Source of the DNA: a bacterium
GTDB taxonomy: Bacteria > Patescibacteriota > Minisyncoccia > UBA6257 > 02-FULL-45-10c
Length of the DNA: 64,000 nt
Direction: 5' to 3'
NCBI GenBank assembly: GCA_021786945.1
Contig: JAJYMK010000003.1
Location: 151,299 to 215,298 of the forward strand
The position numbers were made by a program, and so were the translations under genes. Under the pieces are notes generated by a model. It worked only from the letters and a program-made list of their open reading frames with translations, was not told where the DNA came from and did not search any database. This document shows, one piece after another, positions 1 through 64,000 of the stretch; position 1 is the first letter of the stretch, and every line of letters begins with the position of its first letter.

Positions 1-688
1 CATCGTTTCTTTAAAAAGAAACGGTAAGTCGAAAATATTCAGGATAGAAAAGGGCGTTGTAAAGGAAGATTCCGTATTTTTTACGAAAATTAGCCCGAGT
101 ATAGGCTATGTAAAACTTACCGGCTTTATTGAGACCTCGGAGGAAGACTTTGAGCTTGTAGTTTCCAGCCTTACTCAATCCGGAACCAAGGTTGCAATAA
201 TAGACCTAAGGAATAATCCAGGCGGCCTGTTGGAATCAGCCGTGAACATTGTCGGGCTTTTTCAGCCGAATAATGACCCGGTTGTTTATACCAAACACAG
301 GGACAAAGAATTCGTGTCCATAAAATCATCTTCCAAGAAAAACGGTATATTCAAAAACCTTAAAGTTGTTGTATTGGTGAATGAAAATACCGCGAGTGCC
401 GCCGAACTTTTTTCCGGCTGGCTGAAAGAAGAACATGGCGCCCAGATTATCGGGCACAGCACCTACGGAAAAGATTTGGTGCAAAGCCTGTTCGGCTTTC
501 CCGACGGGACAAGGCTTCATCTGACGACCGATCAGTATTACATCGGCAGTAAAAAGGTGAATATCGGTAAGGTTGGTGTGCAGCCCACGATAAAAGTAGA
601 GGCTAAAAGCAATCCAAAAAGCAGGATTGATCCTCAGCTGCAAAAAGCTGTTGAAATTGCTGAGAAGATAGTAAGTTCTTTAAATTAG
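1..688 (+). CDS. C-terminal processing peptidase (S41 family), 3' partial; frame is open from the window start
   Basis: The in-frame translation from nt 2 reads ...IGYVKLTGFIETSEEDFELVVSSLTQSGTKVAIIDLRNNPGGLLESAV..., then VVLVNENTASAAELFSGWLKEEHGAQIIGHSTYGK. These are classic S41 tail-specific protease motifs. No start codon lies in the window. Confidence 0.7.
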   Translation, partial: IVSLKRNGKSKIFRIEKGVVKEDSVFFTKISPSIGYVKLTGFIETSEEDFELVVSSLTQSGTKVAIIDLRNNPGGLLESAVNIVGLFQPNNDPVVYTKHRDKEFVSIKSSSKKNGIFKNLKVVVLVNENTASAAELFSGWLKEEHGAQIIGHSTYGKDLVQSLFGFPDGTRLHLTTDQYYIGSKKVNIGKVGVQPTIKVEAKSNPKSRIDPQLQKAVEIAEKIVSSLN

Positions 689-695
689 TTTCATA

Positions 696-745
696 CAAAA
701 AAGCGCTATAGACACTTTCGTGTCACGGCGCTTTTTATTTTTATC
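696..745 (+). terminator. Compound hairpin followed by a T-run, downstream of the peptidase gene
   Basis: AAAAAAGCGC...GACACtttcGTGTC...GCGCTTTTTATTTTT: nested GC stems followed by a U-tract. Confidence 0.5.
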
Positions 746-766
746 TAAATTTACTCTTCTGTGATA

Positions 767-798
767 TTGACGAAAAGACGATTTGTTTGCTATATTAT
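767..798 (+). promoter_or_regulatory. Sigma70-like promoter ahead of rpsL
   Basis: TTGACG at 767-772, then an approximately 18-nt spacer, then TATATT(AT), about 30 nt upstream of the rpsL ATG. Confidence 0.4.
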
Positions 799-823
799 AG
801 AAACTTGTTAAATTAAATTAATT

Positions 824-1231
824 ATGCCGACAATAAGACAACTAATAAAAAAGGGAAGAAAACCAAAAGTGAGCAAAACTAAGTCTCCGGCTCTTTTGCG
901 TTATTTCAATACAATTTTAAATAAGCCGGTCAGAACCGCATCTCCTTTTAAAAGAGGAGTTTGCTTAAAAGTTTTTACAACCACTCCGAAGAAACCGAAC
1001 TCAGCTCTTCGAAAAGTTGCCCGTGTACGTTTGACCAACGGCATGGAAGTCAGCGCTTACATTCCAGGAGAGGGACACAATTTGCAGGAACACTCTGTAG
1101 TTATGATCAGGGGAGGAAGAGTTAAAGATTTGCCGGGTGTACGATATCACATTGTAAGAGGTGTTTTGGATACCGGTGGTGTAGAAAGAAAGCAACAGAG
1201 ATCTAAGTATGGAGCCAAGAGACCGAAATAA
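824..1231 (+). CDS. rpsL: 30S ribosomal protein S12
   Basis: [15 protein letters not shown]...[59 protein letters not shown]: canonical S12. Confidence 0.97.
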
Positions 1232-1256
1232 TTTCAATCAACAAAGTTTTTAAATT

Positions 1257-1724
1257 ATGAGAAAAAAAAGAAATTACAAAAGAGAGCGTTTGCCAGATTT
1301 TAAATATAATAGCGTAGCTATAGGACGTTTTATTAACTACATAATGGAAGACGGTAAAAAAGCCGTTGCCGAAAAAGTTATTTATGATGCTTTGGATATC
1401 ATAAAAGCTAAAACCAAAGAAGAGCCTTTGGCTATTTTTGATAAAGCTATAGAAAATGTTTCTCCGATAGTTGAAGTAGGTACAAAAAGAATTGGAGGTG
1501 CCAACTATCAGATTCCAAAAGAAGTTAGACCGGAAAGAAGATTTACTTTGGCCAGCAGATGGATTATTGAGGTCGCTCGAAATAAAAAGGGTAAGCCAAT
1601 GGCCGAAAAATTAGCCGAAGAATTTTTGTCTGCGGCTAACAATGAAGGTGCAGCCATCAAGAAGAAGCAGGATACACACAGAATGGCCGAAGCCAATAGA
1701 GCTTTTGCCCATTTCTCAAGATAA
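1257..1724 (+). CDS. rpsG: 30S ribosomal protein S7
   Basis: LPDFKYNS...FINYIMEDGKKAVAEKVIYDA...VEVGTKRIGGANYQIPKEVRPERR: S7 signature. It follows rpsL in str-operon order. Confidence 0.95.
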   Translation: MRKKRNYKRERLPDFKYNSVAIGRFINYIMEDGKKAVAEKVIYDALDIIKAKTKEEPLAIFDKAIENVSPIVEVGTKRIGGANYQIPKEVRPERRFTLASRWIIEVARNKKGKPMAEKLAEEFLSAANNEGAAIKKKQDTHRMAEANRAFAHFSR

Positions 1725-2134
1725 TGTTTGAAAAAGGCGGAGAAAAACCGAGTTTTCCTTTTTCGGAAACTGCCAAAAAGATATTTTTAAGATTTGAATC
1801 CCGTTCGGACGATCCGGGAGAATTTTTATCTAGCGAAGAAAAAGATAGGCTGCAGGAAGCTACAAAGACAAATCCGGAAGCTTTGAAAAAATGGGAGGAA
1901 GATCGCAACAGTAAATACAGAGTGAACTCCCTTTATGCGCCGCTACTCGCTTCAGAAAATTTTATGAGATCGGTTGAGGCGGAATCGATATCTAAAGATT
2001 TAAAAAAAGAATTAATAAATAGAATTGATAAAGCGTATAAAGATTTGGAAAATTCCAGAGGTAAAAGAATTACAAAAGAGTTGGTTGATGAAGTTGAAGG
2101 AATAGTGAGCGAAGTAAAAAAATATTTAAAATAA
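1724..2134 (+). CDS. Hypothetical charged/coiled protein inserted between rpsG and fusA
   Basis: 136-aa ORF whose ATG overlaps the rpsG stop (TAATG). I recognise no domain. Composition is Lys/Glu-rich. Confidence 0.45.
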   Translation: MFEKGGEKPSFPFSETAKKIFLRFESRSDDPGEFLSSEEKDRLQEATKTNPEALKKWEEDRNSKYRVNSLYAPLLASENFMRSVEAESISKDLKKELINRIDKAYKDLENSRGKRITKELVDEVEGIVSEVKKYLK

Positions 2135-2155
2135 AAAATAAAATAATTTAAAAAT

Positions 2156-4264
2156 ATGGCCACATCACAACATTATCCATTAGAAAAAACAAGAAATTTC
2201 GGAGTCGTTGCCCACATCGATGCGGGTAAAACAACTACATCCGAAAGAATTCTTTTCTATACTGGTGTTTCCCACAAAATAGGTGAAGTGCACAAAGGAG
2301 AAGCTGTCATGGACTGGATGGATCAGGAAAGAGAAAGAGGTATTACAATTACTTCCGCCGCTACAACTTGTTTCTGGGTTCCTAGCTATAGGCACGGAGA
2401 TAAAAATTTTGAACACAGATTTAACGTTATTGATACCCCGGGACACATCGACTTTACTATTGAGGTTAAAAGATCTCTGCGTGTTTTGGACGGCGCCGTT
2501 GTTGTATTTGACGGTGTATCCGGTGTGGAACCGCAGTCCGAAACCAACTGGAGATATGCGGATGAATATAATGTACCGAGAATTTGTTTTATAAATAAAA
2601 TGGACCGATTGGGTGCCAGTTTTGAAAATAGCTTTAAATCAATCAGGGAAAGATTGAATCCAAATGCGGTTGCCCTTCAGCTTCCTATAGGATCTGAAAG
2701 TGCTTTCCAGGGCGTAGTTGATTTGCTCAGAATGAAAGCCTATACATTTGAAGGCGATAAGGGTGAAAATATTATTGAATCGGAAATTCCGGAAAATATG
2801 AAAGAAGCCGCCGCTACATGGAGGCATGAGCTTATCGAAAAAATTGTCGAAAATGACGACAAAATGATGTCCGATTATTTGGAAGGAAAAGAGCCTTCTT
2901 TAGAAGATTTGAAAAGAGTTTTGAGAAAGGCTACATTGGCCGTGAAATTAATCCCGGTTTTTACCGGTTCTTCACTGAAAAATAAAGGCGTGCAATTAAT
3001 GCTTGATGCGGTAGTTGATTATTTGCCGTCTCCATTGGATCTGCCTCCAACAAAAGGTATTGATCCAAAAACCGGCAATGAAATTCAAAGGCCTGCTTCG
3101 GATGATCAGCCGCTTACCGCTTTAGCCTTTAAGATAGCCGCAGATCCTTTTGTAGGTAGTTTGACATTCTTCAGGGTTTACGCCGGTGTTTTGAAAAAAG
3201 GAAGTTATATTTTAAATTCAACAAAAGATGTAAAAGAAAGAGTCGGCCGTATCGTTCGAATGCACGCCAATCATCGTGAAGAAGTTGATGAAATTTTTGC
3301 CGGTAATTTGGGTGCTATTGTTGGTTTGAAAGATACTACGACCGGAGATACTCTTTGCGACGAAGCCAGCCCGATTATTTTGGAAAAGATTTCAGTTCCG
3401 GAACCGGTTATTTCCATGAAGATCGAGCCGAAAACAAAAGCTGACCAGGAAAAAATGGGCGTTGCTTTGAGAAGGCTTTCCGAAGAAGATCCGACCTTCC
3501 GCGTTAGCGGCGATGCCGAAACAGGAGATACTATTATTGAAGGTATGGGTGAATTACACTTGGATGTATTGGTGGAAAGAATGAAGAGAGAATTCGGAGT
3601 TCAGACAAATGTCGGCAGGCCGCAGGTTGCCTATAAGGAAACTATCAAGAAAGATGCCGATGCTGAAGGTAAATATATCAAGCAGTCCGGAGGTAAGGGA
3701 CAGTACGGTCATTGCCGAATTAAGATTGAACCGACCGAAAAAGGAAAAGGATTTGAATTTGTTAACGATATTAAAGGAGGTGCAATTCCGAAAGAATTTA
3801 TCGCTCCTATTGAAAAGGGTGTTGTGGAAGCTATGTCTAAAGGTGTGGTTGCCGGATTCCCGATGGTAGATATAAAGGTGACTTTGTACGATGGATCATA
3901 CCACGATGTAGACTCTTCCGAAGCCGCTTTCAAAATTGCAGGATCTATGGCTTTCAAATCTGCAGCGTTGAATGCGAAACCAATTCTTCTCGAACCTATT
4001 ATGAAAGTGCAGTCTTTGGCTCCGACTGAATACATGGGTGATATAACTGGAGATTTCAATTCCAAGAGAGGTAAGATTGAGGCTATGAGCGACAGGATGA
4101 ACATAAAAGTTATTGATGCCTTGATCCCGCTTTCCGAAATGTTCGGATATGCAACCAAATTACGTTCTATGACTCAAGGCCGAGGAAACTTCACGATGGA
4201 ATTTTCTCACTACGATGAAGTTCCTGCGAACGTAGCTACTCTTATTAAAGAGGGTAAGAAATAA
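2156..4264 (+). CDS. fusA: Elongation factor G
   Basis: The G-domain motifs AHIDAGKTT and DTPGHIDF are present, and the length is 702 aa. It sits in the str-operon position. Confidence 0.97.
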
Positions 4265-4280
4265 TTAACACAATTTCTTA

Positions 4281-4308
4281 TTGACAAAATTCCTATTTTT
4301 CGTATAAA
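4281..4308 (+). promoter_or_regulatory. Sigma70-like promoter ahead of tuf
   Basis: TTGACA at 4281-4286, 16-nt spacer, TATAAA at 4303-4308. Confidence 0.4.
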
Positions 4309-4388
4309 ATAAATAGACGTTTATTGCTTTGCCGCTGGCAGGCGATAACATTAAAAAATAAATTAAAAAATAATTAAAAAATAAAACT

Positions 4389-5588
4389 ATGGCAGAAAAA
4401 GAAAAATTTGCTAGAACTAAGCCGCACGTTAACGTCGGAACAATTGGCCACGTCGACCACGGCAAAACTTCTTTAACAGCCGCTATTACCCACGTTCTCT
4501 TTTTAAAGGGTTGGGCTAAGAAAGAAGAAGGTGTAGATCAGATTGATAACGCTCCTGAAGAAAAAGCTCGTGGTATTACAATTGCTTTGCACCATTCTGA
4601 GTATGAGTCCGAAAAGAGACACTATGCTCACATTGATGCTCCGGGACACGCCGACTATATCAAGAACATGATTACCGGTGCTGCCCAGATGGATGGCGCC
4701 ATTCTCGTAGTTTCTGCCGCTGATGGTCCGATGCCTCAAACCAGAGAGCACATCTTGTTGGCTTATCAGGTAGGCGTTCCAAACCTTATTGTTTTCTTGA
4801 ACAAGTGCGATATGGTTGACGATCCGGAACTTATTGACTTGGTTGAATCCGAAGTCAGAGAGCTTCTCAAGAAATATAATTTCCCTGGCGACACCGTCCC
4901 AGTGATCAGAGGTTCCGCTACAAAGGCTATGGCTGTTAAGTCTGCCGATGAGCCGGATGCCAAACCGATCTTGGATCTCGTAAAGGCCATGGATGAATAT
5001 ATTCCTGACCCAGTCAGAGAAACAGGAAAGCCGTTCTTGATGCCTGTTGAAGATATTTTCTCAATTGAAGGAAGAGGTACGGTTGTTACCGGAAGAGTAG
5101 AAAGAGGTTCTGTTAAAGTAAACGAAGAAATTGAAATCATCGGTATTAAGCCGACTCAGAAGACGGTTGTTACCGGTATCGAAATGTTCCAAAAGGTTTT
5201 GGACGAAGGTACTGCTGGTGATAACGTAGGTATTCTCTTGAGAGGTCTTAAGAAAGAAGACGTAGAGAGAGGACAAGTCTTGGCTAAACCAGGAAGCGTT
5301 ACTCCTCACACTGACTTCGAATCTGAAGTTTACGTTCTCAGTAAAGAAGAAGGTGGTAGACACACCCCATTCTTTAAAGGATACAAACCACAGTTCTATA
5401 TCAGAACCACTGATGTTACGGGAGAAGTTACTTTGCCGGAAGGCATGGAAATGGTTATGCCTGGTGACACAGTAAAGTTCGTTGTTAAATTGATCGCTCC
5501 GGTTGCTTTGGAAGAAAAACAGCGTTTTGCTATCCGTGAAGGAGGTAAAACAGTTGGCGCTGGAGTTGTTACCAAAATCATTAAGTAA
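4389..5588 (+). CDS. tuf: Elongation factor Tu
   Basis: [27 protein letters not shown]...[26 protein letters not shown]: EF-Tu. Confidence 0.98.
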
Positions 5589-5642
5589 ATTTTGGAACAC
5601 CAAGGCTTTTAAATAGAATTATTTATATGCCTTCTAAAACGC

Positions 5643-5969
5643 ATGACTAAAAAAGACATTGAAAAAGAAAAATTAAGGTTAAGGATTCAGGCTTACGACC
5701 ACAAGTTGATAGACAATACTTGCAGGCAGATAATTGAAACTGCCAAAAGACAGGATGCTGAAATTGTGGGGCCAATCCCTCTGCCAACGGAAATTAAAAA
5801 ATACACCGTTAATCGCTCAACTTTTATTGATAAAAATTCAAGGGAGCAATTCGAGCTGAGGGTCCACAAGAGACTTTTGGACATAATGAATCCAAATCAG
5901 GCAATTATCGAATCGCTTTCTAATCTCAATTTACCTTCAGGGGTTGAAATAGAGATCAAAATGGTGTAA
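5643..5969 (+). CDS. rpsJ: 30S ribosomal protein S10
   Basis: RIQAYDHKLIDNTCRQIIETAKRQDAEIVGPIPLPTE...RSTFIDKNSREQFELRVHKRLLDI: S10. Confidence 0.95.
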   Translation: MTKKDIEKEKLRLRIQAYDHKLIDNTCRQIIETAKRQDAEIVGPIPLPTEIKKYTVNRSTFIDKNSREQFELRVHKRLLDIMNPNQAIIESLSNLNLPSGVEIEIKMV

Positions 5970-5987
5970 TATAGATTCACTATAAGA

Positions 5988-6020
5988 AATAATTCGAGGT
6001 TAGCCTCGAATTATTTTTTT
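5988..6020 (+). terminator. Hairpin plus U-run between rpsJ and rplC (possible intra-operon attenuator)
   Basis: AATTCGAGGttaGCCTCGAATT followed by ATTTTTTTT. Confidence 0.35.
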
Positions 6021-6036
6021 AGATAAATAAATAGAC

Positions 6037-6474
6037 ATGGACATAACAAAAGGAACAAAAATAAAAATGACTCAGATTTTCAAGAATGATATCGTTTACC
6101 CGGTATCGGTTATTAAGCTTGAAAAGAAAGAGTCTGCTGAAAATTTTAAAGAAGAAGAATTGGTTATTGTATCCGGTACAACCAAGGGACATGGATGGCA
6201 GGGTGTGGTAAAAAGATATAGTTTCGGAGGCGGACCTCAGACTCACGGTCAAAAAAACAGACTAAGAGCCCCGGGTTCTATTGGTAGCACCGCTCCGCAG
6301 CGTGTTTTACCGGGAAGAAAAATGGCAGGAAGAATGGGAGGCGCCAGAAAAACAATCAAGAATTTGAGAATTGTTTCCGTTGATAAAGAAAATGGTTTAA
6401 TTTTACTTCACGGTTCTGTACCGGGAAACAACAGAAGCAAGGTTGAAATTAAAAAAGCAGTTTCTGCTAAGTAA
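6037..6474 (+). CDS. rplC: 50S ribosomal protein L3 (shortened, 145 aa)
   Basis: The ends align with L3 (KMTQIF... at the N-terminus; GWQGVVKRYSFGGGPQTHGQKNRLRAPGSIGSTAPQRVLPGRKMAGRMGG at the C-terminus). About 60 aa of the usual central extension are missing. Confidence 0.85.
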   Translation: MDITKGTKIKMTQIFKNDIVYPVSVIKLEKKESAENFKEEELVIVSGTTKGHGWQGVVKRYSFGGGPQTHGQKNRLRAPGSIGSTAPQRVLPGRKMAGRMGGARKTIKNLRIVSVDKENGLILLHGSVPGNNRSKVEIKKAVSAK

Positions 6475-6479
6475 AAAAT

Positions 6480-7094
6480 ATGACAGCTATCAAAATTTAC
6501 AATCAAAAAGGAGAAGTTAAGGGTGAAATTGAAATACCTAAATTTTTACAAATAAAGTGGAACCCGCTTTTGGTTAAGCAGGTCGTTGATTCTATTCTTG
6601 CCAATTCCAGACAGGTTATTGCCCATACAAAAGGCAGAGGTGAAGTGGCGGGTGGCGGCAGAAAGCCATGGAAGCAGAAAGGAACAGGCCGAGCCAGGCA
6701 GGGATCAATCAGATCTCCGTTATGGAAAGGCGGTGGTGTGACTTTTGGTCCTAAAAAAGAAACCGATTATTCCAAGAAAATCAACAAGAAGATGCTTAAG
6801 AAAGCTTTGTTGGTAGCTCTTGCCAAGAAGGCCGAAGACGGCGAATTGAAGTTGGTTGAGAGTTTTGAGATGGTTTCTCCAAAAACTAAAGCCGTGGCCG
6901 GAATGATAAAGAGTATTACCGGAGGAAAATCAGCTTTAATTTTGATAGATAAGAAGAATAAAAATGCAGTTTTAGCCACAAGAAATTTGAAGAATTCTGT
7001 GAATTTAATCCCGGAAAATTTAAACGCTTTTGAAGTTTTGAAATATAAAAATGTCTTAATGGAAAAAGCAACATTAGAAAACTATGGCAAATAA
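6480..7094 (+). CDS. rplD: 50S ribosomal protein L4
   Basis: KPWKQKGTGRARQGSIRSPLWKGGGVTFGPK: L4 motif. Correct operon position. Confidence 0.93.
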   Translation: MTAIKIYNQKGEVKGEIEIPKFLQIKWNPLLVKQVVDSILANSRQVIAHTKGRGEVAGGGRKPWKQKGTGRARQGSIRSPLWKGGGVTFGPKKETDYSKKINKKMLKKALLVALAKKAEDGELKLVESFEMVSPKTKAVAGMIKSITGGKSALILIDKKNKNAVLATRNLKNSVNLIPENLNAFEVLKYKNVLMEKATLENYGK

Positions 7095-7365
7095 ATTTTT
7101 AATAAAAAATCCAATAATTACCGAAAAGGCTATTCGTGGCAGTGAATTGGGAAAATATGTTTTTTTGGTTGAAAAGAAGGCTACGGTCAATGAAATCAAG
7201 AAAGCCGTTGAAACTTTATACAATGTTAAGGTTGAAAAGACTAATGTTGTAAACGTTAAACCGAAAACAAGAAGGCTTGGTAAGACGGTTGGTGTAAAGC
7301 CGGGATATAAAAAGATCATAGTGACTTTGAAAAAGGGTCAAAAATTAGATATACTACCACAATAA
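7084..7365 (+). CDS. rplW: 50S ribosomal protein L23
   Basis: 93 aa with a KKIIVTLKKGQKLD C-terminus, positioned between L4 and L2. Confidence 0.9.
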   Translation: MANKFLIKNPIITEKAIRGSELGKYVFLVEKKATVNEIKKAVETLYNVKVEKTNVVNVKPKTRRLGKTVGVKPGYKKIIVTLKKGQKLDILPQ

Positions 7366-7369
7366 TTTT

Positions 7370-8194
7370 ATGAAAAGCTTTAGACCTACAACTCCATCAA
7401 GGAGACAAATGACTGTTGTCGAATATGACGTTCTTTCCAAGACCGCTCCTTTTAAGTCTTTGACTAAAAAGATTAAAGAATGCGCTGGAAGAAACAGCCA
7501 AGGAAGAATAACAACCAGACATCAGGGCGGAGGTAATAAAAAGATGTACAGGATGGTTGATTTTAATCAGAATAAACTTAATATTCCTGGAAGAGTAGAA
7601 ACCATTGAATATGATCCATATAGGACTGCTTTTATTGCCTTGGTTGTTTATAAAGACGGTGAAAGAAGATACGTTTTGGCTCCAAAGGATTTGAAAGTTG
7701 GAGACGAAATAGTTTCCGCTGAAAACGCTCCTTTAAAAACTGGCAACAGAATGATGGTTAAAAATATTCCTATCGGTTATCTGGTTCATAATATTGAGCT
7801 CGCTCCCGGCGAAGGTGGAAAAATGGTAAGATCCGCCGGATCTTTTGCCGAAATTCTGGGTCAGGAAGGCAGATTCGTAAATTTGAAACTTAGTTCTGGT
7901 GAAGTGAGAAAAGTTTTAGCCGATTCTTTGGCTTCCTTAGGGCAGGTATCCAATCCTGATTACAGCTTGACCGTTATTGGTAAAGCCGGAAGATCCAGGC
8001 ATTTGGGTATCAGGCCTACAGTTAGAGGTAAAGTCATGAATCCTTGCGATCATCCATACGGTGGTGGTGAAGGTAGAACCCAGAGAGGTACTAGGAAACC
8101 TAAAGATATTTGGGGTAATATTACTGGCGGAAGAAAAACCCGCGATAAAAAGAAGAGGTCAAATAAATTTATTATTCAAAGAAGAAAGAAATAA
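7370..8194 (+). CDS. rplB: 50S ribosomal protein L2
   Basis: HQGGGNKKMYRMVDF..., ...GRSRHLGIRPTVRGKVMNPCDHPYGGGEG: L2. Confidence 0.97.
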   Translation: MKSFRPTTPSRRQMTVVEYDVLSKTAPFKSLTKKIKECAGRNSQGRITTRHQGGGNKKMYRMVDFNQNKLNIPGRVETIEYDPYRTAFIALVVYKDGERRYVLAPKDLKVGDEIVSAENAPLKTGNRMMVKNIPIGYLVHNIELAPGEGGKMVRSAGSFAEILGQEGRFVNLKLSSGEVRKVLADSLASLGQVSNPDYSLTVIGKAGRSRHLGIRPTVRGKVMNPCDHPYGGGEGRTQRGTRKPKDIWGNITGGRKTRDKKKRSNKFIIQRRKK

Positions 8195-8206
8195 AATTAA
8201 ACTAAT

Positions 8207-8530
8207 ATGTCTAGATCAAGCAATAAGGGTCCGTTTGTAGATCCAAAATTATTAAAAAAGATTTCTAAGTTAAAAGCCGGCGATAAGACGGTTATTAAGA
8301 CTTGGTCTAGGGATTCCGTGATAGCTCCGGAAATGGTTGGTTTTACATTGGGAATTCATAACGGAAAGATTCACGTTGAGGTATTCGTGAAAGAAGAAAT
8401 GGTCGGACACAAACTTGGCGAATTTGCTTTAACCAGGAAGTTCGTTAAGCACGGAGGTAAAATGCAACGCGATTTGGAAGCCGCTGCTGCAGTTAAAGCC
8501 GCTACTCCCGCCGCTCCTGCTAAAAAATAA
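8207..8530 (+). CDS. rpsS: 30S ribosomal protein S19 (with Ala-rich C-terminal tail)
   Basis: [18 protein letters not shown]...[29 protein letters not shown]: S19. Confidence 0.95.
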
Positions 8531-8548
8531 TATATAAAATATTAAACT

Positions 8549-9067
8549 ATGCTTAGAGAAACAGTAAAATTGAAACATTTGCACATAACTCCGGATAAGG
8601 CCAGGCTTGTTGCCAACCTTGTTAAAAAAATGTCCGCCAATGAAGCCGAGGCTCAGCTTATGGTTTTGCCGAAAAGAGCCGCTAAACCAATTTTAAAACT
8701 TTTGAAATCGGGTATAGCCAATATGGTAAATAACAGAAAGGCTGATGCCGAAAAGTTGGTTATTGAGTCTATTACGGTTGACGAAGGTCCTACTTTTAAA
8801 AGATTCTTGCCCCGCTCAATGGGAAGAGCTACTCCGCTTTTAAAAAGAACTTCTCATGTAACTATAATCTTGAAAGAAATTGATAAGAAAAAGACGAGCA
8901 AGTTTAATACTGAAATTTCTAGAAAAAACAAAGAAGCTAAGAAAATAACGAAAGAAGCCAAACAGTCGAAGCCGGAAAATAAAGAGAAGGAAATGAAAGA
9001 TGTTTCTGCTTCGGCAGAAAACAAGCCGGGATTTGTTAAAAAAGTTTTTAGAAGAAAAAGCGTTTAA
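8549..9067 (+). CDS. rplV: 50S ribosomal protein L22 with an approximately 60-aa Lys-rich C-terminal extension
   Basis: The L22 core is ...LPRSMGRATPLLKRTSHVTIILKE. It is followed by a low-complexity basic tail. Confidence 0.9.
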   Translation: MLRETVKLKHLHITPDKARLVANLVKKMSANEAEAQLMVLPKRAAKPILKLLKSGIANMVNNRKADAEKLVIESITVDEGPTFKRFLPRSMGRATPLLKRTSHVTIILKEIDKKKTSKFNTEISRKNKEAKKITKEAKQSKPENKEKEMKDVSASAENKPGFVKKVFRRKSV

Positions 9068-9091
9068 TATATAGAGAAATAAATTTAAACT

Positions 9092-9754
9092 ATGGGACAA
9101 AAAATAAGACCAGATTCATATAGAACAGGAATAACCAAGGGATGGAATTCCCGATGGTTTCCCAAGAAAAACTTCAAGGAAATCCTGGAAGAAGATGTTT
9201 TAATTAGAAAAATAATCAAACAAAAGATAAAATTGGCCGGTATCGACAAGATCGAAATCGAAAAAAATAATAATAATTACAGAATTTTTATTAAAGTTGC
9301 TAAGCCGGGTTTGGTTATTGGCAGAGGCGGAAAGGGTGTTGATGAGCTCAGGAAATCAATCGAAGAAGCCCTTGTAAAGCTTTTTAAAGAAAGAAAGGTT
9401 AAACCGGATTTTTCCATTAGTTTAAATATTGAAGAGTTAAGAAGAAATGACGTTTCAGCAACTTTTATTGCTCAGAGCATTGCCTGGGATTTGGAAAAAA
9501 GAATGCCTTTCAGAAAAACAATCAAAAAATATTTGGAATCTGTTATGCAGAATAAAGAAGCCGAAGGAGTTAAGATAAAACTTTCCGGAAGATTGGATGG
9601 ATCCGAAATAGCTAGAAGAGAATGGTTAGCTAAAGGAAAACTTCCTCTTCAGACTCTGAGGGCTAACATTGATTACGGGGAAGGAACAGCTTTTTGTACT
9701 TATGGCACAGTCGGTATAAAAGTTTGGATTTACAAAGGAGAAGTAACTTTATAA
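9092..9754 (+). CDS. rpsC: 30S ribosomal protein S3
   Basis: MGQKIRPDSYRTGITKGWNSRWF...: KH domain, S3. Confidence 0.95.
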   Translation: MGQKIRPDSYRTGITKGWNSRWFPKKNFKEILEEDVLIRKIIKQKIKLAGIDKIEIEKNNNNYRIFIKVAKPGLVIGRGGKGVDELRKSIEEALVKLFKERKVKPDFSISLNIEELRRNDVSATFIAQSIAWDLEKRMPFRKTIKKYLESVMQNKEAEGVKIKLSGRLDGSEIARREWLAKGKLPLQTLRANIDYGEGTAFCTYGTVGIKVWIYKGEVTL

Positions 9755-9763
9755 AACACTAAT

Positions 9764-10177
9764 ATGTTGATGCCAAAAAAAGTAAAACACAGAAAGTGGC
9801 AGAGAGGCAGATCTAAAAATAGGATTGTCGAAACAAGAGGAACTACTATTGCTTATGGATCTTTCGGTCTTAAGGCTATGAGTCCGGCTTGGATGGATGG
9901 AAGACAACTTGAAGCTGCCAGAAAGACAATCACCAACTTTTTGAAAAGAGAAGGTAAGGTTTGGATCAGGGTTTTTCCGGACAAGCCAATTACCAAAAAG
10001 CCGCCTGAAGTTACTTTGGGTGGAGGTAAGGGTGATGTAGATAAGTATGTAGTTGTTGTTAAGCCGGGAAGAATACTTTTTGAAGTCGATGGAGTTTCTA
10101 AAGAAATCGCTACCCAGGCCTTGAATCTTGCTAGCTATAAATTGCCGGTAAGAACTAAGGTAGTTTCAAAAGATTAA
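9764..10177 (+). CDS. rplP: 50S ribosomal protein L16
   Basis: MLMPKKVKHRKWQRGRSKNRIVETRGTTIAYGSFGLKA: L16. Confidence 0.95.
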   Translation: MLMPKKVKHRKWQRGRSKNRIVETRGTTIAYGSFGLKAMSPAWMDGRQLEAARKTITNFLKREGKVWIRVFPDKPITKKPPEVTLGGGKGDVDKYVVVVKPGRILFEVDGVSKEIATQALNLASYKLPVRTKVVSKD

Positions 10178-10207
10178 TTTGAAAAAATACTAAAAATCAT
10201 ATAAAAT

Positions 10208-10420
10208 ATGAAGACCAAAGAAATGGAACAATTGAAAAACAAACAAGAAAACGAGCTTTTAAGCGATCTTAAAAAAAGCAAGGATAAGCTTTGGGATCTT
10301 CAGGTTGATTTGAGGGCCGGAAAGCTAAAAAACGTAAGTGATATCAATAAAACAAAAAAATTGATCGCCAGAATAAATACCGTTTTAAGCGAGAAGAAAA
10401 ACTCTAAAACGACTAAATAA
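10208..10420 (+). CDS. rpmC: 50S ribosomal protein L29
   Basis: 70 aa with the helical L29 pattern ([15 protein letters not shown]), in the operon position between L16 and S17. Confidence 0.85.
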
Positions 10421-10434
10421 TAAGCACAAATTTT

Positions 10435-10677
10435 ATGAATGAAGTTAAACATAGAAAATTAGAAGGAGTCGTGGTTTCCGATAAGATGAATAAGACTATC
10501 GTGGTTGCGGTTGAAAGATTGAAATTGAATAGTAAGTATAAGAAATATTTTAAAACCACAACTAAATTTAAAGTTCACGACGAGAATAATGAATTTCATA
10601 CCGGCGATAAGTTGGTTATTGAAGAAACCAGGCCGATAAGTAAAGATAAAAGATGGAAAGTTGTTAAAAAGATTTAA
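10435..10677 (+). CDS. rpsQ: 30S ribosomal protein S17
   Basis: [21 protein letters not shown]...[29 protein letters not shown]: S17. Confidence 0.93.
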
Positions 10678-10682
10678 CCTAT

Positions 10683-11051
10683 ATGATTCAAGAACGATCT
10701 ATATTAAAAGTTGCCGACAATAGCGGAGCCAAGATGGTCCGTTGTTTTAGGGTGTTGGGCGGAGGAAGAAAGAGATATGCGGAAATAGGCGATATAATTA
10801 TTGCCTCTGTTCAGAAAGCCGAACCAAGAAAAGCCGTTAAGAAAAAAGATATAGTTAAGGCCGTGGTTGTAAGAACCAGAAAAACACAGCACAGAAAAGA
10901 CGGATCTTATTACAGATTTGATGATAATGCCGTTGTTTTAATTGATGAAAAGAAAGAGCCAAAAGCTACCCGTATTTTCGGTCCTATTCCAAGAGAAATA
11001 AGAGAAAAAGGTTATGAAACTATTTTTACAATGGCCGAAGAAGTTATTTAA
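10683..11051 (+). CDS. rplN: 50S ribosomal protein L14
   Basis: [27 protein letters not shown]...: L14. Confidence 0.96.
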
Positions 11052-11064
11052 TTAAATTGAAATT

Positions 11065-11370
11065 ATGAAGATTAAAAAAGGTGATACAGTAAAAATATTG
11101 ACAGGAAAAGATAGCGGTAAAACCGGTAAGATTTTGGCTATCGACACTAAAAAAGAGAAGGTTTTGGTTGAGGGTTTGAATATGTTTAAAAAACATCAGA
11201 GACCGAAACGCCAGGGCGAAAAAGGTGAAATAGTCAGCGTTGCCAGACCAATGGAAGCTTCCAATGTTTTATTGGTTTGTCCGCGTTGTGGTCAGCCTAC
11301 AAGAGTTGGATATAAGCTTGAGGGTGGTAAAAAATTAAGAACTTGTAAAAAATGCAAAAGCACGATTTAA
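11065..11370 (+). CDS. rplX: 50S ribosomal protein L24 with a C-terminal Cys4 zinc-ribbon-like extension
   Basis: KOW core (MKIKKGDTVKILTGKDSGKTGKILAID) followed by CPRCGQPT...CKKCKST. Confidence 0.88.
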   Translation: MKIKKGDTVKILTGKDSGKTGKILAIDTKKEKVLVEGLNMFKKHQRPKRQGEKGEIVSVARPMEASNVLLVCPRCGQPTRVGYKLEGGKKLRTCKKCKSTI

Positions 11371-11846
11371 ATAACAAATTAGAAAAAGCTGTTGTGAATG
11401 TCGGAATTGGAAGGCTTACCCAGCAGCCTAATTTTGAGGACAAAGTTTTACCTGAAATAATCAAGGAAATTACCGCTATTACTGGCCAAAAACCAGCCTC
11501 TAGACCGGCTATGAAATCTATAGCAGGATTTAAATTGAGACAGGGAACAGTTGTTGGCCTTAAGACAACTTTGAGAGGAAAGTATATGGATTCCTTAATC
11601 AGTAAAATCGTAAATGTAACCTTGCCTCGTGTAAGAGATTTCAGGGGTATTGATATATCCGGTATAGATAAAAACGGAAATTTAAATTTTGGTTTTAAGG
11701 AACACTTGGTTTTTCCGGAAATTTCTCCGGAGCAGACCAAAGTAAACTTTGGAATTCAAATAACTTTGGTTCCGAAAAATCCTATAAAATCAAAAGAAGC
11801 TGCCGTCGAATTTTATAAAAAAATTGGAATTCCATTTAAGAAATAA
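11352..11846 (+). CDS. rplE: 50S ribosomal protein L5
   Basis: [15 protein letters not shown]...[30 protein letters not shown]: L5. It overlaps the end of rplX by 19 nt. Confidence 0.92.
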
Positions 11847-11851
11847 AAATT

Positions 11852-12037
11852 ATGGCTAAAACATCAGTAGTAGCAAGATCAAAAAAGAAAGCTAAATATA
11901 CTTCGCGTATCGTGAGAAGATGTTTCAGGTGCGGAAGGAAGCATGGCTATATGAGAGAGTTTGGAATTTGCAGGATTTGTTTTAGAGAATTGGCTGGTCG
12001 TGGAGAAATACCGGGAATTAAGAAGGCTTCTTGGTAA
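11852..12037 (+). CDS. rpsN: 30S ribosomal protein S14 type Z (zinc-binding, 61 aa)
   Basis: [38 protein letters not shown]: S14 type Z. Confidence 0.95.
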
Positions 12038-12068
12038 AATAAATTTCAGCTCACTATAAATAATCAAT

Positions 12069-12452
12069 ATGTATACAGACTTATTAGTAAAAATTAAAAA
12101 TGCTCAAGCCGTAAAAAGCGAAACCGTAAAATCGCCATATTCCATAATGGACAAGGCTATTTTGGATATTCTTGAAAAGAAGAATTTTGTTGGAACGGTT
12201 GAAGTGAAGGGAAGGGCCCCGAAGAAAGTTTTGGATATAAATTTAAAATATGATACTGCCGGTAAAGGTGTTATCAGCGGTGTAAAGATTTTGAGCAAGC
12301 CATCCAGACATTTATATGTTGGTTATGAAGAAATCAGACCCGTAAAGCAGGGATTTGGTTTATTAGTTGTTTCGACATCAAAGGGTATTATGGATGGATC
12401 TATGGCTAGAAAATCAAAATTGGGAGGCGAGCTTCTTTTCGAAATTTGGTAA
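12069..12452 (+). CDS. rpsH: 30S ribosomal protein S8
   Basis: MYTDLLVKIKNAQAVKSETVKSPYS...: S8. Confidence 0.93.
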   Translation: MYTDLLVKIKNAQAVKSETVKSPYSIMDKAILDILEKKNFVGTVEVKGRAPKKVLDINLKYDTAGKGVISGVKILSKPSRHLYVGYEEIRPVKQGFGLLVVSTSKGIMDGSMARKSKLGGELLFEIW

Positions 12453-12474
12453 TTAAGAATATTTAAATAAACAT

Positions 12475-13032
12475 ATGAGTAAAATAGGAAAAAAACCAAT
12501 AATGATTCCAGAAAATATCTCCGTTAAAATAGACGGATCTGTTTTGGAAATCTCTTCGAAAGACGGAAAGAAGGTGGCTAAGATAAACATTTTGCCGAAT
12601 ATTGAGGTTAAAGTTGAAGAAAATCAGCTTATATTTAAGGCTCTTAATGATGATCAGCAAACTAGAGCCAATTGGGGAACAATAAGGGCTTTGGCTCAGA
12701 ATGCTGTTTCCGGAATAAAGGAAGATTTCAAAAAAGTTTTGGAATTCAATGGAGTAGGTTTTAGGGCAAACGTTGAAGGTAAGACTCTGGTTTTGAACAT
12801 TGGTTTTTCTCATCCGGTTAAGTTTGAAATTCCTAATGGAATTACAATTACCGTAGAAAAAAGCAATATAAATATTTCGGGAATGGATAAATATTTAGTG
12901 GGTCAGGTTGCTACTAAGATCAGAGCTTTGAAGAAACCTAATCCGTATAGAGGAACCGGAATCAAATATAAAGAAGAAGTCATCAGAAGAAAGGCCGGTA
13001 AGAAAGCAACCAGCGGAGCTGCTGCCGCCTAG
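12475..13032 (+). CDS. rplF: 50S ribosomal protein L6
   Basis: MSKIGKKPIMIPENISVKIDGSVLEISS...: L6 two-domain pattern. Confidence 0.93.
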   Translation: MSKIGKKPIMIPENISVKIDGSVLEISSKDGKKVAKINILPNIEVKVEENQLIFKALNDDQQTRANWGTIRALAQNAVSGIKEDFKKVLEFNGVGFRANVEGKTLVLNIGFSHPVKFEIPNGITITVEKSNINISGMDKYLVGQVATKIRALKKPNPYRGTGIKYKEEVIRRKAGKKATSGAAAA

Positions 13033-13053
13033 TAATTAATATTTTTTAAAATT

Positions 13054-13410
13054 ATGGCAAATATTAAAGAAAAAAATAGAAAAGAGGAAAGGAGGCGCAT
13101 CAGAAATAAAGCTAAAATTTTTGGCACGGCTATAAAACCGAGACTTTCTATTTTTAGGAGTAATTTGTATACATATGCTCAGCTTATTGATGACAATACC
13201 GGAAAAACTTTGGCTTCAGCTTCAACTAAAGAATTGGGAAAGAAAAAGATGAAAAAAGCCGAGCAGGCTAAGGAGTTGGGGATGTTGATAGCCGAAAAGG
13301 CCAAGAAAGCAAATATTAAAGAAGCTGTTTTTAATAAAGGTCCATATCTTTATCACGGCAGAGTAAAAGCTGTTGCTGATGGAGCCAGGGATGGCGGAAT
13401 TAAAATATAG
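13054..13410 (+). CDS. rplR: 50S ribosomal protein L18
   Basis: ...PRLSIFRSNLYTYAQLIDDNTGKTLASAST...: L18. Confidence 0.9.
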   Translation: MANIKEKNRKEERRRIRNKAKIFGTAIKPRLSIFRSNLYTYAQLIDDNTGKTLASASTKELGKKKMKKAEQAKELGMLIAEKAKKANIKEAVFNKGPYLYHGRVKAVADGARDGGIKI

Positions 13411-13414
13411 GTTT

Positions 13415-13945
13415 ATGGATAACAATAATACAAAAAATACAAATACCAATAGTAATTTTAGGAATCCAAGATTTGGAGGAAGAAGGCCGAATACTTTTAA
13501 GAGAGAAAAACCGAAAGATGATTTCAGGGAAAAAGTTTTGGATCTCAGAAGAGTTACACGTGTGGTTGCCGGAGGTAAAAGATTCCGTTTTAGGACAACT
13601 TTGATTATAGGAGATGAAAAAGGTAATGTTGGCGTTGGTTTGGGTAAGGGAGTAGATGTTCAGGCTTCTATTGAAAAAGCTAAAATTGATGCCAGAAAAA
13701 ATCTTATTAAAATAAATTTGAAAGGAAGGACGATTGCCCATGAGATTGAGGCAAAATTCAGTGCCGCTAATATTAGAATTAAACCAGCAAAAGAAGGAAA
13801 CGGTCTTAAGGCCGGTGGAGCTGTCCGTGTAGTTCTGGCTTTGGCTGGAGTTAAAGATGCCACTGCAAAATGTCTTGGAAGGACTCCGAATAAGCTGACT
13901 AACGCTTTGGCCACTATTGAGGCTTTGAAAAAATTAAAAGCTTAA
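13415..13945 (+). CDS. rpsE: 30S ribosomal protein S5 with an Asn/Thr-rich N-terminal extension
   Basis: S5 core (VLDLRRVTRVVAGGKRFRFRTTLIIGDEKGNVGVGLGKGVDV). The ORF track starts at 13373, which overlaps rplR. I prefer the ATG at 13415, immediately after the rplR stop. Confidence 0.88.
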   Translation: MDNNNTKNTNTNSNFRNPRFGGRRPNTFKREKPKDDFREKVLDLRRVTRVVAGGKRFRFRTTLIIGDEKGNVGVGLGKGVDVQASIEKAKIDARKNLIKINLKGRTIAHEIEAKFSAANIRIKPAKEGNGLKAGGAVRVVLALAGVKDATAKCLGRTPNKLTNALATIEALKKLKA

Positions 13946-13949
13946 AAAT

Positions 13950-14357
13950 ATGCAGTTACACAATATATCCATAAAAAATAAAAGAGAAAAAAGAGTTGCT
14001 CGTGGAGGAAAACGAGGTACTACTGGCGGAAGAGGAACTAAGGGACAGAAGTCCCGTTCCGGACACAGAATTCGTCCGGCCCAAAGAGATCTTTTGATTA
14101 GGATTCCAAAATTGAGGGGTTATAGGAATAAACCCAAATCTGATTTTAATTTAGTTTTGCATTTATCCGATTTGGAAAAAATTAAAGGCGATGTGATAAA
14201 CAGAGCTACCTTGATGACCCATTTTGGAAAAAAATTTAAAGAAGAAATAAAGATTTTGGATATTGGCGAAATTAAAAAGCCTGTTAAAATTGAAGGTGTT
14301 AAAATTTCTAAATCAGCTAAAGAAAAAATTGAAAAAGCCGGAGGAAGTGTTAAGTAA
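13950..14357 (+). CDS. rplO: 50S ribosomal protein L15 (directly after S5; no L30 gene)
   Basis: ...ARGGKRGTTGGRGTKGQKSRSGHRIRP...: L15. Confidence 0.93.
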   Translation: MQLHNISIKNKREKRVARGGKRGTTGGRGTKGQKSRSGHRIRPAQRDLLIRIPKLRGYRNKPKSDFNLVLHLSDLEKIKGDVINRATLMTHFGKKFKEEIKILDIGEIKKPVKIEGVKISKSAKEKIEKAGGSVK

Positions 14358-14372
14358 TTTTAAAAATTATAC

Positions 14373-15641
14373 ATGGAAAAATTAATCCAAATTTTTAAAA
14401 ATCCTGATATCAGAAAAAAAATATTAATAGTTGCTTCATTGCTTTTGGTTTCAAGAATTTTTGCCACAATTCCTATTCCGAGTGTTGATTTACTTAAACT
14501 AAAAATGTTCTTAAGCTCCAGTCAGCTTTTGGGTTTTTTGGATATGTTTTCTGGCGGTTCTTTAGGAAAACTTTCTATTGTAATGTTGGGAGTTGGTCCT
14601 TATATTACAGCCACTATTATAATGCAGCTTTTGACCATGATTTTTCCTAATCTTAAAGAGATTTATTATGAACAAGGAGAAATGGGCAGGGCTAAATTCA
14701 ATAGAATTTCCCGATACATTACTGTGCCATTAGCTGCTTTACAAGGATATGGTTTTTTGAATCTTTTAAAATCCCAGCAGATTTTAACCATGACATCTCC
14801 TTTTGATATTGTAAGAAATGTAGTTATTATTACTGCCGGATCTATGTTTTTTGTGTGGCTTGGAGAAATTATTTCTGAGCAAAAAATAGGTAACGGAGTT
14901 TCTTTGTTGATTTTTGCCGGTATTGTCGACAGATTGCCGACAACTATAAAAACCTTACTTCTTAATTATTCTCCCAGTCAGATTCCGACTTATTTGTTAT
15001 TTTTGGCTCTTAGCGTAGTCGTTATTGCCGGTGTGGTATTTATTAATGAAGGCGAAAGAAAAATTCCAGTTTCTTATTCCAGAAGAGTAAGGGGCAATAA
15101 AATGTATGGGGGAGTTTCGACGTATCTACCTTTAAGAGTAAATCAGGCTGGCGTTATACCCATAATTTTTGCTATTTCTCTTTTGCTTTTACCTCAGTTT
15201 TTGGCTCAGGCCTCGGCTTTGATTTCTTCGGATTTTTCATTGAAATTCAATAGCCTGGTAAATAGCTTCATGAATGATATGGTTGTTTACTCTATAGTTT
15301 ATTTTGTTTTAGTCGTTGCCTTTACTTATTTTTATACCGCCGTTACCTTTGATCCCGCAGAGATTTCTAAGAATTTGCAAAGAAGCGGGGGATTTATTCC
15401 CGGAATAAGACCAGGCGACCCGTCCGGAATTTATTTGAATAAGGTTATTAATCGAATAACACTTTTCGGAGCTTTCTTTCTTGGCGTAATAGCTATTTTG
15501 CCTAATTTGGTAAGCATGACCACCGGAATAAGCGCTTTAACCTTGGGAGGTACCAGTTTGCTTATCGTTGTTTCTGTTGCATTAGAAGTTGAGAAGCAGA
15601 TAAATTCTCATTTGGTAATGAGGGAGTACGATACAATTTAA
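14373..15641 (+). CDS. secY: Preprotein translocase subunit SecY
   Basis: 422 aa and polytopic (10 TM). Follows rplO as in the spc operon. Confidence 0.92.
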   Translation: MEKLIQIFKNPDIRKKILIVASLLLVSRIFATIPIPSVDLLKLKMFLSSSQLLGFLDMFSGGSLGKLSIVMLGVGPYITATIIMQLLTMIFPNLKEIYYEQGEMGRAKFNRISRYITVPLAALQGYGFLNLLKSQQILTMTSPFDIVRNVVIITAGSMFFVWLGEIISEQKIGNGVSLLIFAGIVDRLPTTIKTLLLNYSPSQIPTYLLFLALSVVVIAGVVFINEGERKIPVSYSRRVRGNKMYGGVSTYLPLRVNQAGVIPIIFAISLLLLPQFLAQASALISSDFSLKFNSLVNSFMNDMVVYSIVYFVLVVAFTYFYTAVTFDPAEISKNLQRSGGFIPGIRPGDPSGIYLNKVINRITLFGAFFLGVIAILPNLVSMTTGISALTLGGTSLLIVVSVALEVEKQINSHLVMREYDTI

Positions 15642-15645
15642 TTTA

Positions 15646-15676
15646 TTAAAACCCCGCTAAGCGGGGTTTTTTGTTA
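15646..15676 (+). terminator. Rho-independent terminator after secY
   Basis: AAAACCCCGCtaaGCGGGGTTTTTTG. Confidence 0.7.
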
Positions 15677-15828
15677 TAATAAATAAAGAGATTGCAAATT
15701 CCGCGCACAACAAAGATAACAAAATTTGTATATGTGCGGTAAATATTAATAAGTCGTTTTAAATTAATAATTAATAAAAAAAACAAAGAACGAGAAAGTT
15801 TTAGTTTCAAGTCTTTGTTATTTGTAGA

Positions 15829-16506
15829 ATGAAAAAAGTTGTTTTATTTTATGGTGCTCCAGGTTCCGGTAAGGGAACTCAGGCTGATTTATTGGCGAAA
15901 AATTATGGATTTTATCATTTTGATACCGGCAAAAATATAGAGCAGACGGTTAACGACCCGGAAAATCTAAAAGATGAAAATATCAGAAAGGAAAAAGAAA
16001 TTTTTGATTCAGGAAAACTCAATACGCCTTCCTGGGTTTTGAACGATGTGGTTATTAAGAAAACTCAGAATTTGGCTAAGGCTGGTGTAAGACTTGTCTT
16101 TAGCGGTTCTCCCAGAACTCTTTTTGAGGCTTTTGGCGATGAAAAGCAGATTGGCCTTATAAAAACTTTAGAGAATTTATACGGAAAAGAAAATATTGGA
16201 ATTATGTATATTGAGGTTAAGCCGGAAACATCCGTTTTTAGAAATAGTAATAGATTGGTTTGTTCGGTTTGTGGAGCGCCGGTATTATATAAAGAAAATG
16301 GATTAACAACTTGTCCTTTTTGTGACGCACCTTTAAGAAAAAGAAGTCTCGATAATCCCGAAACCATAAAAGTAAGGCTCGAGGAGTATAAAAATAGAAC
16401 TCAGCCGATTATCGAAAAATTGAAAGAGCAGGGCTATGAAATAAACATGATCGATGGAGAGCCTGAGCCTTATAAAGTTTTTGAACAAATAAAAAATAGA
16501 ATCTAG
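15829..16506 (+). CDS. adk: Adenylate kinase (zinc-lid type)
   Basis: The P-loop GAPGSGKGTQA is present, and the Zn lid has four Cys (CSVCG...CPFCD). Confidence 0.93.
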   Translation: MKKVVLFYGAPGSGKGTQADLLAKNYGFYHFDTGKNIEQTVNDPENLKDENIRKEKEIFDSGKLNTPSWVLNDVVIKKTQNLAKAGVRLVFSGSPRTLFEAFGDEKQIGLIKTLENLYGKENIGIMYIEVKPETSVFRNSNRLVCSVCGAPVLYKENGLTTCPFCDAPLRKRSLDNPETIKVRLEEYKNRTQPIIEKLKEQGYEINMIDGEPEPYKVFEQIKNRI

Positions 16507-16508
16507 AA

Positions 16509-17267
16509 GTGCTTATTAAAACTCCAGAACAAATAAAAAAGATTAAAATTTCCGGAAAGATATTGGCTAGTGTGGCAAAAGAACTTAAGAAAAATATTGC
16601 GGAGGGCGTTGTTTTGAAGGATTTGGATATATTGGCCAGGAAATTGATTGAAGAGGCTGGTGCCGAACCGGCATTTTTGGGCTATCAGCCGCACGGAGCG
16701 GATCATCCATTTCCGGCCTCAATTTGCGCTTCTTTAAATGAGGTTGTGGTTCACGGTATTCCCAATAAATACAAACTTAAATCCGGAGATATTTTGAAGC
16801 TCGACTTTGGGGTGAGCTACCAAGGCTTTATAACAGATTCAGCTTTTACTATTGGAGTTGGGAAGATTTCCGGTGAAGCTCAAAAATTAATGGATGTTAC
16901 CAAACATTCTTTGATGCTTGGTATAAAAGAGTGCCGCGCCGGAAAAACATTGGGGGATATTGGCTGGGCAATAAATAATTATGTTCAAAAAAATGGATTC
17001 AAGGTTGTGAAGGGTCTTTGCGGCCATGGGGTGGGCATAGAACTTCACGAAGAGCCATCAGTATTTAATGAGGGTCAGAAAAATACCGGTTTAGAGCTTA
17101 GGCCGGGAATGGTACTGGCCTTGGAACCAATGGTCTCGGCGGGGGATCCGTATATAGTTCAGACTGAACAGGAAAGTTATGCTACAAGAGATGGCAGTCT
17201 TTCCGCACATTTTGAACACACAGTGCTTATTACCGAGAGAAATCCCGAGATATTGACAAATTTTTAA
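16509..17267 (+). CDS. map: Methionine aminopeptidase type I (GTG start)
   Basis: Pita-bread fold motifs: ...VHGIPN..., DFGVSYQGFITD, and metal ligands in GHGVGIELHEEP. Confidence 0.92.
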   Translation: MLIKTPEQIKKIKISGKILASVAKELKKNIAEGVVLKDLDILARKLIEEAGAEPAFLGYQPHGADHPFPASICASLNEVVVHGIPNKYKLKSGDILKLDFGVSYQGFITDSAFTIGVGKISGEAQKLMDVTKHSLMLGIKECRAGKTLGDIGWAINNYVQKNGFKVVKGLCGHGVGIELHEEPSVFNEGQKNTGLELRPGMVLALEPMVSAGDPYIVQTEQESYATRDGSLSAHFEHTVLITERNPEILTNF

Positions 17268-17281
17268 AAAAGACGTATTAT
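17253..17281 (+). promoter_or_regulatory. Near-consensus sigma70 promoter overlapping the 3' end of map
   Basis: TTGACA at 17253-17258, 17-nt spacer, TATTAT at 17276-17281. Confidence 0.55.
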
Positions 17282-17287
17282 TTATTT

Positions 17288-17465
17288 CAGAACGTTTTAG
17301 AGCGACTGCTATCATAGCTTAAGGGCACTCCTACGGCGGCAGGGGTTTTCACCTCCGTGGTTCTCCTGACCGAAACCACAACCCTTAAATTCCGGGAATT
17401 ATCCGTAGGCAATACGGAATAGTCGCTCCAATATTTACTCCCTGGCAACAACAGGGAGTTTTTAT
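17288..17465 (+). ncRNA. Candidate structured small RNA of about 175 nt (unclassified), with its own promoter and terminator
   Basis: A GC-rich, ORF-free segment in an AT-rich genome. AGCGACU at 17301-17307 pairs with AGUCGCU at 17421-17427 as a closing stem. Internal hairpins: GCUAucaUAGC, UUAAGGG...CCCUUAA, AAUUCcggGAAUU and CCGUAggcaaUACGG. It ends in the terminator ACTCCCTGgcaacaaCAGGGAGTTTTT (17438-17465). Confidence 0.5.
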
Positions 17466-17504
17466 TCCAAAAAACAATAAAATTTGATATAATTTTAACG
17501 ATAT

Positions 17505-18254
17505 ATGCCAAAACCTTTTTTATCCGTAATTATTCCGGCTTATAATGAAGCAAAGCGATTACCGCTTACTTTAATCGATATCGATAAACATTTGGATGAG
17601 CAGGAATATTCTTATGAAATTATTGTAGTAAACGATGGATCTACCGACGATACCGCCGAAATTGTTACAAGATTCTTGCCTTTAATAAATAATTTAAGAC
17701 TGATAGATAATAAAGAAAATAAAGGTAAGGGCGCGGTTGTTCGTCAGGGAATGCTGGAATCCAAGGGATTATGGCGTCTATTTATGGATGCCGATAATTC
17801 TACTTCCGTAGTGGAATTCAATAAAATGATTTCTTATTTCAAATCCGGATACGACGTGGTAATTGGTTCGCGTGACGTAAGGGGCGCCAGGATGATGCCC
17901 CCCCAACCTATTCATAAAAGATTTATGGGTAGATTAGGTAATCTTATTATCCAGTTGTTTTTGACTCCGGGTATTTGGGATACACAATGTGGTTTTAAGT
18001 GTTTTTCCGAGGAAGCAGCTGAGAGAGTTTTTTCTCTAACTAGGATAGATAAGTGGGGTTTTGATGCGGAGGCATTGGCTTTAGCCAAAGTTTTGGGATA
18101 TAAAATAAAAGAAATTCCGGTATTTTGGGTAAATGATATAAGAACTCACGTGAAACTTAAGGATTATTTGCAAGTATTATTTGAAACTGTTAAAGTACGT
18201 TGGTGGTTGTTACGCGATGTATATAATATTAAAAATCAAAATAAAAATTTTTAA
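17505..18254 (+). CDS. GT2 glycosyltransferase (dolichyl/polyprenyl-phosphate mannose or glucose synthase-like)
   Basis: ...SVIIPAYNEAKRL...IIVVNDGSTDDTAEI...MDADNS (DXD), typical of DPM1/GtrB-like GT2 enzymes. Confidence 0.75.
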   Translation: MPKPFLSVIIPAYNEAKRLPLTLIDIDKHLDEQEYSYEIIVVNDGSTDDTAEIVTRFLPLINNLRLIDNKENKGKGAVVRQGMLESKGLWRLFMDADNSTSVVEFNKMISYFKSGYDVVIGSRDVRGARMMPPQPIHKRFMGRLGNLIIQLFLTPGIWDTQCGFKCFSEEAAERVFSLTRIDKWGFDAEALALAKVLGYKIKEIPVFWVNDIRTHVKLKDYLQVLFETVKVRWWLLRDVYNIKNQNKNF

Positions 18255-18270
18255 AAAATAAAATAAAAAT

Positions 18271-18729
18271 ATGATGAAACAATATTTAACAAAAGAAAAA
18301 TTAGAGGAATTGAAAAATGAATTAAACGATTTGAAAACCGTAAAAAGAGTTGAAATCGCCGAAAAATTACAGAGAGCCAAAGAGCTGGGTGATCTTTCGG
18401 AGAACTCCGAATATTTTGAAGCCAGGGAAGAACAGGGCCAGATTGAGAGCCGAATTTTTGAATTAGAAGATATGCTTAAAGACGTTGAGCTTATTGATAA
18501 AACAAAAGCTACTGGAGTGGTTAAGGTTGGCTCTACAATAGAAGTTTCCAAAGCCGGTAAGAAAATGAAGTTTTGTATCGTGGGTTCCAACGAGGCTAAG
18601 CCGGAAGAAGGATTTATATCTAATGAATCTCCTTTGGGCAGGGCTTTTTTGGGCAAAAGAGAAGGAGACGTTATTACTGTTCAGGTGCCTAGCGGAAAAG
18701 TTGAATATAAAATGCTTTCTGTAGAATAA
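18271..18729 (+). CDS. greA: Transcription elongation factor GreA
   Basis: LTKEKLEELKNEL...GDLSENSEYFEAREEQGQIESRI...: GreA coiled-coil and FKBP-like domains. Confidence 0.9.
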   Translation: MMKQYLTKEKLEELKNELNDLKTVKRVEIAEKLQRAKELGDLSENSEYFEAREEQGQIESRIFELEDMLKDVELIDKTKATGVVKVGSTIEVSKAGKKMKFCIVGSNEAKPEEGFISNESPLGRAFLGKREGDVITVQVPSGKVEYKMLSVE

Positions 18730-18741
18730 GATTTATTTCGT

Positions 18742-20202
18742 ATGATAGAAGATCTTATAAAAGAACGATTAAGGAAAAAAGAAGGATTTGAAAAGGCCGG
18801 AATTGATTGTTATCCGGCAAAAATAGAAAGGGACTACAGAATTAAAGAAGTTCTCAAAAACTTCGTTTTTTTGTCTTTGTTTAAAAAGAAATTTTCGCTT
18901 GCCGGCAGGATTATGGGTATGCGTGTTCAGGGAGGAATAATGTTCGTAGATTTGAACGATGGCAGTGCTTCAATGCAGGCCGTGATTTCAAAAAAGAATT
19001 TTAAGGACTTTCCTCTTTTCAAGGAAAATTTGGATATCGGAGATTTTATTTCTGTTAAAGGCGGCGTTTTTACCACAAAAGCCGGACAGAAAAGTTTGAA
19101 GGCGGACAATGTTGTCTTAGCTTCAAAAAGCTTGAGGCCTATTCCGAGCCAGTGGTATGGACTTCAGGACGAAGAAGAAAAACTTAGGAAAAGATATCTG
19201 GATATTTTGCTGAATCCGGAAATAAAAGACATGTTCGAAAAAAGAGCGAGATTTTGGAATGCCATAAGAGATTTTTTGCTCAGCAGAGGTTTCACTGAAG
19301 TTGAAACTCCTGTTTTAGAAAATACAACCGGAGGTGCAGATGCGAAGCCTTTTGTGACACATCACAATGCTTTAGACATAGACGTCTATTTGCGTATTTC
19401 TATGGGTGAATTATGGCAAAAAAGACTTATGGTTGCCGGTTTCGAAAAAACATTTGAAATAGGAAGACAATTTAGGAATGAGGGGATGGATGCAGAGCAT
19501 TTACAGGATTATACACAGATGGAATTTTACTGGGCTTATGCCGATTATGAAATGGGAATGGAATTGGTTGAAGACTTGTATAAATATGTTGCCATGAAAA
19601 CTTTCGGAAAACTTAAATTTACGATTGGTGAGTTTGAAGTTGATTTAGGTAAAAAGTGGGAGAGATATGATTATGTTGAAACTATAAAAAAATATACAGG
19701 CATAGATATCTTGAATACCAATATCGACGAAATAAAACAAAGATTGAAAGAATTGAAAGTTGATTTTTCAAGAGAGGGTTTCAATATTACCAGAGCCATA
19801 GATAATCTTTGGAAATATTGCAGGAAACAGATTTGCGGTCCGGGATTTTTGATTGGAGTGCCGGTGGAGGTTTCTCCTTTAGCTAAAAGAGATAGTAAAA
19901 ATCCTAGGGTTACACAAAGATTTCAGCCGATCATTGCCGGTTCAGAACTCGGAAATGGATATAGCGAGCTAAATGATCCGGTGGACCAACTTGCTAGGTT
20001 TAACGAACAGGCAAAGTTAAGAGAAGCTGGAGATGAAGAGGCTCAGATGAAAGATGAAGATTTCGTGGAAGCTTTGGAATATGGAATGCCACCCACCTGC
20101 GGCTTCGGAATGAGTGAGAGGGTATTTGACTTCTTTATGAACAAAAGCGCCAGAGAATGCCAAATTTTTCCATTAATGAGGCCCAAAAAGGAAGAAAAGT
20201 AA
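18742..20202 (+). CDS. lysS: Lysyl-tRNA synthetase (class II)
   Basis: Class II motifs (FEIGRQFRNEGMDAEHLQDYTQMEFYWAY...GMPPTCGFGMSERV) plus an N-terminal OB domain. Confidence 0.92.
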   Translation: MIEDLIKERLRKKEGFEKAGIDCYPAKIERDYRIKEVLKNFVFLSLFKKKFSLAGRIMGMRVQGGIMFVDLNDGSASMQAVISKKNFKDFPLFKENLDIGDFISVKGGVFTTKAGQKSLKADNVVLASKSLRPIPSQWYGLQDEEEKLRKRYLDILLNPEIKDMFEKRARFWNAIRDFLLSRGFTEVETPVLENTTGGADAKPFVTHHNALDIDVYLRISMGELWQKRLMVAGFEKTFEIGRQFRNEGMDAEHLQDYTQMEFYWAYADYEMGMELVEDLYKYVAMKTFGKLKFTIGEFEVDLGKKWERYDYVETIKKYTGIDILNTNIDEIKQRLKELKVDFSREGFNITRAIDNLWKYCRKQICGPGFLIGVPVEVSPLAKRDSKNPRVTQRFQPIIAGSELGNGYSELNDPVDQLARFNEQAKLREAGDEEAQMKDEDFVEALEYGMPPTCGFGMSERVFDFFMNKSARECQIFPLMRPKKEEK

Positions 20203-20214
20203 AAATTTTTATTT

Positions 20215-21522
20215 ATGCTTGATATAAAATACATCAGGGAAAATTCCGAAAAAATTAAAGAAGCTGCAAAAAATAAAAACATTGATATAAATATCGATGA
20301 ACTTTTAGCCCTTGATGACAAGAGGCGTGCTTTACAGTTGGAAATTGATGAGCTTAGAGCTAAAAGAAATAAATTAGCTGAAGCCGGAAAATCCGGAAAG
20401 CCTACTAAAGAGCAGATTGAAGAAGGTAAATCGGTAAAAATTAAAGTTTTGGAAGTTGAGGCGGAATTGAAATTGGTTCAGGAAAAATATATGGCGCTTA
20501 TGGTAAGAGTGCCGACAATTCCTTCGCCGGATACTCCGGTTGGAAAAAGCGGAGATGATAATGTTGTGGCTGGAGAATGGGGAATAAAACCTGAATTTAA
20601 ATTTACTCCGAAAGACCATATTAAAATTGCCGAAGATCTCGGCTTGATAGATTTTGAAAGGGGAGTAAAAGTTGCTGGGTACAGAGGTTATTATTTGAGG
20701 GGTTACGGCGCCGGATTGGTTATGGGTTTAATGATGTACGCCTTACAGAAAATGTCCGAAAAAAAATATATACCCATGATCCCGCCTACCCTAGTCAAAG
20801 GCTTTGCCTTATTCGGCAGCGGATATTTTAAGGGTACGGAATACAATCCGGAAGTGGATGAAATTTATCAGATTGCCACATCGGAAAAAGAAGCCGACGG
20901 ATCGGAAAATAAAGAACAGAAATTTTTGGTTGGTACTGCCGAGCCTTCGTTATTGTCTTATTATTCGGGGGAAATTTTAAAAGAAGAAGATCTGCCTATA
21001 AGGCTTTGCGGATTTAGCCCGTGTTATAGAAGTGAAATAGGGAGCTACGGAAAAGATACTAAAGGTCTTTATAGAGTTCATGAATTTATGAAAGTTGAGC
21101 AAGTTGTAATTTGCAAAGCCGACATCGAAGAGGCTACCAAGTTGCAAGAAGAAATGATTGGAATTTCCAAAGAAATGCACGAAGAACTTGGTTTTAATTA
21201 TAGACAGCTTAGAATTTGTACCGGTGATATGTCTGCAGGAAAATATAAAGCGTATGATTTGGAAACATGGCTTCCGGGCTCGCAGCGTTGGGCAGAAACC
21301 GGGTCGGCTAGTAATTTTTTGGATTGGCAGGCCAGGAGGCTTAATGTTAAATATATCGACAAAAATGGCGAGAAGAAATATGTTTATATGTTGAATAATA
21401 CAGCCATGCCTTCACCGCGTCCGTTTATGGCAATTTTGGAAAGTTTTCAAACCGAATCGGGTTCGGTAAAAATCCCTAAAGTTTTACAAAAATTTACGGG
21501 TTTTGAAGAAATCAAAAAATAA
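20215..21522 (+). CDS. serS: Seryl-tRNA synthetase
   Basis: MLDIKYIRENSEKI... N-terminal coiled coil, and a class II core (...FSPCYRSEIGSYGKDTKGLYRVHEF...). Confidence 0.92.
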   Translation: MLDIKYIRENSEKIKEAAKNKNIDINIDELLALDDKRRALQLEIDELRAKRNKLAEAGKSGKPTKEQIEEGKSVKIKVLEVEAELKLVQEKYMALMVRVPTIPSPDTPVGKSGDDNVVAGEWGIKPEFKFTPKDHIKIAEDLGLIDFERGVKVAGYRGYYLRGYGAGLVMGLMMYALQKMSEKKYIPMIPPTLVKGFALFGSGYFKGTEYNPEVDEIYQIATSEKEADGSENKEQKFLVGTAEPSLLSYYSGEILKEEDLPIRLCGFSPCYRSEIGSYGKDTKGLYRVHEFMKVEQVVICKADIEEATKLQEEMIGISKEMHEELGFNYRQLRICTGDMSAGKYKAYDLETWLPGSQRWAETGSASNFLDWQARRLNVKYIDKNGEKKYVYMLNNTAMPSPRPFMAILESFQTESGSVKIPKVLQKFTGFEEIKK

Positions 21523-21530
21523 AAATAAAA

Positions 21531-21565
21531 AATCGCCTAGGTTAAGACCCGGGCGATTTTATTTA
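21531..21565. terminator. Bidirectional terminator between serS and the convergent minus-strand gene
   Basis: ATCGCCtaggttaagaccCGGGCGATTTTATTT. Confidence 0.55.
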
Positions 21566-21859
21566 AAGAAAGTACAATTTTAAGGTGGTAAGGTGTAGTA
21601 ACGCTATGATGATTTCTATGATAAGCCAGCATTTCACCACTGTTTCATATTTTCCCATAATTATCACAATGGCAGTTATTATTCCAAGAAGTGTATGAAT
21701 TAATAGCCAGTGATTTAAACTAACAGTTTTTTGTATAAGGGAATTTATCGGGCCGACTTCATATACACACCCGGTTTTTACCCAAATAAACGTCATTACT
21801 CCATCAAAATAGCTTAAGATTAAAGCTATTAAAAGCATATAGAATATGCCTTTTTTCAT
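21563..21859 (-). CDS. Small hypothetical membrane protein (3 predicted TM helices)
   Basis: 98-aa hydrophobic ORF with its own intergenic region. Confidence 0.4.
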   Translation of the reverse strand: MKKGIFYMLLIALILSYFDGVMTFIWVKTGCVYEVGPINSLIQKTVSLNHWLLIHTLLGIITAIVIIMGKYETVVKCWLIIEIIIALLHLTTLKLYFL

Positions 21860-22015
21860 TTACCTCACCCCCCTATAGTTTATTTGTTATTTTCAAGGAG
21901 TATGTATTAATTTTCTAACTTTTTTAAATATGTTGTCAATTCTAAAAAAGTTTAAAACTATTTATGATTTTATTTTTCTGTTAAAATTATATAAACAAGC
22001 GGTTATTAATATTTT

Positions 22016-22792
22016 ATGCCAATTTATTCAGACAAAAAAGCGATTGTCAGAAGAAAAAGAATTTTTAGGATAAAAATTTACTTCCTTATTTTTTTTGCGG
22101 CATTGGTATCTTTTGGAATTTATTATTTAGTGCTATATTCTTCGGTTTTTAAAATAAAATCCATTATTATAGAAAATAATAAATTTTTAACAAATGAAGA
22201 AATTATCCGTGATTTAAAACAATATGTTTTAAGAGGTGGGTTTGCCGGCCAGGCCGGTTTTGATAACTTATTTTCTTGGCCAAGCGGAAAAATTGCGGTT
22301 GCTGATCCGGCAGTTTCTGAATTAAAAATAAACAAAAACTGGATAGGAAGAGAAGTAAAAGTTAGTGTTGAAGAGCGTGAGAGATTTGCTATTTGGTGTG
22401 TATTTGGCGGAGATAATTGTTATTGGATGGATAGGCAGGGGATTATTTTTGCGGAAGCGCCATTAACCGAGGGGTCTTTGGTTTTTACGGTATTTGACTC
22501 AAGAAATAATGTTTTGTTGTTAGGATCAAAAATTGAAGAAGATAGATTTGTAGGTAATTTAATTTCTGTTTTGGAAAATCTCAATAAAACCGGTTTTGAA
22601 ATAACAAAAATTAATTTCGATAAAGATCTTCAGGAAATTACCGTTCAAACAATGGAAGGGACCAGATTATTGTTTAGCGACAGATTTAATTCCGCTCAAA
22701 ATATAGCACTAATAAAAGATTTAAACTTGAAAAATGTAGATTATATAGATTTGAGGGTAGAGAATAAGATTTATTATAAGAATAATAAATAA
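22016..22792 (+). CDS. ftsQ: Cell division protein FtsQ/DivIB-like (N-terminal TM plus POTRA)
   Basis: TM segment, then KSIIIENNKFLTNEEI...WIGREVKVSVEERERFAIWCV...YWMDRQGIIF, matching the POTRA/FtsQ pattern. Confidence 0.55.
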   Translation: MPIYSDKKAIVRRKRIFRIKIYFLIFFAALVSFGIYYLVLYSSVFKIKSIIIENNKFLTNEEIIRDLKQYVLRGGFAGQAGFDNLFSWPSGKIAVADPAVSELKINKNWIGREVKVSVEERERFAIWCVFGGDNCYWMDRQGIIFAEAPLTEGSLVFTVFDSRNNVLLLGSKIEEDRFVGNLISVLENLNKTGFEITKINFDKDLQEITVQTMEGTRLLFSDRFNSAQNIALIKDLNLKNVDYIDLRVENKIYYKNNK

Positions 22793-22798
22793 AAATTT

Positions 22799-24688
22799 TT
22801 ATAGTTTATAGATAAATATTGAAGTTCCTGCTTTGTAGTCTGGCGAGAGAGGATTTTTAAGCCAGAGATATTCGTCTTGCGGGCTTCTGGTGATTGTCGC
22901 GGTCGGGCTTAACCTAGAAATAGAATTCTGAATATTATTTACGGAAACCGCTAGCCAATTTATTCCATTTTCATTCGGATTTCCCATGGTTGAATTCCAA
23001 TTTTCTGCTTTATTCCCGAAATAATATTTTATATTTCCGCCGCCGAAATAATCTATAGCTATTTTGTCTATTTTTTCTCCGCTAGGCGGGTTATTTACGA
23101 AATCTTTTAAGCGTTTCAAATCTTGACCCCAGTCAAAATTGGAATCGGTTACGTATTTATAGCCATTCATATCTCCCCCAGCCAGTTCATTAAATTTTGA
23201 AAGGAAATAAGGGCTGGCAAATACAGTGCCGGTTATTAGCCAAATTAAAAGGCCGCTTAGGATAACCGATTTGATTCCCAGATTTAATATTTTATTGAAT
23301 GTTGATATTAGTTTCTGCGACAGGCTGCCTGATATATTTTTAGGGGCCCAATAGAATAATTTTTTAATGGCTGTGGAGGTAAGAATATAGACAAATGGGA
23401 GGGTGGGCATTATGTGCCTGAAGCCGATATTTAATGGGCTCTTCATGCTGTAAAGCCAGTATCCGGCCACGAAAATAATCATACAGAATTCAGAAAAGTT
23501 GGTAGTAAGATATTCAATGAATTTATTTTGGGTATATTTTTTTCCTTTATAAAAATTTTTTGCAATGTTCCAGATGCTCGCTAAAAACGCGGTAAAGATA
23601 AGTATCAATACGGGAAGCGATTCTTTCATTAAAAAAACAATAGGGAAATAATACCAATTTCCCAAATTACTGACTTGGCCTAATAGATAGCTGGTATTAC
23701 CACCAGAAGAACGTTGCATAACCATAAGAACTCCCAGTAAATATTCAGCCAATGGTCTTAAAATTTTATTACCGGACATGGCTACAACATTGTCGGCCAA
23801 AAGGCGGTTTCCAAAACCCTGCAAAATTGTTCCGGTGTCGGAATATTGTTTGTCTATCGGATAATTTATGGTAAATAGTCCGTAAACGAGATAGATTAAA
23901 ATACCGCCTATAAAAAATATCAGTAAAAGCTTTCCGAAATCAGTCAAGAAAATTTTGAATATTTTTTTAAACTTATTTTCAGCAACCGGGCTTTTTATTT
24001 CTTTTATTGTTTTTTCTATAAATAGGGCAGCTACTATAAAAATAAAGAATGGCCCGAGAAGAACGGCGGAGAATTTTAATAATTGCGCAAAACCAAAAGA
24101 AATTCCGGCTATTATAATATTTTTTCTAGTTGGATTATAAATGTATTTAAGGAAATAATAGCTTGCCACCAGAATTCCTAAAGCTGCTCCTACGTCTGTG
24201 GTTACATAGTGCCCATGAGCTAGAAAATTAGGGGAAAAAGCGATAAGTCCTGCCGGCAGAAGCGCCCACCATCTTCCCATTAGTTCATTTGCCCAGAAAT
24301 AAGTAAATCCTATGAGTATAAGCAATAGAATCATCGGCATCAGGCGGCTATAAAAAATGATTTTATCGGCGTTGTTTCCAGATTCATATAAAAATTGGTT
24401 TCCTACAGCCCATTGGCCATTAATATCGGTCTGCCAAGAATTTTGATTGGTTGGAAAATTAAGATTTTGGAATAAAAGCGGAATTGCGGCAAGGGCTTTT
24501 ACTAGAGGTGGGTGTTCTGGATTTAGCCTGTAATCCAAAAATTTAACATAAGAATATCCGGCTGGAATATGGGCAAGTTCATCCATGATAGCGGAGTCTT
24601 GTTTTGCGGGACCAAGCATCAATAAAAATGCGGAAATGATAATAAGGGATAAAATTGCTTTCGGTATGTAGTTTTGTAGTTTGGTCAT
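22799..24688 (-). CDS. GT-C fold membrane glycosyltransferase (PMT/ArnT, GT39/GT83-like)
   Basis: Polytopic membrane protein with the first-loop motif DELAHIPAGYSYVKFLDYRLNPEHPPLVKAL, as in dolichyl-phosphate-mannose protein mannosyltransferases and ArnT. The track starts it at 24739; I prefer the start at 24688 (MTKLQNY). Confidence 0.65.
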   Translation of the reverse strand: MTKLQNYIPKAILSLIIISAFLLMLGPAKQDSAIMDELAHIPAGYSYVKFLDYRLNPEHPPLVKALAAIPLLFQNLNFPTNQNSWQTDINGQWAVGNQFLYESGNNADKIIFYSRLMPMILLLILIGFTYFWANELMGRWWALLPAGLIAFSPNFLAHGHYVTTDVGAALGILVASYYFLKYIYNPTRKNIIIAGISFGFAQLLKFSAVLLGPFFIFIVAALFIEKTIKEIKSPVAENKFKKIFKIFLTDFGKLLLIFFIGGILIYLVYGLFTINYPIDKQYSDTGTILQGFGNRLLADNVVAMSGNKILRPLAEYLLGVLMVMQRSSGGNTSYLLGQVSNLGNWYYFPIVFLMKESLPVLILIFTAFLASIWNIAKNFYKGKKYTQNKFIEYLTTNFSEFCMIIFVAGYWLYSMKSPLNIGFRHIMPTLPFVYILTSTAIKKLFYWAPKNISGSLSQKLISTFNKILNLGIKSVILSGLLIWLITGTVFASPYFLSKFNELAGGDMNGYKYVTDSNFDWGQDLKRLKDFVNNPPSGEKIDKIAIDYFGGGNIKYYFGNKAENWNSTMGNPNENGINWLAVSVNNIQNSISRLSPTATITRSPQDEYLWLKNPLSPDYKAGTSIFIYKL

Positions 24689-24710
24689 AGTATAATTATA
24701 TAATAAAACC

Positions 24711-25058
24711 ATGGCTTTTGGACTTATAAAATTTCCCAAAAACGATAAGCATTTTGTATGGACGGATCATTCCAAATCAAAGATGATCCAGTATTTTATT
24801 TCGGAAACAAAAATAAAGGAATTAATAAAAAAACATGAGAGGTTGGAGGAGGGCGTGGCTCCAAAAACTGTGGCAGTGATGAAAAGGAATGACAAAGGGA
24901 AGAAAAAAGAAGAAATGTGGGTTATGTATCAAAAAATTGGTGATAAAAAAACAGGGGAAAAAATGAAGATAATTTCTGTATGGAGATATCCGGGAGTGAG
25001 TCCTAAAAAAGAAATTCCGATTCCGGAAGATGTTCTTAAAGAAATCGAGAATTTATAA
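24711..25058 (+). CDS. Small hypothetical protein, possibly a DUF4258/RelE-fold toxin-like protein
   Basis: FVWTDHSKSKMIQYFISETKIKELI...KMKIISVWRY resembles the T-x-H-A-x-x-R-M...VITVY pattern. This is a weak call. Confidence 0.3.
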   Translation: MAFGLIKFPKNDKHFVWTDHSKSKMIQYFISETKIKELIKKHERLEEGVAPKTVAVMKRNDKGKKKEEMWVMYQKIGDKKTGEKMKIISVWRYPGVSPKKEIPIPEDVLKEIENL

Positions 25059-25775
25059 ATTTAAAATAAATTCTTTTTCTTCTTTGGTGTGTTTTTCCAG
25101 GGCATAGATTAGAGTAATTCTTGGCATTTTTTTGATATTGGCCTTGATAAATTTTGTTTCAAGGGACTTGTTTCTTTTTCCGACTTCGCGTAGCATCCAG
25201 CCGACGGCTTTGTGTATTAAGTCGCGTTTATCTTTTAACAATATTTTAGATATTTTTAATGTGTCATTGAATTGATTTTCTTTTATAAAAGAAAAAGTTG
25301 CTATAATAGCTATTCTTTTTTGCCAGAGATTTTTTGATTTAGCTAGTTTATATAAAACTTTTTTGCTTGTCCTGAGCGAAGTTGAAGGATTTTTATCCAA
25401 TAAATATTCTCCGACTATTTTTGGAGCGGAATTATCAACTAGGTCCCAATTATTTATTTTTTTTGAATTTTTGATATAGAAATTAAAAATTTCTTCCTTT
25501 TGCAAATTGTCGGAGTTTTTGTATTGATTTACCAGAATTGCTAAGGCGCAAAAACGGTGTTCGTGAATTTTACTATTCAGGAGTTTTTGTAGTTCTGTAA
25601 AATTTAAATTCATGTATTTTTTACAAATTTTTCTTTGGGTTGGAACCATAATTCCCAGAAAAATATCGCCATGGCCGTATTCGCCGGGTGCGGTTTTAAA
25701 AAATCGCTGAAGTAGTTTAGCTTGTTCCGTATTTTTTAAGGCATTAAGATCTTTTTCCAGTTGAGAAACACTCAT
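25053..25775 (-). CDS. DNA alkylation repair protein (AlkD/AlkC-like HEAT-repeat glycosylase)
   Basis: ...LQRFFKTAPGEYGHGDIFLGIMVPTQRKI...NNWDLVDNSAPKIVG...IHKAVGWMLREVGK...: DNA_alkylation family pattern. Confidence 0.6.
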   Translation of the reverse strand: MSVSQLEKDLNALKNTEQAKLLQRFFKTAPGEYGHGDIFLGIMVPTQRKICKKYMNLNFTELQKLLNSKIHEHRFCALAILVNQYKNSDNLQKEEIFNFYIKNSKKINNWDLVDNSAPKIVGEYLLDKNPSTSLRTSKKVLYKLAKSKNLWQKRIAIIATFSFIKENQFNDTLKISKILLKDKRDLIHKAVGWMLREVGKRNKSLETKFIKANIKKMPRITLIYALEKHTKEEKEFILNL

Positions 25776-25798
25776 TAATTTATTATAATCTAATAATT

Positions 25799-26797
25799 AT
25801 GAATAAGCTTTCTTTGGGTATAGTAGGCCTTCCAAATGTCGGAAAATCAACGCTTTTTAAGGCTATAACCAATAATCCCGTAAACATAGCCAATTATCCT
25901 TTTTGCACAATAGATCCGAACATCGGTGTAGTTTCTGTACCCGATGAGCGTTTGGAGAAGCTTAATGAAATGTCTAAGTCCAAGAAGAAAATACCGGCCG
26001 TGGTTGAGTTTTATGATATTGCTGGATTAGTAAGAGGTGCCAACAAGGGCGAAGGTTTGGGTAATCAATTTTTGAGTCATATAAGGGAAACCAATGCTAT
26101 CGTAGAAGTTTTGCGTTGTTTTAAATCAACAGAAATAGTTCATGTGGAAAATTCGGTAGATCCTATAAGAGATATGGAAATTATTAATGCCGAGCTTGCT
26201 TTGAAAGATTTGGATACGGTTGAAAAAGTTTTGAAGAGTTTGGAAGCCGAGGCTAGGAGCGGAAAGAAAGATGCTCAAAAAGATTTGGAGGTGGCTAAAA
26301 AAGTCCATGAAAGACTTTTGAGAAACGAACTTTTGGTTGATTTGCGTCATGAACCGATAGTTAAAAAACTTCAGCTTTTGACTTCTAAGCCACAGGTATA
26401 TTTACTGAACGGCGATCCCGAAGATGTGCCGGCCGGACTCGTAGAAAAAATAAAAGCTTTAGGCGCCGACTATATTATAAAAAATATCGCCAAAGATCAG
26501 GATTTGGGAGAGCTGATCAGGAAGTCTTATGCAGTTTTGGATTTGATAAGTTTCTTTACTACCGGTGAAGACGAGACCAGGGCCTGGACAATTGTGAAGG
26601 GAGAAAAAGCGCCGCAAGCAGCCGGAACTATTCATACCGATTTTGAAAAAAGTTTTATACGAGCTGAAACTATCAGCTGGAATAAATTATTGGAAGTGGG
26701 TGGCTGGTCAAAGGCCAAGCAAAAAGGGCTGATCCGATCCGAAGGAAAAGAATATGTTTTTCAGGACGGGGATGTGGTAGAGATTAAACATGGATAA
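25799..26797 (+). CDS. ychF: Ribosome-binding ATPase YchF
   Basis: GIVGLPNVGKSTLFKAIT...ANYPFCTIDPNIGVV...DIAGLVRGANKGEGLGNQFL plus a TGS domain. Confidence 0.9.
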   Translation: MNKLSLGIVGLPNVGKSTLFKAITNNPVNIANYPFCTIDPNIGVVSVPDERLEKLNEMSKSKKKIPAVVEFYDIAGLVRGANKGEGLGNQFLSHIRETNAIVEVLRCFKSTEIVHVENSVDPIRDMEIINAELALKDLDTVEKVLKSLEAEARSGKKDAQKDLEVAKKVHERLLRNELLVDLRHEPIVKKLQLLTSKPQVYLLNGDPEDVPAGLVEKIKALGADYIIKNIAKDQDLGELIRKSYAVLDLISFFTTGEDETRAWTIVKGEKAPQAAGTIHTDFEKSFIRAETISWNKLLEVGGWSKAKQKGLIRSEGKEYVFQDGDVVEIKHG

Positions 26798-28031
26798 TAT
26801 TTTTGACGTTGTCGTAATCGGCGGCGGGCCAGCCGGAATGATGGCGGCAGGAAGAGCTGCGGAACTTGGCCGCTCTGTTTTGTTGTTGGAAAAAAATCAA
26901 AATCTTGGCAAGAAGCTTCTTTTAACAGGGGGCGGCAGATGTAATCTTACAAATAACAAACCAAATATCCGTGAATTGGCTTTAGGTTATAAAGGTAGCG
27001 ACCAATTTCTGATGTCCGCTTTTTCACAATTTGATGTAGCTAAAACTATAGAATTTTTTAATGACTTGGGCGTAAAAATAAAAGAAGAAGAATATGGAAG
27101 AGTTTTTCCCGTTTCGGATAAAGCACAAACAGTTTTAGATGCATTGCTAAAATACATGAAAAACGGGGGAGTAAAAATAAAAATAAAATCAGCCGTTAAA
27201 AATGTTTCTTTTGATAAAGAAAATAAAATTTTTACGATTCAATTGAAAAATGACGAGGTATTTATGGCAAAATCTTGTGTGGTTGCCACGGGCGGAGTAT
27301 CTCATCCGGAAACGGGTTCGACTGGAGAAGGTTTTGATTGGCTTAAAAAGCTGGGACATAAAATTATAAAAACAGACGCCTCGCTTGTGCCGATAGCGGT
27401 AAAGGATAAATGGATTAAAGATCTGTCGGGGTTAACTTTAAACGATATAAAACTTACGGTATTTCTGGATAACAAAAAACAGTTTATTAAAAAAGGAAAA
27501 ATATTGTTTACCCATTTTGGAGTTAGCGGGCCGACCGTATTGAATATGAGTAAGGACATCGGAGAATTGTTGAGTGCCGGGGAAGTGATTATTAAATTAG
27601 ATTTGTTTCCAAAACTTGATTTGGGCACATTAAAACAAAATCTTCAGAATATTTTAGTGGCCGAAAGCAATAAAAAATTAAAAAACACCTTAGGATTAAT
27701 AGTTCCATTAGCCATTGTTCCGATAATTTTAAAAATAACAGGAATAGACGGAGAAACATTAAATCATAGCGTTAGGCACGAAGAACGTATAAAACTTATT
27801 AATTGTATGAAGGAGATTCCTATGCATATAGAGGGCTTGTTGGGGCCGCATAGGGCCATTGTGTCTTCCGGAGGTGTGGCATTGGAAGAGATTAATTTCA
27901 AAACAATGCAGTCGCGAATTTTGCCGGAATTATTTATAGTTGGTGATTGTTTAAATATCGATCGTCCTTCGGGCGGATATAGCTTGCAGCTTTGTTGGAC
28001 TACCGGATTTATAGCCGGAAGTAGTATATAA
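26790..28031 (+). CDS. HI0933/BaiN-family FAD-dependent oxidoreductase
   Basis: DVVVIGGGPAGMMAA...GKKLLLTGGGRCNLTN: HI0933-like. Confidence 0.8.
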   Translation: MDNIFDVVVIGGGPAGMMAAGRAAELGRSVLLLEKNQNLGKKLLLTGGGRCNLTNNKPNIRELALGYKGSDQFLMSAFSQFDVAKTIEFFNDLGVKIKEEEYGRVFPVSDKAQTVLDALLKYMKNGGVKIKIKSAVKNVSFDKENKIFTIQLKNDEVFMAKSCVVATGGVSHPETGSTGEGFDWLKKLGHKIIKTDASLVPIAVKDKWIKDLSGLTLNDIKLTVFLDNKKQFIKKGKILFTHFGVSGPTVLNMSKDIGELLSAGEVIIKLDLFPKLDLGTLKQNLQNILVAESNKKLKNTLGLIVPLAIVPIILKITGIDGETLNHSVRHEERIKLINCMKEIPMHIEGLLGPHRAIVSSGGVALEEINFKTMQSRILPELFIVGDCLNIDRPSGGYSLQLCWTTGFIAGSSI

Positions 28032-28035
28032 AAAG

Positions 28036-28066
28036 TAAAACTCCCTGTTTTAAACAGGGAGTTATT
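28036..28066. terminator. Bidirectional terminator between convergent genes
   Basis: AAACTCCCTGTTTtaAAACAGGGAGTTATTTTATTT. Confidence 0.6.
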
Positions 28067-28555
28067 TTATTTGCGGCGAACGAAGATCCATTTACTGTTG
28101 ACACCCCAGACGCTCTCGGGATTTCCGTTATTACCATGAAGGATAAGGGTATTTCCGTCTCGTTCAATACCAAATGCTCGTGCGGAATTTTTTTCTCCTA
28201 AAATAGCCAACATCGCTATATTCAGATATTCACCCGAAGGTTGATTTTTATATTGCAGGCGAAGTTGCGGACCAACTTCCGGAGGACACAGCTCGAGATC
28301 TAATTCTTTGGCCCTCTTGTAGATGCTTGATCTGGTGGTATTACTTTTGAATCCTAGATCAGCAGGAGAAACAATTACCAAATTTACCTCTTTTTTATTC
28401 TTACTTACGCAAAAAGCGGCTCGGCCGAGAATGTCATTGGCCGATTCACCGATTTTCAGGCAGAGATTTTTGAAGGCTCTGCGGAAGTCGTCGGCAGTTT
28501 TAAGACCCGTGCCGAGCTTAACAATTTTCCATATAGGAAATTTGTTGGCACCCAT
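28067..28555 (-). CDS. Hypothetical protein of 162 aa with atypically high GC (about 43% by eye)
   Basis: Its own SD (GGGGGT) and promoter-like sequence. I recognise no domain. Confidence 0.45.
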   Translation of the reverse strand: MGANKFPIWKIVKLGTGLKTADDFRRAFKNLCLKIGESANDILGRAAFCVSKNKKEVNLVIVSPADLGFKSNTTRSSIYKRAKELDLELCPPEVGPQLRLQYKNQPSGEYLNIAMLAILGEKNSARAFGIERDGNTLILHGNNGNPESVWGVNSKWIFVRRK

Positions 28556-28634
28556 ACTGTTACCCCCCGATTTTATATTAAGTTCTAATTAAATAGTAAA
28601 ATAAACAAATATTTTTGTCTAAGTATGTTTTTGT

Positions 28635-28660
28635 AAAAAAACGCCCCGGTAGGCGTTTAT
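28635..28660 (-). terminator. Rho-independent terminator (minus strand), directly after the small ORF
   Basis: Minus strand reads AAACGCCuaccggGGCGUUUUUUU. Confidence 0.6.
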
Positions 28661-28740
28661 AGCTTACCGGGGCTGGTACGGCACCCGTTCGAGCAGTGCG
28701 CCACGGGGCGCAGCATGTAGCGTTTCTTCAACATGAACAT
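28657..28740 (-). CDS. Candidate 27-aa small ORF (MFMLKKRYMLRPVAHCSNGCRTSPGKL) in a GC-rich intergenic islet
   Basis: Strong SD (GGAGGTG) 7 nt upstream of the ATG. GC is about 55% locally. Its stop lies inside the terminator stem. Not in the ORF track because it is under 60 aa. Confidence 0.25.
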   Translation of the reverse strand: MFMLKKRYMLRPVAHCSNGCRTSPGKL

Positions 28741-28812
28741 GTGTGCTCACCTCCAATTTTGATTAAAGAACCGGATAGAAATATACCCCGTTTTTATTTT
28801 TAAGTCAATTTT

Positions 28813-30318
28813 TTATTTTAAATAGAAATAAAGAGCATTGTTTTCGGATCTGTCCTTTTCTTGTCCGGGTAGAAGATAGTGGATATTTTTTTCCGCTTGT
28901 TTTTTAAATGTAAAAGTATCGGTTATAAACATAACAGTTTGTGCCGGCATAGGAATACCGCGGACATCCGTGCCGCCGGTTCCAACAATGATATACTTCA
29001 TTGCATTTTGCGGTAAAGAGTTTAATTCATTGCCCAAATCAACATAGTTTTGGCTGAACGCATCTTTTACATTCTGATTTTGGCCCCATTCCAAGAAATA
29101 ATAATTATATGTTTGAACAATGAGACATGCAGAAAGAAGGATAAATGAATTTTTTATAAATTCATCATGGCGTTTATAAAATCCGGAAAATTTATTTCTG
29201 GAAATTTCGAATAATTTATAGGCGCCTGCACCCGCCAAAACAAAAATAGGCGGAATCATAAGTATTGATCTTAATGCGTGAGGGATGCTTTCGTTGGAAA
29301 CCACTACGGGAGCTGCGGCAACCGCAATCCATGCAAATAATACCAAGAATTCCCGAGCGGTTTTTTTGAATATGTTCTTTAACCCATAAAAAAGACCAAA
29401 AAGAAAAACAAGTCCTACCGGCCAATAAAGTTCCGGCTGTCCGGAAAAGTTGTGGCGCCAATTATAATCCCCGGAAAAATTAAACATTCCTAGGGTTTTT
29501 ACAACATTTAAACCAAGGTCTCTCAGGGGTGTGGGCGAATTGAAGACGGAAATTTGGGATGTGCGTCCGAAGAAGTCCTGAGGATTTTGGGTAAAATATC
29601 CTATAAACGGAAGGACGGCTATGAAAGCGAATAAAGAAAAAACCCTGAATACTTCCCAGACATCTTGCCGCCTGTTGTTTTTCAGCCAATAGATAAAAAA
29701 GATTATTAATATCAATAATGGAGTACCGCGATAGGCAATATAAGTATAAAATCCGGCGCCATAAATCAAACCGCTGAAAGCGGCCATGAGCCAAGCCGGA
29801 TGATCGGCGTGCAGAGGCTTATTGACTGTATTATTTCTTTTTATTGCCAAAATCAGAAGATAGGCGGACCATACAAGGAAAAACGGAGCCATTATGGCCC
29901 GGAAGCCGATGCGGGAGAAATTTATGTGCCAAAAAGAAATAGCTGCGAAAAAAGAAGATAATAGACCTATTGAAGCGTTACCAAAAAGGGTTGTTCCAAA
30001 AAAATAAATTCCCAAAACAGTTAGTATGCCTATGATTGCGCTAGGCAATCTTAGTACCCATGGATAGTTTCCTAGAAATTTTATAAAAAAAGCCTGAATA
30101 TTTATGAATAATCCTTCACGGCCGTTATTTTCCGGATAAAATATTTTGAAATTACCCGTATCCAATGCTTCCAGCGCGTTGTTGCCGTTCATCGCTTCGT
30201 CGGGATAAAGGCCGGGGGGGGTAGCGTTTATTCCGCCTAAATTATAAAACCTAAAAAAAGCGGCGATGATAATTATTATCAACAAAAAAAACGTTTGTTT
30301 GGATATTTTTTTGGCCAT
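28813..30318 (-). CDS. GT-C fold membrane glycosyltransferase (PMT/ArnT-like), second copy
   Basis: ATPPGLYPDEAMNGNNALEA, followed by more than 10 TM helices, as in dolichyl-phosphate-mannose-protein mannosyltransferase and ArnT. Confidence 0.65.
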   Translation of the reverse strand: MAKKISKQTFFLLIIIIIAAFFRFYNLGGINATPPGLYPDEAMNGNNALEALDTGNFKIFYPENNGREGLFINIQAFFIKFLGNYPWVLRLPSAIIGILTVLGIYFFGTTLFGNASIGLLSSFFAAISFWHINFSRIGFRAIMAPFFLVWSAYLLILAIKRNNTVNKPLHADHPAWLMAAFSGLIYGAGFYTYIAYRGTPLLILIIFFIYWLKNNRRQDVWEVFRVFSLFAFIAVLPFIGYFTQNPQDFFGRTSQISVFNSPTPLRDLGLNVVKTLGMFNFSGDYNWRHNFSGQPELYWPVGLVFLFGLFYGLKNIFKKTAREFLVLFAWIAVAAAPVVVSNESIPHALRSILMIPPIFVLAGAGAYKLFEISRNKFSGFYKRHDEFIKNSFILLSACLIVQTYNYYFLEWGQNQNVKDAFSQNYVDLGNELNSLPQNAMKYIIVGTGGTDVRGIPMPAQTVMFITDTFTFKKQAEKNIHYLLPGQEKDRSENNALYFYLK

Positions 30319-30346
30319 AAGTATATTATAATTATAGTATAAATCT

Positions 30347-30736
30347 ATGAATCAAAATTTTGAACGCAATGTATTTGAAAGAGATTTTCAGGCTTTCAGT
30401 AAGGAAATAAAAGAGCATCAGGAGAGAAATGGAATAGAAAATCTCAAGGAGGTCCATGTTAAGGATTATCTAAAATCAAAATTTACGGAATCTCAGCCGG
30501 TTTCGAAACAGCCAATGCAGATACAAGAGTCTGAATCTTTACCTGATTATCTTATTTCTGAGCCAAATGAAATAAAGGGGAGGGTTGAAAATCTCATTGC
30601 AATTGCTTTTAAAGACGGCATAGAAAGCGCAACAAAAGAAGCAAGGAAATCCGGACCGTTTATTTTGGATGCCTTTCATGATGCTTTAACATCAAAATTA
30701 TATTTGGAATTAAATAAAAGGGGCCTGCTGAAATAA
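30347..30736 (+). CDS. Hypothetical acidic protein, immediately upstream of the ATPase gene
   Basis: 129 aa, stop 2 nt before the next start. No recognised domain. Confidence 0.4.
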   Translation: MNQNFERNVFERDFQAFSKEIKEHQERNGIENLKEVHVKDYLKSKFTESQPVSKQPMQIQESESLPDYLISEPNEIKGRVENLIAIAFKDGIESATKEARKSGPFILDAFHDALTSKLYLELNKRGLLK

Positions 30737-30738
30737 AT

Positions 30739-33075
30739 ATGAATTTTTTATATATTGGTTTTGTATTTTTTATATTGTTTATCGGTGGTTACATAGTTTT
30801 TGTTTTATTTAAAAAAATAAAACACAAATATTTTCTTGATGCTTTAAAACTTAGAGCCTTATCTATAAAGATGATGCGTAAGTTTGATGAGGCTGACAAA
30901 GAGGCTTGGATGAAAGAAATTAATCAGTCCGGTCAATTAATGAGTATTTTGAGTAACTTAAAATCTCCTTTTTCTTTGGAGGTAGCGGTGAGTCATATCG
31001 GCGAGGAAATCATTTTTTATATTGCTGTTCCTGCCGATTCTGTCCAGTTTGCAATGAGGCAGATACAGGGTCTTTGGCCTGATTCACAAATTGAAGAGGT
31101 GGACGATTATAATATTTTTAACAATCAAGGATTTTCTTCTGGTATTTTTTTAAAACAAAAAAATAATGTTGTTTTGCCTTTTAGGACTTTTGAGGAAGCC
31201 AAGCTTGATACTTTTTTGCCTATTTTGAGTAATTTATCGAAAATTGAAGCATTAGGAGAGGGGGCTGCGTTACAGTTTATGGTTAAGCCGGTCCAACCAT
31301 CATTCAAAAAGAATTCTTTAAGAGTTTTGGAAAAACTAAAAAAGGGTAAAAAATTTGAAGAGGCTATAAAAGTTGAAAGCCCATTTATAACATTTAAGGA
31401 TATTAAAGAGGTCATCGCTGGTCCCGAAGAAAAGAAAAGCCAGGAAGAAAAAATAGTTATAGATGACGACACCATTAAAGCAATAGAAAAGAAGCTTTCT
31501 AAGCAGGTATTTTTGGTTAATGCTAGGCTTGTTGTGTCGGCGCCAAGTCAATTTAGAGCGGAAGAAATAATCAATAATCTTTCGGGATCTTTCGAACAGT
31601 TTAGCGCTCCTTTGAGAAACGAATTAAGACTCAGTAAGCCACGCAGCCAAAGCGATTTTATTTTTAAATTTATTTTTAGAGAATTTGATGATGGACAGGC
31701 AATGATTTTAGGGACGGATGAATTGGTTAGTTTATTTCATTTCCCGACTTCGGTTACGGAAATTCCTAAAATAAAATGGCTAAAATTCAGAGAGGTTGTT
31801 CCACCTTCAAATTTACCAAAGGACGGTGTATTAATAGGTAAGAGCATTTTCAGGAAAGATGAAAAGCCTGTATTTATAAGCGAAGAAGATAGGCGTAGGC
31901 ATATCTATATAATCGGTCAGACCGGAACCGGTAAATCAACTTTATTAAAAAATATGGCTGCAAGTGATATTGCCACTGGTAAGGGTTTGGCTATCATAGA
32001 TCCTCATGGAGATTTAGTTGAAGACGTTTTAGCTCTTATTCCGGAAAACAGAATTAATGATGTCGTTATCTTTGATCCGTCAGATGTTATGCGTCCGATA
32101 GGCTTAAATATGCTTGAATATGATTTGTCTAGACCCGAAGAAAAAACTTTTATAGTCAACGAAATTCAAAGCATTTTCAATAAATTGTTTTCCGCCGAAA
32201 GCATGGGGCCTATGTTTGAGCAATACATGCGCAATGCTTTGTTGCTTCTGATGGAAGATTCGGCCAATGAAATCCCAACATTTTTGGACGTGCCAAAGGT
32301 TTTTGTTGATTCTGATTTCAGATCGAAAAAACTGCAGCGTTGCCAGAATCCTGTTGTTAAAGATTTCTGGGAAAGAGAAGCTATTATGGTTGGAGGAGAG
32401 GCTTCTTTGCAAAATATAACTCCGTATATCACTTCAAAATTCAATAATTTTATTGCCAACGATTATATCAGGCCAATAATAAGTCAGCAAAAATCTTCCT
32501 TGAATTTCAGGGAAATGATGGATCAAGGAAAAATTCTTCTTGTAAATATGTCCAAAGGAAGAATAGGGGATATAAATGCCAGTCTTTTGGGTATGATTAT
32601 TGTCGGTAAAATTCTTATGTCTGCATTATCTCGTGCCGATATTTCAATGGAAAAAAGAAGAGATTTTAATCTTTATATTGATGAATTTCAGAATTTTACC
32701 ACTGATTCCATTTCGACTATTCTTTCGGAAGCCAGAAAGTACAGACTCAATCTTATTATCGCTCATCAATTTATAGCTCAAATTCCGGAAAAAATAAGAG
32801 ATTCCGTATTTGGCAATGTGGGTTCCACAATAGCATTTAGAGTTGGTCCAGACGATGCGGAGTATCTCGAAAAGGAATTTTCTCCTGTGTTTTCCAAAAA
32901 TGATTTGATGAATATCGATAATTTCAATGCTTATGTAAAAATTTTGATTAACAATGAAACAAGCAAGCCGTTTAATATCAAAATTATTGCTCCCCAAAAA
33001 GGAAATTCCGAGAGAAGAGATGCCATAAAAGAGATGTCGAGGGTTAAATATGGTTTCGATAGGACAATGATGTAA
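30739..33075 (+). CDS. Type IV secretion coupling-protein-like ATPase (TrwB/TraD/VirD4 AAD-binding, FtsK/HerA-superfamily P-loop), N-terminal TM anchor
   Basis: Walker A motif HIYIIGQTGTGKSTLLKNMAASDIATGKGLAIIDPHGDL, and Walker B motif FNLYIDEFQNF. 778 aa. Confidence 0.55.
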   Translation: MNFLYIGFVFFILFIGGYIVFVLFKKIKHKYFLDALKLRALSIKMMRKFDEADKEAWMKEINQSGQLMSILSNLKSPFSLEVAVSHIGEEIIFYIAVPADSVQFAMRQIQGLWPDSQIEEVDDYNIFNNQGFSSGIFLKQKNNVVLPFRTFEEAKLDTFLPILSNLSKIEALGEGAALQFMVKPVQPSFKKNSLRVLEKLKKGKKFEEAIKVESPFITFKDIKEVIAGPEEKKSQEEKIVIDDDTIKAIEKKLSKQVFLVNARLVVSAPSQFRAEEIINNLSGSFEQFSAPLRNELRLSKPRSQSDFIFKFIFREFDDGQAMILGTDELVSLFHFPTSVTEIPKIKWLKFREVVPPSNLPKDGVLIGKSIFRKDEKPVFISEEDRRRHIYIIGQTGTGKSTLLKNMAASDIATGKGLAIIDPHGDLVEDVLALIPENRINDVVIFDPSDVMRPIGLNMLEYDLSRPEEKTFIVNEIQSIFNKLFSAESMGPMFEQYMRNALLLLMEDSANEIPTFLDVPKVFVDSDFRSKKLQRCQNPVVKDFWEREAIMVGGEASLQNITPYITSKFNNFIANDYIRPIISQQKSSLNFREMMDQGKILLVNMSKGRIGDINASLLGMIIVGKILMSALSRADISMEKRRDFNLYIDEFQNFTTDSISTILSEARKYRLNLIIAHQFIAQIPEKIRDSVFGNVGSTIAFRVGPDDAEYLEKEFSPVFSKNDLMNIDNFNAYVKILINNETSKPFNIKIIAPQKGNSERRDAIKEMSRVKYGFDRTMM

Positions 33076-33077
33076 AA

Positions 33078-33108
33078 AAGACCCCGTTTAACGGGGTCTT
33101 TTATTTCC
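33078..33108 (+). terminator. Rho-independent terminator
   Basis: AAGACCCCGTttaACGGGGTCTTTTATTT. Confidence 0.65.
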
Positions 33109-33129
33109 AAAAATGATATAATTTTATAT

Positions 33130-34578
33130 ATGATTCTCATTAAACAGATTCAGATAGTTGATGGCAGCGGAAGCAAACCTTATTTCGGCGATATCCTTAT
33201 TAATGGAGAAAAAATTATTGCAATTGGAAAAAATCTTTCAAAAAAAAGAGCTGAAGAAGTGATTGATGGGCTTGGTTTAGTTGCGGCCCCGGGATTTATC
33301 GATGTAAATAATGATTCCGACCACCATCTTAGTCTTTTCACTAATCCTGGCCAAAATGATTATTTGAATCAAGGAATCACTTCAATTGTTGGCGGCCAGT
33401 GTGGAGCCTCTTTAGCCCCATTAATGTACGGTTCTTTGACTGCTATAGGACAATGGGTTAATACGGATAAAGTAAATGTAGGTTGGTCTTCGGTAGCTGA
33501 TTTAAAGAAAATATTATTAAGAATAGGTTTAAATATTAATTTTGAAACTTTAGTTGGATATTCTACATTGCGTAGGGATTTAGCTGGTACGGAAATACGT
33601 GATTTAACCGATTCGGAGATAAAAATTTTTCAGCATATTTTAGAGACGGCTTTAAATGATGGAGCGGTTGGACTTTCTACCGGCTTGGGATTTCTTGAGT
33701 CAAAATTCGTGCCTTATTCTGAGATAAAAAAAATTGTTTCAATAGTTGCAAATAAAGGCGGGGTTTATGCAACGCATTTGCGTGATGAAAAGGCAAATCT
33801 TTTGCATTCTGTTCAGGAGACTTTGATGTTGTCACGGGAAACCGGGGTAAAGACAATTATAAGTCATTTTCGCCCAATAAAGGGTTATGAAAAAGAGTTT
33901 GATGAATCTATGGCTCTTATTGAAAAAAGCTTGGTTGATTCAAATATTTATTTTGACATAAATCCATTTACAGCTACGGTTTTTCCTATCCATACATATC
34001 TTCCGTATTGGGCTCAAAATGAAAATATTGAAACAATGATGAGTAATATTAAAAATGACGATAGCAGGAAAAAGATCGTTGAAGAACTTAAAAATTCAGA
34101 CATTCAAGAACTTGTTATAGCCGATGTGAGGGGTCAGGAGCATTTAATAGGTAAAAGTTTATTGGAACTTTCCAGCGTCAGAGAAAAGGATATAATTTCT
34201 ACTTTATTAGATTTAATGGAGTCGAGTAAAATGCATGCTATGCTTATGTCAAAAAATTTAAATGCAGACTTATTAATGCCGCTTTTGACTCATCCGAGAT
34301 CTTTAATAGGTACAAATAGTTCCAGTTCTAAGCCGGGGCAATTTATAAAAGAAATTAGATTAGAGAGAACCACGTCAACTTTTTCGAAATATTTGGAAAT
34401 AGTTTTGAATCAAGGCATCCCTTTGGAGGTGGCAATAAAAAAAATAACTTATTTCCCGGCGCAAATTTTTGGGATCAGGAGAAGGGGACTCATAAAAGAA
34501 GGTTTTTTTGCGGATTTGGTTTTGTTGAGGGGCACTAAAGTAGAAAAAGTAATCAGAAATGGAAAGAAAATTCAATAA
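33130..34578 (+). CDS. Amidohydrolase superfamily protein (D-aminoacylase / N-acyl-D-amino-acid deacylase-like)
   Basis: ...IVDGSGSKPYFGDILINGEKIIAIGKN...VIDGLGLVAAPGFIDVNNDSDHH...: D-aminoacylase-like N-terminus, but the usual HxH metal motif is replaced by NND. Confidence 0.5.
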   Translation: MILIKQIQIVDGSGSKPYFGDILINGEKIIAIGKNLSKKRAEEVIDGLGLVAAPGFIDVNNDSDHHLSLFTNPGQNDYLNQGITSIVGGQCGASLAPLMYGSLTAIGQWVNTDKVNVGWSSVADLKKILLRIGLNINFETLVGYSTLRRDLAGTEIRDLTDSEIKIFQHILETALNDGAVGLSTGLGFLESKFVPYSEIKKIVSIVANKGGVYATHLRDEKANLLHSVQETLMLSRETGVKTIISHFRPIKGYEKEFDESMALIEKSLVDSNIYFDINPFTATVFPIHTYLPYWAQNENIETMMSNIKNDDSRKKIVEELKNSDIQELVIADVRGQEHLIGKSLLELSSVREKDIISTLLDLMESSKMHAMLMSKNLNADLLMPLLTHPRSLIGTNSSSSKPGQFIKEIRLERTTSTFSKYLEIVLNQGIPLEVAIKKITYFPAQIFGIRRRGLIKEGFFADLVLLRGTKVEKVIRNGKKIQ

Positions 34579-35662
34579 CAAACACAAGCCGGATTTTTTA
34601 ACTCTGGTTTTTATTTTTATAATCATTGCTTTCGGGCTGGTTATGCTTACCAGCGCTTCTTCTGATCTGGCCAAAAATAAATTTGGTAGTACATATTACT
34701 ATCTTAATCATCAGATTATTTATGGTTTTATTCCCGGTCTTTTCCTTTTTCTTTTTTTGTCTAATTTTTCTTATTTGAATATTAAAAAGTATGCCGCTTG
34801 GCTTCTGTCCTTTAATATAATTTTGTTGCTTTTGGTATTTTCTCCTCTAGGGGTTTCGGCCGGGGGTGCCGATCGCTGGCTCAATATTGGTGGTTTTGTT
34901 TTTCAGCCGTCCGAATTATTAAAAATCATTTTTATTATTTATATAGCCGCGTGGTTAAGTGGAAACGAAAAAAGGAAAAATAGTTTTTTGGGTGGATTTT
35001 TACCGTTTTTGATAATTTGCGGCGTAGTTGCTTTTTTGCTTATTATTCAGCCGACCACCAGTACTGTTGCTATCCTAATGGCAACGGCTTTAATTATTTA
35101 TTTTGCTAGTGGAGCAAGGATTTCTTATATTTTGGCAACTATAATTTTAGGACTTTCATTACTTTTGGCCGTTTCTTATTTTACTCCATATAGATGGCAG
35201 AGAATCATGAGCTTCGTTGATCCTAATCAGAATGTTTTGGGCGCCAGTTATCATATTCAACAGGCCTTGATTGCAATAGGCTCTGGCAATATTTTCGGAG
35301 TGGGTTACGGCCAATCGACCACAAAAATTAATTATTTACCGGAGCCGATAGGGGACTCTATTTTTGCGGTTATTGCCGAGGAGTTAGGTTTTGTTGGCAG
35401 CCTTGCACTTATTTTATGTTTTTTGATATTGATAACAAGAATATTTTTATTGGCTAAAAAAACGAATGATCAATTTGGGCAGCTCTTATTAATAGGTTTT
35501 GGGTCTATTATTGGTATTCAGGCTATTGTTAATATAGGTGCAATATCCGGAATATTGCCTTTAACGGGCATGCCGCTACCATTCATAAGCTATGGAGGAA
35601 GTTCGTTGGCTGTTTTTATGGGAATTTCGGGTATAATTATAAATATATCCAAGAATAATTAA
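34559..35662 (+). CDS. ftsW: SEDS family peptidoglycan glycosyltransferase FtsW/RodA
   Basis: ...LPEPIGDSIFAVIAEELGFVGS..., 10 TM, adjacent to murG. Confidence 0.88.
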   Translation: MERKFNNKHKPDFLTLVFIFIIIAFGLVMLTSASSDLAKNKFGSTYYYLNHQIIYGFIPGLFLFLFLSNFSYLNIKKYAAWLLSFNIILLLLVFSPLGVSAGGADRWLNIGGFVFQPSELLKIIFIIYIAAWLSGNEKRKNSFLGGFLPFLIICGVVAFLLIIQPTTSTVAILMATALIIYFASGARISYILATIILGLSLLLAVSYFTPYRWQRIMSFVDPNQNVLGASYHIQQALIAIGSGNIFGVGYGQSTTKINYLPEPIGDSIFAVIAEELGFVGSLALILCFLILITRIFLLAKKTNDQFGQLLLIGFGSIIGIQAIVNIGAISGILPLTGMPLPFISYGGSSLAVFMGISGIIINISKNN

Positions 35663-35674
35663 CTTGGTCATTTT

Positions 35675-36886
35675 ATGAAAAAGATAAGAATTTTATTGGT
35701 TGGCGGAGGCAGCGGTGGTCATATTTATCCGCTTATTGCCGTAGCTCAAAAAATACAAAGCTTTATCGGAGCTTCAGCTAAATTTAAAGCCGATTTACGA
35801 TATTTTGGAGATGCGGGAGATTATGAAAATTTATTGTCTGCCAACGGAATTAGGTGCTTTTATATTGTTTCCAGTAAACTAAGAAGATATTTCTCTTTGC
35901 GTAACTTTTTAGATGTTTTTAAATTTTTTATGGCTTTTTTCCATTCTCTTTGGAGAGTTTTTTGGTTTATGCCCGACGTTGTTTTTTCAAAGGGCGGCCC
36001 AGGTTCTTTGCCTATACTTTTTGCTTGTAAGTTATTTGCAATTCCGTTAGTAATTCATGAATCCGATAGCGTTCCTGGTTTAACAAATCTGATCAGTGGA
36101 AAAATAGCTAAAAAAATATTCCTATCTTTTGATTCGGCTAGAAAGTATTTTGTGAATAAAGATAATCAGGTTGTAGGAAATCCTATAAGAAGCGAATTAC
36201 TTTTAAATCAGGATGGCTTTGTTGCTAATTTATCCGATGAAGATGTACTTGCCTCCAAAAAACAATTCGGATTGGAAAATAAAAAACCAGTCTTATTAGT
36301 TTTGGGAGGCTCTCAGGGGGCCGTGGTAATAAATAATTTTGTACTTAAAAATATTGAATTTTTAACAAAAACTTTTTCGGTTTTGCATCAGACAGGGGAA
36401 GATAATTTCGAGGAATATAAAGCCGATTTTGATATCTTAAGTAAGGCGTTACCAGATGAAGTTAGGAATGATTATAAGTACTTTCCATATTTTGATGAGA
36501 ATCTAAAAAATGCATATATTGCTGCAGATTTGGTCTTGGCTCGTGCAGGCGCCGGAACTATTTTTGAATTAGCATATTTTGGCAAGCCTTCTGTTTTAAT
36601 TCCACTTCCTGATTCTGCCGGAGATCATCAGGCTATAAATGCTTCAGAATTTGCAGCTACGGGTGCAGCTTTGGACATTCAACAAGAGAATTTTTTAAGT
36701 CATTTAGTTTTAGTTCAACTTGAGAGTATAATCAATAATTCCGATAAATTAAAATCAATGAGCCGGGCTGCGACGGCTTTTTACAGACAATTTTCATCAG
36801 AAAATATCGCCGCTTATCTTTTGTCGTTTGGCGGGCTAAATATTTATCCGGATTCGGCCCCGATAAAAGAAGCCGTTTTAAAATAA
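35675..36886 (+). CDS. murG: UDP-GlcNAc:undecaprenyl-PP-MurNAc-pentapeptide GlcNAc transferase MurG
   Basis: ILLVGGGSGGHIYPLIAVAQ...: the GT28 N-terminal G-loop. The C-terminal domain has the donor-binding pattern. Confidence 0.88.
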   Translation: MKKIRILLVGGGSGGHIYPLIAVAQKIQSFIGASAKFKADLRYFGDAGDYENLLSANGIRCFYIVSSKLRRYFSLRNFLDVFKFFMAFFHSLWRVFWFMPDVVFSKGGPGSLPILFACKLFAIPLVIHESDSVPGLTNLISGKIAKKIFLSFDSARKYFVNKDNQVVGNPIRSELLLNQDGFVANLSDEDVLASKKQFGLENKKPVLLVLGGSQGAVVINNFVLKNIEFLTKTFSVLHQTGEDNFEEYKADFDILSKALPDEVRNDYKYFPYFDENLKNAYIAADLVLARAGAGTIFELAYFGKPSVLIPLPDSAGDHQAINASEFAATGAALDIQQENFLSHLVLVQLESIINNSDKLKSMSRAATAFYRQFSSENIAAYLLSFGGLNIYPDSAPIKEAVLK

Positions 36887-36903
36887 ATTTATAAATAATT
36901 ATT

Positions 36904-38343
36904 ATGTTTAATTTTTTAAAAAATATTTTAAGAAAAAAAGTAGTTGTAAGATTTGCTCCGAGTCCTACAGGTGAGCTCCATATCGGCGGCGCGCGCACGG
37001 CATTTTTTAATTATCTTTTTGCAAAGCATAATGGCGGAAAGTTTTTATTGAGAATAGAGGATACCGACAGAGAAAGATATGTCGAGGGTTCGGTGGAAAG
37101 AATTATTAAATCTTTAGCTTGGCTTGGATTAAATCCGGAAAATGCCGGAAAAATAATGGTTCAATCGGAAAGACTGAATATTTATAAAAAATATGCTTTT
37201 GAGCTGGTAGAAAAAGGAAATGCCTATGTTTGTATTTGCTCCAAAGAAAAATTAGCGGCTGATCAAGAAGCCCAGATGAAGGCGGGAAAACCCCCTATGT
37301 ATGCAGGTTATTGCCGCGAAGCCGGGATTAAAATTTCCGAAGTAGAAGGTAAAAAATCTTATGTCGTAAGAATGAAAATGCCGAAATCAGGGAAAATTAT
37401 AGTTGACGACCTTATCCGCGGAAGAGTTGAGTTTGACGCTTCGCTTATAGATGACCAGGTTTTACTTAAATCCGACGGTTATCCGACCTATCATTTAGCC
37501 AATATTATAGATGATCACGAAATGGGCATTACCCATGTAATTCGTGCCGAAGAATGGCTTCCGTCTACACCAAAACACAAGATTCTTTATAAGATGTTCG
37601 GGTGGCAGGAGCCGCAATTTGCTCACTTACCGATGATTTTAGCCCCCGACAAATCAAAGCTTTCAAAACGTCATGGCGCCACAGGTGTTTTTGAATATAA
37701 AAATTTGGGATATTTGCCGGAAGCCATTTTGAATTTTATAGGCCTGCTTGGCTGGCACCCTAAAGAAGACCGCGAGTTTCTGAGTTTGAAAGAAATGATA
37801 AAAGAATTTTCTTTGGATAGGGTCCAAAAAAGCGGAGCTATCTTTGATGTAAAAAAATTAAATTGGCTTAATTCGGAGCATATTAAAAAAGCTTCGGTTA
37901 CGGAATTAAAGCATTCTTTAGCGGATATTTTTGGACATGAATTTATTAAAAAAGATTTAATAGACAAGTTAATTTTTTTATCCAAAGAAAGAATGGAAAA
38001 ATTATCCGATTTCAAGGAAATGAATGAATTTTTCTTTAATTTGCCAAGTTATGAAAAGAGTATGCTTGTTTGGAAAAATTCTTCGCTGGAGAAGTCTCTG
38101 GAAAATTTGAAATTGGTATTGGAAAAAATTTCCGGAGTTGAAGAGTCTGATTTCAAAAAATCAAAACTGGAAAAAATCGTTATGCCCTTAGCGGATGAGC
38201 GTGGCAGGGGAGATGTGCTTTGGCCATTGAGAGTTTCTTTATCCGGAAAAGATAAATCTCCCGGTCCATTTGATATTATGGATATTCTGGGTAAGCAGGA
38301 AACGATTAGGCGCATAAACGTTGCTCTCGAAAAATTAAAATAA
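36904..38343 (+). CDS. gltX: Glutamyl-tRNA synthetase
   Basis: RFAPSPTGELHIGGARTAFFNYLFAK...LRIEDTDRER... and KLSKRHG (KMSKS-like). Confidence 0.92.
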   Translation: MFNFLKNILRKKVVVRFAPSPTGELHIGGARTAFFNYLFAKHNGGKFLLRIEDTDRERYVEGSVERIIKSLAWLGLNPENAGKIMVQSERLNIYKKYAFELVEKGNAYVCICSKEKLAADQEAQMKAGKPPMYAGYCREAGIKISEVEGKKSYVVRMKMPKSGKIIVDDLIRGRVEFDASLIDDQVLLKSDGYPTYHLANIIDDHEMGITHVIRAEEWLPSTPKHKILYKMFGWQEPQFAHLPMILAPDKSKLSKRHGATGVFEYKNLGYLPEAILNFIGLLGWHPKEDREFLSLKEMIKEFSLDRVQKSGAIFDVKKLNWLNSEHIKKASVTELKHSLADIFGHEFIKKDLIDKLIFLSKERMEKLSDFKEMNEFFFNLPSYEKSMLVWKNSSLEKSLENLKLVLEKISGVEESDFKKSKLEKIVMPLADERGRGDVLWPLRVSLSGKDKSPGPFDIMDILGKQETIRRINVALEKLK

Positions 38344-38354
38344 TTCAGGTTTTT

Positions 38355-39611
38355 ATGTCGAAGAAATTTTTAATTTATTTTTTTATTTTTTTATTTTTTA
38401 CCATTGCGGGAAGAATTTCTTTGGCCGCTGAAACTCCCGATGAATTAAAAAAAGCTATTGACGCCAAAAATCAGGAATTAGTAGAGATAAATCAAAAAAT
38501 CACCCAAGCCCAAAAGGACTTGGATGAAACAGAAAGTAAGAGTAAATCACTTCAAAATGAGCTTAAAAAGGCCGATTACACCATAAATCAGCTTAATTTA
38601 AGTATTAAATCAAGTGAACTTAATATACAAAAGCTTAATTTAGAAATAGAGGCCTTGAAATATGATATTGGGGATACTGAATCACAGATCGACATAAAAA
38701 AAATGGCTATAGCCGATCTTTTAAGAGAGCTACAGAAAAAAGATGCCGAAAATGCCTTGGTTGTTTTATTAAAAAATAAAAGTATTGCTGAGAGTTTGGA
38801 TGAGGCTCAGAGCATCGTTGATATAAACTCAGGTTTATCCACCCAGGTCGGAGATTTACAGGTTTTAAATGATCAGCTATCCGGCAAATTAACAACTCAA
38901 TCAACTAAAAAAGCCAGCATTGAATTGGAAAATAAAAACTTAAAAAATAGAAAAATTATTTTACAAAATCAGAAGGCGGATAAACAAAGTTTGCTTACAC
39001 AGACTAAAAATCAGGAAAAAACATATCAGCAATTGATAACTCAATTGCAAAAAGATCAGGAAAACTTATCCCAAGAAATTAATGATGCAGAAGAAAAATT
39101 AAGACAAAGTTTTGATCCTAATCTTTTACCGTCGAAAAGGCCCGGGGTTATTGCCTGGCCGGTAAAATTAAAAAAAGATGGCGGAGCGGGCTTGATCACT
39201 CAACATTACGGAGAGCTTTCAAAACTTTATAAATCCGGATGGCACAATGGCTTGGATATAGGAACGCCCATAGGAACACCCGTTTTTGCTGCGGCTGAAG
39301 GCAGGGTTATCGCTGTTGATAATAACGACCGAAGTTCTTGGCAGAGATATCAATATGGACAATATATTTTAATAGAGCATCAGAATAATTTAAGCACTAT
39401 TTATGCTCATCTTTCCGCAGTCGATGTTAAAAAAGGAGATGTTGTAACTCGCGGACAGTTAATCGGATATTCTGGCAATTCCGGATATAGTACCGGCCCG
39501 CATTTACATTTTGGGGTTTATTGGACCGCAAGCTTACTTTTTAAGAGTTTGCCGCCGGCTAAAGGCTTAGTTCCTATCGGGGTCACGGTAAATCCTGAAG
39601 ATTATTTGTGA
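38355..39611 (+). CDS. M23 family metallopeptidase with N-terminal coiled coil (EnvC/murein hydrolase activator-like)
   Basis: Signal/TM segment, a long coiled coil, then GWHNGLDIGTPIGTPVFAAAEGRV...GNSGYSTGPHLHFGVY. Confidence 0.85.
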   Translation: MSKKFLIYFFIFLFFTIAGRISLAAETPDELKKAIDAKNQELVEINQKITQAQKDLDETESKSKSLQNELKKADYTINQLNLSIKSSELNIQKLNLEIEALKYDIGDTESQIDIKKMAIADLLRELQKKDAENALVVLLKNKSIAESLDEAQSIVDINSGLSTQVGDLQVLNDQLSGKLTTQSTKKASIELENKNLKNRKIILQNQKADKQSLLTQTKNQEKTYQQLITQLQKDQENLSQEINDAEEKLRQSFDPNLLPSKRPGVIAWPVKLKKDGGAGLITQHYGELSKLYKSGWHNGLDIGTPIGTPVFAAAEGRVIAVDNNDRSSWQRYQYGQYILIEHQNNLSTIYAHLSAVDVKKGDVVTRGQLIGYSGNSGYSTGPHLHFGVYWTASLLFKSLPPAKGLVPIGVTVNPEDYL

Positions 39612-39656
39612 TTTTATGCATTTGTAGGTGTTTTTAATAAGGAATATACTTAAATT

Positions 39657-39923
39657 ATGGATATACTCATTAAATTATTTGGTATGTTTAACGCTTTGGC
39701 GGCAACGTTTGCTAAGTATATTCCGCAGAATAAGGAAGATATCTTGACGCTCGGAAAGCAAATCTGGGGTTTATTGGTAAATTTAAACGGATTAACCGCA
39801 AATGTATTGGGGACTGATATTCAAAAAATTATAAATCAATTCATTGGTTTTTTTATAAAATATTTTATAATCGCATTTAATTTTTTAATTGAGATTATTA
39901 AAAAATTAGCTGAAGGGGCTTAA
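39657..39923 (+). CDS. Small hypothetical protein (88 aa)
   Basis: ORF only. Confidence 0.3.
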   Translation: MDILIKLFGMFNALAATFAKYIPQNKEDILTLGKQIWGLLVNLNGLTANVLGTDIQKIINQFIGFFIKYFIIAFNFLIEIIKKLAEGA

Positions 39924-40175
39924 AAGGCGTTCGGAAGCGGCTTCCTTTATATTCATAGTATAAAGTGTCGCAAAAGGTATATTGTGCGACAGATAGCTTA
40001 GGAAAGGAAGCTCTCCTCCCCGTGGATTGGCTATTAATTTTCCCGGATTTTATTTGGCTCTAAACTATTAAATAATTGAATTTTAGACTATCCTTTGGTT
40101 AAAGATAGATAATCGGTAAGTTTTATTTGCTTTTATTACAATTCCCCGTATTTATCTCTCTATTTTTCTTATATA

Positions 40176-40204
40176 TTGACAAAATAGATATAGTATGCTA
40201 TTAT
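40176..40204 (+). promoter_or_regulatory. Consensus sigma70 promoter for the small membrane-protein gene
   Basis: TTGACA at 40176-40181, 17-nt spacer, TATTAT at 40199-40204. AAGGAG SD 7 nt before the ATG. Confidence 0.55.
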
Positions 40205-40247
40205 ATAAATTCAAATTTGAACTTTAATAGTTAAATAAGGAGACAAC

Positions 40248-40469
40248 ATGAAAGTAAATCTTAGTGTTATCCTGGCTTCAGTGGGAATATTCCTGATGAT
40301 GCTGGGTGCAGGAACCTCAGATGCCAATCTCAGTCCCCACAGTTTTCAGGTAGGGATGACGACCAGTGTTATCGGGATAATAATGCTTTTCTTCTCTTTC
40401 GAGGAGAACCGCAATCCCAAAAGGTTCAAGCGTCTTATACGGTATTACTGGAGTTACTTCTTCCGGTAA
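40248..40469 (+). CDS. Small two-TM membrane protein (73 aa) with atypical GC and a basic aromatic C-terminal tail
   Basis: Consensus promoter, SD and terminator. Coding GC is about 48% by eye. Confidence 0.55.
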   Translation: MKVNLSVILASVGIFLMMLGAGTSDANLSPHSFQVGMTTSVIGIIMLFFSFEENRNPKRFKRLIRYYWSYFFR

Positions 40470-40475
40470 TATCCC

Positions 40476-40506
40476 GGCCCGCGCTTTTATAGGCGGGCCT
40501 TTTTTG
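40476..40506 (+). terminator. Rho-independent terminator
   Basis: GGCCCGCgcttttataGCGGGCCTTTTTTG. Confidence 0.7.
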
Positions 40507-40520
40507 TTTTTAAAAAATCA

Positions 40521-40546
40521 AAAACCGCTTTTAAGGGCGGTTTTTG
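40521..40546. terminator. Bidirectional terminator at the 3' end of rnpB
   Basis: AAAAACCGCttttaaggGCGGTTTTTG. Confidence 0.6.
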
Positions 40547-40903
40547 AAGTATTGGCACTAATAAGCCGGATTCTGTTTCGTTTAAAAACGGACAACAATT
40601 TATCTGGGCCGTTAATTACTTAACGGCTCTAGCGGCACATCCCTTGCGGGATACGGCCTTGCACTTGGGTAAGGATTTAGCCGTTTCACCCCAGCTTTTT
40701 TGTCTCTATAGCTGGATTAGACCAATTAGCTTGAGATTAGGTCTGCCCGATCTTTTCAAAACGGGCCGTCACTGCTCGCACCTCTATATTACTATCGATG
40801 GGTGTTACCCACTACCCCGCTCTTTGTTGCAAGCAACAAAGAAGTGTCCGGACTTTCCTCTCCGGTTAAAAACCGAAGCTGTTGTTTAAGGTACCAATAC
40901 TTT
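40545..40903 (-). ncRNA. rnpB: RNase P RNA, bacterial type A
   Basis: The minus strand contains the P4 5' strand GAGGAAAGUCCGGACAC, GGGUAACACCC, ...GCCCAGAUAAAUUGUUGUCCG...ACAGAAUCCGGCUUAUUAG, and a P1 helix (AAGUAUUGGUAC pairing with GUGCCAAUACUU). Each has a clear counterpart in E. coli M1 RNA. Confidence 0.9.
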
Positions 40904-40907
40904 CAAT

Positions 40908-40936
40908 ATTATAAAATATTTATAAATTTTTGTCCA
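40908..40936 (-). promoter_or_regulatory. Promoter of rnpB
   Basis: On the minus strand: TGGACA (plus 40931-40936), 17-nt spacer, TATAAT (plus 40908-40913), about 6 nt before the P1 5' end. Confidence 0.5.
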
Positions 40937-42403
40937 CTAGAAATAGTTAGCTCGGATATTTTGAAGGTCAACTACTTCATCAATTTTAACTTTACCGATA
41001 ACATCAGGAGAGTGGCTTACTAAAATCATTGCTCCTTCGTATTTATTCAGAGCATCAACAATAATCGGAATATGTCTGAAGTTTATATGATTCGTCGGTT
41101 CATCTAAAATCAGAAGTCCGGGTCTTTGCAGTACCAGTCTGGCAAAAAGTAATAATCCTTTTTGTCCTTCGGATAAAGCACCAATTTTCTTTTTAAGGGT
41201 TTCTTCGTTAATCAGAAAGCCGGCCGCGGTTGAACGAAGTTCACTTTCCGTGCCACCTTTCATGATATCAGCTAACGATTTATATGCGGTATCTTCAAAA
41301 TTCAGGGTTGAGAAGTTTTGACGGTAGTATCCTACTTCTATTCCTTTGGTGATTGTAGCGTCTTTTGATTTTCCGGATGCGAGGGATTCCAGGAACGTGG
41401 TTTTTCCTATTCCATTTGGACCAGTCAAAAGAATTCTTTGTTTTTTTCCGAGACTAATATCGGTTTTTTTATGAACTAGTTTATGATTTTCCACCACCGA
41501 AATTGATTTTATATGGATAATTTCTCCGGAAATATCCTGCTGGCAAGGGATATAAAATTCTCTTATTGTTTTATCTTCTTGTCTCATTTCTACAAGCTCT
41601 TCTTCGAGCTCTTCAATTTTTTCTTTCATTTTTCTGGCAACGTCTCTCATGTGCCCTCCTTTTTGAGCGAAGAAATTAGCCTGTTCTTTTCGGTTTTGAA
41701 TGTCGCGCAGCAAACGCACATTTTTCATTCTTTCTCTTTCTATTCTTTTTTCTATTTCTGATACCACATCAAAATAATTTCCGACATATTGTTCTACTTT
41801 ATGGGTAAAAACATCAAGATATAAAACGCCTTGAGTAAAGGAATTAAGAAATTCGGCATCGTGAGAAATAACTATACAAGTTTTTTTATAATCAATCAGG
41901 AATTGTTTAAGATGTTCTATCCCGGCTTTATCAAGATTATTTGTAGGTTCGTCCAATAATAGAATATCGGGATTCTGGATTAAGGCAAAAGCCAAAAGAA
42001 GCCTGGCCTGTTGGCCGCCGGAAAATTCCTTTATTTTTTTATCCAGCGGAGCAGATAAATTTACTACTTTTAAAATTTTAGCTACTCTTGGATCGATGTC
42101 ATAAATTTTTTTGGTAAATGCCCCTTCAAAAAATTCTCTTACAGTTAAAGCCATTTGATCTTGCGGGATAACTTGCTTGGCTGTAGCAATGGTCAAGTCT
42201 TGATTTATAGAAATAGCGCCTTTTTCCGGCGTCAAAGCACCGGTAATTAGCTGGAAAATAGTACTTTTTCCTGCGCCGTTTTGACCCATAAGTGTTATTT
42301 TGGATCCTTTGCGTACAGAAAAATCAGCCGCTTTTAAAATCGGCATATTATGTCCGTATTCAAAATAAACCTCGTCGAATCTTAAAATTACTTCATTATT
42401 CAT
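40937..42403 (-). CDS. ABC-F family ATPase (tandem ABC domains, no TMD; EttA/Uup-like ribosome-associated factor)
   Basis: Two copies each of GQNGAGKST / LSGGQ / DEPTN..D motifs (LMGQNGAGKSTIF...FSGGQQARL...LLLDEPTNNLD, then LTGPNGIGKTTFL...LSEGQKGLL...LILDEPTNHI). Confidence 0.85.
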   Translation of the reverse strand: MNNEVILRFDEVYFEYGHNMPILKAADFSVRKGSKITLMGQNGAGKSTIFQLITGALTPEKGAISINQDLTIATAKQVIPQDQMALTVREFFEGAFTKKIYDIDPRVAKILKVVNLSAPLDKKIKEFSGGQQARLLLAFALIQNPDILLLDEPTNNLDKAGIEHLKQFLIDYKKTCIVISHDAEFLNSFTQGVLYLDVFTHKVEQYVGNYFDVVSEIEKRIERERMKNVRLLRDIQNRKEQANFFAQKGGHMRDVARKMKEKIEELEEELVEMRQEDKTIREFYIPCQQDISGEIIHIKSISVVENHKLVHKKTDISLGKKQRILLTGPNGIGKTTFLESLASGKSKDATITKGIEVGYYRQNFSTLNFEDTAYKSLADIMKGGTESELRSTAAGFLINEETLKKKIGALSEGQKGLLLFARLVLQRPGLLILDEPTNHINFRHIPIIVDALNKYEGAMILVSHSPDVIGKVKIDEVVDLQNIRANYF

Positions 42404-42446
42404 AGCTTACATAATATAAGCTATTTTTAATGATTAATAAAGAGGT

Positions 42447-43049
42447 TCATCTATGAAAACCCAAATCCGCAGGATTAAAATCCCCTTCTATAAATTCTAC
42501 TATTCCTCCTTGGCTTTCGAATTTTTTTCTAAGGTCCGAAACTTCCAAAGAAAGTTTTTGTGTTTTTTTAGGTAAATCCTTTTTGATAAATCCCTTGGAC
42601 CAATAATTCAATACAAGCTTACTGTCTCCGAATATATTTTTAATGCCAAGATCCAAGGCCAATTCCAATGCATATTTGCATGCCAGAAGCTCGCCGTAAT
42701 TATTGGTTGCTTTCGGCACCGGAAATTTTCCGAATTTATTGAGTTTTAATTTTGGCTTAATTTTTTCCAGCAAATCATATCCGGCTTCGTCCGTAACGCT
42801 TACCTCGACTTTCTGATTTCTGCCCGTGCCCGAATCAAAATAAATTCCTTTTTCTATTTTCTTGAATGATTTCGGTTTTATTTCGTAATTCGCTCCGGAA
42901 TCCAGCCATTTTTGGGCTTCTTCAGTCGAAGTAAATGATCTGTAGCGTGCATTTTTACCGGAAACTATTTTCTCGCAGTCTTTCCAGTTTTCGGTTATAC
43001 CTGATTCGTTTTTGTCTGGCAGTAAATAGCCGTAGTATTTATTTGGCAT
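42447..43049 (-). CDS. rnhA: Ribonuclease HI with N-terminal hybrid-binding domain (HBD)
   Basis: HBD-like YYGYLLPDKNESGITENWKDCEKIVSGKNARYRSFTSTEEAQKWL. RNase H motifs YFDSGTG (Asp), TNNYGELLA (Glu), FGDSKLV (Asp), and C-terminal GDFNPADLGF. The ORF track extends it to 43148, overlapping the upstream gene by 110 nt; I prefer the start at 43049. Confidence 0.75.
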   Translation of the reverse strand: MPNKYYGYLLPDKNESGITENWKDCEKIVSGKNARYRSFTSTEEAQKWLDSGANYEIKPKSFKKIEKGIYFDSGTGRNQKVEVSVTDEAGYDLLEKIKPKLKLNKFGKFPVPKATNNYGELLACKYALELALDLGIKNIFGDSKLVLNYWSKGFIKKDLPKKTQKLSLEVSDLRKKFESQGGIVEFIEGDFNPADLGFHR

Positions 43050-44211
43050 AAAACTTATTAAGGGCTTCTTTAAATTTTTCGAGATTTTGTTTTTTGATAT
43101 GAAATCCGGCAGCCCTAGGGTGGCCTCCGAAATCAATAAAAATGTCACCGCAGCTTTGAAGAGCCTCCACCACGCTCTTGTTTGAATAATTCGCTCTCAC
43201 ACTTCCTTTTAAATATTGTTTTTCTTTATTATAAAAATAAACAGGAATTTTAAAGTAATCATTCATCCTGTGGGCTATTTTTGATCCAGCGCCAACTAAT
43301 TTTATGTCTTTATCTAGCCCCCAAAGAATAAATTTTTCTTCGGTGTTTTTAAATTTTTTAATGCCTTGCTTGGCTATTTTTTTCACAAAATTTTCGAAAG
43401 CGATCTTGTGTCTGGCTATATCTTTTATTATTTTTACGGCGTCCTTATCGTCTTTGGAAGTAAGAAGTTTAAAAATATTATTTTTGCCACTGTTATTTTT
43501 CAGGATTCCGTAAAAATCGGTAACATCAAGACGGTTTTCAACGAGTTTTTTTATCGTAGTATTTTTTTCCAAGCCCAATTCTTTAAATGAGTCTTTTATT
43601 CCCGGCCTGGAATTATCTTTTATTTTTTTAAGGCTATTTTTAAGATAAGGTAAATTCCCCCTATCGATTTTAATATAATCAGTTATGGTTGGTATTAAAA
43701 CAAGGTCAAGGCTTTTTTCTAATTCTTTCACGTCTATTTTTAACGATTGGTACAAGTTTTCAAAAAATAAATAAGCAACTCCGGCGCCACTCCAATTCTT
43801 GTATTTTGAGCAATCACCCTTTTGCCACGGATTTATGAGCGTGGCCGGAAGTTTTCCCGGGCGTTGCCTGTGATGATCCAAAAGAATAACTTCGAATCCC
43901 ATTTTTTTTGCCATCCCAACTTGTTTAAAATCGGAAGTTCCAAAATCAATTCCAATTATCAATTTTATGCCCATCTTTTTAAGAATGGTTAAATGAAATA
44001 GGTTAAAACTTCGGCTGTATTTATATTGATTCGGAAGTATTAATTCGAGGTTCTTTTTCTTAAAACCCGCATTTAAAAGGGCTTCGTAAGCTAAAGTAAG
44101 AGCAAATGCCCCGTCCGGGTCATAATCGCTCCAAATGGCTATTTTTTCGCTGTTTTTAAGGGCTAAAATAAGGCGCCTGATAGCTTTTTGGCTATTTTTT
44201 AGTTTGATCAT
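43039..44211 (-). CDS. DHH/DHHA1 family phosphoesterase (RecJ-like or NrnA-like)
   Basis: IAIWSDYDPDGAFA (motif I), LIIGIDFGTSD (motif II), ILLDHHR (DHH motif) and GGHPRAAGF (DHHA1 GGH motif). Confidence 0.8.
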   Translation of the reverse strand: MIKLKNSQKAIRRLILALKNSEKIAIWSDYDPDGAFALTLAYEALLNAGFKKKNLELILPNQYKYSRSFNLFHLTILKKMGIKLIIGIDFGTSDFKQVGMAKKMGFEVILLDHHRQRPGKLPATLINPWQKGDCSKYKNWSGAGVAYLFFENLYQSLKIDVKELEKSLDLVLIPTITDYIKIDRGNLPYLKNSLKKIKDNSRPGIKDSFKELGLEKNTTIKKLVENRLDVTDFYGILKNNSGKNNIFKLLTSKDDKDAVKIIKDIARHKIAFENFVKKIAKQGIKKFKNTEEKFILWGLDKDIKLVGAGSKIAHRMNDYFKIPVYFYNKEKQYLKGSVRANYSNKSVVEALQSCGDIFIDFGGHPRAAGFHIKKQNLEKFKEALNKFYAK

Positions 44212-44212
44212 G

Positions 44213-45253
44213 TTACTTTAGGACTTTTAGCCCGGGCATTTCTTCGCCAGCCAAGAAATCCAACATAGCTCCTCCGCCCGTGGACAGAAGATCAACGTTT
44301 TTTTCTAGTTTTTTCTTAAGTATAAAATTAGCAGTTTCCCCTCCCCCAATAACCTTAAAGGCTTTGGAATTGGTTATTGCTTTGGCTATGGCCATTGTTC
44401 CTTTGGAGTATTGTTTGTCTTCAGACATTCCTACCGGCCCATTCCAGATTATCGTTTTCGCCCCCGTTATTATTTTTTTATATTTAGAAATAGTTTGGGG
44501 ACCGATATCAAAGTATTTTCCCTTTTTTTCGGCAAAATCCATTGGTGCTATACATTTTTTATTTTTTAAAATTTTTAATACTTTTGGATTTTTAATTTCA
44601 TTAAGTACCGAACTTCCAAAAAGAAAAAACTTAGCTTTTGGACTTAGGTTGCTAACTATACTTATTTTATCGCCGATTTTCGTACCGCCCAGAATAACTA
44701 TTAATGGTTTTTTGGGATTTTTTGTTGCTTTAGTTAGCCCCTTTACTTCTTTTTCCATTAGAAGCCCTGCGTAACTGGGAATGTATCTTGTAATGGCATG
44801 GATTGATGCGTTTTTTCTGTGTGATACCGCAAACGCATCATTTATGAATAAATCGCCAAGACTAGCAAGGTTTTTGGCTAGACCCTTGCCATCTATTTCC
44901 TCATCCGCGAAAAATCTAAGATTCTCTAGTGCAAATATATTACCTTGTCCCGAAGACAAGTCTTTTTTTATTTTTTCGAAATTAGTATTGGCAAAAAAAT
45001 TAATATTTGTTTTTAATTTTCTTGCTAATATTTTTATTACTGGTTTCAGGCTTAGTTTTTTATCAAATTTTTCCGGACGTCCACGATGGCTTAAGATGAT
45101 TATCCCTGCCCCGTTTTTTTTAAGATATTTTATAGTCGGTAAAATAGAGTTGATTCTGAACTGATCATCTAGCGATTTTATGTTTAAATCGACTCTTAAG
45201 AGACAAATACGCCCTTTTAATTTTTTTGGAGATAAATCTCTTAAAAATTTCAT
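44213..45253 (-). CDS. pgk: Phosphoglycerate kinase (short, 346 aa)
   Basis: LLRVDLNIK, ILSHRGRP, LENLRFFADEE, ILGGTKIGDKI, GGGETANF and STGGGAMLDFLAGEEMPG: the full PGK motif set. Confidence 0.88.
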   Translation of the reverse strand: MKFLRDLSPKKLKGRICLLRVDLNIKSLDDQFRINSILPTIKYLKKNGAGIIILSHRGRPEKFDKKLSLKPVIKILARKLKTNINFFANTNFEKIKKDLSSGQGNIFALENLRFFADEEIDGKGLAKNLASLGDLFINDAFAVSHRKNASIHAITRYIPSYAGLLMEKEVKGLTKATKNPKKPLIVILGGTKIGDKISIVSNLSPKAKFFLFGSSVLNEIKNPKVLKILKNKKCIAPMDFAEKKGKYFDIGPQTISKYKKIITGAKTIIWNGPVGMSEDKQYSKGTMAIAKAITNSKAFKVIGGGETANFILKKKLEKNVDLLSTGGGAMLDFLAGEEMPGLKVLK

Positions 45254-45254
45254 A

Positions 45255-46307
45255 TTATTTGATCAAAAACATAAAGCGACTCATAAGGAAAAGAACAAGT
45301 CCAAGAATACAAGAAATTACGGATATAATCCAAAAGCGCATAGTGATTTTTGTTTCATGCCATCCTTTTGCTTCAAAATGATGATGTATTGGAGTAGATA
45401 AAAAAATCTTTCTTTTTAATACTTTTTTGCTTATCATTTGGATTATTACCGATAAAGATTCAAATACGAGAATAAATCCGAAAAACGGCAAAAACAAAGT
45501 GGTATTTGTAAGCATAGCTACAACCCCCATTGTTATTCCTAAAGCCATTGATCCGGTATCCCCCATAAAGAATCTTGCTGGATAAATATTAAACCAAAGA
45601 AATGCCAAAAGTGCGCCGATAACCGCTCCGCCGAAAGCGGCCAAATCATATCTACCAAGTATAAAAGCGACGGTTGTTAGTGAAAAGAAAGCAAAAAGCA
45701 TAACTCCTCCCGCTAGTCCATCCAAGCCGTCGGTTTCGTTAGCAGAAAAAGCACTGGCGATAATGACAAACATAAAAATAGGAATGTACCACCAGCCTAT
45801 TGTAAGATTTCCCCAAAAAGGAATATATAACACATCCCAGTTTAATCGGTAGTAAAACCAAAAACCTCCAATAGCAGCTAAAACAGCATACATTATTATT
45901 TTTTGGGAAATTCTTAGTCCCCCGCCCTTTGGTCCAATCCTAAGTGCGCCTAAAATATCATCTATTAATCCCAAAATAGCAGCAATGAGCATGGCTGCTA
46001 TAGGAAGATAAGTCTGTGCTCTGTCCACAAAACTTAAATAATCAAAAACTCCACCAAAAATATCACTTAGAAGCCATATTAAAAGAGCTAGACCTAAAAC
46101 AGTCACCCAAATTATAACCCCTCCCATAGTTGGGGTGTTTTCTTTGTGTTTATGAAGACTGTAGAATACCGGCGCCGATTCCTGACTACGGATTTGTTTA
46201 TGGAGATGGAAACGGTCCAGTAATTTTATAAAAATCGGCGTTAAACTTAATGCTGTAATAAAGGACAACCCCGATAAAATTAAAAGTCTTATTGCTTGTG
46301 AAATCAT
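45255..46307 (-). CDS. mraY: Phospho-N-acetylmuramoyl-pentapeptide transferase MraY
   Basis: Polytopic, with ...NETDGLDGLAGG... and FFMGDTGSMALG. Confidence 0.9.
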   Translation of the reverse strand: MISQAIRLLILSGLSFITALSLTPIFIKLLDRFHLHKQIRSQESAPVFYSLHKHKENTPTMGGVIIWVTVLGLALLIWLLSDIFGGVFDYLSFVDRAQTYLPIAAMLIAAILGLIDDILGALRIGPKGGGLRISQKIIMYAVLAAIGGFWFYYRLNWDVLYIPFWGNLTIGWWYIPIFMFVIIASAFSANETDGLDGLAGGVMLFAFFSLTTVAFILGRYDLAAFGGAVIGALLAFLWFNIYPARFFMGDTGSMALGITMGVVAMLTNTTLFLPFFGFILVFESLSVIIQMISKKVLKRKIFLSTPIHHHFEAKGWHETKITMRFWIISVISCILGLVLFLMSRFMFLIK

Positions 46308-46308
46308 A

Positions 46309-47289
46309 TTAAAATTCGTATGAATTTTTTACCCAATCGAATAATTTTTGGGTATCGGCAAATCTATCAGTTGATCCTAATATTATAGTTAAAATCTTAT
46401 GTCCTTTATAGCTAAAAATAGATAAAAGATTTTGTTCGGACGATTCAATGAAACCAGTTTTACCCCCTAAAAAATCATTTTGTCCGGCAAAATAATTTAT
46501 ATTTGTATAAAATTTAACAGAATTGGACGATAACTCTACAACTGATAATTCCTTCGTTTTCGTGAAATTAAAAATTTCCGGCCTTTGTTTTAAAATATAT
46601 TGTGCCAGCTTTGTAAGATCCGAGGTGTTTGATTGGTTCAAAACGGACAAGCCGGTACAATCAAAAAAATTAGTCTCATTCATTCCTAATTCAGCCGCCT
46701 TCATATTCATTTCTTTTATGAAGTTTGTTTGACCATAAAATTCGGAAATTGCTACTGCGGCATCATTACTCGAAACAAAGAGCATTATTTTTACCATATC
46801 CCTGATTGAATATTTTTCGTTTAATTTAAAATCACCGGCTAAACCCTCGGTATCAATTGCTGTTTGTGAAATTGTAGCGATTTTATCTGGACCCAGTTTT
46901 TCCATTGCTATTACAGCTGTCATCAATTTTGAAATTGAAGCTATCGGCCATCTTTTTTCTGTTCCTTGGGAATACAATAATTTTTGAGAATCCAGATCTT
47001 CGGCAAAAGCAATTTTGGAAGTTAGATTTAGTTCGATTACTCCTTCTTTTTTGAATGGCCTAGACTCTTCTGTTTCTGAATTTACAACAGCCAGAGAACT
47101 GTTTGAATTTAATTTAGTCAAAATCGGAGTTCTGTCAGATAAGGCGCTTATTGCGGCAAGACTGGTATTTTTTATATCATCCTGAAAAGATACTTTGGCT
47201 ACCGTATTGTTGTTTAGTTTAGAAAATAAAACTAGGGCAAGTAAGATGCCGGTAAATAACAAACCTTGAAAATTTACTTTAGTTTTCAT
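46309..47289 (-). CDS. D-alanyl-D-alanine carboxypeptidase (S11, PBP5-like)
   Basis: Signal peptide, SxxK (IASISKLMT), SxN (VSSNDAA) and KTG (GGKTGF). Confidence 0.8.
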   Translation of the reverse strand: MKTKVNFQGLLFTGILLALVLFSKLNNNTVAKVSFQDDIKNTSLAAISALSDRTPILTKLNSNSSLAVVNSETEESRPFKKEGVIELNLTSKIAFAEDLDSQKLLYSQGTEKRWPIASISKLMTAVIAMEKLGPDKIATISQTAIDTEGLAGDFKLNEKYSIRDMVKIMLFVSSNDAAVAISEFYGQTNFIKEMNMKAAELGMNETNFFDCTGLSVLNQSNTSDLTKLAQYILKQRPEIFNFTKTKELSVVELSSNSVKFYTNINYFAGQNDFLGGKTGFIESSEQNLLSIFSYKGHKILTIILGSTDRFADTQKLFDWVKNSYEF

Positions 47290-47923
47290 TTTGATTATTT
47301 TCTTGGCCCGCGACTTGATGATCTTTTGTTTCGGAATTATTTTCTGATTCGGGAATTAAAACTTCGGCTTTTTCCGCTACCTGATTTAATGATGCTTCAT
47401 GAAGATTTTTTACCATCTGCCTGTATTTTTCGTAATCAGGAAGATCGGTTATTCCGGAAAGACCAAGCCTTTTTATGAGATCGAAACTAACGCTGTATAT
47501 ATAAGCGTTTGCCCTCTTGGGATCAACACTTCTCTCTATCAGTCCCCTCAGTAAAAGATTTCTGATTGTGAAGCTGGAATTAACTCCTCGGATATATTCT
47601 ATATCGGCGCGGCTGATAGGTCCTGAATAAGCTATTATTGAAATTGTTTCCAAAGACGCGGGTGTAAGATCTTCGGTAAATTCTTGTTTTACGATATCTT
47701 CCAATAGCTTTGTCAGTTCGGGTTTGGTGACTAATTGGATTTTATTGTTATTTTTAATAAGTGAAATTCCCCGTTCGTGTCGGTTTAATTCATTTGTGAG
47801 ATTTAGCAGCGCCGCATCAAGTTCTTCTTTGGTTATGTTAAGAATTTTTGCCAATCTTTCGGTTGAAATAGGCTCTCCGTAGGCAAATAAAACAGCTTCA
47901 ATTTTTGCTAATACATTATCCAT
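47279..47923 (-). CDS. scpB: Segregation and condensation protein B
   Basis: ...LETISIIAYSGPISRADIEYIRGVNSSFTIRNLLLRGLIER...: ScpB winged-helix pattern. Confidence 0.85.
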   Translation of the reverse strand: MDNVLAKIEAVLFAYGEPISTERLAKILNITKEELDAALLNLTNELNRHERGISLIKNNNKIQLVTKPELTKLLEDIVKQEFTEDLTPASLETISIIAYSGPISRADIEYIRGVNSSFTIRNLLLRGLIERSVDPKRANAYIYSVSFDLIKRLGLSGITDLPDYEKYRQMVKNLHEASLNQVAEKAEVLIPESENNSETKDHQVAGQENNQNEN

Positions 47924-48674
47924 TTTGATTAGAATTTTCGTTTGTTTGCTGGATAGACTCGGATTCTTTTTGTTTTATGATTATATCAGAAAACTGCCCT
48001 CCTTGAGTAGATGTAATTAAACGGTCGCGGATAAGATGAAGCACGGCTAAAAAGAAAATAATTATCTCTAATTTTGACTTTGATTCGGTTATTGTCTTGA
48101 AGCTATTTTCGGCGCGTTGTTTAAATCTGTTGAGCAACTCCTCCATTTTTTCTTTAACGGAAAAAACCGCTTTTTTGATATTCTTTTTTTCTGGAATCAG
48201 GGCTTTTAGTTCCACGATTATTTTTTCGATCGGATTTACAAGATCCCTTACTTCCATTTTTTCTGGAGGGTAAAAAATCGGCGGGAGATCCGTAAATAAT
48301 TCTTTGCCGAAAGAATATTGTTTTTTATCCCAAATTTTTTTTATCTCTAGGGACGCCTCTTTGAATTCCTTATATATCTTCAGCCTCAACTCCAGGTCCT
48401 TAATATCCTTTTCTTCTTCTTGTGTCAGTTCGAGTGACGGTAAGAGTGCTTTTGATTTTATCAATAAAAGCTTTGAAGCTACTATTACAAAATCAGCAAT
48501 AATACTAGGATGCGCGTTTTCTTGAGTTAGGCCTTGAAGGTATTTAAAGAAATCGTTGGTAATTTCAGCTAAATTGACCATAGTAATTTCCATTTTTCTT
48601 TCTTCAATAAGCTCCAGTAATTTTTCCAGAGGGCCCGAGAATTTATCAAGTTTTAATTCGTATTTGTCGGACAT
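47916..48674 (-). CDS. scpA: Segregation and condensation protein A
   Basis: The ScpA kleisin pattern (FSGPLEKLLELIEERKMEITMVNLAEITNDF...), adjacent to scpB. Confidence 0.8.
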   Translation of the reverse strand: MSDKYELKLDKFSGPLEKLLELIEERKMEITMVNLAEITNDFFKYLQGLTQENAHPSIIADFVIVASKLLLIKSKALLPSLELTQEEEKDIKDLELRLKIYKEFKEASLEIKKIWDKKQYSFGKELFTDLPPIFYPPEKMEVRDLVNPIEKIIVELKALIPEKKNIKKAVFSVKEKMEELLNRFKQRAENSFKTITESKSKLEIIIFFLAVLHLIRDRLITSTQGGQFSDIIIKQKESESIQQTNENSNQNG

Positions 48675-48683
48675 ACTTAAAAA

Positions 48684-49904
48684 TTATTTAGGTAATAAAG
48701 CGTCTTTTGTATAAACATTCGACGGACTCCACAACATCCAGCCTGATTTATCCAGACTGATACCAGTGGTCGATGCCGCATCGTATACGGCCTGAATTTG
48801 TGCTCTTACTTTAGCTGCGTCGTATTCGGCGCCCAAATCAAAGTCTTGCAACCATGGCCTGAATTGCGTCTCGGTCATTTTTATTGTTGTAGTTGAATTA
48901 TTGAATTGATTTAGCCGTTTATCGGCTTCCAACATAGAAGTGTATACAACATCGTAAGGATAATCGGCTGGATTTGTGTGGCCATTAAATCCTTTATTGT
49001 AGTGTGACGGATATACCATTGGTGCGATAAAGTCCAAATACGGAAAAGCATCATTTAAGTTTTGTCCTATTCCTAAGTCATCTTGAAGTAATGTTGTATA
49101 GCCAAATAAATCTCCGGAAATTTTTGCACCCGGTAAATTCTCTCTTAAATATTTAAAAAAACTATTCATTACTTGTCTTTTCGTAGTTATTTTTGAGTCG
49201 TAAAATGGATATTTTATGTCGGCCATATTTCCATCAGAAGCAAATCTTATATAGTCAAAATTAACTTCATCAAATCCCCTGTTCAATGCTTCTTTTGCTA
49301 TGGCAACATTGTAATCCCAGACTTCTTTTGAAGACGTATCCATCCAGGAAATTCCTTTATAATCCTTCCAGGTTGTTCCCTTGGATATGCTTTGTAATGC
49401 TAAATCAGGTCTGGCTTTGGCCAATGCCGGATCCTGGAAAACGGCTTGTCTCGCTATCACATATATTCCCTGATCATGAAGTTTTTTAATTAAAGCGTTG
49501 GGTTTTGAAATTTTTACTTCAATTGCCCCATATTTTTTTACCAAATCCAAATCTGATTTATAGCTTAAATTGCCAGTATAGTCTTTAATGTCTATTACAA
49601 CTGCATTTATCTCGGTATTTTTGATGATGTTTATAAAATAATCAATTTTTTTATCGCTGGACGCAGACCAGGCCGTTGAATAGATAGCTTTAATTATTTT
49701 AGGAGGATTTTCCAATGGTTTCTGGTTTTCTATATCGGCATTGGGATCGATCGGCTTTTCCGGTTTTACCTCGGGTTTTATTATATCCTCCTGACTTGCT
49801 GTTTTTGGTAAGTCGGATAGTACGAGATTGTTATTGGAAGTAAAAAATAAAAATAAGCCGATTCCGGCAATTACCAATATTAAAAAATAAATAAATTTTC
49901 GCAT
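48684..49904 (-). CDS. Secreted TIM-barrel glycoside-hydrolase-like protein (DUF4015/GHL10-like)
   Basis: Signal/TM, then AVVIDIKDYTGNLSYKS...GIYVIARQAVFQDPALA...GFDEVNFDYIRF, as in YngK-like putative glycosyl hydrolases. The family assignment is tentative. Confidence 0.45.
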   Translation of the reverse strand: MRKFIYFLILVIAGIGLFLFFTSNNNLVLSDLPKTASQEDIIKPEVKPEKPIDPNADIENQKPLENPPKIIKAIYSTAWSASSDKKIDYFINIIKNTEINAVVIDIKDYTGNLSYKSDLDLVKKYGAIEVKISKPNALIKKLHDQGIYVIARQAVFQDPALAKARPDLALQSISKGTTWKDYKGISWMDTSSKEVWDYNVAIAKEALNRGFDEVNFDYIRFASDGNMADIKYPFYDSKITTKRQVMNSFFKYLRENLPGAKISGDLFGYTTLLQDDLGIGQNLNDAFPYLDFIAPMVYPSHYNKGFNGHTNPADYPYDVVYTSMLEADKRLNQFNNSTTTIKMTETQFRPWLQDFDLGAEYDAAKVRAQIQAVYDAASTTGISLDKSGWMLWSPSNVYTKDALLPK

Positions 49905-49979
49905 TTTCCGGTCTTTGAATTATTTTAATTATAACTGATTTTTTTATCCGAATAAATACTGTATAATAAATAGGAAAAT

Positions 49980-51083
49980 ATGTTGGCTATCTACAGAAAA
50001 TATCGTCCTAAAAAACTTTCTGAATTGCTGGGTCAGGAGCATATTATTGAGGTTCTAAAAAATTCCGCCAGGCAAAATAGGTTCGCCCATGCTTATTTGT
50101 TTTATGGTTCTAGAGGTTCGGGCAAAACGACAACCGCTCGTCTTTTGGCTAAACTTGTTAATTGCGAAAAAAGAATAAAAGACGAAAAATTTAGGGAAAA
50201 AGGAGAGCCTTGTAATGAATGCCGGGCTTGTACCGAAATAGATTCAAACCAAGCCTTGGATGTTGTAGAAATTGATGCGGCTTCAAACAGGGGTATAGAC
50301 GAAATCAGGGATTTAAAAGAAAGTATAAAGCTATCCCCCATTTATTTGTCTAAAAAAGTTTATATTATCGATGAGGTTCACATGCTTACTCGTGAAGCGT
50401 TTAATGCTCTTTTGAAAACATTGGAGGAGCCTCCGGCACATGCAATTTTTATTTTGGCTACAACGGAATATGAAAAACTTCCCGCCACAATTTCTTCCAG
50501 AACGCAAAAATTTAATTTTAAGAAATTATCCATTGCTGATATTTTGAAGAAATTGAATAGCGTTGTAAAAGCTGAAAAAATAAAAATTTCCGATGAAGCC
50601 TTGGAACTGATTGCTTCGTTGGGCGAAGGCAGTTTTCGCGATGCTGAATCGCTTTTGGATCAGATAGCTTCTATGGACTCAGATATTGAGCTTAAAGATG
50701 TAGAAAAAATTGTCGGGAAAATCGGCTATAAAAAAACTGCGGAATTGGCCGGGCTACTGCTTTCCGGTGATTTAGATAAGTCATTAAGTTATTTATCTCA
50801 GATAAATGAAGAGGGATATAATTTGGTTCAATTTAATAAAGACTTAATTCATTATTTGAGACGTGCATTAGCTTTGAAGCTTAGCCCGAAGGTAGAAGAA
50901 TTTTACAAAAAAGAACTTACTTCCGATAATTTAGAAGGTTTGAGGAAAAATTCCCTTTTGATAAATCCGGAAAAGCATATAAATCTTTTAAAATCTTTTA
51001 TTCGTGCATATTCGGAAATGCGCTATTCCCCGTTTCCTATTGCCCCATTGGAAGTCGCTGTTATAGAAAATCTAAAAAAATAA
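49980..51083 (+). CDS. dnaX: DNA polymerase III gamma/tau subunit (short, gamma-like)
   Basis: RPKKLSELLGQEHI...HAYLFYGSRGSGKTTTARLLAK...C-x-EC-xx-C zinc module, and DEVHMLT (Walker B). Confidence 0.88.
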   Translation: MLAIYRKYRPKKLSELLGQEHIIEVLKNSARQNRFAHAYLFYGSRGSGKTTTARLLAKLVNCEKRIKDEKFREKGEPCNECRACTEIDSNQALDVVEIDAASNRGIDEIRDLKESIKLSPIYLSKKVYIIDEVHMLTREAFNALLKTLEEPPAHAIFILATTEYEKLPATISSRTQKFNFKKLSIADILKKLNSVVKAEKIKISDEALELIASLGEGSFRDAESLLDQIASMDSDIELKDVEKIVGKIGYKKTAELAGLLLSGDLDKSLSYLSQINEEGYNLVQFNKDLIHYLRRALALKLSPKVEEFYKKELTSDNLEGLRKNSLLINPEKHINLLKSFIRAYSEMRYSPFPIAPLEVAVIENLKK

Positions 51084-51087
51084 CCCG

Positions 51088-51112
51088 AAAATCGGGTTAT
51101 TTTTATAATTGA
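51088..51112 (+). terminator. Rho-independent terminator after dnaX
   Basis: AACCCGAaaaTCGGGTTATTTTTAT. Confidence 0.6.
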
Positions 51113-51185
51113 CTTTTTCTAAAAATAATGATATTATATGTATTAGTTATTTTGGATTGAAAATTTAATAAAATTAGGAGGGTGT

Positions 51186-51887
51186 ATGAATAAGATATGG
51201 GCGGCTGTACTGATATTTGTGTTTATTCCAGCGTTTAATTCTCAAGTAAGCGCTGAGATTAAAATTCTGGATATTGAGCTTCCGGAAACGGAAATTTCAA
51301 CATCAACACTTGTAAGCGAAGATGTTGTGATTTATACCGGAGAAAAATTGGAGAGGCCGAAATTAAGCATTGCGCTTGGTTTGGGCAATGGCTATAAACT
51401 TGGCGATCAAAAAGATGGACGTTATCATTATGATAATAGTTCTGTCATTTCTCTTCAATTTGGATATTTACCTTCAAAATATTTAGAAGTTCAGGGTGAA
51501 TATTCCAGAGTTGGAAATTTTTATCGCAAAAGATCATGGGGTGAGCAAAATCAAAGATTTAATAGTTATGGATTAAATCTTAAATTAAAAAGACCCTTGA
51601 TGTTTGATTCGATAAAATTATTTCCTTATATAGTAGTAGGTATGGGAAAAAACAGAATGACTTACTGCGGCATAGATACCGGAAAAAATTTCAGTTATTC
51701 CGGATTTGGAAATTACAGAAAAATAGGAGTAGGGGCTGAAGTTGACTTAAATAGGGATTTTTTTCTGTTTTCTGAATATAACTACTATAAAATGGGTTTA
51801 ATTACCTTCCGTCTTAAAAGCGGAAAGGAAGTCAAAAACTTCCCATATTATTCAGTAGTTTTTTCCGGAATTGGAATTAAATTCTAA
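51186..51887 (+). CDS. Secreted protein with outer-membrane beta-barrel-like features
   Basis: Signal peptide (MNKIWAAVLIFVFIPAFNSQVSA). Alternating hydrophobic, Gly/Tyr-rich strands (SIALGLGNGYKLG, FGYLPSKYLEVQGEY). C-terminal ...GIGIKF ends in Phe. Confidence 0.45.
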   Translation: MNKIWAAVLIFVFIPAFNSQVSAEIKILDIELPETEISTSTLVSEDVVIYTGEKLERPKLSIALGLGNGYKLGDQKDGRYHYDNSSVISLQFGYLPSKYLEVQGEYSRVGNFYRKRSWGEQNQRFNSYGLNLKLKRPLMFDSIKLFPYIVVGMGKNRMTYCGIDTGKNFSYSGFGNYRKIGVGAEVDLNRDFFLFSEYNYYKMGLITFRLKSGKEVKNFPYYSVVFSGIGIKF

Positions 51888-51902
51888 AGTAGCTAAAATC
51901 TA

Positions 51903-51935
51903 AAACCCGCATTTTTCAAAATGCGGGTTTTTTAT
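51903..51935. terminator. Strong bidirectional terminator between convergent genes
   Basis: AAAACCCGCATTTTtcAAAATGCGGGTTTTTTATTT. Confidence 0.7.
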
Positions 51936-51940
51936 TTATC

Positions 51941-54900
51941 TTAATTTTTCTGACATTCACCAGAAGATGAACATGTATATCCTTCATCACACGTTCCGCA
52001 ACTTATCATTCCCCCGCAAACCGGATCGGTCATATTTCCACACTCCCTTTTACTTTTATTAGCAGTTACACAAATGCTTGAAATATTCGGGACGCACACG
52101 CAATTATTATTGATACATTGTTCTTGTTTTGTCGTATTACAAATTTTTGGACCAAGCACGCTTTGATTTTTAACGGGACTGCAATTAGTAGTAGATTGTA
52201 AAAGTGTTCCGCATGTATTTGATGTAATAGCTGGACTCCAAATTGGCGTAAGAGTTCCCGATACATTGTATTTTCTAACTCCGCAATTACTTATTTGAGT
52301 AAGTGTTGATCCTTGGCAAACAGTTGAATCAGGCGGTGACCAGATTGAGTCGGTGCAAGTAAAAGCCGTTCCACCAACTGATTCTTCATAGCTATTTTCG
52401 TCTCCAGCAATAACTATTGAAAACTTATCCATATTTCCTTCTGCCGCAATAAACCAGGTGGGATCAATGTAGCAGCTCCCCCCTTCAAATTTAAGAGTAC
52501 TCCAATCATAGTTTGAAATACTAAAACAATAATGTTTTATTCCATTTACTGATACATAAACATTATAGCCGGTTGCTAAATCGCCGGAAACGGAGTTTAT
52601 AGTAAGCTTTCCTGATGTTAAATCAAAATTTAATGGATTAATTGTCACCGGTCCTGGTTCTGGATATGTTATCCTGAACCCATTTTTTAAAGTTGATTGA
52701 GTCAGGATATTGTTATTTGCATCTTTCATGACAACTTTAACGTCGAATAGTCCTGTAGTAACTGCGCTAATATCGCAAACGCCATTTGTTATTTCCGTAG
52801 AACTTGCAAATTTAAAACCTGAACAATTAATTAAATCATTAGCGCCTGGATTTATCAGTGCCACTTCTATTTTTACGGGAGGCGGCAAAAATCCTGCGCC
52901 GTAAATGGATATATTTTCAATTTTATTTTGATAGTTCAAACCATCAGTAGTTACTATTATTCCATCGCTTGAACCGAGGCTATTTTTAGCTCGAATTGTA
53001 TATGAAAGTTTTTGTTGTGGGGTTTCCTTGAATTTATTGTCGTCGAAAGAAGTTGTTGTTCTTTGTATTTCAGTTGTGCTTCCTACGCCACTTCTGGTGA
53101 TAATATATTCTAAATTTTCCCCACCTAAATTTAAAGGTGGATCCCATGACAAAGAAAACCCCCTATTTATTGGAATGATTTTGACATTTCTTGGATTAGA
53201 TGGCTTACTTTTTGTGGTATACACTAAAGAAGTGGGTACTGTATCTTCTATTCTTGAGCAGCCGGACAAGGATGCTTGCATTGTTCCACAAATTATTGTT
53301 TTAAGATGAATAGTTGGATTGCCCCATTCGGAATTATAGTCAACTTGCCTCATAGATCCACTAAAATAACCGTAATTGGCATAACTTGCGCCGCTAGGAA
53401 GACTGAATTTAATCTCATCCAGTGATTTATAAACCCATAAACTATCTAGGCCACAATTAGCGCAATAATTGTATCCCATATAGCCAATATGATACGGAAA
53501 ACAAATTCCATAATGATCAACGCAGTTGCCGGATAACGTACAACAAGAATTTGCATTTTGCTTTGTAAATGTAGATCCGCTTTCGGCACAGCTTGGTTTT
53601 GCTCCCCAGCAACTACTTCCTCTTCCGCCTAAAACATTTGGAGAGTTATACATTGTCCCATTCTTCCAAATAGGAAATGAATCTATAGAAGCTTTTATGT
53701 AGCCATTAGAATTTAAGCAGTTTAGCAAGGATTCCATAGTTTTCGTTGTTGCTTCTGTTTGTGTTTTGTAAGAACCCTGCCAATTAATATCCTCGGACGA
53801 TCTTAAAGAATCTGTTGGTGTAAGATACACAGATCCGTCTGGAGCAACGTATTTGCTTACAAATGGCGAACAAATATATTTTGCTTCTGGATTGGTACAC
53901 GGTATCCCAATAGCTTGTGGGCAATATCTGCGATAAACTACTTTATCAAATTTTATAGCTTTATATTCTATAGGACTTGGGCTTGCATTTATTTCCCCGC
54001 TTTGAGAGCTAGCCCCAACATTATTTTTTGCGGCAATTTTATAATAATAAGTGGCTCCATTTATTACGGCGGTATCCACATAGTTCAAAACATTTCCAAT
54101 TTCAATTGGACTGGAATTGAATTGCCCAGAAACCTCACTTTTATAGATGAGGTAACCAGTAATTGGACTTCCCCCGTCTTTTGTGGGAGAGTTCCAATTT
54201 AATGAAACTTGGGCATTTTCACTGTTGGCAGAAAAATTTTGAGGAATTTCCGGAGCTATGGCAAAGGGCGTAGCATCTGCTTCGCTGCTTTGAGTTCCAA
54301 TGCCTTTTGTATTTTTTGCGGCAATTTTATAAAAATATTTTGTACCGTTAGAAACAGTTGTGTCCGTATAGGTTAATACGTTTGCTGTTTCGGTCAAAAG
54401 CGTTTCTCCGCCAGAAGCGGTTCCTCTATAAATTTCATAATTAGTTATAGCATCACCGCCGTTATTAATTGGAGCTGCCCAGGAAAGAGAAGCTTGAGAA
54501 TTTTCACTTACAACGATTAAATTTTGCGGAGCATCTGGGCTGGAAATGGTAAATGCAGAAAAAGTTGGAACCACGATATGGCTAACATCGTAACAGTTTT
54601 TACCATTTATATCACATCTTGTTTTAGTAATATCAATTATTGGCGGGAGGAATGTTGGATACATAACTCTATCCTGGCCAATAATATCGAGTTTTCCGTA
54701 TGTCCAAATCTGAAATTCAGGGGTGTTTTCGAGGATGGTGTACCACCGTCCCGTCCAACCATATTGCAGACATTTTTTTTTCAAATTATTGATACTTTCA
54801 TCAATAGCTTGAGCTTGTGAGTTGAAGGTTTTTACTTCTGGCCCACCATATTTTGTAACGTCTAAGCAGGAATCATCATTCGATCTAAGAAAGCGTGAAT

Positions 54901-54982
54901 TTTTGTAAAAAGTATCTGCGTTAACCGAAAACGGATTTATTAATAAAGCTCCGACTAATAATAATAAATTTTTTTTATTCAT
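51941..54982 (-). CDS. Large secreted surface protein (1013 aa) with at least 3 fibronectin type III repeats and a Cys-rich C-terminal region
   Basis: Signal peptide MNKKNLLLLVGALLINPFSVNA. Repeated FN3 units (...PQNLIVVSENSQASLSWAAPINNGGDAITNYEIYRG...KYFYKIAAKNTKG...). The C-terminal 120 aa are Cys-dense. Confidence 0.7.
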   Translation of the reverse strand: MNKKNLLLLVGALLINPFSVNADTFYKNSRFLRSNDDSCLDVTKYGGPEVKTFNSQAQAIDESINNLKKKCLQYGWTGRWYTILENTPEFQIWTYGKLDIIGQDRVMYPTFLPPIIDITKTRCDINGKNCYDVSHIVVPTFSAFTISSPDAPQNLIVVSENSQASLSWAAPINNGGDAITNYEIYRGTASGGETLLTETANVLTYTDTTVSNGTKYFYKIAAKNTKGIGTQSSEADATPFAIAPEIPQNFSANSENAQVSLNWNSPTKDGGSPITGYLIYKSEVSGQFNSSPIEIGNVLNYVDTAVINGATYYYKIAAKNNVGASSQSGEINASPSPIEYKAIKFDKVVYRRYCPQAIGIPCTNPEAKYICSPFVSKYVAPDGSVYLTPTDSLRSSEDINWQGSYKTQTEATTKTMESLLNCLNSNGYIKASIDSFPIWKNGTMYNSPNVLGGRGSSCWGAKPSCAESGSTFTKQNANSCCTLSGNCVDHYGICFPYHIGYMGYNYCANCGLDSLWVYKSLDEIKFSLPSGASYANYGYFSGSMRQVDYNSEWGNPTIHLKTIICGTMQASLSGCSRIEDTVPTSLVYTTKSKPSNPRNVKIIPINRGFSLSWDPPLNLGGENLEYIITRSGVGSTTEIQRTTTSFDDNKFKETPQQKLSYTIRAKNSLGSSDGIIVTTDGLNYQNKIENISIYGAGFLPPPVKIEVALINPGANDLINCSGFKFASSTEITNGVCDISAVTTGLFDVKVVMKDANNNILTQSTLKNGFRITYPEPGPVTINPLNFDLTSGKLTINSVSGDLATGYNVYVSVNGIKHYCFSISNYDWSTLKFEGGSCYIDPTWFIAAEGNMDKFSIVIAGDENSYEESVGGTAFTCTDSIWSPPDSTVCQGSTLTQISNCGVRKYNVSGTLTPIWSPAITSNTCGTLLQSTTNCSPVKNQSVLGPKICNTTKQEQCINNNCVCVPNISSICVTANKSKRECGNMTDPVCGGMISCGTCDEGYTCSSSGECQKN

Positions 54983-54986
54983 GATT

Positions 54987-55508
54987 TTATTTAATTATCG
55001 TTAATTCAATTAAATCTAAGATTTTATTGGTTAAAACATTTTCTTTAATCAGGGCATCAAATTTATAGCCGGATTTTATTTCTCGAATTGATATGTCCGA
55101 TAAATAATTTCCATTAGGTTTTATTTCATTGATATATATTTTAGTAGAAGTTGATATATTTAAGGAATACTCATTTTCGGTGTAAGTATTATTAATACCT
55201 ATAGATGTTCTTTCGGCTGTTAATACCTTTGCCGTTACCAAGATTTTATTTCCATTAATTGATTTTATGGTTCCGTTTAAAGCATTTAATACAAATGCAT
55301 CATTTTCTAAATTTTTAAAAGATTCGGTTTGGGCTACAAGATAATTATCTGATTTTTTATAGATTGAATAAGTAAAATAACCAGCAATAATAAGAGTTAT
55401 AAAAATAATTACGAATATTAAAATTTTTTTATTTTTTGTCATACTTTTATTGTACCCCTCCCTTTTAATAATTACCAATTTGTTAATAATTTTTTTAAAA
55501 AATTGCAT
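54987..55508 (-). CDS. Hypothetical membrane-anchored protein (N-terminal TM), co-directional and 4 nt upstream of the large surface protein
   Basis: ORF and hydrophobic segment only. Confidence 0.4.
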   Translation of the reverse strand: MQFFKKIINKLVIIKREGYNKSMTKNKKILIFVIIFITLIIAGYFTYSIYKKSDNYLVAQTESFKNLENDAFVLNALNGTIKSINGNKILVTAKVLTAERTSIGINNTYTENEYSLNISTSTKIYINEIKPNGNYLSDISIREIKSGYKFDALIKENVLTNKILDLIELTIIK

Positions 55509-55540
55509 TTTTTGTTAATTTATTGTAAAATATTTACTCA

Positions 55541-57340
55541 ATGAAAAAGATACGCAACATAGCCATCATCGCTCACGTTGACCACGGCAAGTCTACTTTA
55601 GTGGACGCTATGATGAGACAATCAGATACTGATTTGGGTAAGCTTGGCGATCAGGAAATGATAATGGATTTTAATGATCTCGAAAGAGAGCGCGGTATTA
55701 CTATTTTTTCAAAAAATGCCGCTGTTTATTACGGCGATACCAAAATAAACATTATAGATACTCCGGGACACGCCGATTTCGGCGGCGAGGTAGAACGTGT
55801 ATTGAATATGGCCGATGGCGTATTACTTTTGGTTGACGCTCAGGAAGGCCCTATGCCTCAGACGAGATTTGTTTTGAAAAAGGCATTGTCTTTCAACCAC
55901 AAAGTTATTGTAGTTATAAATAAAATAGATAAAAAGAATGCCAGAATTAATTATGTATTAGATAAGATTATTGAGTTATTTATTGAACTTGGCGCTACTG
56001 ACGAACAGATAAATTTCCCCATTGTTTATGCCGCTTCAAAGCTTGGAAAGGCCGGCGATAGTCCTGAGTTAGATAAAATGACTGATGTAAAACCGGTTTT
56101 TGAGGCAGTTTTAAAACATATCCCCCAGCCAAAATTTGATCCGGAAGCTCCATTGCAAATGATGGTTGTAACTATTGGCTATGATAATTATAAAGGCAGA
56201 ATTGGGATAGGCAGAATTTATCAGGGTAAAATAAAAAACAATCAGCAGGTTATGCATATACCAAGAGAGGGTCAGGCTAAGCTTGGTAAAATTTCAAGTT
56301 TAATGACTTTTGTTGGTTTGGGTAAAGTTGAAGCCGCTGAATGTGAAGCCGGTGATATTGTCGCAATAAGCGGAATAGAAAATATAAATATTGGTGATAC
56401 CATTGCCGATCCGGTGAACCCAATAGCTCTCCCGCCGATCACCGTAGAAAAGCCGACGGTTAAAATGATTTTTAGCGTAAACAACTCCCCCTTTGCCGGT
56501 CAGGAGGGAGATTATTGTACTTCTAGAAATTTGAAGGAAAGATTGGAAAAAGAATTAGATAATGACGTGGCGCTCAAAGTGGAATCCGGCAAATCAACTG
56601 ATGAATTTGTGGTCAGCGGACGAGGAGAGCTCCATTTGGGAATTTTAATTGAAACTATGAGGCGTGAAGGTTATGAGTTCCAGGTTTCCAAACCCGAAGT
56701 TATTTTAAAAGAAGAAAACGGCCAGACAATGGAACCGTCGGAAGATGCCTGGATTGAAGCTCCGGAAAAATATTCCGGAACAATTATTGAAAGAATGAGT
56801 AATAGAAAGGGCATGATGAAAGATATGCGTACGGAAAACGGAATTGTTTACTTTTATTTTTCTATTCCCACAAGAGGTTTAATAGGATTTAGAAATGAAT
56901 TTATGATTGAAACCAAGGGCTTAGGAATTATTAATACTCTCTTTGCCGGATACATTCCTTTTGTTGATGGGTTAAAAACAAATCCTCACGGTTCAATAAT
57001 AGTTCACGAAACAGGAACAACTACTGCTTACGGACTTTTGATAGCTCAGGAAAGGGGCGAAATGTTTGTGGGTCCGGGCGTAAAAGTTTATGAAGGCCAA
57101 GTTGTGGGACAAAATGCAAAAGCCATGGATTTGGCTGTTCATGTATGCAGACAGAAACAGCTTACTAATTTTAGGGCAAAAACAGATGCTGTTACCGACG
57201 ACCTTATTCCTCCACGCGATATGAGCCTGGAACAATATTTGGAATATCTAGGTGACGACGAGCTTTTAGAAGTTACTCCAAAAAGCTTAAGGATCAGAAA
57301 GAGAATTTTAAGTAATGCCTTAAGAGAAAAAGGAAAATAA
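55541..57340 (+). CDS. typA: Translational GTPase TypA/BipA
   Basis: [22 protein letters not shown]...[16 protein letters not shown]...: an EF-G-like domain series. 599 aa. Confidence 0.93.
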
Positions 57341-57341
57341 A

Positions 57342-57366
57342 AACTCCCCTTTCGGGGAGATTTTAT
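57342..57366. terminator. Bidirectional terminator
   Basis: AAAACTCCCCtttcGGGGAGATTTTATT. Confidence 0.6.
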
Positions 57367-57722
57367 TATTTAGAAGATTTCTTTTTTGGCTTCACTTTCA
57401 AATCCTTTTTGATGTGTTTCCAATGGCTTTTCATTTCTTTTACCAAATGATTCAATTCTTTTTGGTCAACATTTTTAAGTATCTTGTATCTTTCGGCCAT
57501 GGCATCAATCACATCGTGATAAGTGCCCTCACTCATATTTTTCATATGCTCCATTTCCTGAAGAACTTCGCCTTTGGCTTTTAGCATCCAGCCTTTTACT
57601 TTCTTTCTGTTTTTTACTGAATTTTTACTTCCATACAAGAAATAAGTTCCTGCAGCGGCAGCGGCAAGAGCAGCCAATCCTAAACCTGTCTCAATTGCTA
57701 CTTTTTTTGTTTTCTTTTTCAT
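57366..57722 (-). CDS. Small hypothetical Lys-rich membrane protein
   Basis: ORF with one TM segment. Confidence 0.35.
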   Translation of the reverse strand: MKKKTKKVAIETGLGLAALAAAAAGTYFLYGSKNSVKNRKKVKGWMLKAKGEVLQEMEHMKNMSEGTYHDVIDAMAERYKILKNVDQKELNHLVKEMKSHWKHIKKDLKVKPKKKSSK

Positions 57723-57746
57723 TTTTTATTTTTTTTAATTTGTTAT

Positions 57747-58013
57747 TTATTTTTGTTTTTTACGGCCCTTTAAATTATTAAAAAAATTTACAAAATGCTT
57801 TACTTTGGCGCCTTCGGTTTTAACATTCTGTCTGAGTTCCGCAATATCTTCTTTAATTAGCCCTGCCTCATCTTTTGCTTTTTCCGAAATATCGTCAACA
57901 TTTCTTAGGATTCGTATGAGGTAAGTGATTAATATACCTAAAAGAATTGTTAGTATCACTACCGCGATAGATGTGATAAAAAAGAATATTTCAGATTTCA
58001 TTAAAGAGTCCAT
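57747..58013 (-). CDS. Small hypothetical membrane protein (single N-terminal TM, charged helical tail)
   Basis: ORF only. Confidence 0.35.
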   Translation of the reverse strand: MDSLMKSEIFFFITSIAVVILTILLGILITYLIRILRNVDDISEKAKDEAGLIKEDIAELRQNVKTEGAKVKHFVNFFNNLKGRKKQK

Positions 58014-58052
58014 TTTTTTATATTTTAGATATTGTTATTATTATAAACCAGT

Positions 58053-58529
58053 TTATTTTTTTAACAACAAGAAGATTAGGATAGCTACTATTATCGCCTG
58101 AGAGGATATTGTAATAATTTTATTTGTTACGACAGAATGAATTTTTTTATGAATTTCTGAATGTTTGTTTAGGGCCTTTGTAAAAATATTTCTTTCTTTA
58201 TTTTTAATGCAATAGTTTAAAAAAGCTAAGCCATCGGGAAGTATTGCAAAAAAAGCTCCTGTTAAAGCCAGTAATATTTCGCTTGAATTTTTATTCTGAA
58301 TTAAATATAAAATCGTAAGCAGCCCGATTGATAAATCGATAAAGATTTTGACAAATTCTTTTCCGGCGGATTTAAAATCCCCGTGTGTTATATTCTCTAT
58401 TTTATATTCAACATGAGGAATAGAATCTAAAAAATAATGACTGGTTAAGCCTAAAACTATTGCTGCGCCTACACTTCCACTGTTTGTTGCCAATACCGCT
58501 CCCGTTATTGAATGAACCGATAAAATCAT
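58053..58529 (-). CDS. Membrane protein, possibly a YdjM-like membrane-bound metal-dependent hydrolase
   Basis: MILSVHSITGA...SHYFLDSIPH... with multiple TM helices. This is a weak family guess. Confidence 0.35.
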   Translation of the reverse strand: MILSVHSITGAVLATNSGSVGAAIVLGLTSHYFLDSIPHVEYKIENITHGDFKSAGKEFVKIFIDLSIGLLTILYLIQNKNSSEILLALTGAFFAILPDGLAFLNYCIKNKERNIFTKALNKHSEIHKKIHSVVTNKIITISSQAIIVAILIFLLLKK

Positions 58530-58615
58530 ATGTTTTTTAAGTCTTTATATTATAACAAATACATTGGAATTTTAGAAAAATTGTGATAATATTTTTAAAT
58601 ATTCGTCGGTTTTAT

Positions 58616-58686
58616 TGCCGGGTCGTCTAACGGTAGGACATCGCCCTTTGGAGGCGAGTATCGGGGTTCGAGTCCCTGCCCGGCAG
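58616..58686 (+). tRNA. tRNA-Gln (anticodon UUG)
   Basis: Cloverleaf: acceptor TGCCGGG pairs with CCCGGCA. D-arm GTCT...GGAC. Anticodon stem TCGCC/GGCGA with loop cTTTGGa (anticodon TTG). T-arm CGGGG-TTCGAGT-CCCTG. Discriminator G, no encoded CCA. An extended -10 (TGTGATAAT) lies about 30 nt upstream. Confidence 0.85.
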
Positions 58687-58689
58687 CTC

Positions 58690-59397
58690 CTAAGTTTGCA
58701 GTTTATATAATTCTTCTAACGCTATAACATGGCTACAAATTTTTTTCTGTGTAAAAAAATCACAATCACAAAGCCATTGATTGTCTCGTTTTATTAAATT
58801 TCTAGTACCGTGTTCGGCATCTATTGTGGCTTTTTCTAATTCTATTTTGAATCTTCTGGGTTCATTTATATATTTTTTAGCTTTAATAATTTTTCCGATT
58901 AAATCCTCAACAAATTTTTGATTTAATTCCCTATTATTTTCAGTTAATTCAATTAATATTATATCCTTTCTTTTTTTAATATTTTCAATAAAATCGTCAC
59001 TATATATTTTAGATAAAGTTACTAAACAAATATTGGGAGAATTTAATATTAAATTGGTTGCTTTTTTAAATTTTTCTGAATAAAGTTCCATTTGTCCAAT
59101 CTCATCTAAATATAAAAGATCCCCTTCTTTAAATTGAAGTATTTCGGGAATGACTAATTCTAGATTGTTTATATCTACAAAATATCTTGAAACTTTATAT
59201 TCTGTTAAAAAATTAACACTTGCGAGCATGGCCTTTTTGCCGGTGCTGGTTACTATTTCAAAACCAACCCTTTCGCCATTTTCGCGAACTTCGTTAGTAA
59301 CAAATCCAACTTTGTTTGGATAACTCAAAATGACTTTATTTAAGAGTGTAGACTTACCACTTCTTGGCATTCCCGTAACAATAATATTTTTTCTCAT
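58690..59397 (-). CDS. THEP1-like NTPase fused to a C-terminal SWIM zinc finger
   Basis: Walker A IIVTGMPRSGKSTLLNKV, Walker B LLYLDEIGQMEL, and C-terminal W-x-CDCDFF...CSHVIA (CxC...CxH SWIM). The track ORF extends to 59478 across the 32-bp repeat; I prefer the start at M28 (59397). Confidence 0.6.
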   Translation of the reverse strand: MRKNIIVTGMPRSGKSTLLNKVILSYPNKVGFVTNEVRENGERVGFEIVTSTGKKAMLASVNFLTEYKVSRYFVDINNLELVIPEILQFKEGDLLYLDEIGQMELYSEKFKKATNLILNSPNICLVTLSKIYSDDFIENIKKRKDIILIELTENNRELNQKFVEDLIGKIIKAKKYINEPRRFKIELEKATIDAEHGTRNLIKRDNQWLCDCDFFTQKKICSHVIALEELYKLQT

Positions 59398-59438
59398 TAG
59401 ATAAATATTATCACATTTGTACGGCTTCTTTTTCTTTG

Positions 59439-59470
59439 AAAAAGGTTCCAACTTCGTCCCAGACGGCCAG
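59439..59470 (+). repeat. 32-bp direct repeat, copy 1: AAAAAGGTTCCAACTTCGTCCCAGACGGCCAG
   Basis: Identical 32-mer also at 60113-60144 and 63049-63080, same orientation, all intergenic. Confidence 0.9.
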
Positions 59471-59536
59471 CAAATCAATCCCCTATTTTTAAATCAAAAC
59501 TATTGATATAATTTTTGTATTAAATTTTTAAAAATT

Positions 59537-60088
59537 ATGAATAATATTTTTAAATCTAAAATCAAAAGAGAAATTGTCAATTTTTTAACCGGCGAAAAAT
59601 ATGAAATGCTTGGTGGCTTAGACATGTCTTTTTCGGAAGATGATGTTAAAAAGATTACAAAAATATGTTCCCAAAAAGATGCTTACGATATTTTATTTAA
59701 AAATAGATTAAGCGGAAAGCCTTATACAGAAAAAAATGCCCGGAGTTTTATAGATTGGATTAAAGACGGTTGGAAAAATCAAACTCATTTTGTGTTTTTG
59801 ATAAGAAAACAAGATTCGGAGATAATTGGCGCCATTGATATAAAAAGCCCCGATCTTAATAGGGCTGAGATTGGATATTGGGCTGATGAAAATTATAGAG
59901 GTTTTATGACAAGCGCTGTAAATGAATTATTTTTTATAGCAAAAGAAAGTGGTTATATTAAATTATTTGCCGGAGTTTTGGCTAAAAACAATAAATCTAT
60001 TGCCGTATTAGAACGTACTGGTTTTAGGAAGGTAAAAGAAGATAAAAAAGACGGCGAAGATCATTTCATATACGAAAAAGAATTATAA
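59537..60088 (+). CDS. GNAT family N-acetyltransferase (RimJ/RimL-like)
   Basis: ...HFVFLIRKQDSEIIGAIDIKSPDLNRAEIGYWADENYRGFMTSAVNELFFIAKESGYIKLFAGVLAKNNKSIAVLERTGF: GNAT motifs A/B. Confidence 0.75.
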   Translation: MNNIFKSKIKREIVNFLTGEKYEMLGGLDMSFSEDDVKKITKICSQKDAYDILFKNRLSGKPYTEKNARSFIDWIKDGWKNQTHFVFLIRKQDSEIIGAIDIKSPDLNRAEIGYWADENYRGFMTSAVNELFFIAKESGYIKLFAGVLAKNNKSIAVLERTGFRKVKEDKKDGEDHFIYEKEL

Positions 60089-60098
60089 TCTTAGCTTA

Positions 60099-60839
60099 GT
60101 GATTACCTTCAAAAAAAGGTTCCAACTTCGTCCCAGACGGCCAGAATACACCATAAAAGACGGCGTTGTTTTGGAATCAGAGCTAATAAAAAATCGTTTT
60201 TTTGATTCTAAACAAATTAAGAATTTAAAAGAATCAGTTGAGTGGAGAAGCGTTCCCTTATTTAATATGAATTACCCGATTAATCTTTATATATTATCAA
60301 AACACCCAGAAATAATTTCTAAAGAAGATTATAAAAAGTTTTTAAGACAATCACTTGAGAGAATAAAATTAGGCGTTTTAAAAGCAGAGGAAAATGTTAA
60401 GGGGGATGGACATAATTATTTAGAAATTACAAATAACTATGCCGGTAAGAGCATATGGTTTTCAGAAGAACGGGTAGTAAAAGAAGGAGATGATAAATAT
60501 AAAAAAATATCAGAATATGCTGAAAAATTTGTTAAAGATTTATTTGATCAGAATTCATCTAAATATGTGGGTATAACAAAGGATGAATATCAATTGAGTA
60601 ATGAGATATTAGAATATATAGAAAAATTAATTAATAATATAGAGATAGCCTCAAAAAATAAAGATGTTTTTAAAATTAAATATTTAGTTGCATCTATTTT
60701 TTTAACATTTATAATTTCTTTGATTGTTAGTTGGTTTGTAAAAATAAACGCATTTATTATTTTTATAGTCGTTCAAATAGTTACTTTTTTTCAGGCTTTT
60801 ATTGGTGGCTGGATAGATAAAAAAATTAAAAAAAGATAA
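60099..60839 (+). CDS. Hypothetical protein with two C-terminal TM helices (start uncertain)
   Basis: The ORF from a GTG at 60099 contains repeat copy 2. An internal ATG at 60267 (MNYPINLY...) is a more likely start. Confidence 0.35.
   Translation: MITFKKRFQLRPRRPEYTIKDGVVLESELIKNRFFDSKQIKNLKESVEWRSVPLFNMNYPINLYILSKHPEIISKEDYKKFLRQSLERIKLGVLKAEENVKGDGHNYLEITNNYAGKSIWFSEERVVKEGDDKYKKISEYAEKFVKDLFDQNSSKYVGITKDEYQLSNEILEYIEKLINNIEIASKNKDVFKIKYLVASIFLTFIISLIVSWFVKINAFIIFIVVQIVTFFQAFIGGWIDKKIKKR
60113..60144 (+). repeat. 32-bp direct repeat, copy 2
   Basis: Identical to copy 1. Confidence 0.9.
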
Positions 60840-60875
60840 ATCCCATTCCTTTGTAAAAATAGGTATTCAGGTATC

Positions 60876-61700
60876 ATGAATAAAGTTTTTAAATCACAAG
60901 AAGAATTAAAAAAAGAATTAGATTCACAATTCAAACTTCTAAAAGTTTTAACCGAGCAATATGACAAAGGCGATGTGATTATAGGAAAGTCGATAGCGAC
61001 TTCTATTCGGGTACTTGTTCATGACACAGATGATTCGCGCTCTTTGCTTGGGCAACTTAATTTTAAAAATAGAAAATTTTTTGACACGGCCTGCCCCGAC
61101 ATCTTTCCTGTACCAGGAAAAATTCAGCGTATTGGAAGTTTTTGTGGCTTAGTAAGTATCGGTAGCGTTAATAATGAGCAGACTTATATCCCCTATCTTG
61201 ATGAGGCTCCTGTTAAAAAATTTGGTTTTGTAAATTTTGATGAGTTTTGGAATAGGATAATTTTTATTGATAATAATAAAAACAGCTTTACAAGAAAAGA
61301 AATAGTTTTGGCTATTGCTAACCAAGATGGTGGTGCGCACGTTGATCCAAAAATTGAAAAAAAATACAAAGAGTTATCTAGAGAGAATTCTCTTGGTTGG
61401 AAAGCTAGTTTAGACGGAAAAATTTGGAATGATTCATGCGGTTCTGAGCTGGCTGCAGTACGTCAAATCGCACATGAGTTACTGCGCACATTTGAGATCG
61501 AATATCCTTATAAAAAAATGGTGACCGGTGATGCCGGATTTATTTTAGGTGGAATGGGTTTTATAATTAGTAATACCACCGATGTAAATAGTATTACGGA
61601 TTATTTGGTGAATAAGAAAAAAATTGGACCAAATAAAAAATGTCTATGCGGAAGTGGTCAGAAATATAAAAAATGTCATGGAAAGTATGGTTGGATATAA
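60876..61700 (+). CDS. SEC-C motif domain protein (C-terminal CxC...CH metal-binding motif) with an unknown N-terminal domain
   Basis: C-terminus KKCLCGSGQKYKKCHGKYGW is a SecA-C/YecA-type SEC-C motif. I recognise no family for the N-terminal domain of about 250 aa. Confidence 0.55.
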   Translation: MNKVFKSQEELKKELDSQFKLLKVLTEQYDKGDVIIGKSIATSIRVLVHDTDDSRSLLGQLNFKNRKFFDTACPDIFPVPGKIQRIGSFCGLVSIGSVNNEQTYIPYLDEAPVKKFGFVNFDEFWNRIIFIDNNKNSFTRKEIVLAIANQDGGAHVDPKIEKKYKELSRENSLGWKASLDGKIWNDSCGSELAAVRQIAHELLRTFEIEYPYKKMVTGDAGFILGGMGFIISNTTDVNSITDYLVNKKKIGPNKKCLCGSGQKYKKCHGKYGWI

Positions 61701-61718
61701 TTTTATAAAATTATATTT

Positions 61719-62468
61719 TTATGCCTTACTATTTCTAGATAATACTTCATTTAATTTATAACAAAATTCAGAATTAAAAACTGGTTCTATATATGTATCA
61801 TCTAGGTATTTTTTTAATCCGGCTAAATTTTCAATTATATAAACAAGGGGCTCTATTCGTTCAATAACTTTAGATTTGCCAACCAACAAAATAGCCTTCC
61901 TTGATTTAATTACTATTCCTTGTTTTTCGAGATAATTAATTAATTTTAGTTCGTGTCTATTAATTTCATCGATTGGATTTTGCCATTTATTTAATTCACA
62001 AATACATTTATTTCCTTTACACCACTCTTCTTTAAAAAATTTATCGCCCAAAACTCTGAAATTGCCAGATATATTTTTAATTTCAAATATCAATAAACCT
62101 TTCTTACCAACTACAATTGCATCAATATCAAATCCTCCATCTGAAAATTTAAAATTTTTATAAATTTTATAACCCTCATTATTTGGCAAGAGCTCTTCTA
62201 ATTTTTTAAAGGCCCTTCTTTCACCCATCCATCCCATAAGAGAATGCAATGAAATAAGTCCCAATCTATCCCCTAATCGTCCCATAAAAATCCAAAACCA
62301 AGAAAATATAATTCCGAATATTATTCCAGCGATAAATAATAAAGCTGGAACGTCTAGTTTAAAATCTTTTAAATTAGTAAGACCATATAAAATTACTGAT
62401 ATACCAAATAGCAATAAAGCTATTACTATAATTGTTACTTGCAAAAATTTACGTTTAGAATAAGACAT
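61719..62468 (-). CDS. NERD (nuclease-related domain) protein with two N-terminal TM helices
   Basis: GERRAFKKLEELLPNNEGYKIYKNFKF...GGFDIDAIVVGKKGLLIFEIKNISGNF...WQNPIDEINRHELKL: NERD pattern. Confidence 0.6.
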   Translation of the reverse strand: MSYSKRKFLQVTIIVIALLLFGISVILYGLTNLKDFKLDVPALLFIAGIIFGIIFSWFWIFMGRLGDRLGLISLHSLMGWMGERRAFKKLEELLPNNEGYKIYKNFKFSDGGFDIDAIVVGKKGLLIFEIKNISGNFRVLGDKFFKEEWCKGNKCICELNKWQNPIDEINRHELKLINYLEKQGIVIKSRKAILLVGKSKVIERIEPLVYIIENLAGLKKYLDDTYIEPVFNSEFCYKLNEVLSRNSKA

Positions 62469-62537
62469 TTTAAAATTATATCAAAATATTATTGACTATT
62501 AAATTTATTAAACATATATTAAATTTACAAATAAAAT

Positions 62538-62996
62538 ATGGATACTAAATTTCCAAAACTTGATAAAAAATTTATTAACTGGTCGACATTTTTTCATGCG
62601 GGTACTGAATGGTTAGAGATATTTGAAATATTAGACAAAGAAACAAATAAACAATATGGATTTATTTCTTTTTACGCATATCCGTATATTTTGTATTTTT
62701 CTTTAGAACTTTTTGTGAAATCATTAGCAAAATATGAGGACTGTACTTTTGACGCAAAAAAAGACGGGTTTCTTCACAGTGTAACGGATATATTTGTAAA
62801 ATATAAAGATATTCCATTTTTTTTTGAAATTATTCAGAATCACAAACTTTTTAACCTTATTAAAGAATATGAGAAAACTTTAAATACGCGTTTTGGCGAG
62901 ACGGCTGTGCAAATAAATGGATTAGATACTAAATTAGTATTAGAAACGGTTTATAAATTAAGAGGAGAAATATGTAAAAAAACAGGATTAAGATAA
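62538..62996 (+). CDS. Hypothetical protein (152 aa)
   Basis: ORF only. Confidence 0.3.
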   Translation: MDTKFPKLDKKFINWSTFFHAGTEWLEIFEILDKETNKQYGFISFYAYPYILYFSLELFVKSLAKYEDCTFDAKKDGFLHSVTDIFVKYKDIPFFFEIIQNHKLFNLIKEYEKTLNTRFGETAVQINGLDTKLVLETVYKLRGEICKKTGLR

Positions 62997-63048
62997 TAAC
63001 GCATTCGGAGATCTCAATAGCATATTAGATATATATAATATTTTTTAT

Positions 63049-63080
63049 AAAAAGGTTCCAACTTCGTCCCAGACGGCCAG
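63049..63080 (+). repeat. 32-bp direct repeat, copy 3
   Basis: Identical to copies 1 and 2. Confidence 0.9.
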
Positions 63081-63101
63081 CTCTCACTTTTTGAAAATAC
63101 T

Positions 63102-64000
63102 TTATTTTTGAGTATTATATATTGATAAAATTTCTATAGTAGATAGGGCCCTATTATAAACAGCAAACTCATCAATTAATCCATTAAAACAAAAATTAGT
63201 TGGAACGTAAAAAGTTCCAATTGTAGCGGTACTACCAGCTCCTCTGATTATTGTTCCTGTTTGAGTTGGGGTCGGACCCTTTAAAACCCCGTTTCTATAT
63301 AAATACATTTTTGATCCATCATAAACCAAGGCAATATGAGTCCACTCCCCGGTGTTTAAAATTACATCTCCAGAATTTGGCTGTAGTGTTACAACGCCTG
63401 AGGTTGTTTTTATACGAAATAACAAATTGTCAGGGTAAATAAAAATTCCCCAAGCATCATTATAATCACCCGACCACCCCAAAATTCCTTTATTGCTTTG
63501 ATCTATGGTTGGGTTTATCCAAAATTCAAGTGTCAGCGCCGACATTCCAACTAATGAAGTGGCTGCGCCTATATCAATATAGTCATTAATTCCGTCAAGA
63601 TTTATTGCGCTACCAATGACTCCCGTAGACCATGTCGGGTTATTTATTAAAGTTCCATTATTAGTATTTAATTCGTCGTAAGCGATATTTCCCGAGTTTT
63701 CGTCAAAATTCCAATAAGCAATGAGTCCATTTGTTGGAACATGATAAAGATTTTTATTTAAATTTAGTTCATTCCCAGCCTCAAACCTGGTACTGGATTG
63801 TCCCCCATCCGACGAAGCATTGGCGGCAAGATATTTGTCGGATTCCATGGTAGCAGAAAGAGCCCAGGAACCGTGGATATAGGTGTAGTAATAACCATTG
63901 GTAGCGGCAGCGGATAGATCGGATGCCTGAATGGGATCTATGGGAAGATTTGAGAATAAAGTTCCGGCTTGTCCTTGTATAGAACTTAGATCTACAGGTA
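63102..64000 (-). CDS. LamG/concanavalin-A-like (Laminin_G_3) domain protein, 5' partial (continues beyond the window)
   Basis: ...LTLEFWINP...EWTHIALVYDGSKMYLYRNGVL...IDEFAVYNRALS...: Laminin_G_3 jelly-roll. The reading frame stays open upstream of the track's Met at 63848, with no stop, out to position 64000. Confidence 0.6.
   Translation of the reverse strand, partial: PVDLSSIQGQAGTLFSNLPIDPIQASDLSAAATNGYYYTYIHGSWALSATMESDKYLAANASSDGGQSSTRFEAGNELNLNKNLYHVPTNGLIAYWNFDENSGNIAYDELNTNNGTLINNPTWSTGVIGSAINLDGINDYIDIGAATSLVGMSALTLEFWINPTIDQSNKGILGWSGDYNDAWGIFIYPDNLLFRIKTTSGVVTLQPNSGDVILNTGEWTHIALVYDGSKMYLYRNGVLKGPTPTQTGTIIRGAGSTATIGTFYVPTNFCFNGLIDEFAVYNRALSTIEILSIYNTQK

Follow-up and report, generated by a model that had tools for sequence, protein, structure and literature searches.

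In the window, by which we mean the whole 64,000-nucleotide stretch of DNA analysed here, the genes encoding SecY, Adk and Map lie upstream of a structured RNA element and those encoding GT2, GreA, LysRS and SerRS lie downstream of it. Gene calling between map and the GT2 gene returned zero genes, and the open reading frames in this gap (74 and 30 amino acids on the minus strand, 21 amino acids on the plus strand) are all spurious. An earlier note on this DNA had stated that the gene cluster ends at map and that the alpha-operon genes are missing. This context was borne out by the flanking genes and by Pfam, which found none of the alpha-operon genes among 10 further open reading frames of the window. 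The order map, GT2 gene (about 243 amino acids), greA is the usual one across the clade whether the RNA is present or absent. Thus, the missing alpha operon is a feature of the clade, and the proposal that the RNA is "replacing" the alpha-operon genes did not hold, since relatives have the same order without the RNA.

The GT2 gene has its own extended -10 promoter, which is separate from the RNA and lies downstream of the terminator (Table 1). Because the ATG of the GT2 gene (17505) is only about 11 nt past the -10 box, the GT2 mRNA is predicted to be nearly leaderless. This TGnTATAAT promoter is conserved also in relatives without the RNA. A search of the whole window with Rfam 15 at the gathering score found only RNase P RNA (40548-40897, minus strand) and one tRNA.

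Both a near-consensus promoter at the map stop and a strong intrinsic terminator had been described, and both were confirmed, the former in a promoter scan. The promoter overlaps the map stop codon (17265-17267), and its -35 box sits inside the last map codons (Ile-Leu-Thr). The -35 hexamer is therefore constrained by the C-terminus of Map, and it occurs also in relatives without the RNA. Transcription is predicted to start at about 17288-17290. The segment in between is ORF-free and GC-rich as reported, with no gene called and a GC content of 0.49-0.54 across 17300-17449 versus 0.25-0.37 in the flanks. The plus strand folds with -60.1 kcal/mol (z = -4.3), and 0 of 200 dinucleotide shuffles were as stable. 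Because the minus strand folds about equally well (z = -4.1), the strand call rests on the promoter, the terminator and the G-U pairs; those in P5 are compatible with the plus strand only.

Table 1. Coordinates of the promoters, RNA parts and terminator between map and the GT2 gene (window positions; L029 is a homologous locus).
Feature	Position	Strand	Details
Sigma-70-type promoter	17253..17281	+	TTGACA 17253-17258, 17-nt spacer, TATTAT 17276-17281; 11 of 12 consensus matches
5' leader AGAACGUUUUA	17289..17299	+	AGRACSUUUUA conserved in the homologue alignment; start site predicted
P1 5' strand GAGCGACU	17300..17307	+	Pairs with 17421-17428
P2 hairpin GCUA-UCA-UAGC	17308..17318	+	Three pairs invariant; fourth pair in the window only
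P3 5' strand UUAAGGG	17319..17325	+	Pairs with 17382-17388; 7/7 pairs in all sequences
Joining segment CACU (AACU in L029)	17326..17329	+	3/4 identical
P4 5' strand CCUACGG	17330..17336	+	Pairs with 17403-17409, crossing P3; 7/7 pairs in all sequences
P5 hairpin	17337..17372	+	Base (CGGC...) conserved; distal part variable, 36 nt in the window and 16 nt in L029
Joining segment AAACCACAA (AAAUUUUA in L029)	17373..17381	+	From the alignment with L029
P3 3' strand CCCUUAA	17382..17388	+	Pairs with 17319-17325
14-nt loop AUUCCGGGAAUUAU	17389..17402	+	Consensus AUYCYGGGAAKUAY; 10/14 identical; spans P3 in the pseudoknot model
P4 3' strand CCGUAGG	17403..17409	+	Wrongly placed in a GGCAA hairpin by the single-sequence MFE
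Joining segment CAAUACGGAAU	17410..17420	+	Conserved, 8/11 identical
P1 3' strand AGUCGCUC	17421..17428	+	Pairs with 17300-17307
Intrinsic terminator	17437..17464	+	8-bp stem ACUCCCUG...CAGGGAGU (17437-17459), 7-nt loop, then TTTTT (U5 tract)
GT2 promoter, extended -10 TGnTATAAT, TGATATAAT	17485..17493	+	Separate from the RNA; downstream of the terminator

A homologous RNA was found at exactly the same site in one further lineage, whose Map protein is 93% identical and which is represented by three sequences (L027, NCBI GCA_029558295.1; L028, JGI; L029, ENA). In L029 the promoter reads TTGACA-17-TATTTT at the homologous position, with a spacer of identical length and diverged sequence, and the core is followed by a hairpin and a U6 terminator in the same place as in the window. 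The element thus has its own promoter and its own intrinsic terminator, both of them consensus-level sequence signals kept in the homologue, and the predicted transcript would be about 175 nt long in the window and about 160 nt in the homologue. Independent transcription of a structured RNA, as the earlier note proposed, is the most likely reading of these signals, since the promoter geometry and the terminator are kept in a second lineage despite saturated divergence.

To place this similarity on a neutral scale, the 4-fold degenerate sites of map were compared between the window and L029; they are 37% identical (n = 97), in effect at saturation. In the RNA core, 79 of 120 positions are identical (66%; binomial p about 2e-10 against 0.37), and in the best block, which comprises P2, the 5' strands of P3 and P4 and the base of P5, 26 of 32 (81%). 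Conservation is a mosaic, in which the joining strands are well kept, about half of P1 is identical, the terminator stems have diverged strongly and the two P5 tips are unrelated to each other. Because of this mosaic, recent transfer is argued against as the source of the similarity. Mosaic conservation above the neutral level is instead the mark of selection on the RNA, as judged from two independent sequences. An anti-Shine-Dalgarno-like UCACCUCC (17349-17356) was rejected as a conserved feature, since the homologue does not have it and the P5 tip in which it lies is specific to the window. A small peptide in a shared frame (window 17357-17422, 21 amino acids) was also considered; its start falls in the non-conserved P5 tip, and it is unlikely because 8 of 10 substitutions in the frame are non-synonymous. 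Together with the lack of any called gene, this suggests that protein-coding constraint is absent.

The alignment with the homologue also defines the parts of the core. The closing stem of the earlier note is present, with a length of 8 bp and not 7 bp (P1). In L029 it reads AGGACUG/CAGUCCU, so that the outer pairs are changed yet paired around an unaltered GACU/AGUC core. P3 is UUGAGGG/CCCUCAA in L029, with one compensatory change (A-U to G-C), and the two P4 strands are CCGCAAG and CUUGCGG, which pair perfectly through two compensatory changes (C-G to U-A, A-U to G-C). Taken together, P3 and P4 are paired at 14 of 14 positions in every sequence, with three compensatory double changes and zero disruptive ones. 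When P2 is included, the two-lineage alignment is 96% paired with 3 compensatory pairs, and pairing falls to 22-57% when the partner strands are slid by 1-3 columns. A column-shuffle control for the pseudoknot helices was weak, as 21 of 500 shuffles did as well. Because only two independent sequences are available (the window and the group L027/L028/L029), all covariation amounts to one phylogenetic contrast.

Since the two 7-bp helices P3 and P4 interleave, they would form an H-type pseudoknot, in which CACU (4 nt) is the first loop and AUUCCGGGAAUUAU (14 nt) the third, and which also includes the P5 hairpin. We infer from the alignment that P3 and P4 are paired simultaneously in this way. 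The four internal local hairpins described before are found in the single-sequence minimum free energy fold only, and the comparison puts the pseudoknot in their place. In particular, the hairpin with a GGCAA loop (17403-17417) cannot form in L029 and has no counterpart there, and its 5' arm covaries with 17330-17336.

Nearest-neighbour energies do not favour the pseudoknot. RNAalifold picks a rod formed by GCUURAGGG with YCCGYARGC and by CCC with GGG. In L029 this rod is the minimum free energy fold (-40.9 kcal/mol), and each nested half of the pseudoknot model reaches about -25 kcal/mol; the two models have roughly equal energies in the window. Support for the rod is 1 compensatory pair, set against three one-sided changes and two broken pairs; among 500 shuffles, 168 scored as well. 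The rod leaves CYURCGG unpaired, and the two substitutions there exactly match those in the P4 partner strand. Because the CYURCGG substitutions mirror those of their partner, we take P4 as real. The pseudoknot and the rod both need the strand 17403-09 and are mutually exclusive, and in the folding models the rod is a possible alternative conformer. At its end the rod carries a two-hairpin multiloop; a large central bubble is missing.

Relatives were collected through the Map protein, which gave 16 GTDB species representatives labelled Patescibacteria, Paceibacterota or Harrisonbacteria, and a protein homologue search added contigs of eleven further Map variants. Absence of the RNA in a relative means absence at the syntenic map site. 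It is absent from 16 of the 16 GTDB representatives, of which the closest (Map 93-96% identical) have a spacer of 33-40 bp that holds just the GT2 TGnTATAAT promoter. Altogether the RNA is absent at the locus from about 25 related lineages, with a spacer of 33-96 bp, including some with Map 96-97% identical. Among the eleven further variants, ten lineages are without the RNA, with Map identities of 97% (L018), 96% (L019/20), 97% (L025/26), 94% (L021-24, L155), 93% (L153), 92% (L030/31), 91% (L032) and 81% (L154). When a covariance model built from the two versions (R1) was run on the window and 34 related loci, four loci matched, which are those of both carrier lineages, and none else. The spacer between map and the GT2 gene varies among relatives and may hold unrelated long hairpins, a small membrane ORF or a second adk. 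The long rod-like hairpins after map in L008, L009 and L011 were rejected as homologues, being unrelated in sequence and without an Rfam match. A "remnant" in L003, at which MAFFT hinted, is unproven; the covariance model finds none there at E<=10.

A neighbour-joining tree of Map, which is weak as a tree of a single protein, does not place the two carrier lineages as sisters. L025, the sister of the window (Map 97% identical), keeps TAAAAG-TATATTTA and a terminator that resembles that of L029, and the RNA has been deleted cleanly from its locus, between short repeats of the TATTTA type. The simplest history would be that the RNA was present in the ancestor of the sub-clade and was then lost several times. 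It follows that the element is dispensable.

Searches for other copies were negative. No second copy was found in the window or in the related loci (blastn, nhmmer), and blastn against phage and plasmid collections gave zero matches. The viral collections held no homologue: six scans were empty, a relaxed scan gave 120 irrelevant matches and a block-A scan 2 chance matches, and the covariance model R1 found none in 100 viral loci nor in the two block-A viral matches. Metagenome scans gave 0 matches. The second of them used a pattern verified on all the known copies, yet L028, a JGI contig, was missed, so this collection is evidently without such short contigs. Within the Map-anchored sample, therefore, the RNA occurs in at least two lineages. 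Rfam found nothing relevant on 16 related loci or on L008, L009 and L011, and a literature search found nothing relevant either.

Rfam 15 also gave zero matches at E<=10 for the element itself, both in the window (17200-17520) and in L029 (900-1230). Because Rfam is empty for both versions, there is no support for 6S RNA, SRP RNA, tmRNA or any of the curated classes of riboswitches and ribozymes. The suggestion that the RNA could be 6S or SRP RNA thus fell at the cmscan that the note proposed, as well as at the close relatives without the element, and the statement that it fits none of the riboswitch consensuses compared by eye (glycine, fluoride, SAM, TPP, ZTP) was upheld. Since close relatives lack the element, a housekeeping role fits it poorly.

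We propose, with a probability of about 0.55 for the reading as a whole, that the region is a lineage-restricted, accessory small RNA gene, structured and independently transcribed as its own transcription unit, which is maintained by purifying selection in two lineages and has been deleted in their sisters. RNA polymerase would start at about 17288-17290, directed by the promoter with its -35 box in the last map codons, and would stop near 17464. The transcript would contain a 129-nt core (17300-17428) closed by P1, which holds P2, the variable P5 and the interleaved P3 and P4, and in which the conserved nucleotides cluster in the joining strands CACU, AUYCYGGGAAKUAY and CMAUACRGGAU. Judged from this architecture only, the RNA may act via a folded pocket or surface that binds a protein or a small ligand; its layout does not resemble that of a linear antisense seed. 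Action in trans is what we infer for it.

The arrangement could also be read as cis-acting. A terminator-type riboswitch or attenuator would sense a ligand or factor with the core and control read-through at 17437-17464 into GT2-greA-lysS-serS, with the downstream promoter giving basal expression. Typical switches of this kind have a similar layout: a pseudoknotted core closed by P1, with conserved junction nucleotides, and 8-9 nt beyond it an intrinsic terminator on the same strand as the downstream operon. P4 and the a-b' helix share 17403-17409 in exclusive pairings, so the RNA could be bistable. On the other hand, the conserved TGnTATAAT lies between the terminator and the GT2 gene, and more than 25 related GT2 operons are without the element. 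The best partners of the 5' arm of the terminator (RNAduplex) are at non-homologous positions in the two versions, so there is no conserved antiterminator, and no known aptamer class matches (Rfam 15, E<=10). The suggestion that the RNA is a cis-leader of the GT2 gene therefore found no support, as the gene keeps its own promoter (17485-17493) past the terminator. Because most GT2 operons are without the element, a cis-regulatory role is unlikely, and we consider a riboswitch or attenuator improbable. That the element is instead a part of the 3'-UTR of the map (spc-cluster) transcript, such as a read-through stabiliser, a processing site or an insulator, with a fortuitous promoter, we find rather improbable. 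The element begins 33 nt past the map stop, the -35 hexamer is coding sequence conserved for protein reasons, and the unrelated long hairpins right after map in L008, L009 and L011 indicate a spacer that tolerates and accumulates structured inserts. Nevertheless, neither the -10 element (CGTATT.T) nor the exact 17-nt spacing has been lost despite saturated divergence, and a stabiliser requires a hairpin alone, not conserved single-stranded junctions with two covarying interleaved helices.

The indel hot spot between map and the GT2 gene also invites the view that the segment is a non-functional or selfish insert, namely a remnant or cargo of a MITE-like small mobile element in a variable spacer. 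The distribution is patchy, with carrier lineages that are not sisters in the Map tree, short TATTTA-like repeats flank the segment (17279-84, 17432-37) at the place where the L025 deletion falls, and repeated loss could also signal a nearly neutral or selfish element. This view has to contend with mosaic conservation far above neutral and with compensatory changes, which point to selection on the RNA fold, as well as with the absence of a second copy from the 64-kb window, the 34 related loci and the viral, phage and plasmid collections. P1, the 8-bp inverted repeat, lies inside the element and not at its ends. A MITE was rejected for this internal repeat, the single copy and the lack of a clear target duplication beyond the AT-rich TATTTA. 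We regard an insert of this kind as quite improbable. A divergent housekeeping RNA, 6S or SRP, is largely refuted and very improbable indeed. The transcript of about 175 nt is near the length of 6S RNA and a rod-like alternative fold exists, but Rfam is empty at E<=10 for both versions, the rod is without a large central bubble, the sole GNRA-like hairpin is unconserved, and the element is absent at the locus in sisters with Map 96-97% identical.

Patescibacteria (CPR) have very small genomes and are hard to culture, and to our knowledge almost no regulatory RNAs beyond the universal ones have been described in them. A structured RNA outside Rfam 15 that is under purifying selection and yet deleted in sisters points to an accessory role, one that these organisms are able to acquire or drop. 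Going beyond the accessory small RNA gene, the element might be the first of a new class of functional RNAs in Paceibacteria-type Patescibacteria that are compact, pseudoknotted and possibly bistable, a reading that we consider unlikely. Such an RNA might act as a switch that senses a ligand or a protein, or as a small ribozyme; the conserved junction strands would then form its active pocket, and the switch would lie in the two mutually exclusive pairings of the strand 17403-17409. If a wider family and the pseudoknot were confirmed, they would offer a defined RNA of 110-130 nt for the biochemistry of ligand binding, protein binding and self-cleavage. Built on two sequences, the case is a modest lead rather than a discovery.

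Comparison with known systems places the RNA as follows. SRP RNA (RF00169 / RF01854) is matched neither by covariance model nor by the helix-8 hairpin with a GNRA tetraloop, the sole GNRA-like hairpin here (17403-17417) being unconserved. The RNA resembles 6S RNA (RF00013) in transcript length, independent transcription and high structure content, and differs from it in having no covariance-model match and no central bubble. 6S RNA is a long rod whose large central bubble mimics an open promoter, whereas the core here is closed by P1 and contains the interleaved P3 and P4. 6S RNA is also a housekeeping RNA, whereas lineages with Map 91-97% identical do not carry the RNA of the window at the syntenic site.

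The HDV-like ribozyme fold is a nested double pseudoknot, and the order of strands here is the same: P3 5', P4 5', P5 hairpin, P3 3', loop, P4 3'. Both interleaved helices are about 7 bp long, and the hairpin directly abuts the second helix (P4). On inspection of the alignment, the catalytic core of such a self-cleaving ribozyme was not found. The first pair is U-A here and G-U at the cleavage-site pair of HDV. P5 has at least 5 bp and a variable loop, unlike the 3-bp P3 of HDV, whose C-rich L3 forms P1.1. The P5 hairpin and the 3' strand of P3 are separated by 8-9 nt. No conserved C lies three to four nt ahead of the 3' strand of P4 (AAUUAU in the window, AAGUAC in L029), where HDV has the J4/2 C. 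Finally, the fold in the window is enclosed by the extra helices P1 and P2.

Riboswitches of, for example, the SAM-II and preQ1-II/III types combine an aptamer based on an H-type pseudoknot with a terminator as expression platform. The RNA described here shares with them the interleaved helices, the conserved joining strands, the closing helix and the adjacent intrinsic terminator. It differs in that no Rfam aptamer matches, no antiterminator is conserved, the GT2 promoter lies past the terminator and the element is not tied to the GT2 gene in relatives. With generic trans-encoded small RNAs it shares a compact arrangement of a promoter, a non-coding RNA of about 160-175 nt and a terminator between separately signalled genes, and it is lineage-restricted and easily lost as they are. 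Most base-pairing small RNAs consist of an unstructured seed and simple hairpins; the RNA in the window would instead present a P1-closed pseudoknotted core with conserved junctions.

The spacer between secY and adk in the window carries a terminator-like hairpin (AAAACCCCGCTAAGCGGGGTTTTTT), which is followed immediately by TGTTATAAT and then by a leader of about 130 nt preceding adk. A break in the ribosomal-protein cluster as early as the end of secY is therefore probable. The spacer measures 187 bp in the window but only about 85 bp in L027, a related map locus with a homologue of the small structured RNA gene of the window.

Downstream of map, the ATG of the glycosyltransferase gene (GT2) lies about 11 nt past the end of the promoter -10 box, and a Shine-Dalgarno sequence is absent, so that the mRNA of GT2 would have almost no leader. 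The relatives L018, L002 and L016 share this layout. Within the RNA gene itself, the tip of hairpin P5 contains UCACCUCC, the same sequence as the anti-Shine-Dalgarno end of 16S rRNA; this stretch is specific to the window and is missing from the homologue.

Relatives carry other features between map and GT2. In some, a near-perfect long palindromic hairpin (TAGTTAGCCACTAG...CTAGTGGCTAGTTG) separates the promoter of GT2 from its start codon; this hairpin has no counterpart in the window. Several have a small conserved ORF, also missing in the window, whose product looks like a membrane peptide with the motif ...NFYFAYK.ND.W..FH.... In one lineage (Map 94% identical), a further gene for adenylate kinase lies between map and GT2, and the usual adk is retained upstream of map. 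In three GTDB relatives, rod-like hairpins of 150-220 nt, each followed by a T-run, lie directly 3' of the map stop; their sequences bear no relation to that of the window RNA, and Rfam gave no match for them. The L011 hairpin may be a palindromic element present in more than one copy, since part of its sequence occurs again at L011:1470-1532.

Coordinates of features in the window and in related map loci (L-numbers)
Feature	Location	Strand	Remark
secY-adk spacer	window 15642-15828
Anti-Shine-Dalgarno-like stretch	window 17349-17356
GT2 -10 box to ATG	window 17485-17507
RNase P RNA class A	window 40548-40897	-	Rfam
tRNA-Gln (anticodon UUG)	window 58616-58687	+
Rod-like hairpin	L008:3255-3480
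Rod-like hairpin	L009:3250-3440
Rod-like hairpin	L011:3250-3400
Palindromic hairpin	L029:1133-1216		also L027, L028
Hairpin similar to that of L029	L032:2020-2100
Small ORF	L006:3330-3488
Small ORF	L011:3472-3614
Small ORF	L015 about 3297-3440
Second adenylate kinase gene	L023:2315-2992; L024:991-1668

Elsewhere in the window, tRNA-Gln is the sole tRNA within 64 kb. The RNase P RNA scored 104.6 bits, barely over the Rfam gathering threshold of 100 bits, and differs from the Rfam model by large insertions and deletions, which is the expected picture in a genome of the Patescibacteria.

Follow-up and report, generated by a model that had tools for sequence, protein, structure and literature searches.

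The window (the whole 64,000-nt stretch of bacterial DNA analysed here) carries, on its minus strand and upstream of a gene for a 162-aa protein, a very small gene, hereafter the micro-gene. A sigma-70-like promoter, TTGACT-17-TATATT, was found at 28780..28808 (minus strand, 10/12 matches), with the -35 element TTGACT at 28808-28803 and the -10 element TATATT at 28785-28780; the initial annotation of this DNA had missed it. The -35 TTGAC and the -10 TATAWT are kept in the window and in the related loci L003, L008, L010 and L013, and just 3' of the -10 element there is a 5'UTR motif, GGTTCTTTAA (28763..28772, minus strand), which reads GTTCTTTAA, GTTCTTAAGG or GTTCTAAGG across the window, L003, L008, L009, L011 and L013. 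The Shine-Dalgarno sequence GGAGGTG and the 27-aa Cys-containing ORF that had been reported initially were both confirmed by direct reading: the former (28748..28754, minus strand) lies 7 nt before the ATG at 28740, with an SD:anti-SD duplex of -10.6 kcal/mol, and the latter, MFMLKKRYMLRPVAHCSNGCRTSPGKL*, occupies 28657..28740 on the minus strand (27 codons and a stop at 28659-28657). Codons 8-20 (28681..28719, minus strand) encode Y-M-L-R-P-V-A-H-C-S-N-G-C, the core that defines the peptide family described below.

The ORF runs into an intrinsic terminator (28635..28673, minus strand), which covers its final six sense codons and its stop codon. The hairpin, GCCCCGGUAAGCUAUAAACGCCUACCGGGGC, extends over 28673-28643 (-20.1 kcal/mol) and is followed by a G and then by a run of seven T residues at 28641-28635. 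That the stop codon lies within a terminator had been noted before and is correct, the UAA being inside the hairpin loop, but the stem drawn at that time (AAACGCC/GGCGUUU) is weaker than the stable stem GCCCCGGUA...UACCGGGGC (helix CCCCGGUA/UACCGGGG), every pair of which is preserved in 7 window-clade sequences. These elements show a predicted transcript of ~135 nt with a sigma-70-type promoter, a strong Shine-Dalgarno sequence, a 27-codon ORF and a terminator that overlaps the ORF. The predicted peptide is hydrophilic and basic (K5, K6, R7, R11, H15, R21 and K26), with no hydrophobic stretch, and the antisense frames show no conservation; neither fits a type I toxin. As had been stated, the 162-aa gene (43.4% GC) is preceded by promoter-like sites and a Shine-Dalgarno sequence of its own. 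One of these sites, TAGACA-17-TACTAT at 28593..28621 (minus strand), is separate from the micro-gene and indicates that this neighbour is independently expressed. A fold search with the 162-aa protein gave no significant PDB match.

The micro-gene stands out by its base composition. Positions 28636-28760 are 55.2% GC and 28642-28751 are 60.9% GC, the latter being the GC-richest 110 nt of all 64 kb (average 35.6%), and as it is the maximum of the entire stretch this peak is far beyond chance. The GC-rich segment described in the initial annotation (about 55% over 250 nt) therefore exists, but it is only ~110-125 nt long, the whole 257-nt spacer being 39.3% GC. Within the ORF, 20 of the 24 degenerate codons end in G or C, often as the rarest synonym, and its codon-typicality of 0.172 is lower than that of all 5,000 random 27-codon windows of the host (minimum 0.227). 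The same peptide could be encoded at anything from 28% to 65% GC, and is actually encoded at 59%. Across the window clade the GC3 of the core is 0.83-1.0 compared to 0.27-0.39 for the host, while in the other lineages of the family the bias to G/C-ending codons is absent. A small protein that is simply well expressed would not be expected to rely almost wholly on rare G/C-ending codons. A search with RNAalifold for a conserved mRNA structure behind these codons supported the terminator alone. Horizontal acquisition, which had first been suggested, is not borne out: the promoter and 5'UTR share the AT-richness of the host, so that the micro-gene is not simply imported GC-rich DNA, and the bias to G/C-ending codons persists in a clade in which synonymous sites in the flanks have reached saturation.

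Evidence that the ORF is coding came from syntenic contigs, which were reached via the downstream 162-aa protein. Comparison of the window with syntenic L003 showed a 27-aa peptide that is 100% identical despite 8 nucleotide differences in 7 codons, all of them synonymous, and the same 8 changes read in the other five frames would alter 3-8 residues. Three flanking proteins are 80-81% identical between the two, with only 37-50% identity at 4-fold sites (effectively saturated). Because L003 was reached through synteny, this comparison is free of any bias from searching with the peptide itself. An identical peptide is also encoded in L013, by different codons and in a different downstream context. 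Among 22 distinct DNA units of the family, the invariant residues draw on every Leu (6), Arg (6) and Pro (4) codon, and pairwise identity is 0.42 at third positions vs 0.85 at positions 1 and 2, although family-wide dN/dS is ascertainment-biased, its synonymous excess being partly built in since most members were found by peptide-based patterns. In all 21 of the 21 units with an in-frame start, the Shine-Dalgarno sequence was stronger than the background 5th percentile. The peptide gene, which was one of several options offered by the initial annotation, thus passes the synonymous vs non-synonymous comparison with L003 (8/8 synonymous), and the pattern of substitution shows the small ORF to be a real peptide gene under strong purifying selection. 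On this sequence evidence the micro-gene is real and was previously unannotated.

The transcript might instead act as a structured or dual-function small RNA, in which the ~135 GC-rich nucleotides would do the work, by base-pairing for instance, while the ORF would be secondary. It has its own promoter and terminator, includes the GC-richest 110 nt of the window and folds better than shuffled sequences (z = -2.7), but the opposite strand folds about as well. The persistent G/C bias at third positions in the window clade suggests selection at the RNA level, and a hairpin with a UAAAC-containing loop recurs past the core in any reading frame; yet family-wide the third positions are near saturation while the amino acids are invariant, and RNAalifold backs only the terminator (covariation term -0.77). 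There was no Rfam match to the micro-gene. Over the islet in E-value mode, the best scores were 17-23 bits against thresholds of 39-80, and in gathering mode the window and 12 related loci gave only RNase P, tRNA and group II intron hits, all elsewhere, so that an sRNA, which had also been proposed, finds no counterpart among the known families at the locus, in the window or in the related loci. ARAGORN found no tRNA or tmRNA at the locus. We consider a primary function as RNA highly improbable.

The initial annotation raised the possibility of a leader-peptide attenuator of the 162-aa gene, in which CGCCCCG within the ORF and an arm of the terminator would form mutually exclusive pairings through CGGGGCG. 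The pairing is indeed possible in the window (a duplex of -18 kcal/mol, z = -1.9 vs shuffles) and the stop codon lies within the terminator; a Shine-Dalgarno-preceded leader ORF which ends in a -20.1 kcal/mol terminator with seven T residues is also what is seen in the trp, his and pyrBI attenuators. The pairing is not conserved among units of the family, though, being no better than shuffles in L009, L015, L021 and L031 (z from -0.2 to +1.1), and no alternative helix was found by RNAalifold. Unlike those attenuators, the ORF has no regulatory codon runs; it is the peptide itself that is nearly invariant, with saturated synonymous sites. There is also no co-oriented gene that depends on read-through. 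In L006, which is as syntenic as L003 and where the neighbour is 77% identical, the whole module (promoter, ORF and terminator) is absent, while the 162-aa gene is kept together with its promoter, an aligned CTTTGACAAAG element that is conserved in L003, L010 and the micro-gene-less L006; as both are intact there without the module, the micro-gene would not be needed for expression of the neighbour. Conversely, L008 and L013 have no 162-aa gene, and a convergent gene for an HI0933-like flavoprotein directly follows the micro-gene, and in L009 the next gene is also convergent and the peptide is still conserved. A classical attenuator is thus refuted for practical purposes by these comparative data, and the islet in the window is shown by its predicted signals and their distribution to be an autonomous micro-gene driven by its own Shine-Dalgarno sequence.

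A back-translated pattern of the peptide led to at least 9 metagenomic loci. A strict pattern, PVAHCSNGCR, gave no matches to the GTDB species representatives; of the 7 matches listed for a relaxed pattern, 5 were out-of-frame chance matches in GC-rich genomes and 2 were true, one in a Saccharibacteria MAG (MKRYMLRPIAHCSNGC*, 16 aa) and one in a MAG labelled Brocadia. A profile built from the collected sequences found ~50 small predicted proteins, a search of all 1.84 billion representatives with HMMER gave 133 cluster representatives at E <= 1e-3, and a scan of viral contigs added a phage-like contig on which a version of 17 aa is followed by a terminator of its own. One 2.28-Mb genome holds two copies. 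The tandem-repeat proteins P0187 and P0209 (MLNPITHCSDGSK x5) were judged unrelated, and set aside because P0209 is a spliced gene model from a eukaryote-style assembly.

The family core, [KR]-[YWF]-M-L-R-P-V-A-H-C-x-x-G-C, is nearly invariant, the more general motif being [KR]-[YWF]-[MT]-[LI]-[RP]-[PRAT]-V-A-H-C-x-[EDNGS]-G-C. Its most conserved part is H-C-x-x-G-C, in which Arg replaces His in some members (P0161, P0164, P0168, P0178 and P0184). Variation is free on both sides of the core, with 2-12 residues before the aromatic residue and anything after the second Cys, and the stop codon falls from 0 to more than 20 codons past the core, many ORFs ending right after Gly-Cys. Members were found in Patescibacteria, Saccharibacteria, anammox planctomycetes, anaerobes with Rrf2 operons and the phage-like contig. 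The peptide had no match in Pfam, NCBIfam, PDB sequences or plasmids (tblastn), the motif string was absent from the searchable literature, and no description of the family was found in the literature on Rrf2 and small ORFs or on small proteins of Patescibacteria. Judged by these sequences, the micro-gene in the window founds a cross-phylum family which is undescribed until now; as ORFs of 16-30 codons fall below the cut-offs of gene callers, the family is essentially invisible in annotations.

The members occur in three kinds of setting. Units of the terminator type (the window clade, L009, L015, the Saccharibacteria MAG and the phage-like contig) have a hairpin which starts 5-7 nt past the last core codon, is worth -20 to -30 kcal/mol and is followed by 5-7 U residues. 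At least 5 unrelated hairpin sequences occupy that spot, with unrelated terminators in L009, L015, L021 and L031. The position of the stop codon relative to the hairpin (before, inside or after) depends on the unit; the ORFs of L009 and L015 reach the terminator without meeting one. The minimal versions, of 16-17 aa and each with its own terminator, are those of the Saccharibacteria MAG and the phage-like contig.

In units of the KEGC type, the micro-ORF was the first cistron of an oxidative/nitrosative-stress operon in all of the loci examined (5/5), the downstream genes being Rrf2, Fer4/AF_0155, Hcp, SufCD, rubredoxin, ferritin, flavodiiron, desulfoferrodoxin and rubrerythrin. A palindromic, operator-like promoter precedes these units (TTGACAAATGA...TCATTTGTCA, visible in L024 and L032), and a hairpin GG(G/A)CA-CGACNNUAAAC-UG(C/U)CC follows the core regardless of reading frame, which accounts for the tails SWARRKTA, SWGTTLNYP and SRTRL that recur among the predicted proteins. 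The loop of the terminator in the window (AGCUAUAAAC) resembles the loop of this hairpin. Units of the planctomycete type lie 8-25 nt upstream of genes for DUF1360-like membrane proteins, with one case 2.2 kb away, and these membrane proteins are mutually homologous and share a CxxCxxHW motif. A downstream gene that would be co-transcribed with the micro-ORF is present in the KEGC and planctomycete groups and absent in L008 and L013 of the window clade.

Selection on the peptide thus persists where there is no target in cis (L008 and L013), and minimal stand-alone versions exist, both of which favour a peptide that acts in trans. The invariant His, two Cys, Gly and the Ala before the His, together with the stress operons and the lack of any predicted fold, suggest metal or redox chemistry. 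AlphaFold2 modelling of a family member with a multiple sequence alignment gave a pLDDT of 65 and the core as coil, which is uninformative as a fold test; the lack of an independent fold for the core is as would be expected of a metal- or partner-dependent peptide. Our preferred but tentative reading, to which we give a probability of roughly 45%, is that this is an autonomous, translated micro-gene whose product may act in trans as a His/Cys metal or redox peptide tied to oxidative stress. Stress regulons are known to include microproteins such as MntS and MgtS and dual-function RNAs such as SR1/SR1P and SgrS/SgrT. The micro-gene is like MntS, MgtS, SR1P and SgrT in that a tiny unannotated ORF sits on a short transcript that has a promoter and a terminator to itself and, in other lineages, in the co-regulation of the micro-ORF with metal or redox stress, but its peptide is much shorter (16-27 aa), is far more widely conserved and has no sequence similarity to them.

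A conserved block with free flanks, a fixed distance to the hairpin and a 5'-proximal place would fit a regulatory nascent peptide acting in cis equally well, and this is the chief alternative to our reading. According to this explanation the core, within the exit tunnel, would stall or slow the ribosome, possibly on sensing a small molecule or redox state; a ribosome that has reached the last codons of the core would cover the 5' arm of the hairpin 5-7 nt downstream, so that termination would be prevented or initiation of the next gene altered, in the manner of TnaC, SpeFL or pyrBI. Likenesses to such systems are several. As in the arrest leaders TnaC, SpeFL and SecM and the pyrBI attenuator, a short ORF preceded by a Shine-Dalgarno sequence opens operons; a conserved contiguous peptide block with unconstrained flanks directly precedes the next gene or an RNA element; and the stop codon is beside or inside a hairpin that a translating ribosome would melt. 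The invariance of one contiguous block between freely varying termini, a stop codon that falls anywhere from 0 to more than 20 codons beyond the block, the placing of at least 5 unrelated hairpins at the same short distance past it, and the ORFs of L009 and L015 that run through the terminator like pyrL-type leaders all argue for this explanation. So do the position of the micro-ORF as first cistron between an operator-like promoter and Rrf2/Fer4 genes, its position 8-25 nt before the DUF1360-like gene, and the rare codons throughout the ORF of the window, which would slow the ribosome.

What tells against regulation in cis is that the peptide is conserved in L008, L013 and L009, where the next gene is convergent and offers no target, that L013 reaches an identical peptide from different codons, and that the 162-aa gene has its own conserved promoter and persists without the module in L006. 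The terminators are moreover very strong (-20 to -30 kcal/mol with 5-7 U) and there is no conserved alternative structure; a stand-alone unit with a convergent gene downstream and no conserved antiterminator differs from the known arrest leaders and attenuators. Known arrest peptides are lineage-specific whereas this one is conserved across phyla, although that breadth would also fit contact with the universally conserved ribosome tunnel. We regard a nascent regulatory peptide as possible but doubtful.

A further explanation is that the ORF encodes the precursor of a RiPP or peptide cofactor, with enzymes that modify its Cys and His residues encoded elsewhere in the genome. The peptide is very short, highly conserved and contains Cys, Fe-S proteins of the Fer4/AF_0155 type follow the micro-ORF in L026, L032 and L033, and in L024 there is a radical-SAM gene two genes upstream. 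The neighbourhoods vary by lineage, however, with no maturation enzyme regularly beside the micro-ORF; the versions of the window clade, Saccharibacteria and the phage stand alone in small genomes; and the leader can be as short as 10 residues. A RiPP-like precursor is on balance very unlikely.

How a peptide acting in trans as our preferred reading proposes might work is suggested by nickel superoxide dismutase (NiSOD; SodN, PF09055), in which all of the Ni ligands come from the first six residues once the SodX protease exposes His1 (PMC2234264, PMC8346466). Both have a leader up to an Ala, followed by a short His-Cys hook, HCxxxC, the window reading MFMLKKRYMLRPVA|HCSNGC compared to MLSRLFAPKVKVSA|HCDLPC in SodN (the real SodN preproteins read MLSRLFAPKVKVSA|HCDLPCGVY). 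The NiSOD leader is 14-17 aa long and ends in SA, and that of the micro-peptide family is 10-17 aa (median 14) with an invariant Ala at -1. An association with oxidative-stress or superoxide genes is seen in several lineages of the family. The micro-peptide differs in having Gly and not Pro at position 5, in lacking Gly7-Val8-Tyr9, with nothing conserved after Cys6, and in lacking the four-helix-bundle Sod_Ni domain (no Pfam, NCBIfam or PDB sequence match), as only 0-8 residues follow Cys6. When NiSOD was compared to the family with hhalign, the hook register was aligned, but weakly (P = 0.007, probability 6%), and homology is not demonstrable. The likeness may therefore be taken, by analogy, as an indication of how the peptide may work and not of family membership.

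By this analogy, a leader of ~10-17 residues ending in the invariant Ala would be removed, and cleavage would expose an N-terminal His-Cys-x-x-Gly-Cys, with His15 as the new N-terminus in the window and HCSNGCRTSPGKL as the putative product. The exposed hook could then chelate a thiophilic metal, Ni or another, with the His side chain, both Cys thiolates, one backbone amide and the N-terminal amine as ligands. Were these six residues the only ones to matter, whatever follows the second Cys would be free of constraint and set by the terminator hairpin. Free-standing metal hooks of this kind, of as few as six residues (HCxxGC, with the leader ...YMLRPVA removed) might serve as a minimal superoxide-detoxifying or metal-handling cofactor, though we think this specific proposal unlikely. 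The resemblance to NiSOD spans only ~7 residues, and neither a SodX-like protease gene nor a Ni-transport gene adjoins the micro-gene in 8 annotated loci (S24/S26 peptidases are absent among the Pfam-annotated neighbours). The ORFs without a stop codon in L009 and L015 would moreover lead to non-stop transcripts, not what one expects if the peptide is released.

The core of this micro-peptide is more conserved than most proteins of the same genomes. The oxygen tolerance of CPR bacteria is poorly understood, and if the product is a metal or redox micro-peptide acting in trans, it would be a new component of oxidative-stress defence, notably for these bacteria. A nascent-peptide regulator would instead be the first sensor of that kind to be conserved across phyla. 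Should the analogy with the metal hook of NiSOD hold, the peptide would be the smallest natural SOD-like catalyst, and its users would be genome-reduced CPR bacteria, anammox planctomycetes, anaerobes and a phage.

The gene downstream of the 27-codon micro-gene, encoding a 162-aa protein (28067-28555, minus strand), belongs to a large Patescibacteria family (559 matches) that is without any annotation and whose members typically measure about 198 aa, the additional length being a variable N-terminal segment. An AlphaFold2 model of the 162-aa protein was confident (pLDDT 92.7, pTM 0.88) and a Foldseek search of the PDB with it gave no significant match, the top one having E = 0.04 and a TM of about 0.3-0.4. 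That top match bears a weak C-type-lectin-like resemblance. The 162-aa gene is convergent with a 413-aa HI0933-like gene, and between the two lies a perfect 11-bp hairpin, AACTCCCTGTTT-N-AAACAGGGAGTT (28039-28063), which is T-rich on both sides and acts as a bidirectional terminator for the pair. Elsewhere in the window, known RNAs were a tRNA-Gln (58616-58687, plus strand) and a class A RNase P RNA (40548-40897, minus strand), the latter with a score of 104.6 bits that barely exceeds the gathering threshold (100), as fits a divergent Patescibacteria genome.

Among the related loci, planctomycete-type units precede genes for DUF1360-like membrane proteins of about 100 aa (L025 4129-4431, L028 3155-3457 and L016, reverse strand), which share 51-68% pairwise identity and a common C-x-x-C-x-x-H-W motif. 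In the predicted protein P0163, a deletion seems to have joined the micro-ORF to the C-terminus of a membrane protein of this kind. A single 2.28-Mb genome (L023) carries two micro-ORF copies 4 kb apart, at 4082 and 8122. Between them lie transposase fragments and a group II intron, which matches RF02005 at 178 bits and is accompanied by its reverse transcriptase.

A truncated unit was found at L014 1-160, and identically in L007, where the promoter, SD and first three codons are gone and the remainder (TLKKHYMLRPVAHCSNGCSTSPGKL, then a stop) follows in frame directly after the TAA stop of an upstream PMT_2-like gene. This remainder has the Ser codon switch TCG->AGC, the terminator still closes the unit, and translation might occur by reinitiation at Met9; alternatively, the unit may be a mere remnant, reused as the terminator of the PMT_2-like gene.

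Two eukaryote-derived gene models, P0187 and P0209 (L034), contain five tandem copies of a 14-residue repeat, MLNPITHCSDGSK, with a curious likeness to the bacterial core MLRPVAHCSDGC. They were judged unrelated to the micro-peptide, since the gene model behind P0209 is spliced and comes from a eukaryote-style assembly.

The KEGC-type units, in which the micro-ORF is the first cistron of Rrf2-type oxidative-stress operons, have a palindromic promoter, TTGACAAATGA(N)TCATTTGTCA (L024 ~3925-3965; L032 ~2930-2965), and translation of this palindrome accounts for the spurious N-termini FLLTNDT.VVSL of several predicted proteins. The palindrome overlaps the -35 and -10 elements and probably serves as operator for Rrf2, the regulator whose gene is just downstream.

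Follow-up and report, generated by a model that had tools for sequence, protein, structure and literature searches.

A DUF8128 translocase-type ATPase and its small partner protein: a conserved two-gene unit of Patescibacteria

T4SS and coupling proteins in Patescibacteria

The ultra-small Patescibacteria account for much of bacterial diversity and are unable to make nucleotides, amino acids or lipids. Classical T4SS coupling proteins (T4CPs; TrwB/VirD4/TraD) carry a two-helix transmembrane (TM) domain that leads directly into the NBD. A survey that covered 3,035 genomes of Patescibacteria found a chromosomal VirB4-based T4SS in 2,417 of them and T4CP homologues in 2,918, i.e. in more genomes than VirB4 (PMC12102498). 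These chromosomal systems are relaxase-less and fall within the monoderm MPF-FATA class; of 5,713 T4CP homologues, just 148 were located close to virB4 (PMC12102498). In Southlakia epibionticum, Tn-seq showed that the T4SS genes are essential and that the T4CP homologue is not, and the survey authors stated that exaptation of T4CP homologues "cannot be ruled out" (PMC12102498). Wang et al. reported no recognisable coupling protein in the T4SS cluster of the same species. In a 2024 perspective, the role of the Patescibacteria T4SS was called "completely unknown". Nucleotide acquisition by these bacteria is likewise an open question, for which feeding on host RNA has been proposed, and ComEC-type competence was dispensable for growth in the single species tested.

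Lone T4CP-type ATPases of Patescibacteria have thus already been reported. The survey homologues (t4cp1; Quinonero-Coronel et al. 2025, Microb Genom, PMC12102498) show the same VirD4-type profile matches as the ATPase described here; in the rows inspected, they occur one or two per genome, away from the VirB4/TrsD/VirB3/VirB6/VirB2 cluster and with no relaxase. They are treated there as profile matches only, and no DUF8128/VirB4-like N-terminal domain, partner, fusion or loss of the TM helix is mentioned. The survey matches and our ATPase are of the same kind and may be exactly the same family. In the searchable literature, no description of the VirB4-like N-terminal half of the ATPase or of its partner was found.

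The gene pair and its surroundings

In the present study, we analysed a 64-kb stretch of DNA (the window) in which an initial annotation had pointed to two adjoining open reading frames of 129 and 778 aa with a 2-nt gap. Both were found exactly at the positions first assigned to them, and their parts are as follows.

30347..30736, + strand: partner gene, 129 aa, pI 5.96, from the ORF list
Within the partner: N-terminal helix, variable Q/S/P-rich linker, LPDYL motif and conserved C-terminal helical region
30653..30703, + strand: most conserved partner motif, GPFILDAFHDALTSKLY, residues 103-119, family consensus P..LD.FHD.L
30718..30738, + strand: partner/ATPase gene junction with AAGGGG Shine-Dalgarno-like motif, TAA stop and 2-nt gap
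30739..33075, + strand: ATPase gene, 778 aa, with TM helix, VirB4-NTD-like DUF8128 domain and T4CP/VirB4/HerA-type P-loop domain
30745..30810, + strand: single N-terminal TM helix of the ATPase, residues ~3-24, followed by KKIKHK
30847..31773, + strand: ATPase N-domain, Pfam PF26449 DUF8128, residues ~37-345, predicted fold like the VirB4 N-terminal domain
31828..33006, + strand: P-loop translocase domain of the ATPase, residues ~364-756
31891-31902, + strand: conserved RRRH sequence ahead of Walker A
31915..31941, + strand: Walker A motif GQTGTGKST, residues 393-401
Residues 419-426 of the ATPase: IIDPHGDL motif
32137..32481, + strand: all-helical insertion between Walker A and Walker B, residues ~467-581
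32680..32697, + strand: Walker B motif DEFQNF, residues 648-653

The junction reads TAA-AT-ATG, the AAGGGG motif sits inside the 3' end of the partner gene, and no terminator-like site was found between the two genes, which are probably co-transcribed and translationally coupled. The partner had been called acidic, and this holds only mildly (22 D+E against 20 K+R). It has neither a TM segment nor an enzymatic domain. Its homologues (39-160) are all small hypothetical proteins of Patescibacteria without a Pfam family. Among 73 informative loci, a partner homologue immediately precedes the ATPase gene in 43 and sits three genes downstream in one, and in 19 it is fused in frame to the N-terminus of the ATPase, the fused forms being without the membrane helix. 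The adjacent and fused copies mark the small upstream gene as a genuine conserved partner, and the natural fusions predict direct contact between the two proteins. In the partner alignment A3, residues P104, F105, L107, D108, A109 and H111-T115 are invariant; in the broader alignment A4, which includes the fused forms, D108 is the sole invariant column and H111 and L114 are nearly so. Searches of the partner against Pfam, NCBIfam, PADLOC and PHROGs gave nothing significant, and a wider profile search returned small hypothetical proteins only, with no further fusions. A comparison of its profile with solved structures detected no sequence similarity to any of these, among them Cagbeta-CagZ of Helicobacter pylori (PDB 8dol).

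The initial annotation had also remarked on the lack of other secretion or conjugation genes nearby. This was borne out: no secretion, pilus, competence or conjugation gene was found at 14-64 kb of the window, and no T4SS gene or relaxase lies within 10 kb of the ATPase gene in the window or in 80 related loci. The channel genes VirB3, VirB6 and VirB8 are not encoded with the ATPase in the window or in the related loci, and no nuclease was found among its neighbours in the window. The argument that had been built on a lone coupling protein is nevertheless a local view, since the survey found T4CP homologues almost never beside a T4SS, so that the absence of nearby secretion genes is normal (PMC12102498). 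The first 14 kb of the window resembles a ribosomal-protein operon by ORF sizes.

The neighbours of the ATPase are housekeeping genes. ftsW-murG adjoin the pair, ftsQ-like, mraY and scpAB genes lie in the region, and the GC skew changes sign near it. Across the related loci, the recurrent neighbours are PMT_2 glycosyltransferases, GtrA, DnaX and Ndk, which look like inherited gene order. The PMT_2/GtrA glycosylation genes recur near the ATPase (26, 13 and 13 loci), and a functional tie of the pair to them is left unproven because inherited gene order explains the recurrence equally well. An integrated conjugative element was rejected, as there are no relaxase, integrase or Tra genes at 14-64 kb, GC is ordinary and conservation is at the level of core genes. 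The locus is accordingly not that of an ordinary conjugative element, the other outcome that would have spoken against the initial annotation.

Architecture, conservation and relatives of the ATPase

The motifs first noted in the 778-aa protein (GQTGTGKST, IIDPHGDL and DEFQNF) are all present, and in an alignment of 77 homologues they are invariant or nearly so. G393, Q394, T395, G396, G398, K399 and H388 are invariant, as are D648, E649 and F650 of Walker B, and R385-R387 are at least 90% conserved. The P-loop NBD belongs to the FtsK/HerA superfamily, and both of its Walker motifs are intact. Pfam matches above gathering thresholds were DUF87 (34.8 bits), TrwB_AAD_bind (27.7, cut-off 20.5) and TraG-D_C (24.8, cut-off 22), the last two covering short stretches. 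The best-scoring profiles are those of T4CPs, namely SXT_TraD (5.5e-12) and VirD4-like CD1115 (2.3e-10, residues 381-708), and FtsK profiles match clearly worse, which places the ATPase on the T4SS-motor side of the superfamily. By these scores the ATPase does not group with FtsK/SpoIIIE, so that the uptake or translocation function first proposed survives the comparison with FtsK. The NCBIfam T4CP equivalogs of the TrwB/VirD4/TraD families score far under their cut-offs (44.9 against 366; 40 against 250). Of the VirD4/TraD/TrwB type first assigned, the P-loop remains T4CP-like by its best profile matches, but the classical architecture is not supported: one TM helix is followed by a VirB4-like domain of ~310 aa, which TrwB/VirD4/TraD (PDB 1e9r) do not have.

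The N-terminal TM helix was confirmed as one hydrophobic helix (Kyte-Doolittle 2.76), and the AF2 model has a helix at residues 3-36. Because KKIKHK follows directly, the C-terminal bulk of the protein is predicted to be cytoplasmic. The TM helix is kept in all homologues of 778-865 aa and missing from all fused homologues of 910-968 aa, and one whole subclade is without a membrane anchor. The domain behind the helix had been described as belonging to no recognised family; Pfam already holds it as PF26449 (DUF8128), with a precomputed match for exactly the window ATPase and all its close homologues. Structural comparison was made with AF2 models (pLDDT ~80), in which the predicted fold of this ~310-aa domain matches the VirB4 N-terminal domain only; no HerA chain was among its structural matches. 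As such a fold follows a single TM helix, the overall layout is predicted to be VirB4-like, with a VirB4-type N-terminal domain and a RecA-like C-terminal domain. In the model, the helical insertion appears to take the position that the all-alpha domain has in TrwB and the helical bundle has in VirB4, and the overall alignment takes in most of TrwB.

More than 7,431 homologues of the ATPase were found, full length and with 58-88% identity. Its identity to the window protein is 78, 70, 59 and 50% in loci where GltX has 81 and 62%, YchF 63% and SerRS 41%. As read from these identities, the ATPase diverges about as slowly as tRNA synthetases and behaves as a core gene, and it appears to be single-copy in the loci examined. 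The two genes would form one module, passed on vertically and present throughout Patescibacteria.

Outside the phylum, full-length homologues (24-27% identity over residues ~80-770) are encoded on Bacillus plasmids as the first gene of Tcp-type conjugation operons (e.g. NZ_CP154917, pBM69), in the order homologue, Replic_Relax relaxase, TcpC, TcpE, TcpF (VirB4) and TcpH-like. The DUF8128 profile matches their N-regions (2e-16). Both the plasmid proteins, annotated as "DUF87 domain-containing protein", and gp156 of Bacillus phage G are homologous over the full length (24-25% identity, E 1e-37 to 1e-44), the DUF8128-like N-region included, and have the same domain order as the window ATPase. Unlike the latter, the plasmid homologues have no TM helix and no partner and adjoin a relaxase and VirB4; the sole C-terminus inspected, that of NZ_CP154917, has a long acidic tail. 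As the first gene of the operon, which also encodes a VirB4 of its own, the homologue holds the T4CP position, and from this position we infer that these proteins act as T4CP. pLS20 was rejected as a characterised relative, its T4CP being a classical two-TM VirD4 of another family.

Proposed role and alternative explanations

We favour, at roughly even odds (about 0.5), the explanation that the pair provides the chromosomal relaxase-less T4SS of Patescibacteria with its coupling or energising ATPase and with an adaptor. The 778-aa protein would form a ring and act as a translocation ATPase belonging to the VirB4/VirD4/HerA branch, T4CP-like by sequence in its P-loop half and with the VirB4 N-terminal fold in its DUF8128 half, tethered to the cytoplasmic face of the membrane by its single N-terminal helix. 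The 129-aa protein would be a dedicated cytoplasmic subunit (adaptor or regulator) that binds the ATPase at its N-terminal end, close to the membrane. The module would trace back to the coupling ATPase found in conjugation systems of monoderms (Tcp/ICEBs1-type) and would recruit substrate for, or energise, a T4SS encoded elsewhere in the genome, where such a system is expected. With energy from ATP hydrolysis, a protein or nucleic acid would then be fed into the T4SS channel or pulled through it. With no T4SS gene within 10 kb in the window or the 80 related loci, the functional link to the T4SS is inferred, and so are assembly as a hexamer, binding of the partner, the nature of the substrate and the way in which it is moved, inward or outward. 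Against coupling to the T4SS speak the wider occurrence of T4CP homologues than of VirB4, the anchor lost in one subclade, and, in Southlakia epibionticum, both the non-essential T4CP homologue and the T4SS cluster without a recognisable coupling protein (Wang et al.).

Several of these points would suit an autonomous translocase that was exapted from a T4CP and now works independently of the T4SS, which we regard as possible but doubtful. Its new core task might be to move nucleic acid or protein at or across the membrane by way of another partner, and this would include DNA or RNA uptake from the host. In the loci examined, the ATPase gene is never linked to T4SS genes; it is conserved like a tRNA synthetase, fused forms without a TM helix exist, and the survey authors left exaptation open (PMC12102498). 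The question of nucleotide supply, with the proposed feeding on host RNA, speaks on the same side. On the other hand, no other channel gene is conserved beside the ATPase, its recurrent neighbours look like inherited order, and the dispensability of ComEC-type competence does not favour uptake. Another alternative is that the ATPase is in function a second VirB4-type assembly ATPase, not a substrate receptor, and energises assembly of a membrane complex or pilus. This is improbable, as the sequence signature of VirB4/TrwK (PDB 7o42, 4ag5) is lacking: TIGR00929 gave 22.3 bits against a cut-off of 643 and on the P-loop only, there was no AAA_10 match, and Jackhmmer searches from two VirB4s, TcpF and phage G gp155, did not reach the family. 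Comparison by hhalign of the N-domain alignment A2 with TcpF gave nothing either, so the link of DUF8128 to VirB4 stays structural. Furthermore, VirB4 genes adjoin VirB3, VirB6 or VirB8 and the window ATPase does not, the partner differs from VirB3 in having no TM segment, and the plasmid relatives hold the T4CP position in operons that also encode a true VirB4.

The cell-division genes around the pair and the nearby change of GC skew would fit a chromosome translocase of the FtsK/SpoIIIE kind that works during cell division, but we consider this very unlikely, given the clearly worse FtsK profiles and the lack in the window ATPase of the FtsK motor-domain signature, multi-TM N-domain and gamma domain. 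Least credible of all is that the ATPase is of HerA type and, together with a small effector or partner, serves in anti-phage defence or belongs to a mobile element (e.g. an ICE remnant). PADLOC gave domain-level matches to mad8 and HerA only, with no full gene set and no match of the partner; the HerA profile NF040819 scored 17.4 against a cut-off of 970, and no HAS-barrel, NurA, other nuclease or effector partner was found, on which grounds, with the housekeeping context, the HerA-NurA or defence identity was rejected. In addition, the gene is slow-evolving, syntenic with housekeeping genes and present in many lineages, no other defence, relaxase or integrase genes accompany it at 14-64 kb of the window, and GC is not atypical.

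By sequence, the pair is a real two-gene unit found across Patescibacteria, in which the helper is fused in some lineages. If it is only a divergent T4CP with its adaptor, the result is a better annotation for Pfam DUF8128 and for one hypothetical protein family. A bolder and rather unlikely reading takes the DUF8128 ATPase together with its partner for the missing motor, a VirB4/T4CP hybrid, of the essential relaxase-less T4SS. Where epibiont and host meet, this motor would import host macromolecules (RNA or DNA) or else export effectors, with the partner as substrate adaptor or gate; if true, it would explain the tRNA-synthetase-level conservation in genomes unable to make nucleotides. The occurrence of a T4CP-like P-loop domain behind a VirB4-like N-domain also bears on the relationship between VirB4 and the coupling proteins. 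Since this conserved motor evolves slowly, carries a VirB4-like N-domain and has a dedicated partner, it is a specific candidate for the ATPase with which the Patescibacteria T4SS, a system essential in the single species tested, picks out or moves its substrate.

The gene pair and its genomic surroundings

The partner and ATPase genes are clearly both real, and were called as the following open reading frames.

30347..30736, + strand, partner, 129 aa (ORF call)
30739..33075, + strand, ATPase, 778 aa (ORF call)

The junction between them reads TAA-AT-ATG, an AAGGGG Shine-Dalgarno-like motif lies within the 3' end of the partner gene, and no terminator-like site was found between the two genes. 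The reading frames, coordinates, 2-nt gap and motifs quoted in the initial annotation were all borne out by the ORF call and the sequence, the motifs GQTGTGKST, IIDPHGDL and DEFQNF lying at residues 393-401, 419-426 and 648-653 of the ATPase. The proposed N-terminal TM helix was also recovered, as one strongly hydrophobic segment (residues about 3-24, Kyte-Doolittle 2.76); it is followed by KKIKHK, and the bulk of the ATPase is therefore predicted to be cytoplasmic. Databases contain over 7,431 homologues of the ATPase, the best 120 being 58-88% identical along their full length, while 39 close homologues of the partner were obtained and 160 by profile.

The window covers 64 kb of a contig 696 kb long. 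The surrounding region is housekeeping throughout, and GC content near the locus does not stand out within the window. The upstream side has secY-adk-map, one GT2 glycosyltransferase, two class-II tRNA synthetases of which one is SerRS, an FtsQ-like gene, two glycosyltransferases of the GT-C (PMT_2) type, YchF and others. On the downstream side lie an amidohydrolase, ftsW, murG, gltX and an M23 peptidase; genes for an ABC-F protein and a DHH protein, pgk, mraY, a D-Ala-D-Ala carboxypeptidase gene, scpAB and dnaX lie farther on. As the initial annotation had stated for secretion and conjugation genes, none was found nearby: genes for secretion, pili, competence, relaxases or integrases are absent from window 14-64 kb, and the first 14 kb looks like a ribosomal-protein operon, judged by ORF sizes.

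Several other features of the window were observed. Up to about 40 kb the GC skew is positive and the + strand carries nearly all genes; beyond this the skew is weakly negative with genes on the - strand, a convergent arrangement consistent with a replication terminus close to 40 kb, some 7-10 kb away from the ATPase locus. The PMT_2 genes lie just upstream of the pair at 22799-24739 (-) and 28813-30318 (-), one of them divergent from the partner gene with start codons 28 bp apart. Among 80 related loci (L003-L082), such genes are again found upstream of the ATPase in 26 and 13, and a GtrA-family gene with dnaX downstream in 13, reflecting either an envelope-glycosylation linkage or merely inherited gene order. 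The 233-aa protein at 51186-51887 (+) has an outer-membrane beta-barrel match (OMP_b-brl, PF13505, 1.2e-10, above cut-off), which is odd for a lineage thought monoderm. Next to it, a 1,013-aa protein with fibronectin type III domains (51941-54982, -) and then a 173-aa protein without family (54987-55508, -) may be a surface adhesin pair. The low-GC stretch at 58000-62500 (0.29 vs about 0.35), starting at tRNA-Gln (58616-58687), encodes an NTPase_1-SWIM protein, a GNAT acetyltransferase, a SEC-C-motif protein and a NERD nuclease-related protein, and may be a small island or defence-like cluster.

Architecture and relatives of the ATPase

Local Pfam search matched the ATPase to DUF87/HerA-central (2.4e-8), TrwB_AAD_bind (1.6e-6) and TraG-D_C (2.2e-5), all above gathering scores, and gave no match in residues 1-360 or in the partner. 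The best curated matches of the C-terminal half were coupling proteins (SXT_TraD, 5.5e-12; VirD4-like CD1115, 2.3e-10, residues 381-708), all T4CP-family matches being far under the family cut-offs. In the AlphaFold2 model (77 homologues, mean pLDDT 80.7), the N-domain DUF8128 (PF26449) suggests a VirB4-like domain layout, which the ATPase combines with a P-loop domain that is T4CP-like by sequence; the link between DUF8128 and the VirB4 N-domain was not detectable at sequence level. The architecture is not that of classical TrwB/VirD4, and the description of a T4CP-like ATPase thus holds for the superfamily and not for the layout.

Outside Patescibacteria, tblastn revealed full-length homologues at 24-27% identity (E 1e-37 to 3e-60, aligned over residues about 80-770) on Bacillus and related plasmids, on a Streptomyces megaplasmid and, as gp156, in Bacillus phage G. 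PHROG 5156 matches the ATPase end to end, and the DUF8128 profile matches the N-regions of plasmid and phage homologues (2e-16, 3e-10, 3e-6). A Tcp/ICEBs1-type conjugation operon on a B. subtilis 27.5-kb plasmid, and likewise on B. methanolicus pBM69, begins with the homologue, after which come a Replic_Relax protein, a small membrane protein, TcpC, TcpE, TcpF and a CD3337/EF1877 (TcpH-like) membrane protein. TcpF is a bona fide VirB4 (3e-251). The homologue occupies the coupling-protein position in an operon with a separate VirB4, and this position suggests that the plasmid homologues act as T4CPs; our literature search found no experimental paper on them. Unlike the window ATPase, the Bacillus plasmid proteins have neither TM helix nor partner, and the one examined, from NZ_CP154917, ends in a long acidic C-terminal tail. 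As its T4CP, pLS20 has a classical VirD4, different from the DUF8128 ATPase. In phage G (locus L084, 4186-8328), gp155, a truncated VirB4-like protein (CD1110 family, 3e-51), lies immediately upstream of gp156, giving a VirB4-like and T4CP-like pair in a jumbo phage. About 40 further Bacillus phages carry homologues, most covering part of the ATPase, mainly its C-terminal domain.

Conservation of the ATPase and its partner

Compared with core housekeeping proteins of the same loci, the ATPase diverges at a similarly slow rate, with identities of 78% (vs GltX 81%, FtsW 71%, MurG 69%), 70% (vs GltX 62%), 59% (vs YchF 63%, FtsW 52%) and 50% (vs SerRS 41%). Divergence is far more rapid in the partner (59, 43, 40 and 32%). 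The DUF8128 profile found 2,206 clusters at 50% identity among 1.84 billion representative proteins. The ATPase is vertically inherited under strong constraint, unlike a mobile-element gene.

Partner linkage was examined in 80 loci of different GTDB species (ATPase identity 43-78%), taking in Paceibacteria and Wolfe-, Morani-, Sung-, Giovannoni-, Komeili-, Staskawicz-, Nomura-, Taylor-, Campbell- and Yonath-bacteria. In 43 loci the gene directly upstream, in the same orientation, was the partner homologue; in 19 it was fused in frame to the ATPase N-terminus, in one (L037, 115 aa) it lay three genes downstream and in 10 it was unrecognisable; the other seven lack upstream DNA. The small acidic partner of the initial annotation is therefore conserved (63 of 73 informative loci), but its acidity is slight (pI 5.96; family median 5.35). 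In the ten loci with an unrecognisable partner, the L048/L072/L076 group among them, a different small upstream gene has no detectable similarity to the partner. The fused proteins (910-968 aa) all lack an N-terminal TM helix and all 778-865-aa forms have one; hence the partner domain occupies exactly the place of the membrane helix. The partner family is marked by the motif P..LD.FHD.L in a helical region at its C-terminus; it has no match in Pfam, NCBIfam, PADLOC or PDB, and no other protein context in a wide profile search. Gene adjacency and recurrent fusion are strong evidence for the predicted physical complex.

Possible role with the Patescibacteria T4SS

Quinonero-Coronel et al. (2025) surveyed 3,035 Patescibacteria genomes and found VirB4 in 2,417, nearly all of one clade nested in the monoderm MPF-FATA class, and 5,713 T4CP homologues in 2,918 genomes, with only 148 near virB4 and relaxases almost absent (PMC12102498). 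In the rows of their Table S3 examined for Paceibacteria and Microgenomatia, each genome shows one or two T4CP-type profile matches (t4cp1), flagged not near VirB4, and a separate VirB4-TrsD cluster, usually with VirB3, VirB6 and/or VirB2 genes (PMC12102498). The Paceibacteria cluster is usually near dnaA/dnaN. In Southlakia, T4SS genes are essential and the T4CP homologue is not (PMC12102498); Wang et al. (2023) also reported an essential Southlakia T4SS, with no recognisable coupling protein or relaxase in it. Reviews call the T4SS role unknown and speculate on effector delivery or nutrient/nucleic-acid acquisition, and, for a cultivated relative, a 2026 preprint puts forward feeding on host RNA. 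Since the surveyed T4CP homologues, putative DUF8128-family counterparts, are rarely near virB4, a lone T4CP-like gene is the documented norm; therefore, the argument from isolation to a novel function fails, and function should not be inferred in this way.

In our best reading, the partner-ATPase pair works with the relaxase-less T4SS (probability about 0.5). Against it, genetic linkage to the T4SS is found nowhere in the related loci, the Southlakia homologue is non-essential, more genomes carry T4CP homologues than carry VirB4, and the membrane anchor is lost in one subclade. Most of these points would sit well with an autonomous exapted translocase, which is the less likely second choice; the survey authors wrote that exaptation "cannot be ruled out" (PMC12102498). 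The predicted layout recalls a VirB4-type assembly ATPase, which seems unlikely; VirB4 and FtsK models match nothing beyond the P-loop, and the plasmid operons have a separate VirB4. An FtsK-like role in segregation is very improbable, and a defence or mobile-element role is hardly credible for so constrained a gene.

If the pair does serve the T4SS, the ATPase would form a ring, as in structural relatives, and the N-terminal helix would tether it to the cytoplasmic membrane face in most lineages. In the R388 structure, VirB4 docks onto the inner-membrane platform via its N-domain; the VirB4-like N-domain may likewise dock the ATPase onto the T4SS base or VirB4/TrsD. The partner would bind the membrane-proximal end as adaptor or regulator, a logic comparable to CagZ with Cagbeta, and may assume the recruitment role in fused, TM-less lineages. 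Energy from ATP hydrolysis would then move a substrate macromolecule either into the relaxase-less T4SS or out of it.

The VirB4-like nature predicted for DUF8128, the conserved, sometimes fused partner with concomitant membrane-helix loss, and the housekeeping-level conservation of the ATPase appear to be undescribed. In loci with readable upstream genes (L050, L051, L058, L060, L063, L066, L070, L071, L077, L078 and others), the secY-adk-map end of the ribosomal operon immediately precedes the fused, TM-less forms, and most of these loci continue with ndk, then a small membrane protein and a beta-CASP/RMMBL nuclease of RNA metabolism. This could be mere clade-specific gene order; given the host-RNA-feeding proposal for relatives, the neighbourhood with an RNA nuclease may merit attention.

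Follow-up and report, generated by a model that had tools for sequence, protein, structure and literature searches.

We identified, within a 64-kb stretch of DNA (hereafter the window) from a CPR bacterium, a gene whose product very probably belongs to the class of genuine small eight-stranded outer-membrane (OM) β-barrels – the OMP_b-brl class, resembling OmpX, NspA and the N-terminal domain of OmpA. CPR bacteria are regarded as having no outer membrane (PMC6744442, PMC7137472, PMC12102498). The novelty lies in a known fold that occurs in an unexpected lineage and is fixed within a pilus/adhesin gene module not described before. We describe below the lineage, the predicted protein, its gene family and its neighbors, and then weigh the readings of which membrane such a protein could occupy.

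The best match of the EF-Tu encoded in the window (85% identical) comes from the Patescibacteria MAG JBBTPY01, and the next ~25 matches mostly carry CPR labels (Portnoy-, Kaiser-, Campbell-, Parcu-, Moranii-, Adler-, Yonath- and Paceibacterota). The window content includes a ribosomal protein cluster of the str/S10/spc type. The genes for S5 and L15 follow one another with a 4-nt gap, and the L30 gene is missing between them. An S5 gene directly before L15, with no L30, is a CPR hallmark. By these markers and a longest source contig of 697 kb, the source organism is a member of the CPR/Patescibacteria of the Parcubacteria type.

Published accounts of the CPR envelope describe PilQ and TonB-ExbBD as absent (PMC6744442), count a mean of 0.3 genes per genome for OMP-type phage receptors and report that cryo-EM shows no OM (PMC7137472), classify CPR T4SSs as monoderm-type (PMC12102498), and place CPR with Chloroflexi in a monoderm clade (10.1101/2021.05.31.446380). 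We found no literature reports of OMP or β-barrel proteins in CPR. The window encodes peptidoglycan genes – FtsW, MurG, MraY, a PBP5-type carboxypeptidase and an M23 peptidase – as well as ScpA/B, PGK, BipA, RNase P RNA and a DUF87/TrwB-type (VirB4-like) ATPase. None of the ~50 window ORFs scanned with Pfam, which covered the window except for part of the ribosomal operon, matched an Omp85/BamA, POTRA, LptD, TolC, secretin, Lol or LPS family; the 64-kb window represents ~9% of a genome of at least 697 kb.

The N-terminus of the barrel protein (MNKIWAAVLIFVFIPAFNSQVSA, continuing as EIK after the predicted cleavage site) reads by eye as a signal peptide with an n/h/c layout: a basic n-region (MNK), a 14-residue hydrophobic core and V-S-A at positions -3 to -1. 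The family alignment keeps this hydrophobic segment, followed by N-A-Q/E. A linker then precedes the barrel and ranges from 3 to 81 aa over the family. The protein matched the Pfam family OMP_b-brl (PF13505) across residues 67–204 (42.3 bits versus a gathering threshold of 28.7, E = 1.2e-10), and 32 of the 36 members of the family described below matched PF13505 individually (E <= 1e-3). The only other Pfam match was sub-threshold and unrelated, and searches of NCBIfam and of PDB sequences with the barrel protein gave no match. AlphaFold2 (AF2), run with the 36-sequence family alignment, modeled residues 57–233 as eight long antiparallel strands at a pLDDT of ~97. When this model was compared with the PDB using Foldseek, all 47 matches at E < 1e-3 were outer-membrane barrels, including OmpA, NspA, Ail, OmpW, OmpX, OprG, Pla/OmpT and Thermus TtoA.

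The register that faces the membrane was assigned by applying the DSSP strand limits to the family alignment. Across the family, residues at the 33 outward positions are hydrophobic in 86%, charged in 1% and aromatic in 25% of cases, and they form stripes of ~11 residues with aromatic residues at both ends – a hydrophobic belt with an aromatic girdle on either side. At the 33 inward positions, hydrophobic residues account for 16%, charged residues for 30% and Gly for 24%; R91, E101, E105, N131, K133, K179, D/E185, E197 (invariant), K232 and many glycines are conserved there. Turns at the end of the barrel that holds the termini are short and conserved (median 2/7/4 aa), and the four far-side hairpins are long and variable (median 11/19/31/12 aa, reaching 39 aa, net positive). 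Five columns are invariant throughout the family (P137, G154, G181, G183 and E197) and 13 more are conserved at >=90%. The last strand resembles a β-signal: among the 36 members, Gly occupies position -5 in 97%, a hydrophobic residue occupies position -2 in 89%, and the final position is Phe in 34 (94%) and aromatic in 97%.

The mature window protein contains 11.0% Gly, 8.6% Tyr and 6.7% Phe and terminates in ...GIGIKF. The earlier note, made from the DNA letters alone, had described an OMP-like secreted protein with a signal peptide, a richness in Gly, Tyr and aromatic residues and a C-terminal Phe, in what might be a CPR-type organism. The profile, model and structure matches uphold the first of these descriptions, the sequence features are as it reported them, and the EF-Tu match, the S5–L15 arrangement and the literature on CPR envelopes bear out its suspicion about the lineage.

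Coordinates of the barrel gene, its predicted signals and neighboring features in the window
Feature	Position	Strand	Remark
S5 gene	13373-13945		
L15 gene	13950-14357		
dnaX	49980-51083		gene 5' of the barrel gene
dnaX terminator hairpin	51076-51104		just before the predicted barrel-gene promoter
Predicted sigma-70-type promoter, TTGACT-17 nt-TATTAT, extended -10 TG	51109-51137	+	consensus match 10/12, best in region
Shine-Dalgarno AGGAGG	51176-51181	+	4 nt 5' of the ATG; sequence reading
Barrel gene (P0001)	51186-51887	+	ORF with ATG start, 233 aa plus stop
Predicted Sec (SPase I) signal peptide, aa 1-23	51186-51254	+	cleavage after VSA, before E (next position 51255); sequence inspection
Acidic disordered N-terminal linker, aa 24-56 (33 aa)	51255-51353	+	AF2 pLDDT ~47-52
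Predicted 8-stranded transmembrane β-barrel, aa 57-233	51354-51884	+	AF2 model; strands at aa 60-74, 85-97, 100-116, 119-135, 143-164, 167-187, 192-209, 215-233
C-terminal β-signal-like strand ...VVFSGIGIKF	51855-51884	+	family conservation
Intrinsic terminator hairpin, 13-bp stem	51902-51931	.	between the barrel gene and the convergent giant gene
Convergent partner giant	51941-54982	-	1013 aa, secreted, signal peptide, two fn3 domains
Cys-rich C-terminal module of the giant	51944-52333	-	last ~130 aa, ...ECGNMTDPVCGGMISCGTCDEGYTCSSSGECQKN
Small single-pass membrane protein	54987-55508	-	173 aa, directly upstream of the giant gene

As far as its expression signals can be read from the DNA, the barrel gene is a self-contained transcription unit, with its own predicted promoter, Shine-Dalgarno sequence and terminator. 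The terminator hairpin has a dG of -18.7 kcal/mol (z = -6.5), which none of 200 shuffles equaled, and was called on the + strand; judging by its position and the A-run upstream of it, it may serve the giant gene on the - strand too. The gene has a GC content of 0.332, compared with 0.356 for the window, and an RSCU correlation of 0.74 (housekeeping genes, 0.59–0.91). It sits between CPR dnaX and BipA genes on a 697-kb contig (696,638 bp, the longest source contig), and its neighborhood was found again on nine contigs from independent assemblies (Logan, ENA and NCBI). Because the neighborhood recurs, the GC content matches and the codon usage is typical, we conclude that the gene is neither a chimera nor a recent import; by the same sequence measures, it is native to a Parcubacteria-type CPR genome.

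An exhaustive HMMER profile search of 1.84 billion representatives (E <= 1e-3) recovered a family of 36 proteins (clusters at 50% identity), all built alike, and the matches included no ordinary diderm OMP. A word-indexed protein search, which is less sensitive than HMMER, returned two matches with the single protein and five with the 36-member profile, and a metagenome scan using a four-sequence alignment yielded six loci. Family loci other than the window were provisionally assigned to CPR from their gene content and sample type (groundwater 0.2-µm filtrate). Scanning the GTDB species representatives with the barrel revealed no relative. We also considered a phage origin and rejected it, as IMG/VR contained no relatives. 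At one locus (L006) a barrel copy adjoins an IS1595 transposase. By these searches, the barrel family is an isolated and very small sub-family of OMP_b-brl.

We observed that a gene for a large secreted protein lies tail-to-tail with the barrel gene in eight of nine distinct genomic contexts; the family locus L011 has no giant partner. Besides the window giant, these partners comprise proteins of 1714 aa with a subtilase domain (L002), 769 aa (L007) and 645 aa (L008), a fragment (L094) and a protein of at least 520 aa (L095). L096 carries two tandem barrel–giant pairs, with giants of 1408 aa (Fib_succ_major and fn3 domains) and at least 1278 aa (subtilase and fn3 domains). The C-terminal halves of giants are shared: the window giant is 34% identical to the L007 giant over 439 aa (E 4e-48) and matches the L008 giant at E 3e-26. 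Every partner giant contains a Cys-rich terminal module with CG..CGG..C motifs, and prepilin-type proteins encoded alongside in L002, L007 and L008 carry the same module as a C-terminal extension.

Prepilin-type or type IV minor-pilin-like genes lie beside the barrel at six loci (L002, L007, L008, L095, L096 and L098). In L008 the pilin neighborhood runs on into genes for prepilin peptidase (PilD), a pilin and PilC, with no secretin within 8 kb of this T4P cluster. The window contains no pilin genes in its 64 kb and carries a reduced form of the module – small transmembrane protein, giant and barrel, with the pilins absent.

The genes for the small transmembrane protein and the giant are apparently co-transcribed. 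Relatives of the small protein precede the giant gene in L096 and L008 (31–35% identity, E 1e-12 to 1e-23), though it belongs to no Pfam or NCBIfam family and the word-indexed search found no homologue; its single-sequence AF2 model (pLDDT 51) was unusable. Since the barrel and giant genes are convergent, they are not co-transcribed. The arrangement is nevertheless kept between barrels that are 25–35% identical, which argues that the barrel–giant linkage is old and selected. Linkage of the barrel to an adhesin/pilus module is, in our judgment, highly likely, and synteny suggests that barrel and giant may interact physically.

The N-terminal linker offers a candidate contact point. Some relatives share a linker motif, KEELQKI...IKVPxG, and their linkers are 55–62% identical where the barrels are 31–37% identical; because the linker is more conserved than the attached barrel, it may be a binding segment. 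We considered whether linker type tracks giant type and found no support for the idea: the motif is common to L002, the second L096 barrel (L096b2) and L095, yet the L095 giant is nearest to the other L096 giant.

Comparison with known systems sets the family apart. Relative to the small eight-stranded barrel adhesins of Proteobacteria (NspA, Opa, OmpX and Ail), the barrel protein lacks a match to the Pfam families Ail_Lom, Opacity and OmpX, carries, unlike them, an N-terminal linker (of the family-wide length given above), comes from a lineage believed to have neither an OM nor BAM, and is encoded by a gene fixed beside Cys-rich giants and minor pilins. The OmpA N-terminal domain family (PF01389, which we considered together with OprF-N) matched one of the 36 family members and not the window protein. 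The CPR protein ends with its barrel, and, because it has no C-terminal OmpA-like peptidoglycan-binding domain, we do not assign it to the OmpA family. From diderm OMP_b-brl (PF13505) proteins, including the Legionella Dot/Icm 'porin III' (PDB 9nh2), the CPR family is isolated and differs in lineage and gene neighborhood.

A functional likeness can be seen in the gliding machinery of Myxococcus. Small OM barrels of the Glt/Cgl platform hold a Cys-rich surface adhesin (CglB), in a true diderm that has BAM. A small barrel serving as platform for a Cys-rich adhesin would be common to the two systems, and we draw a functional analogy only, with no claim of homology; one family member scored against NCBIfam gliding_CglE far below threshold (E 0.06; 13 bits, where the cut-off is 70).

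Other activities known from barrel proteins were considered in turn. Judging by the conserved inward residues, the lumen would be narrow and salt-bridged, like that of OmpA or OmpX, and, as it is filled with conserved glycines and a charged network, the barrel is probably not a pore. OM barrel enzymes (PagL, PagP, OMPLA and omptins) are defined by catalytic residues, such as the His-Ser-Glu triad of PagL, which the barrel protein lacks. A PagL-like lipid A-modifying enzyme in particular was rejected on the family alignment, which contains no conserved His/Ser set. We thus infer that the barrel is neither pore nor enzyme. A translocator of the autotransporter or two-partner secretion type has 12 or 16 strands and a bore that admits its passenger, to which it is fused or with which it shares an operon; the CPR barrel has eight strands and a lumen filled with Gly and charge, and its partner giant lies on the opposite strand with a signal peptide of its own. 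We therefore do not count it among these translocators.

Because the gene is tied to pilus and giant-adhesin genes, the barrel is probably part of host attachment. Host binding by cultivated CPR is driven by T4P and by minor pilins that carry large C-terminal domains (PMC11623550, PMC9894109), and Gram-negative bacteria serve some CPR as attachment hosts or as prey (PMC8080830, PMC11393006). We propose – tentatively, and with slightly less than even confidence – that the barrel sits in lipid as the anchor or docking element of a host-attachment module linked to the pilus. By this proposal, Sec would export the barrel protein, which, with no BAM machine known in its own cell, would then go into a bilayer and act there like the small barrel adhesins and anchors of diderms (Opa, NspA, Ail, OmpX and OmpA-N). 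Placed in a host OM, the barrel would give the Cys-rich adhesins and pilus tip of the symbiont a fixed hold.

The identity of the bilayer can be stated with less assurance than the fold. The host outer membrane at the contact site is our leading guess, albeit a doubtful one, and the earlier note had likewise raised insertion into a host membrane; the cell's own cytoplasmic membrane or vesicles are an unlikely location, and an unrecognized outer lipid layer of this clade is a rather improbable one. The conserved β-signal and the asymmetry of turns and loops suggest that an Omp85-type machine, either the host's or an undetected one of the cell's own, may act on the barrel. Separately, we note that a β-signal combined with short turns and long loops is the pattern expected of a BAM-assembled protein of a cell's own OM, and that it fits poorly with spontaneous insertion from outside into a host membrane.

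The boldest reading comprises two possibilities, and that one or the other holds is in our view unlikely: either (a) the barrel is a receptor planted by the symbiont in the OM of a Gram-negative host, or (b) OMPs reside in an outer lipid layer that a clade of Parcubacteria possesses. Under (a), host BAM would possibly fold the barrel, which would explain the strictly kept β-signal, and the variable hairpins would be exposed as a dock for the giant adhesins and pilus-tip pilins. If true, this would amount to a Tir/intimin-like strategy operating between two bacteria.

Several explanations compete with a host-attachment anchor in the host OM. One is that the Parcubacteria clade is not plainly monoderm, so that the barrel would be a resident OMP of the cell's own outer lipid layer, put together from within the periplasm, with the variable hairpins pointing outward, where it would tether or present the giants. 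For the protein alone this is the most economical explanation: every classical OMP hallmark is kept (β-signal, turns and hairpins, girdles), the nearest structures are all resident OMPs, and the family is ancient in the lineage, with the same synteny down to ~25% identity and a native composition. We nonetheless consider it improbable. Genes for BamA/Omp85, LptD, TolC, secretin, Lol and LPS functions are absent among the scanned ORFs of the 64-kb window; and the L008 T4P cluster has PilC, PilD and pilins with no secretin within 8 kb. Surveys of thousands of CPR genomes, together with cryo-EM, likewise report no outer membrane, PilQ or TonB, and a T4SS of monoderm type (PMC6744442, PMC7137472, PMC12102498, 10.1101/2021.05.31.446380); the VirB4-like ATPase of the window is of the kind described in these papers.

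A second explanation, to which we assign a similarly low likelihood, is that the barrel enters the cytoplasmic membrane of the CPR cell, or membrane vesicles or tubes, from the outer side and becomes a cis anchor that holds the giant through its exposed N-terminal linker. The cytoplasmic membrane is the nearest bilayer after Sec export. Small OMPs fold into bilayers unaided in vitro, and small barrels do so in thin or defect-rich ones (PMC7383365); CPR membranes are lysolipid-rich (PMC7242380), and this lysolipid content, along with the curvature of tiny cells, would help insertion. The giants, whose recognizable domains are limited to fn3, S8 and Fib_succ_major, have no recognizable wall or membrane anchor, and the separate conservation of the linker is as expected for a cis-side binding segment. 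Against these points, the long charged hairpins would have to cross an energized membrane into the cytoplasm, where their high variability is hard to explain, and the co-encoded small single-pass protein could already anchor the giants. Further, OMP-type barrels residing in the cytoplasmic membrane of a bacterium are, to our knowledge, without precedent.

It is less probable still that the gene is a relic, or an OMP gene gained by horizontal transfer, whose product has no target membrane and is tolerated or degraded, the synteny being incidental. The rarity of the family (36 clusters in 1.84 billion representatives), its absence from GTDB species representatives and the transposase next to the L006 copy would fit such a history. 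A decaying gene sits poorly, however, with a strong predicted promoter, Shine-Dalgarno sequence and terminator, with intact ORFs and column-specific conservation (the five invariant columns and 13 at >=90%), and with native codon usage. Synteny kept at only ~25–30% identity and the tandem duplication of the barrel–giant pair in L096 also argue against it, and the exhaustive profile search, which gave the barrel family alone, pointed to no close diderm donor.

The fallback offered by the earlier note – a soluble secreted β-sandwich or β-barrel (avidin-, lipocalin- or YceI-like) that resembles OMPs in composition only – is very improbable, since the register is hydrophobic outside and polar inside rather than the hydrophobic interior and polar exterior of soluble eight-stranded barrels, and since the Foldseek matches to OM barrels, the turn/hairpin asymmetry and the β-signal speak for a membrane barrel; we regard it as effectively refuted. 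For an assembly or binning artefact, in which a Gram-negative fragment was chimerically joined to CPR sequence, we found no support, and the CPR dnaX–BipA setting on a 697-kb contig, the nine contigs from Logan, ENA and NCBI and the matching GC content and codons leave it next to no probability.

Roughly a quarter of the diversity of bacteria belongs to the CPR, whose members live attached to other cells. Most knowledge of how they hold on to hosts comes from a few Saccharibacteria in culture. CPR also anchor debates on the gain and loss of the outer membrane, since they are counted as monoderm and free of OMPs. A canonical, native OMP barrel in CPR must enter a host membrane, a membrane of its own cell without BAM, or an outer layer that has gone unseen. 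The question is directly testable, since the barrel protein is small, should be easy to produce recombinantly and has defined candidate partners. Each answer about its location would be informative – on the mechanisms of symbiosis, on how barrels are made without BAM or on how envelopes evolved – and possibility (b), if true, would put an end to the view of CPR as uniformly monoderm.

We identified a single cysteine-rich module (motifs CG..CGG..C..G.C), unrecognised by Pfam, that forms the C-terminus of two kinds of protein: very large secreted proteins (giants) and proteins of the prepilin type (GFTLIEL). The carrier that displays the module is thus either a free giant or a pilus subunit. In the window and in two other barrel-bearing loci (L096 and L008), a gene for a small membrane protein lies directly upstream of the Cys-rich giant gene. 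The encoded proteins are conserved and comprise 143-173 amino acids, with a lysine-rich N-terminus, a single transmembrane helix and an outer domain of ~120 amino acids. No family match was found in Pfam or NCBIfam and a word-indexed search returned zero homologues; the protein could serve the giant as a membrane anchor of its own or as a chaperone.

Positions and strands of the features described (L-numbers denote other genomic loci with barrel-family genes)
Feature	Locus	Positions	Strand
Small single-pass membrane protein gene	Window	54987-55508	-
Small single-pass membrane protein gene	L096	11065-11583	-
Small single-pass membrane protein genes	L008	3365-3796; 1-421	-
Cys-rich C-terminal module	Window	51944-52333	-
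Region with Cys-rich C-terminal module	L002	7530-8636	-
Region with Cys-rich C-terminal module	L007	6213-6839	-
Region with Cys-rich C-terminal module	L008	3832-4923	-
DUF87/TrwB-type ATPase (778 aa), preceded by 129-aa ORF	Window	30347-33075	+
Two large polytopic membrane proteins	Window	22799-24739; 28813-30318	-
S5 then L15 genes	Window	13373-14357	+
RNase P RNA, bacterial class A	Window	40548-40897	-
Low-GC stretch	Window	58000-62000	
tRNA-Gln	Window	58616-58687	
P0002 barrel gene copy	L006	100-939	+
Tandem barrel and giant pairs	L096	5786-16654	

Elsewhere in the window, only 4 nt separate the S5 and L15 genes. The L30 gene is therefore absent there – a CPR-wide hallmark. The RNase P RNA scored 104.6 bits, barely over the Rfam gathering threshold of 100, and so represents a divergent version. 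Of the two large polytopic membrane proteins, one is a glycosyltransferase of the PMT_2 type and the second, which looks similar, gave no match in Pfam; both possibly take part in glycosylation of surface proteins or pilins. The DUF87/TrwB-type ATPase looks like the VirB4 of a monoderm-type T4SS, a system reported to be near-universal in Patescibacteria (PMC12102498).

GC content falls to 0.29 (0.35 for the window) in a stretch that adjoins a tRNA-Gln and encodes an NTPase, a GNAT acetyltransferase, a NERD nuclease and several ORFs without a family. This stretch may be an element integrated at the tRNA-Gln gene. At L006, a gene copy for P0002, another barrel-family protein, has an IS1595-family transposase immediately upstream, a context unlike that of other P0002 copies, which hints that this gene is occasionally mobile.

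Within the barrels of L002, L095 and L096 (barrel 2), the N-terminal linkers share a motif, P-x-KEELQKI...IKV-x-x-G..EPE, with no clear correspondence to the type of partner giant. Identity across this motif is 55-62%, compared with only 31-37% for the barrel domains of the same proteins – a difference that makes the linker look like a shuffled module under separate selection. The entire barrel and convergent giant pair is tandemly duplicated in L096, where the two barrels are 32% identical to each other and the giants differ in domains (Fib_succ_major and fn3 in one, subtilase and fn3 in the other). This arrangement suggests that barrel and giant pairs diversify as units.
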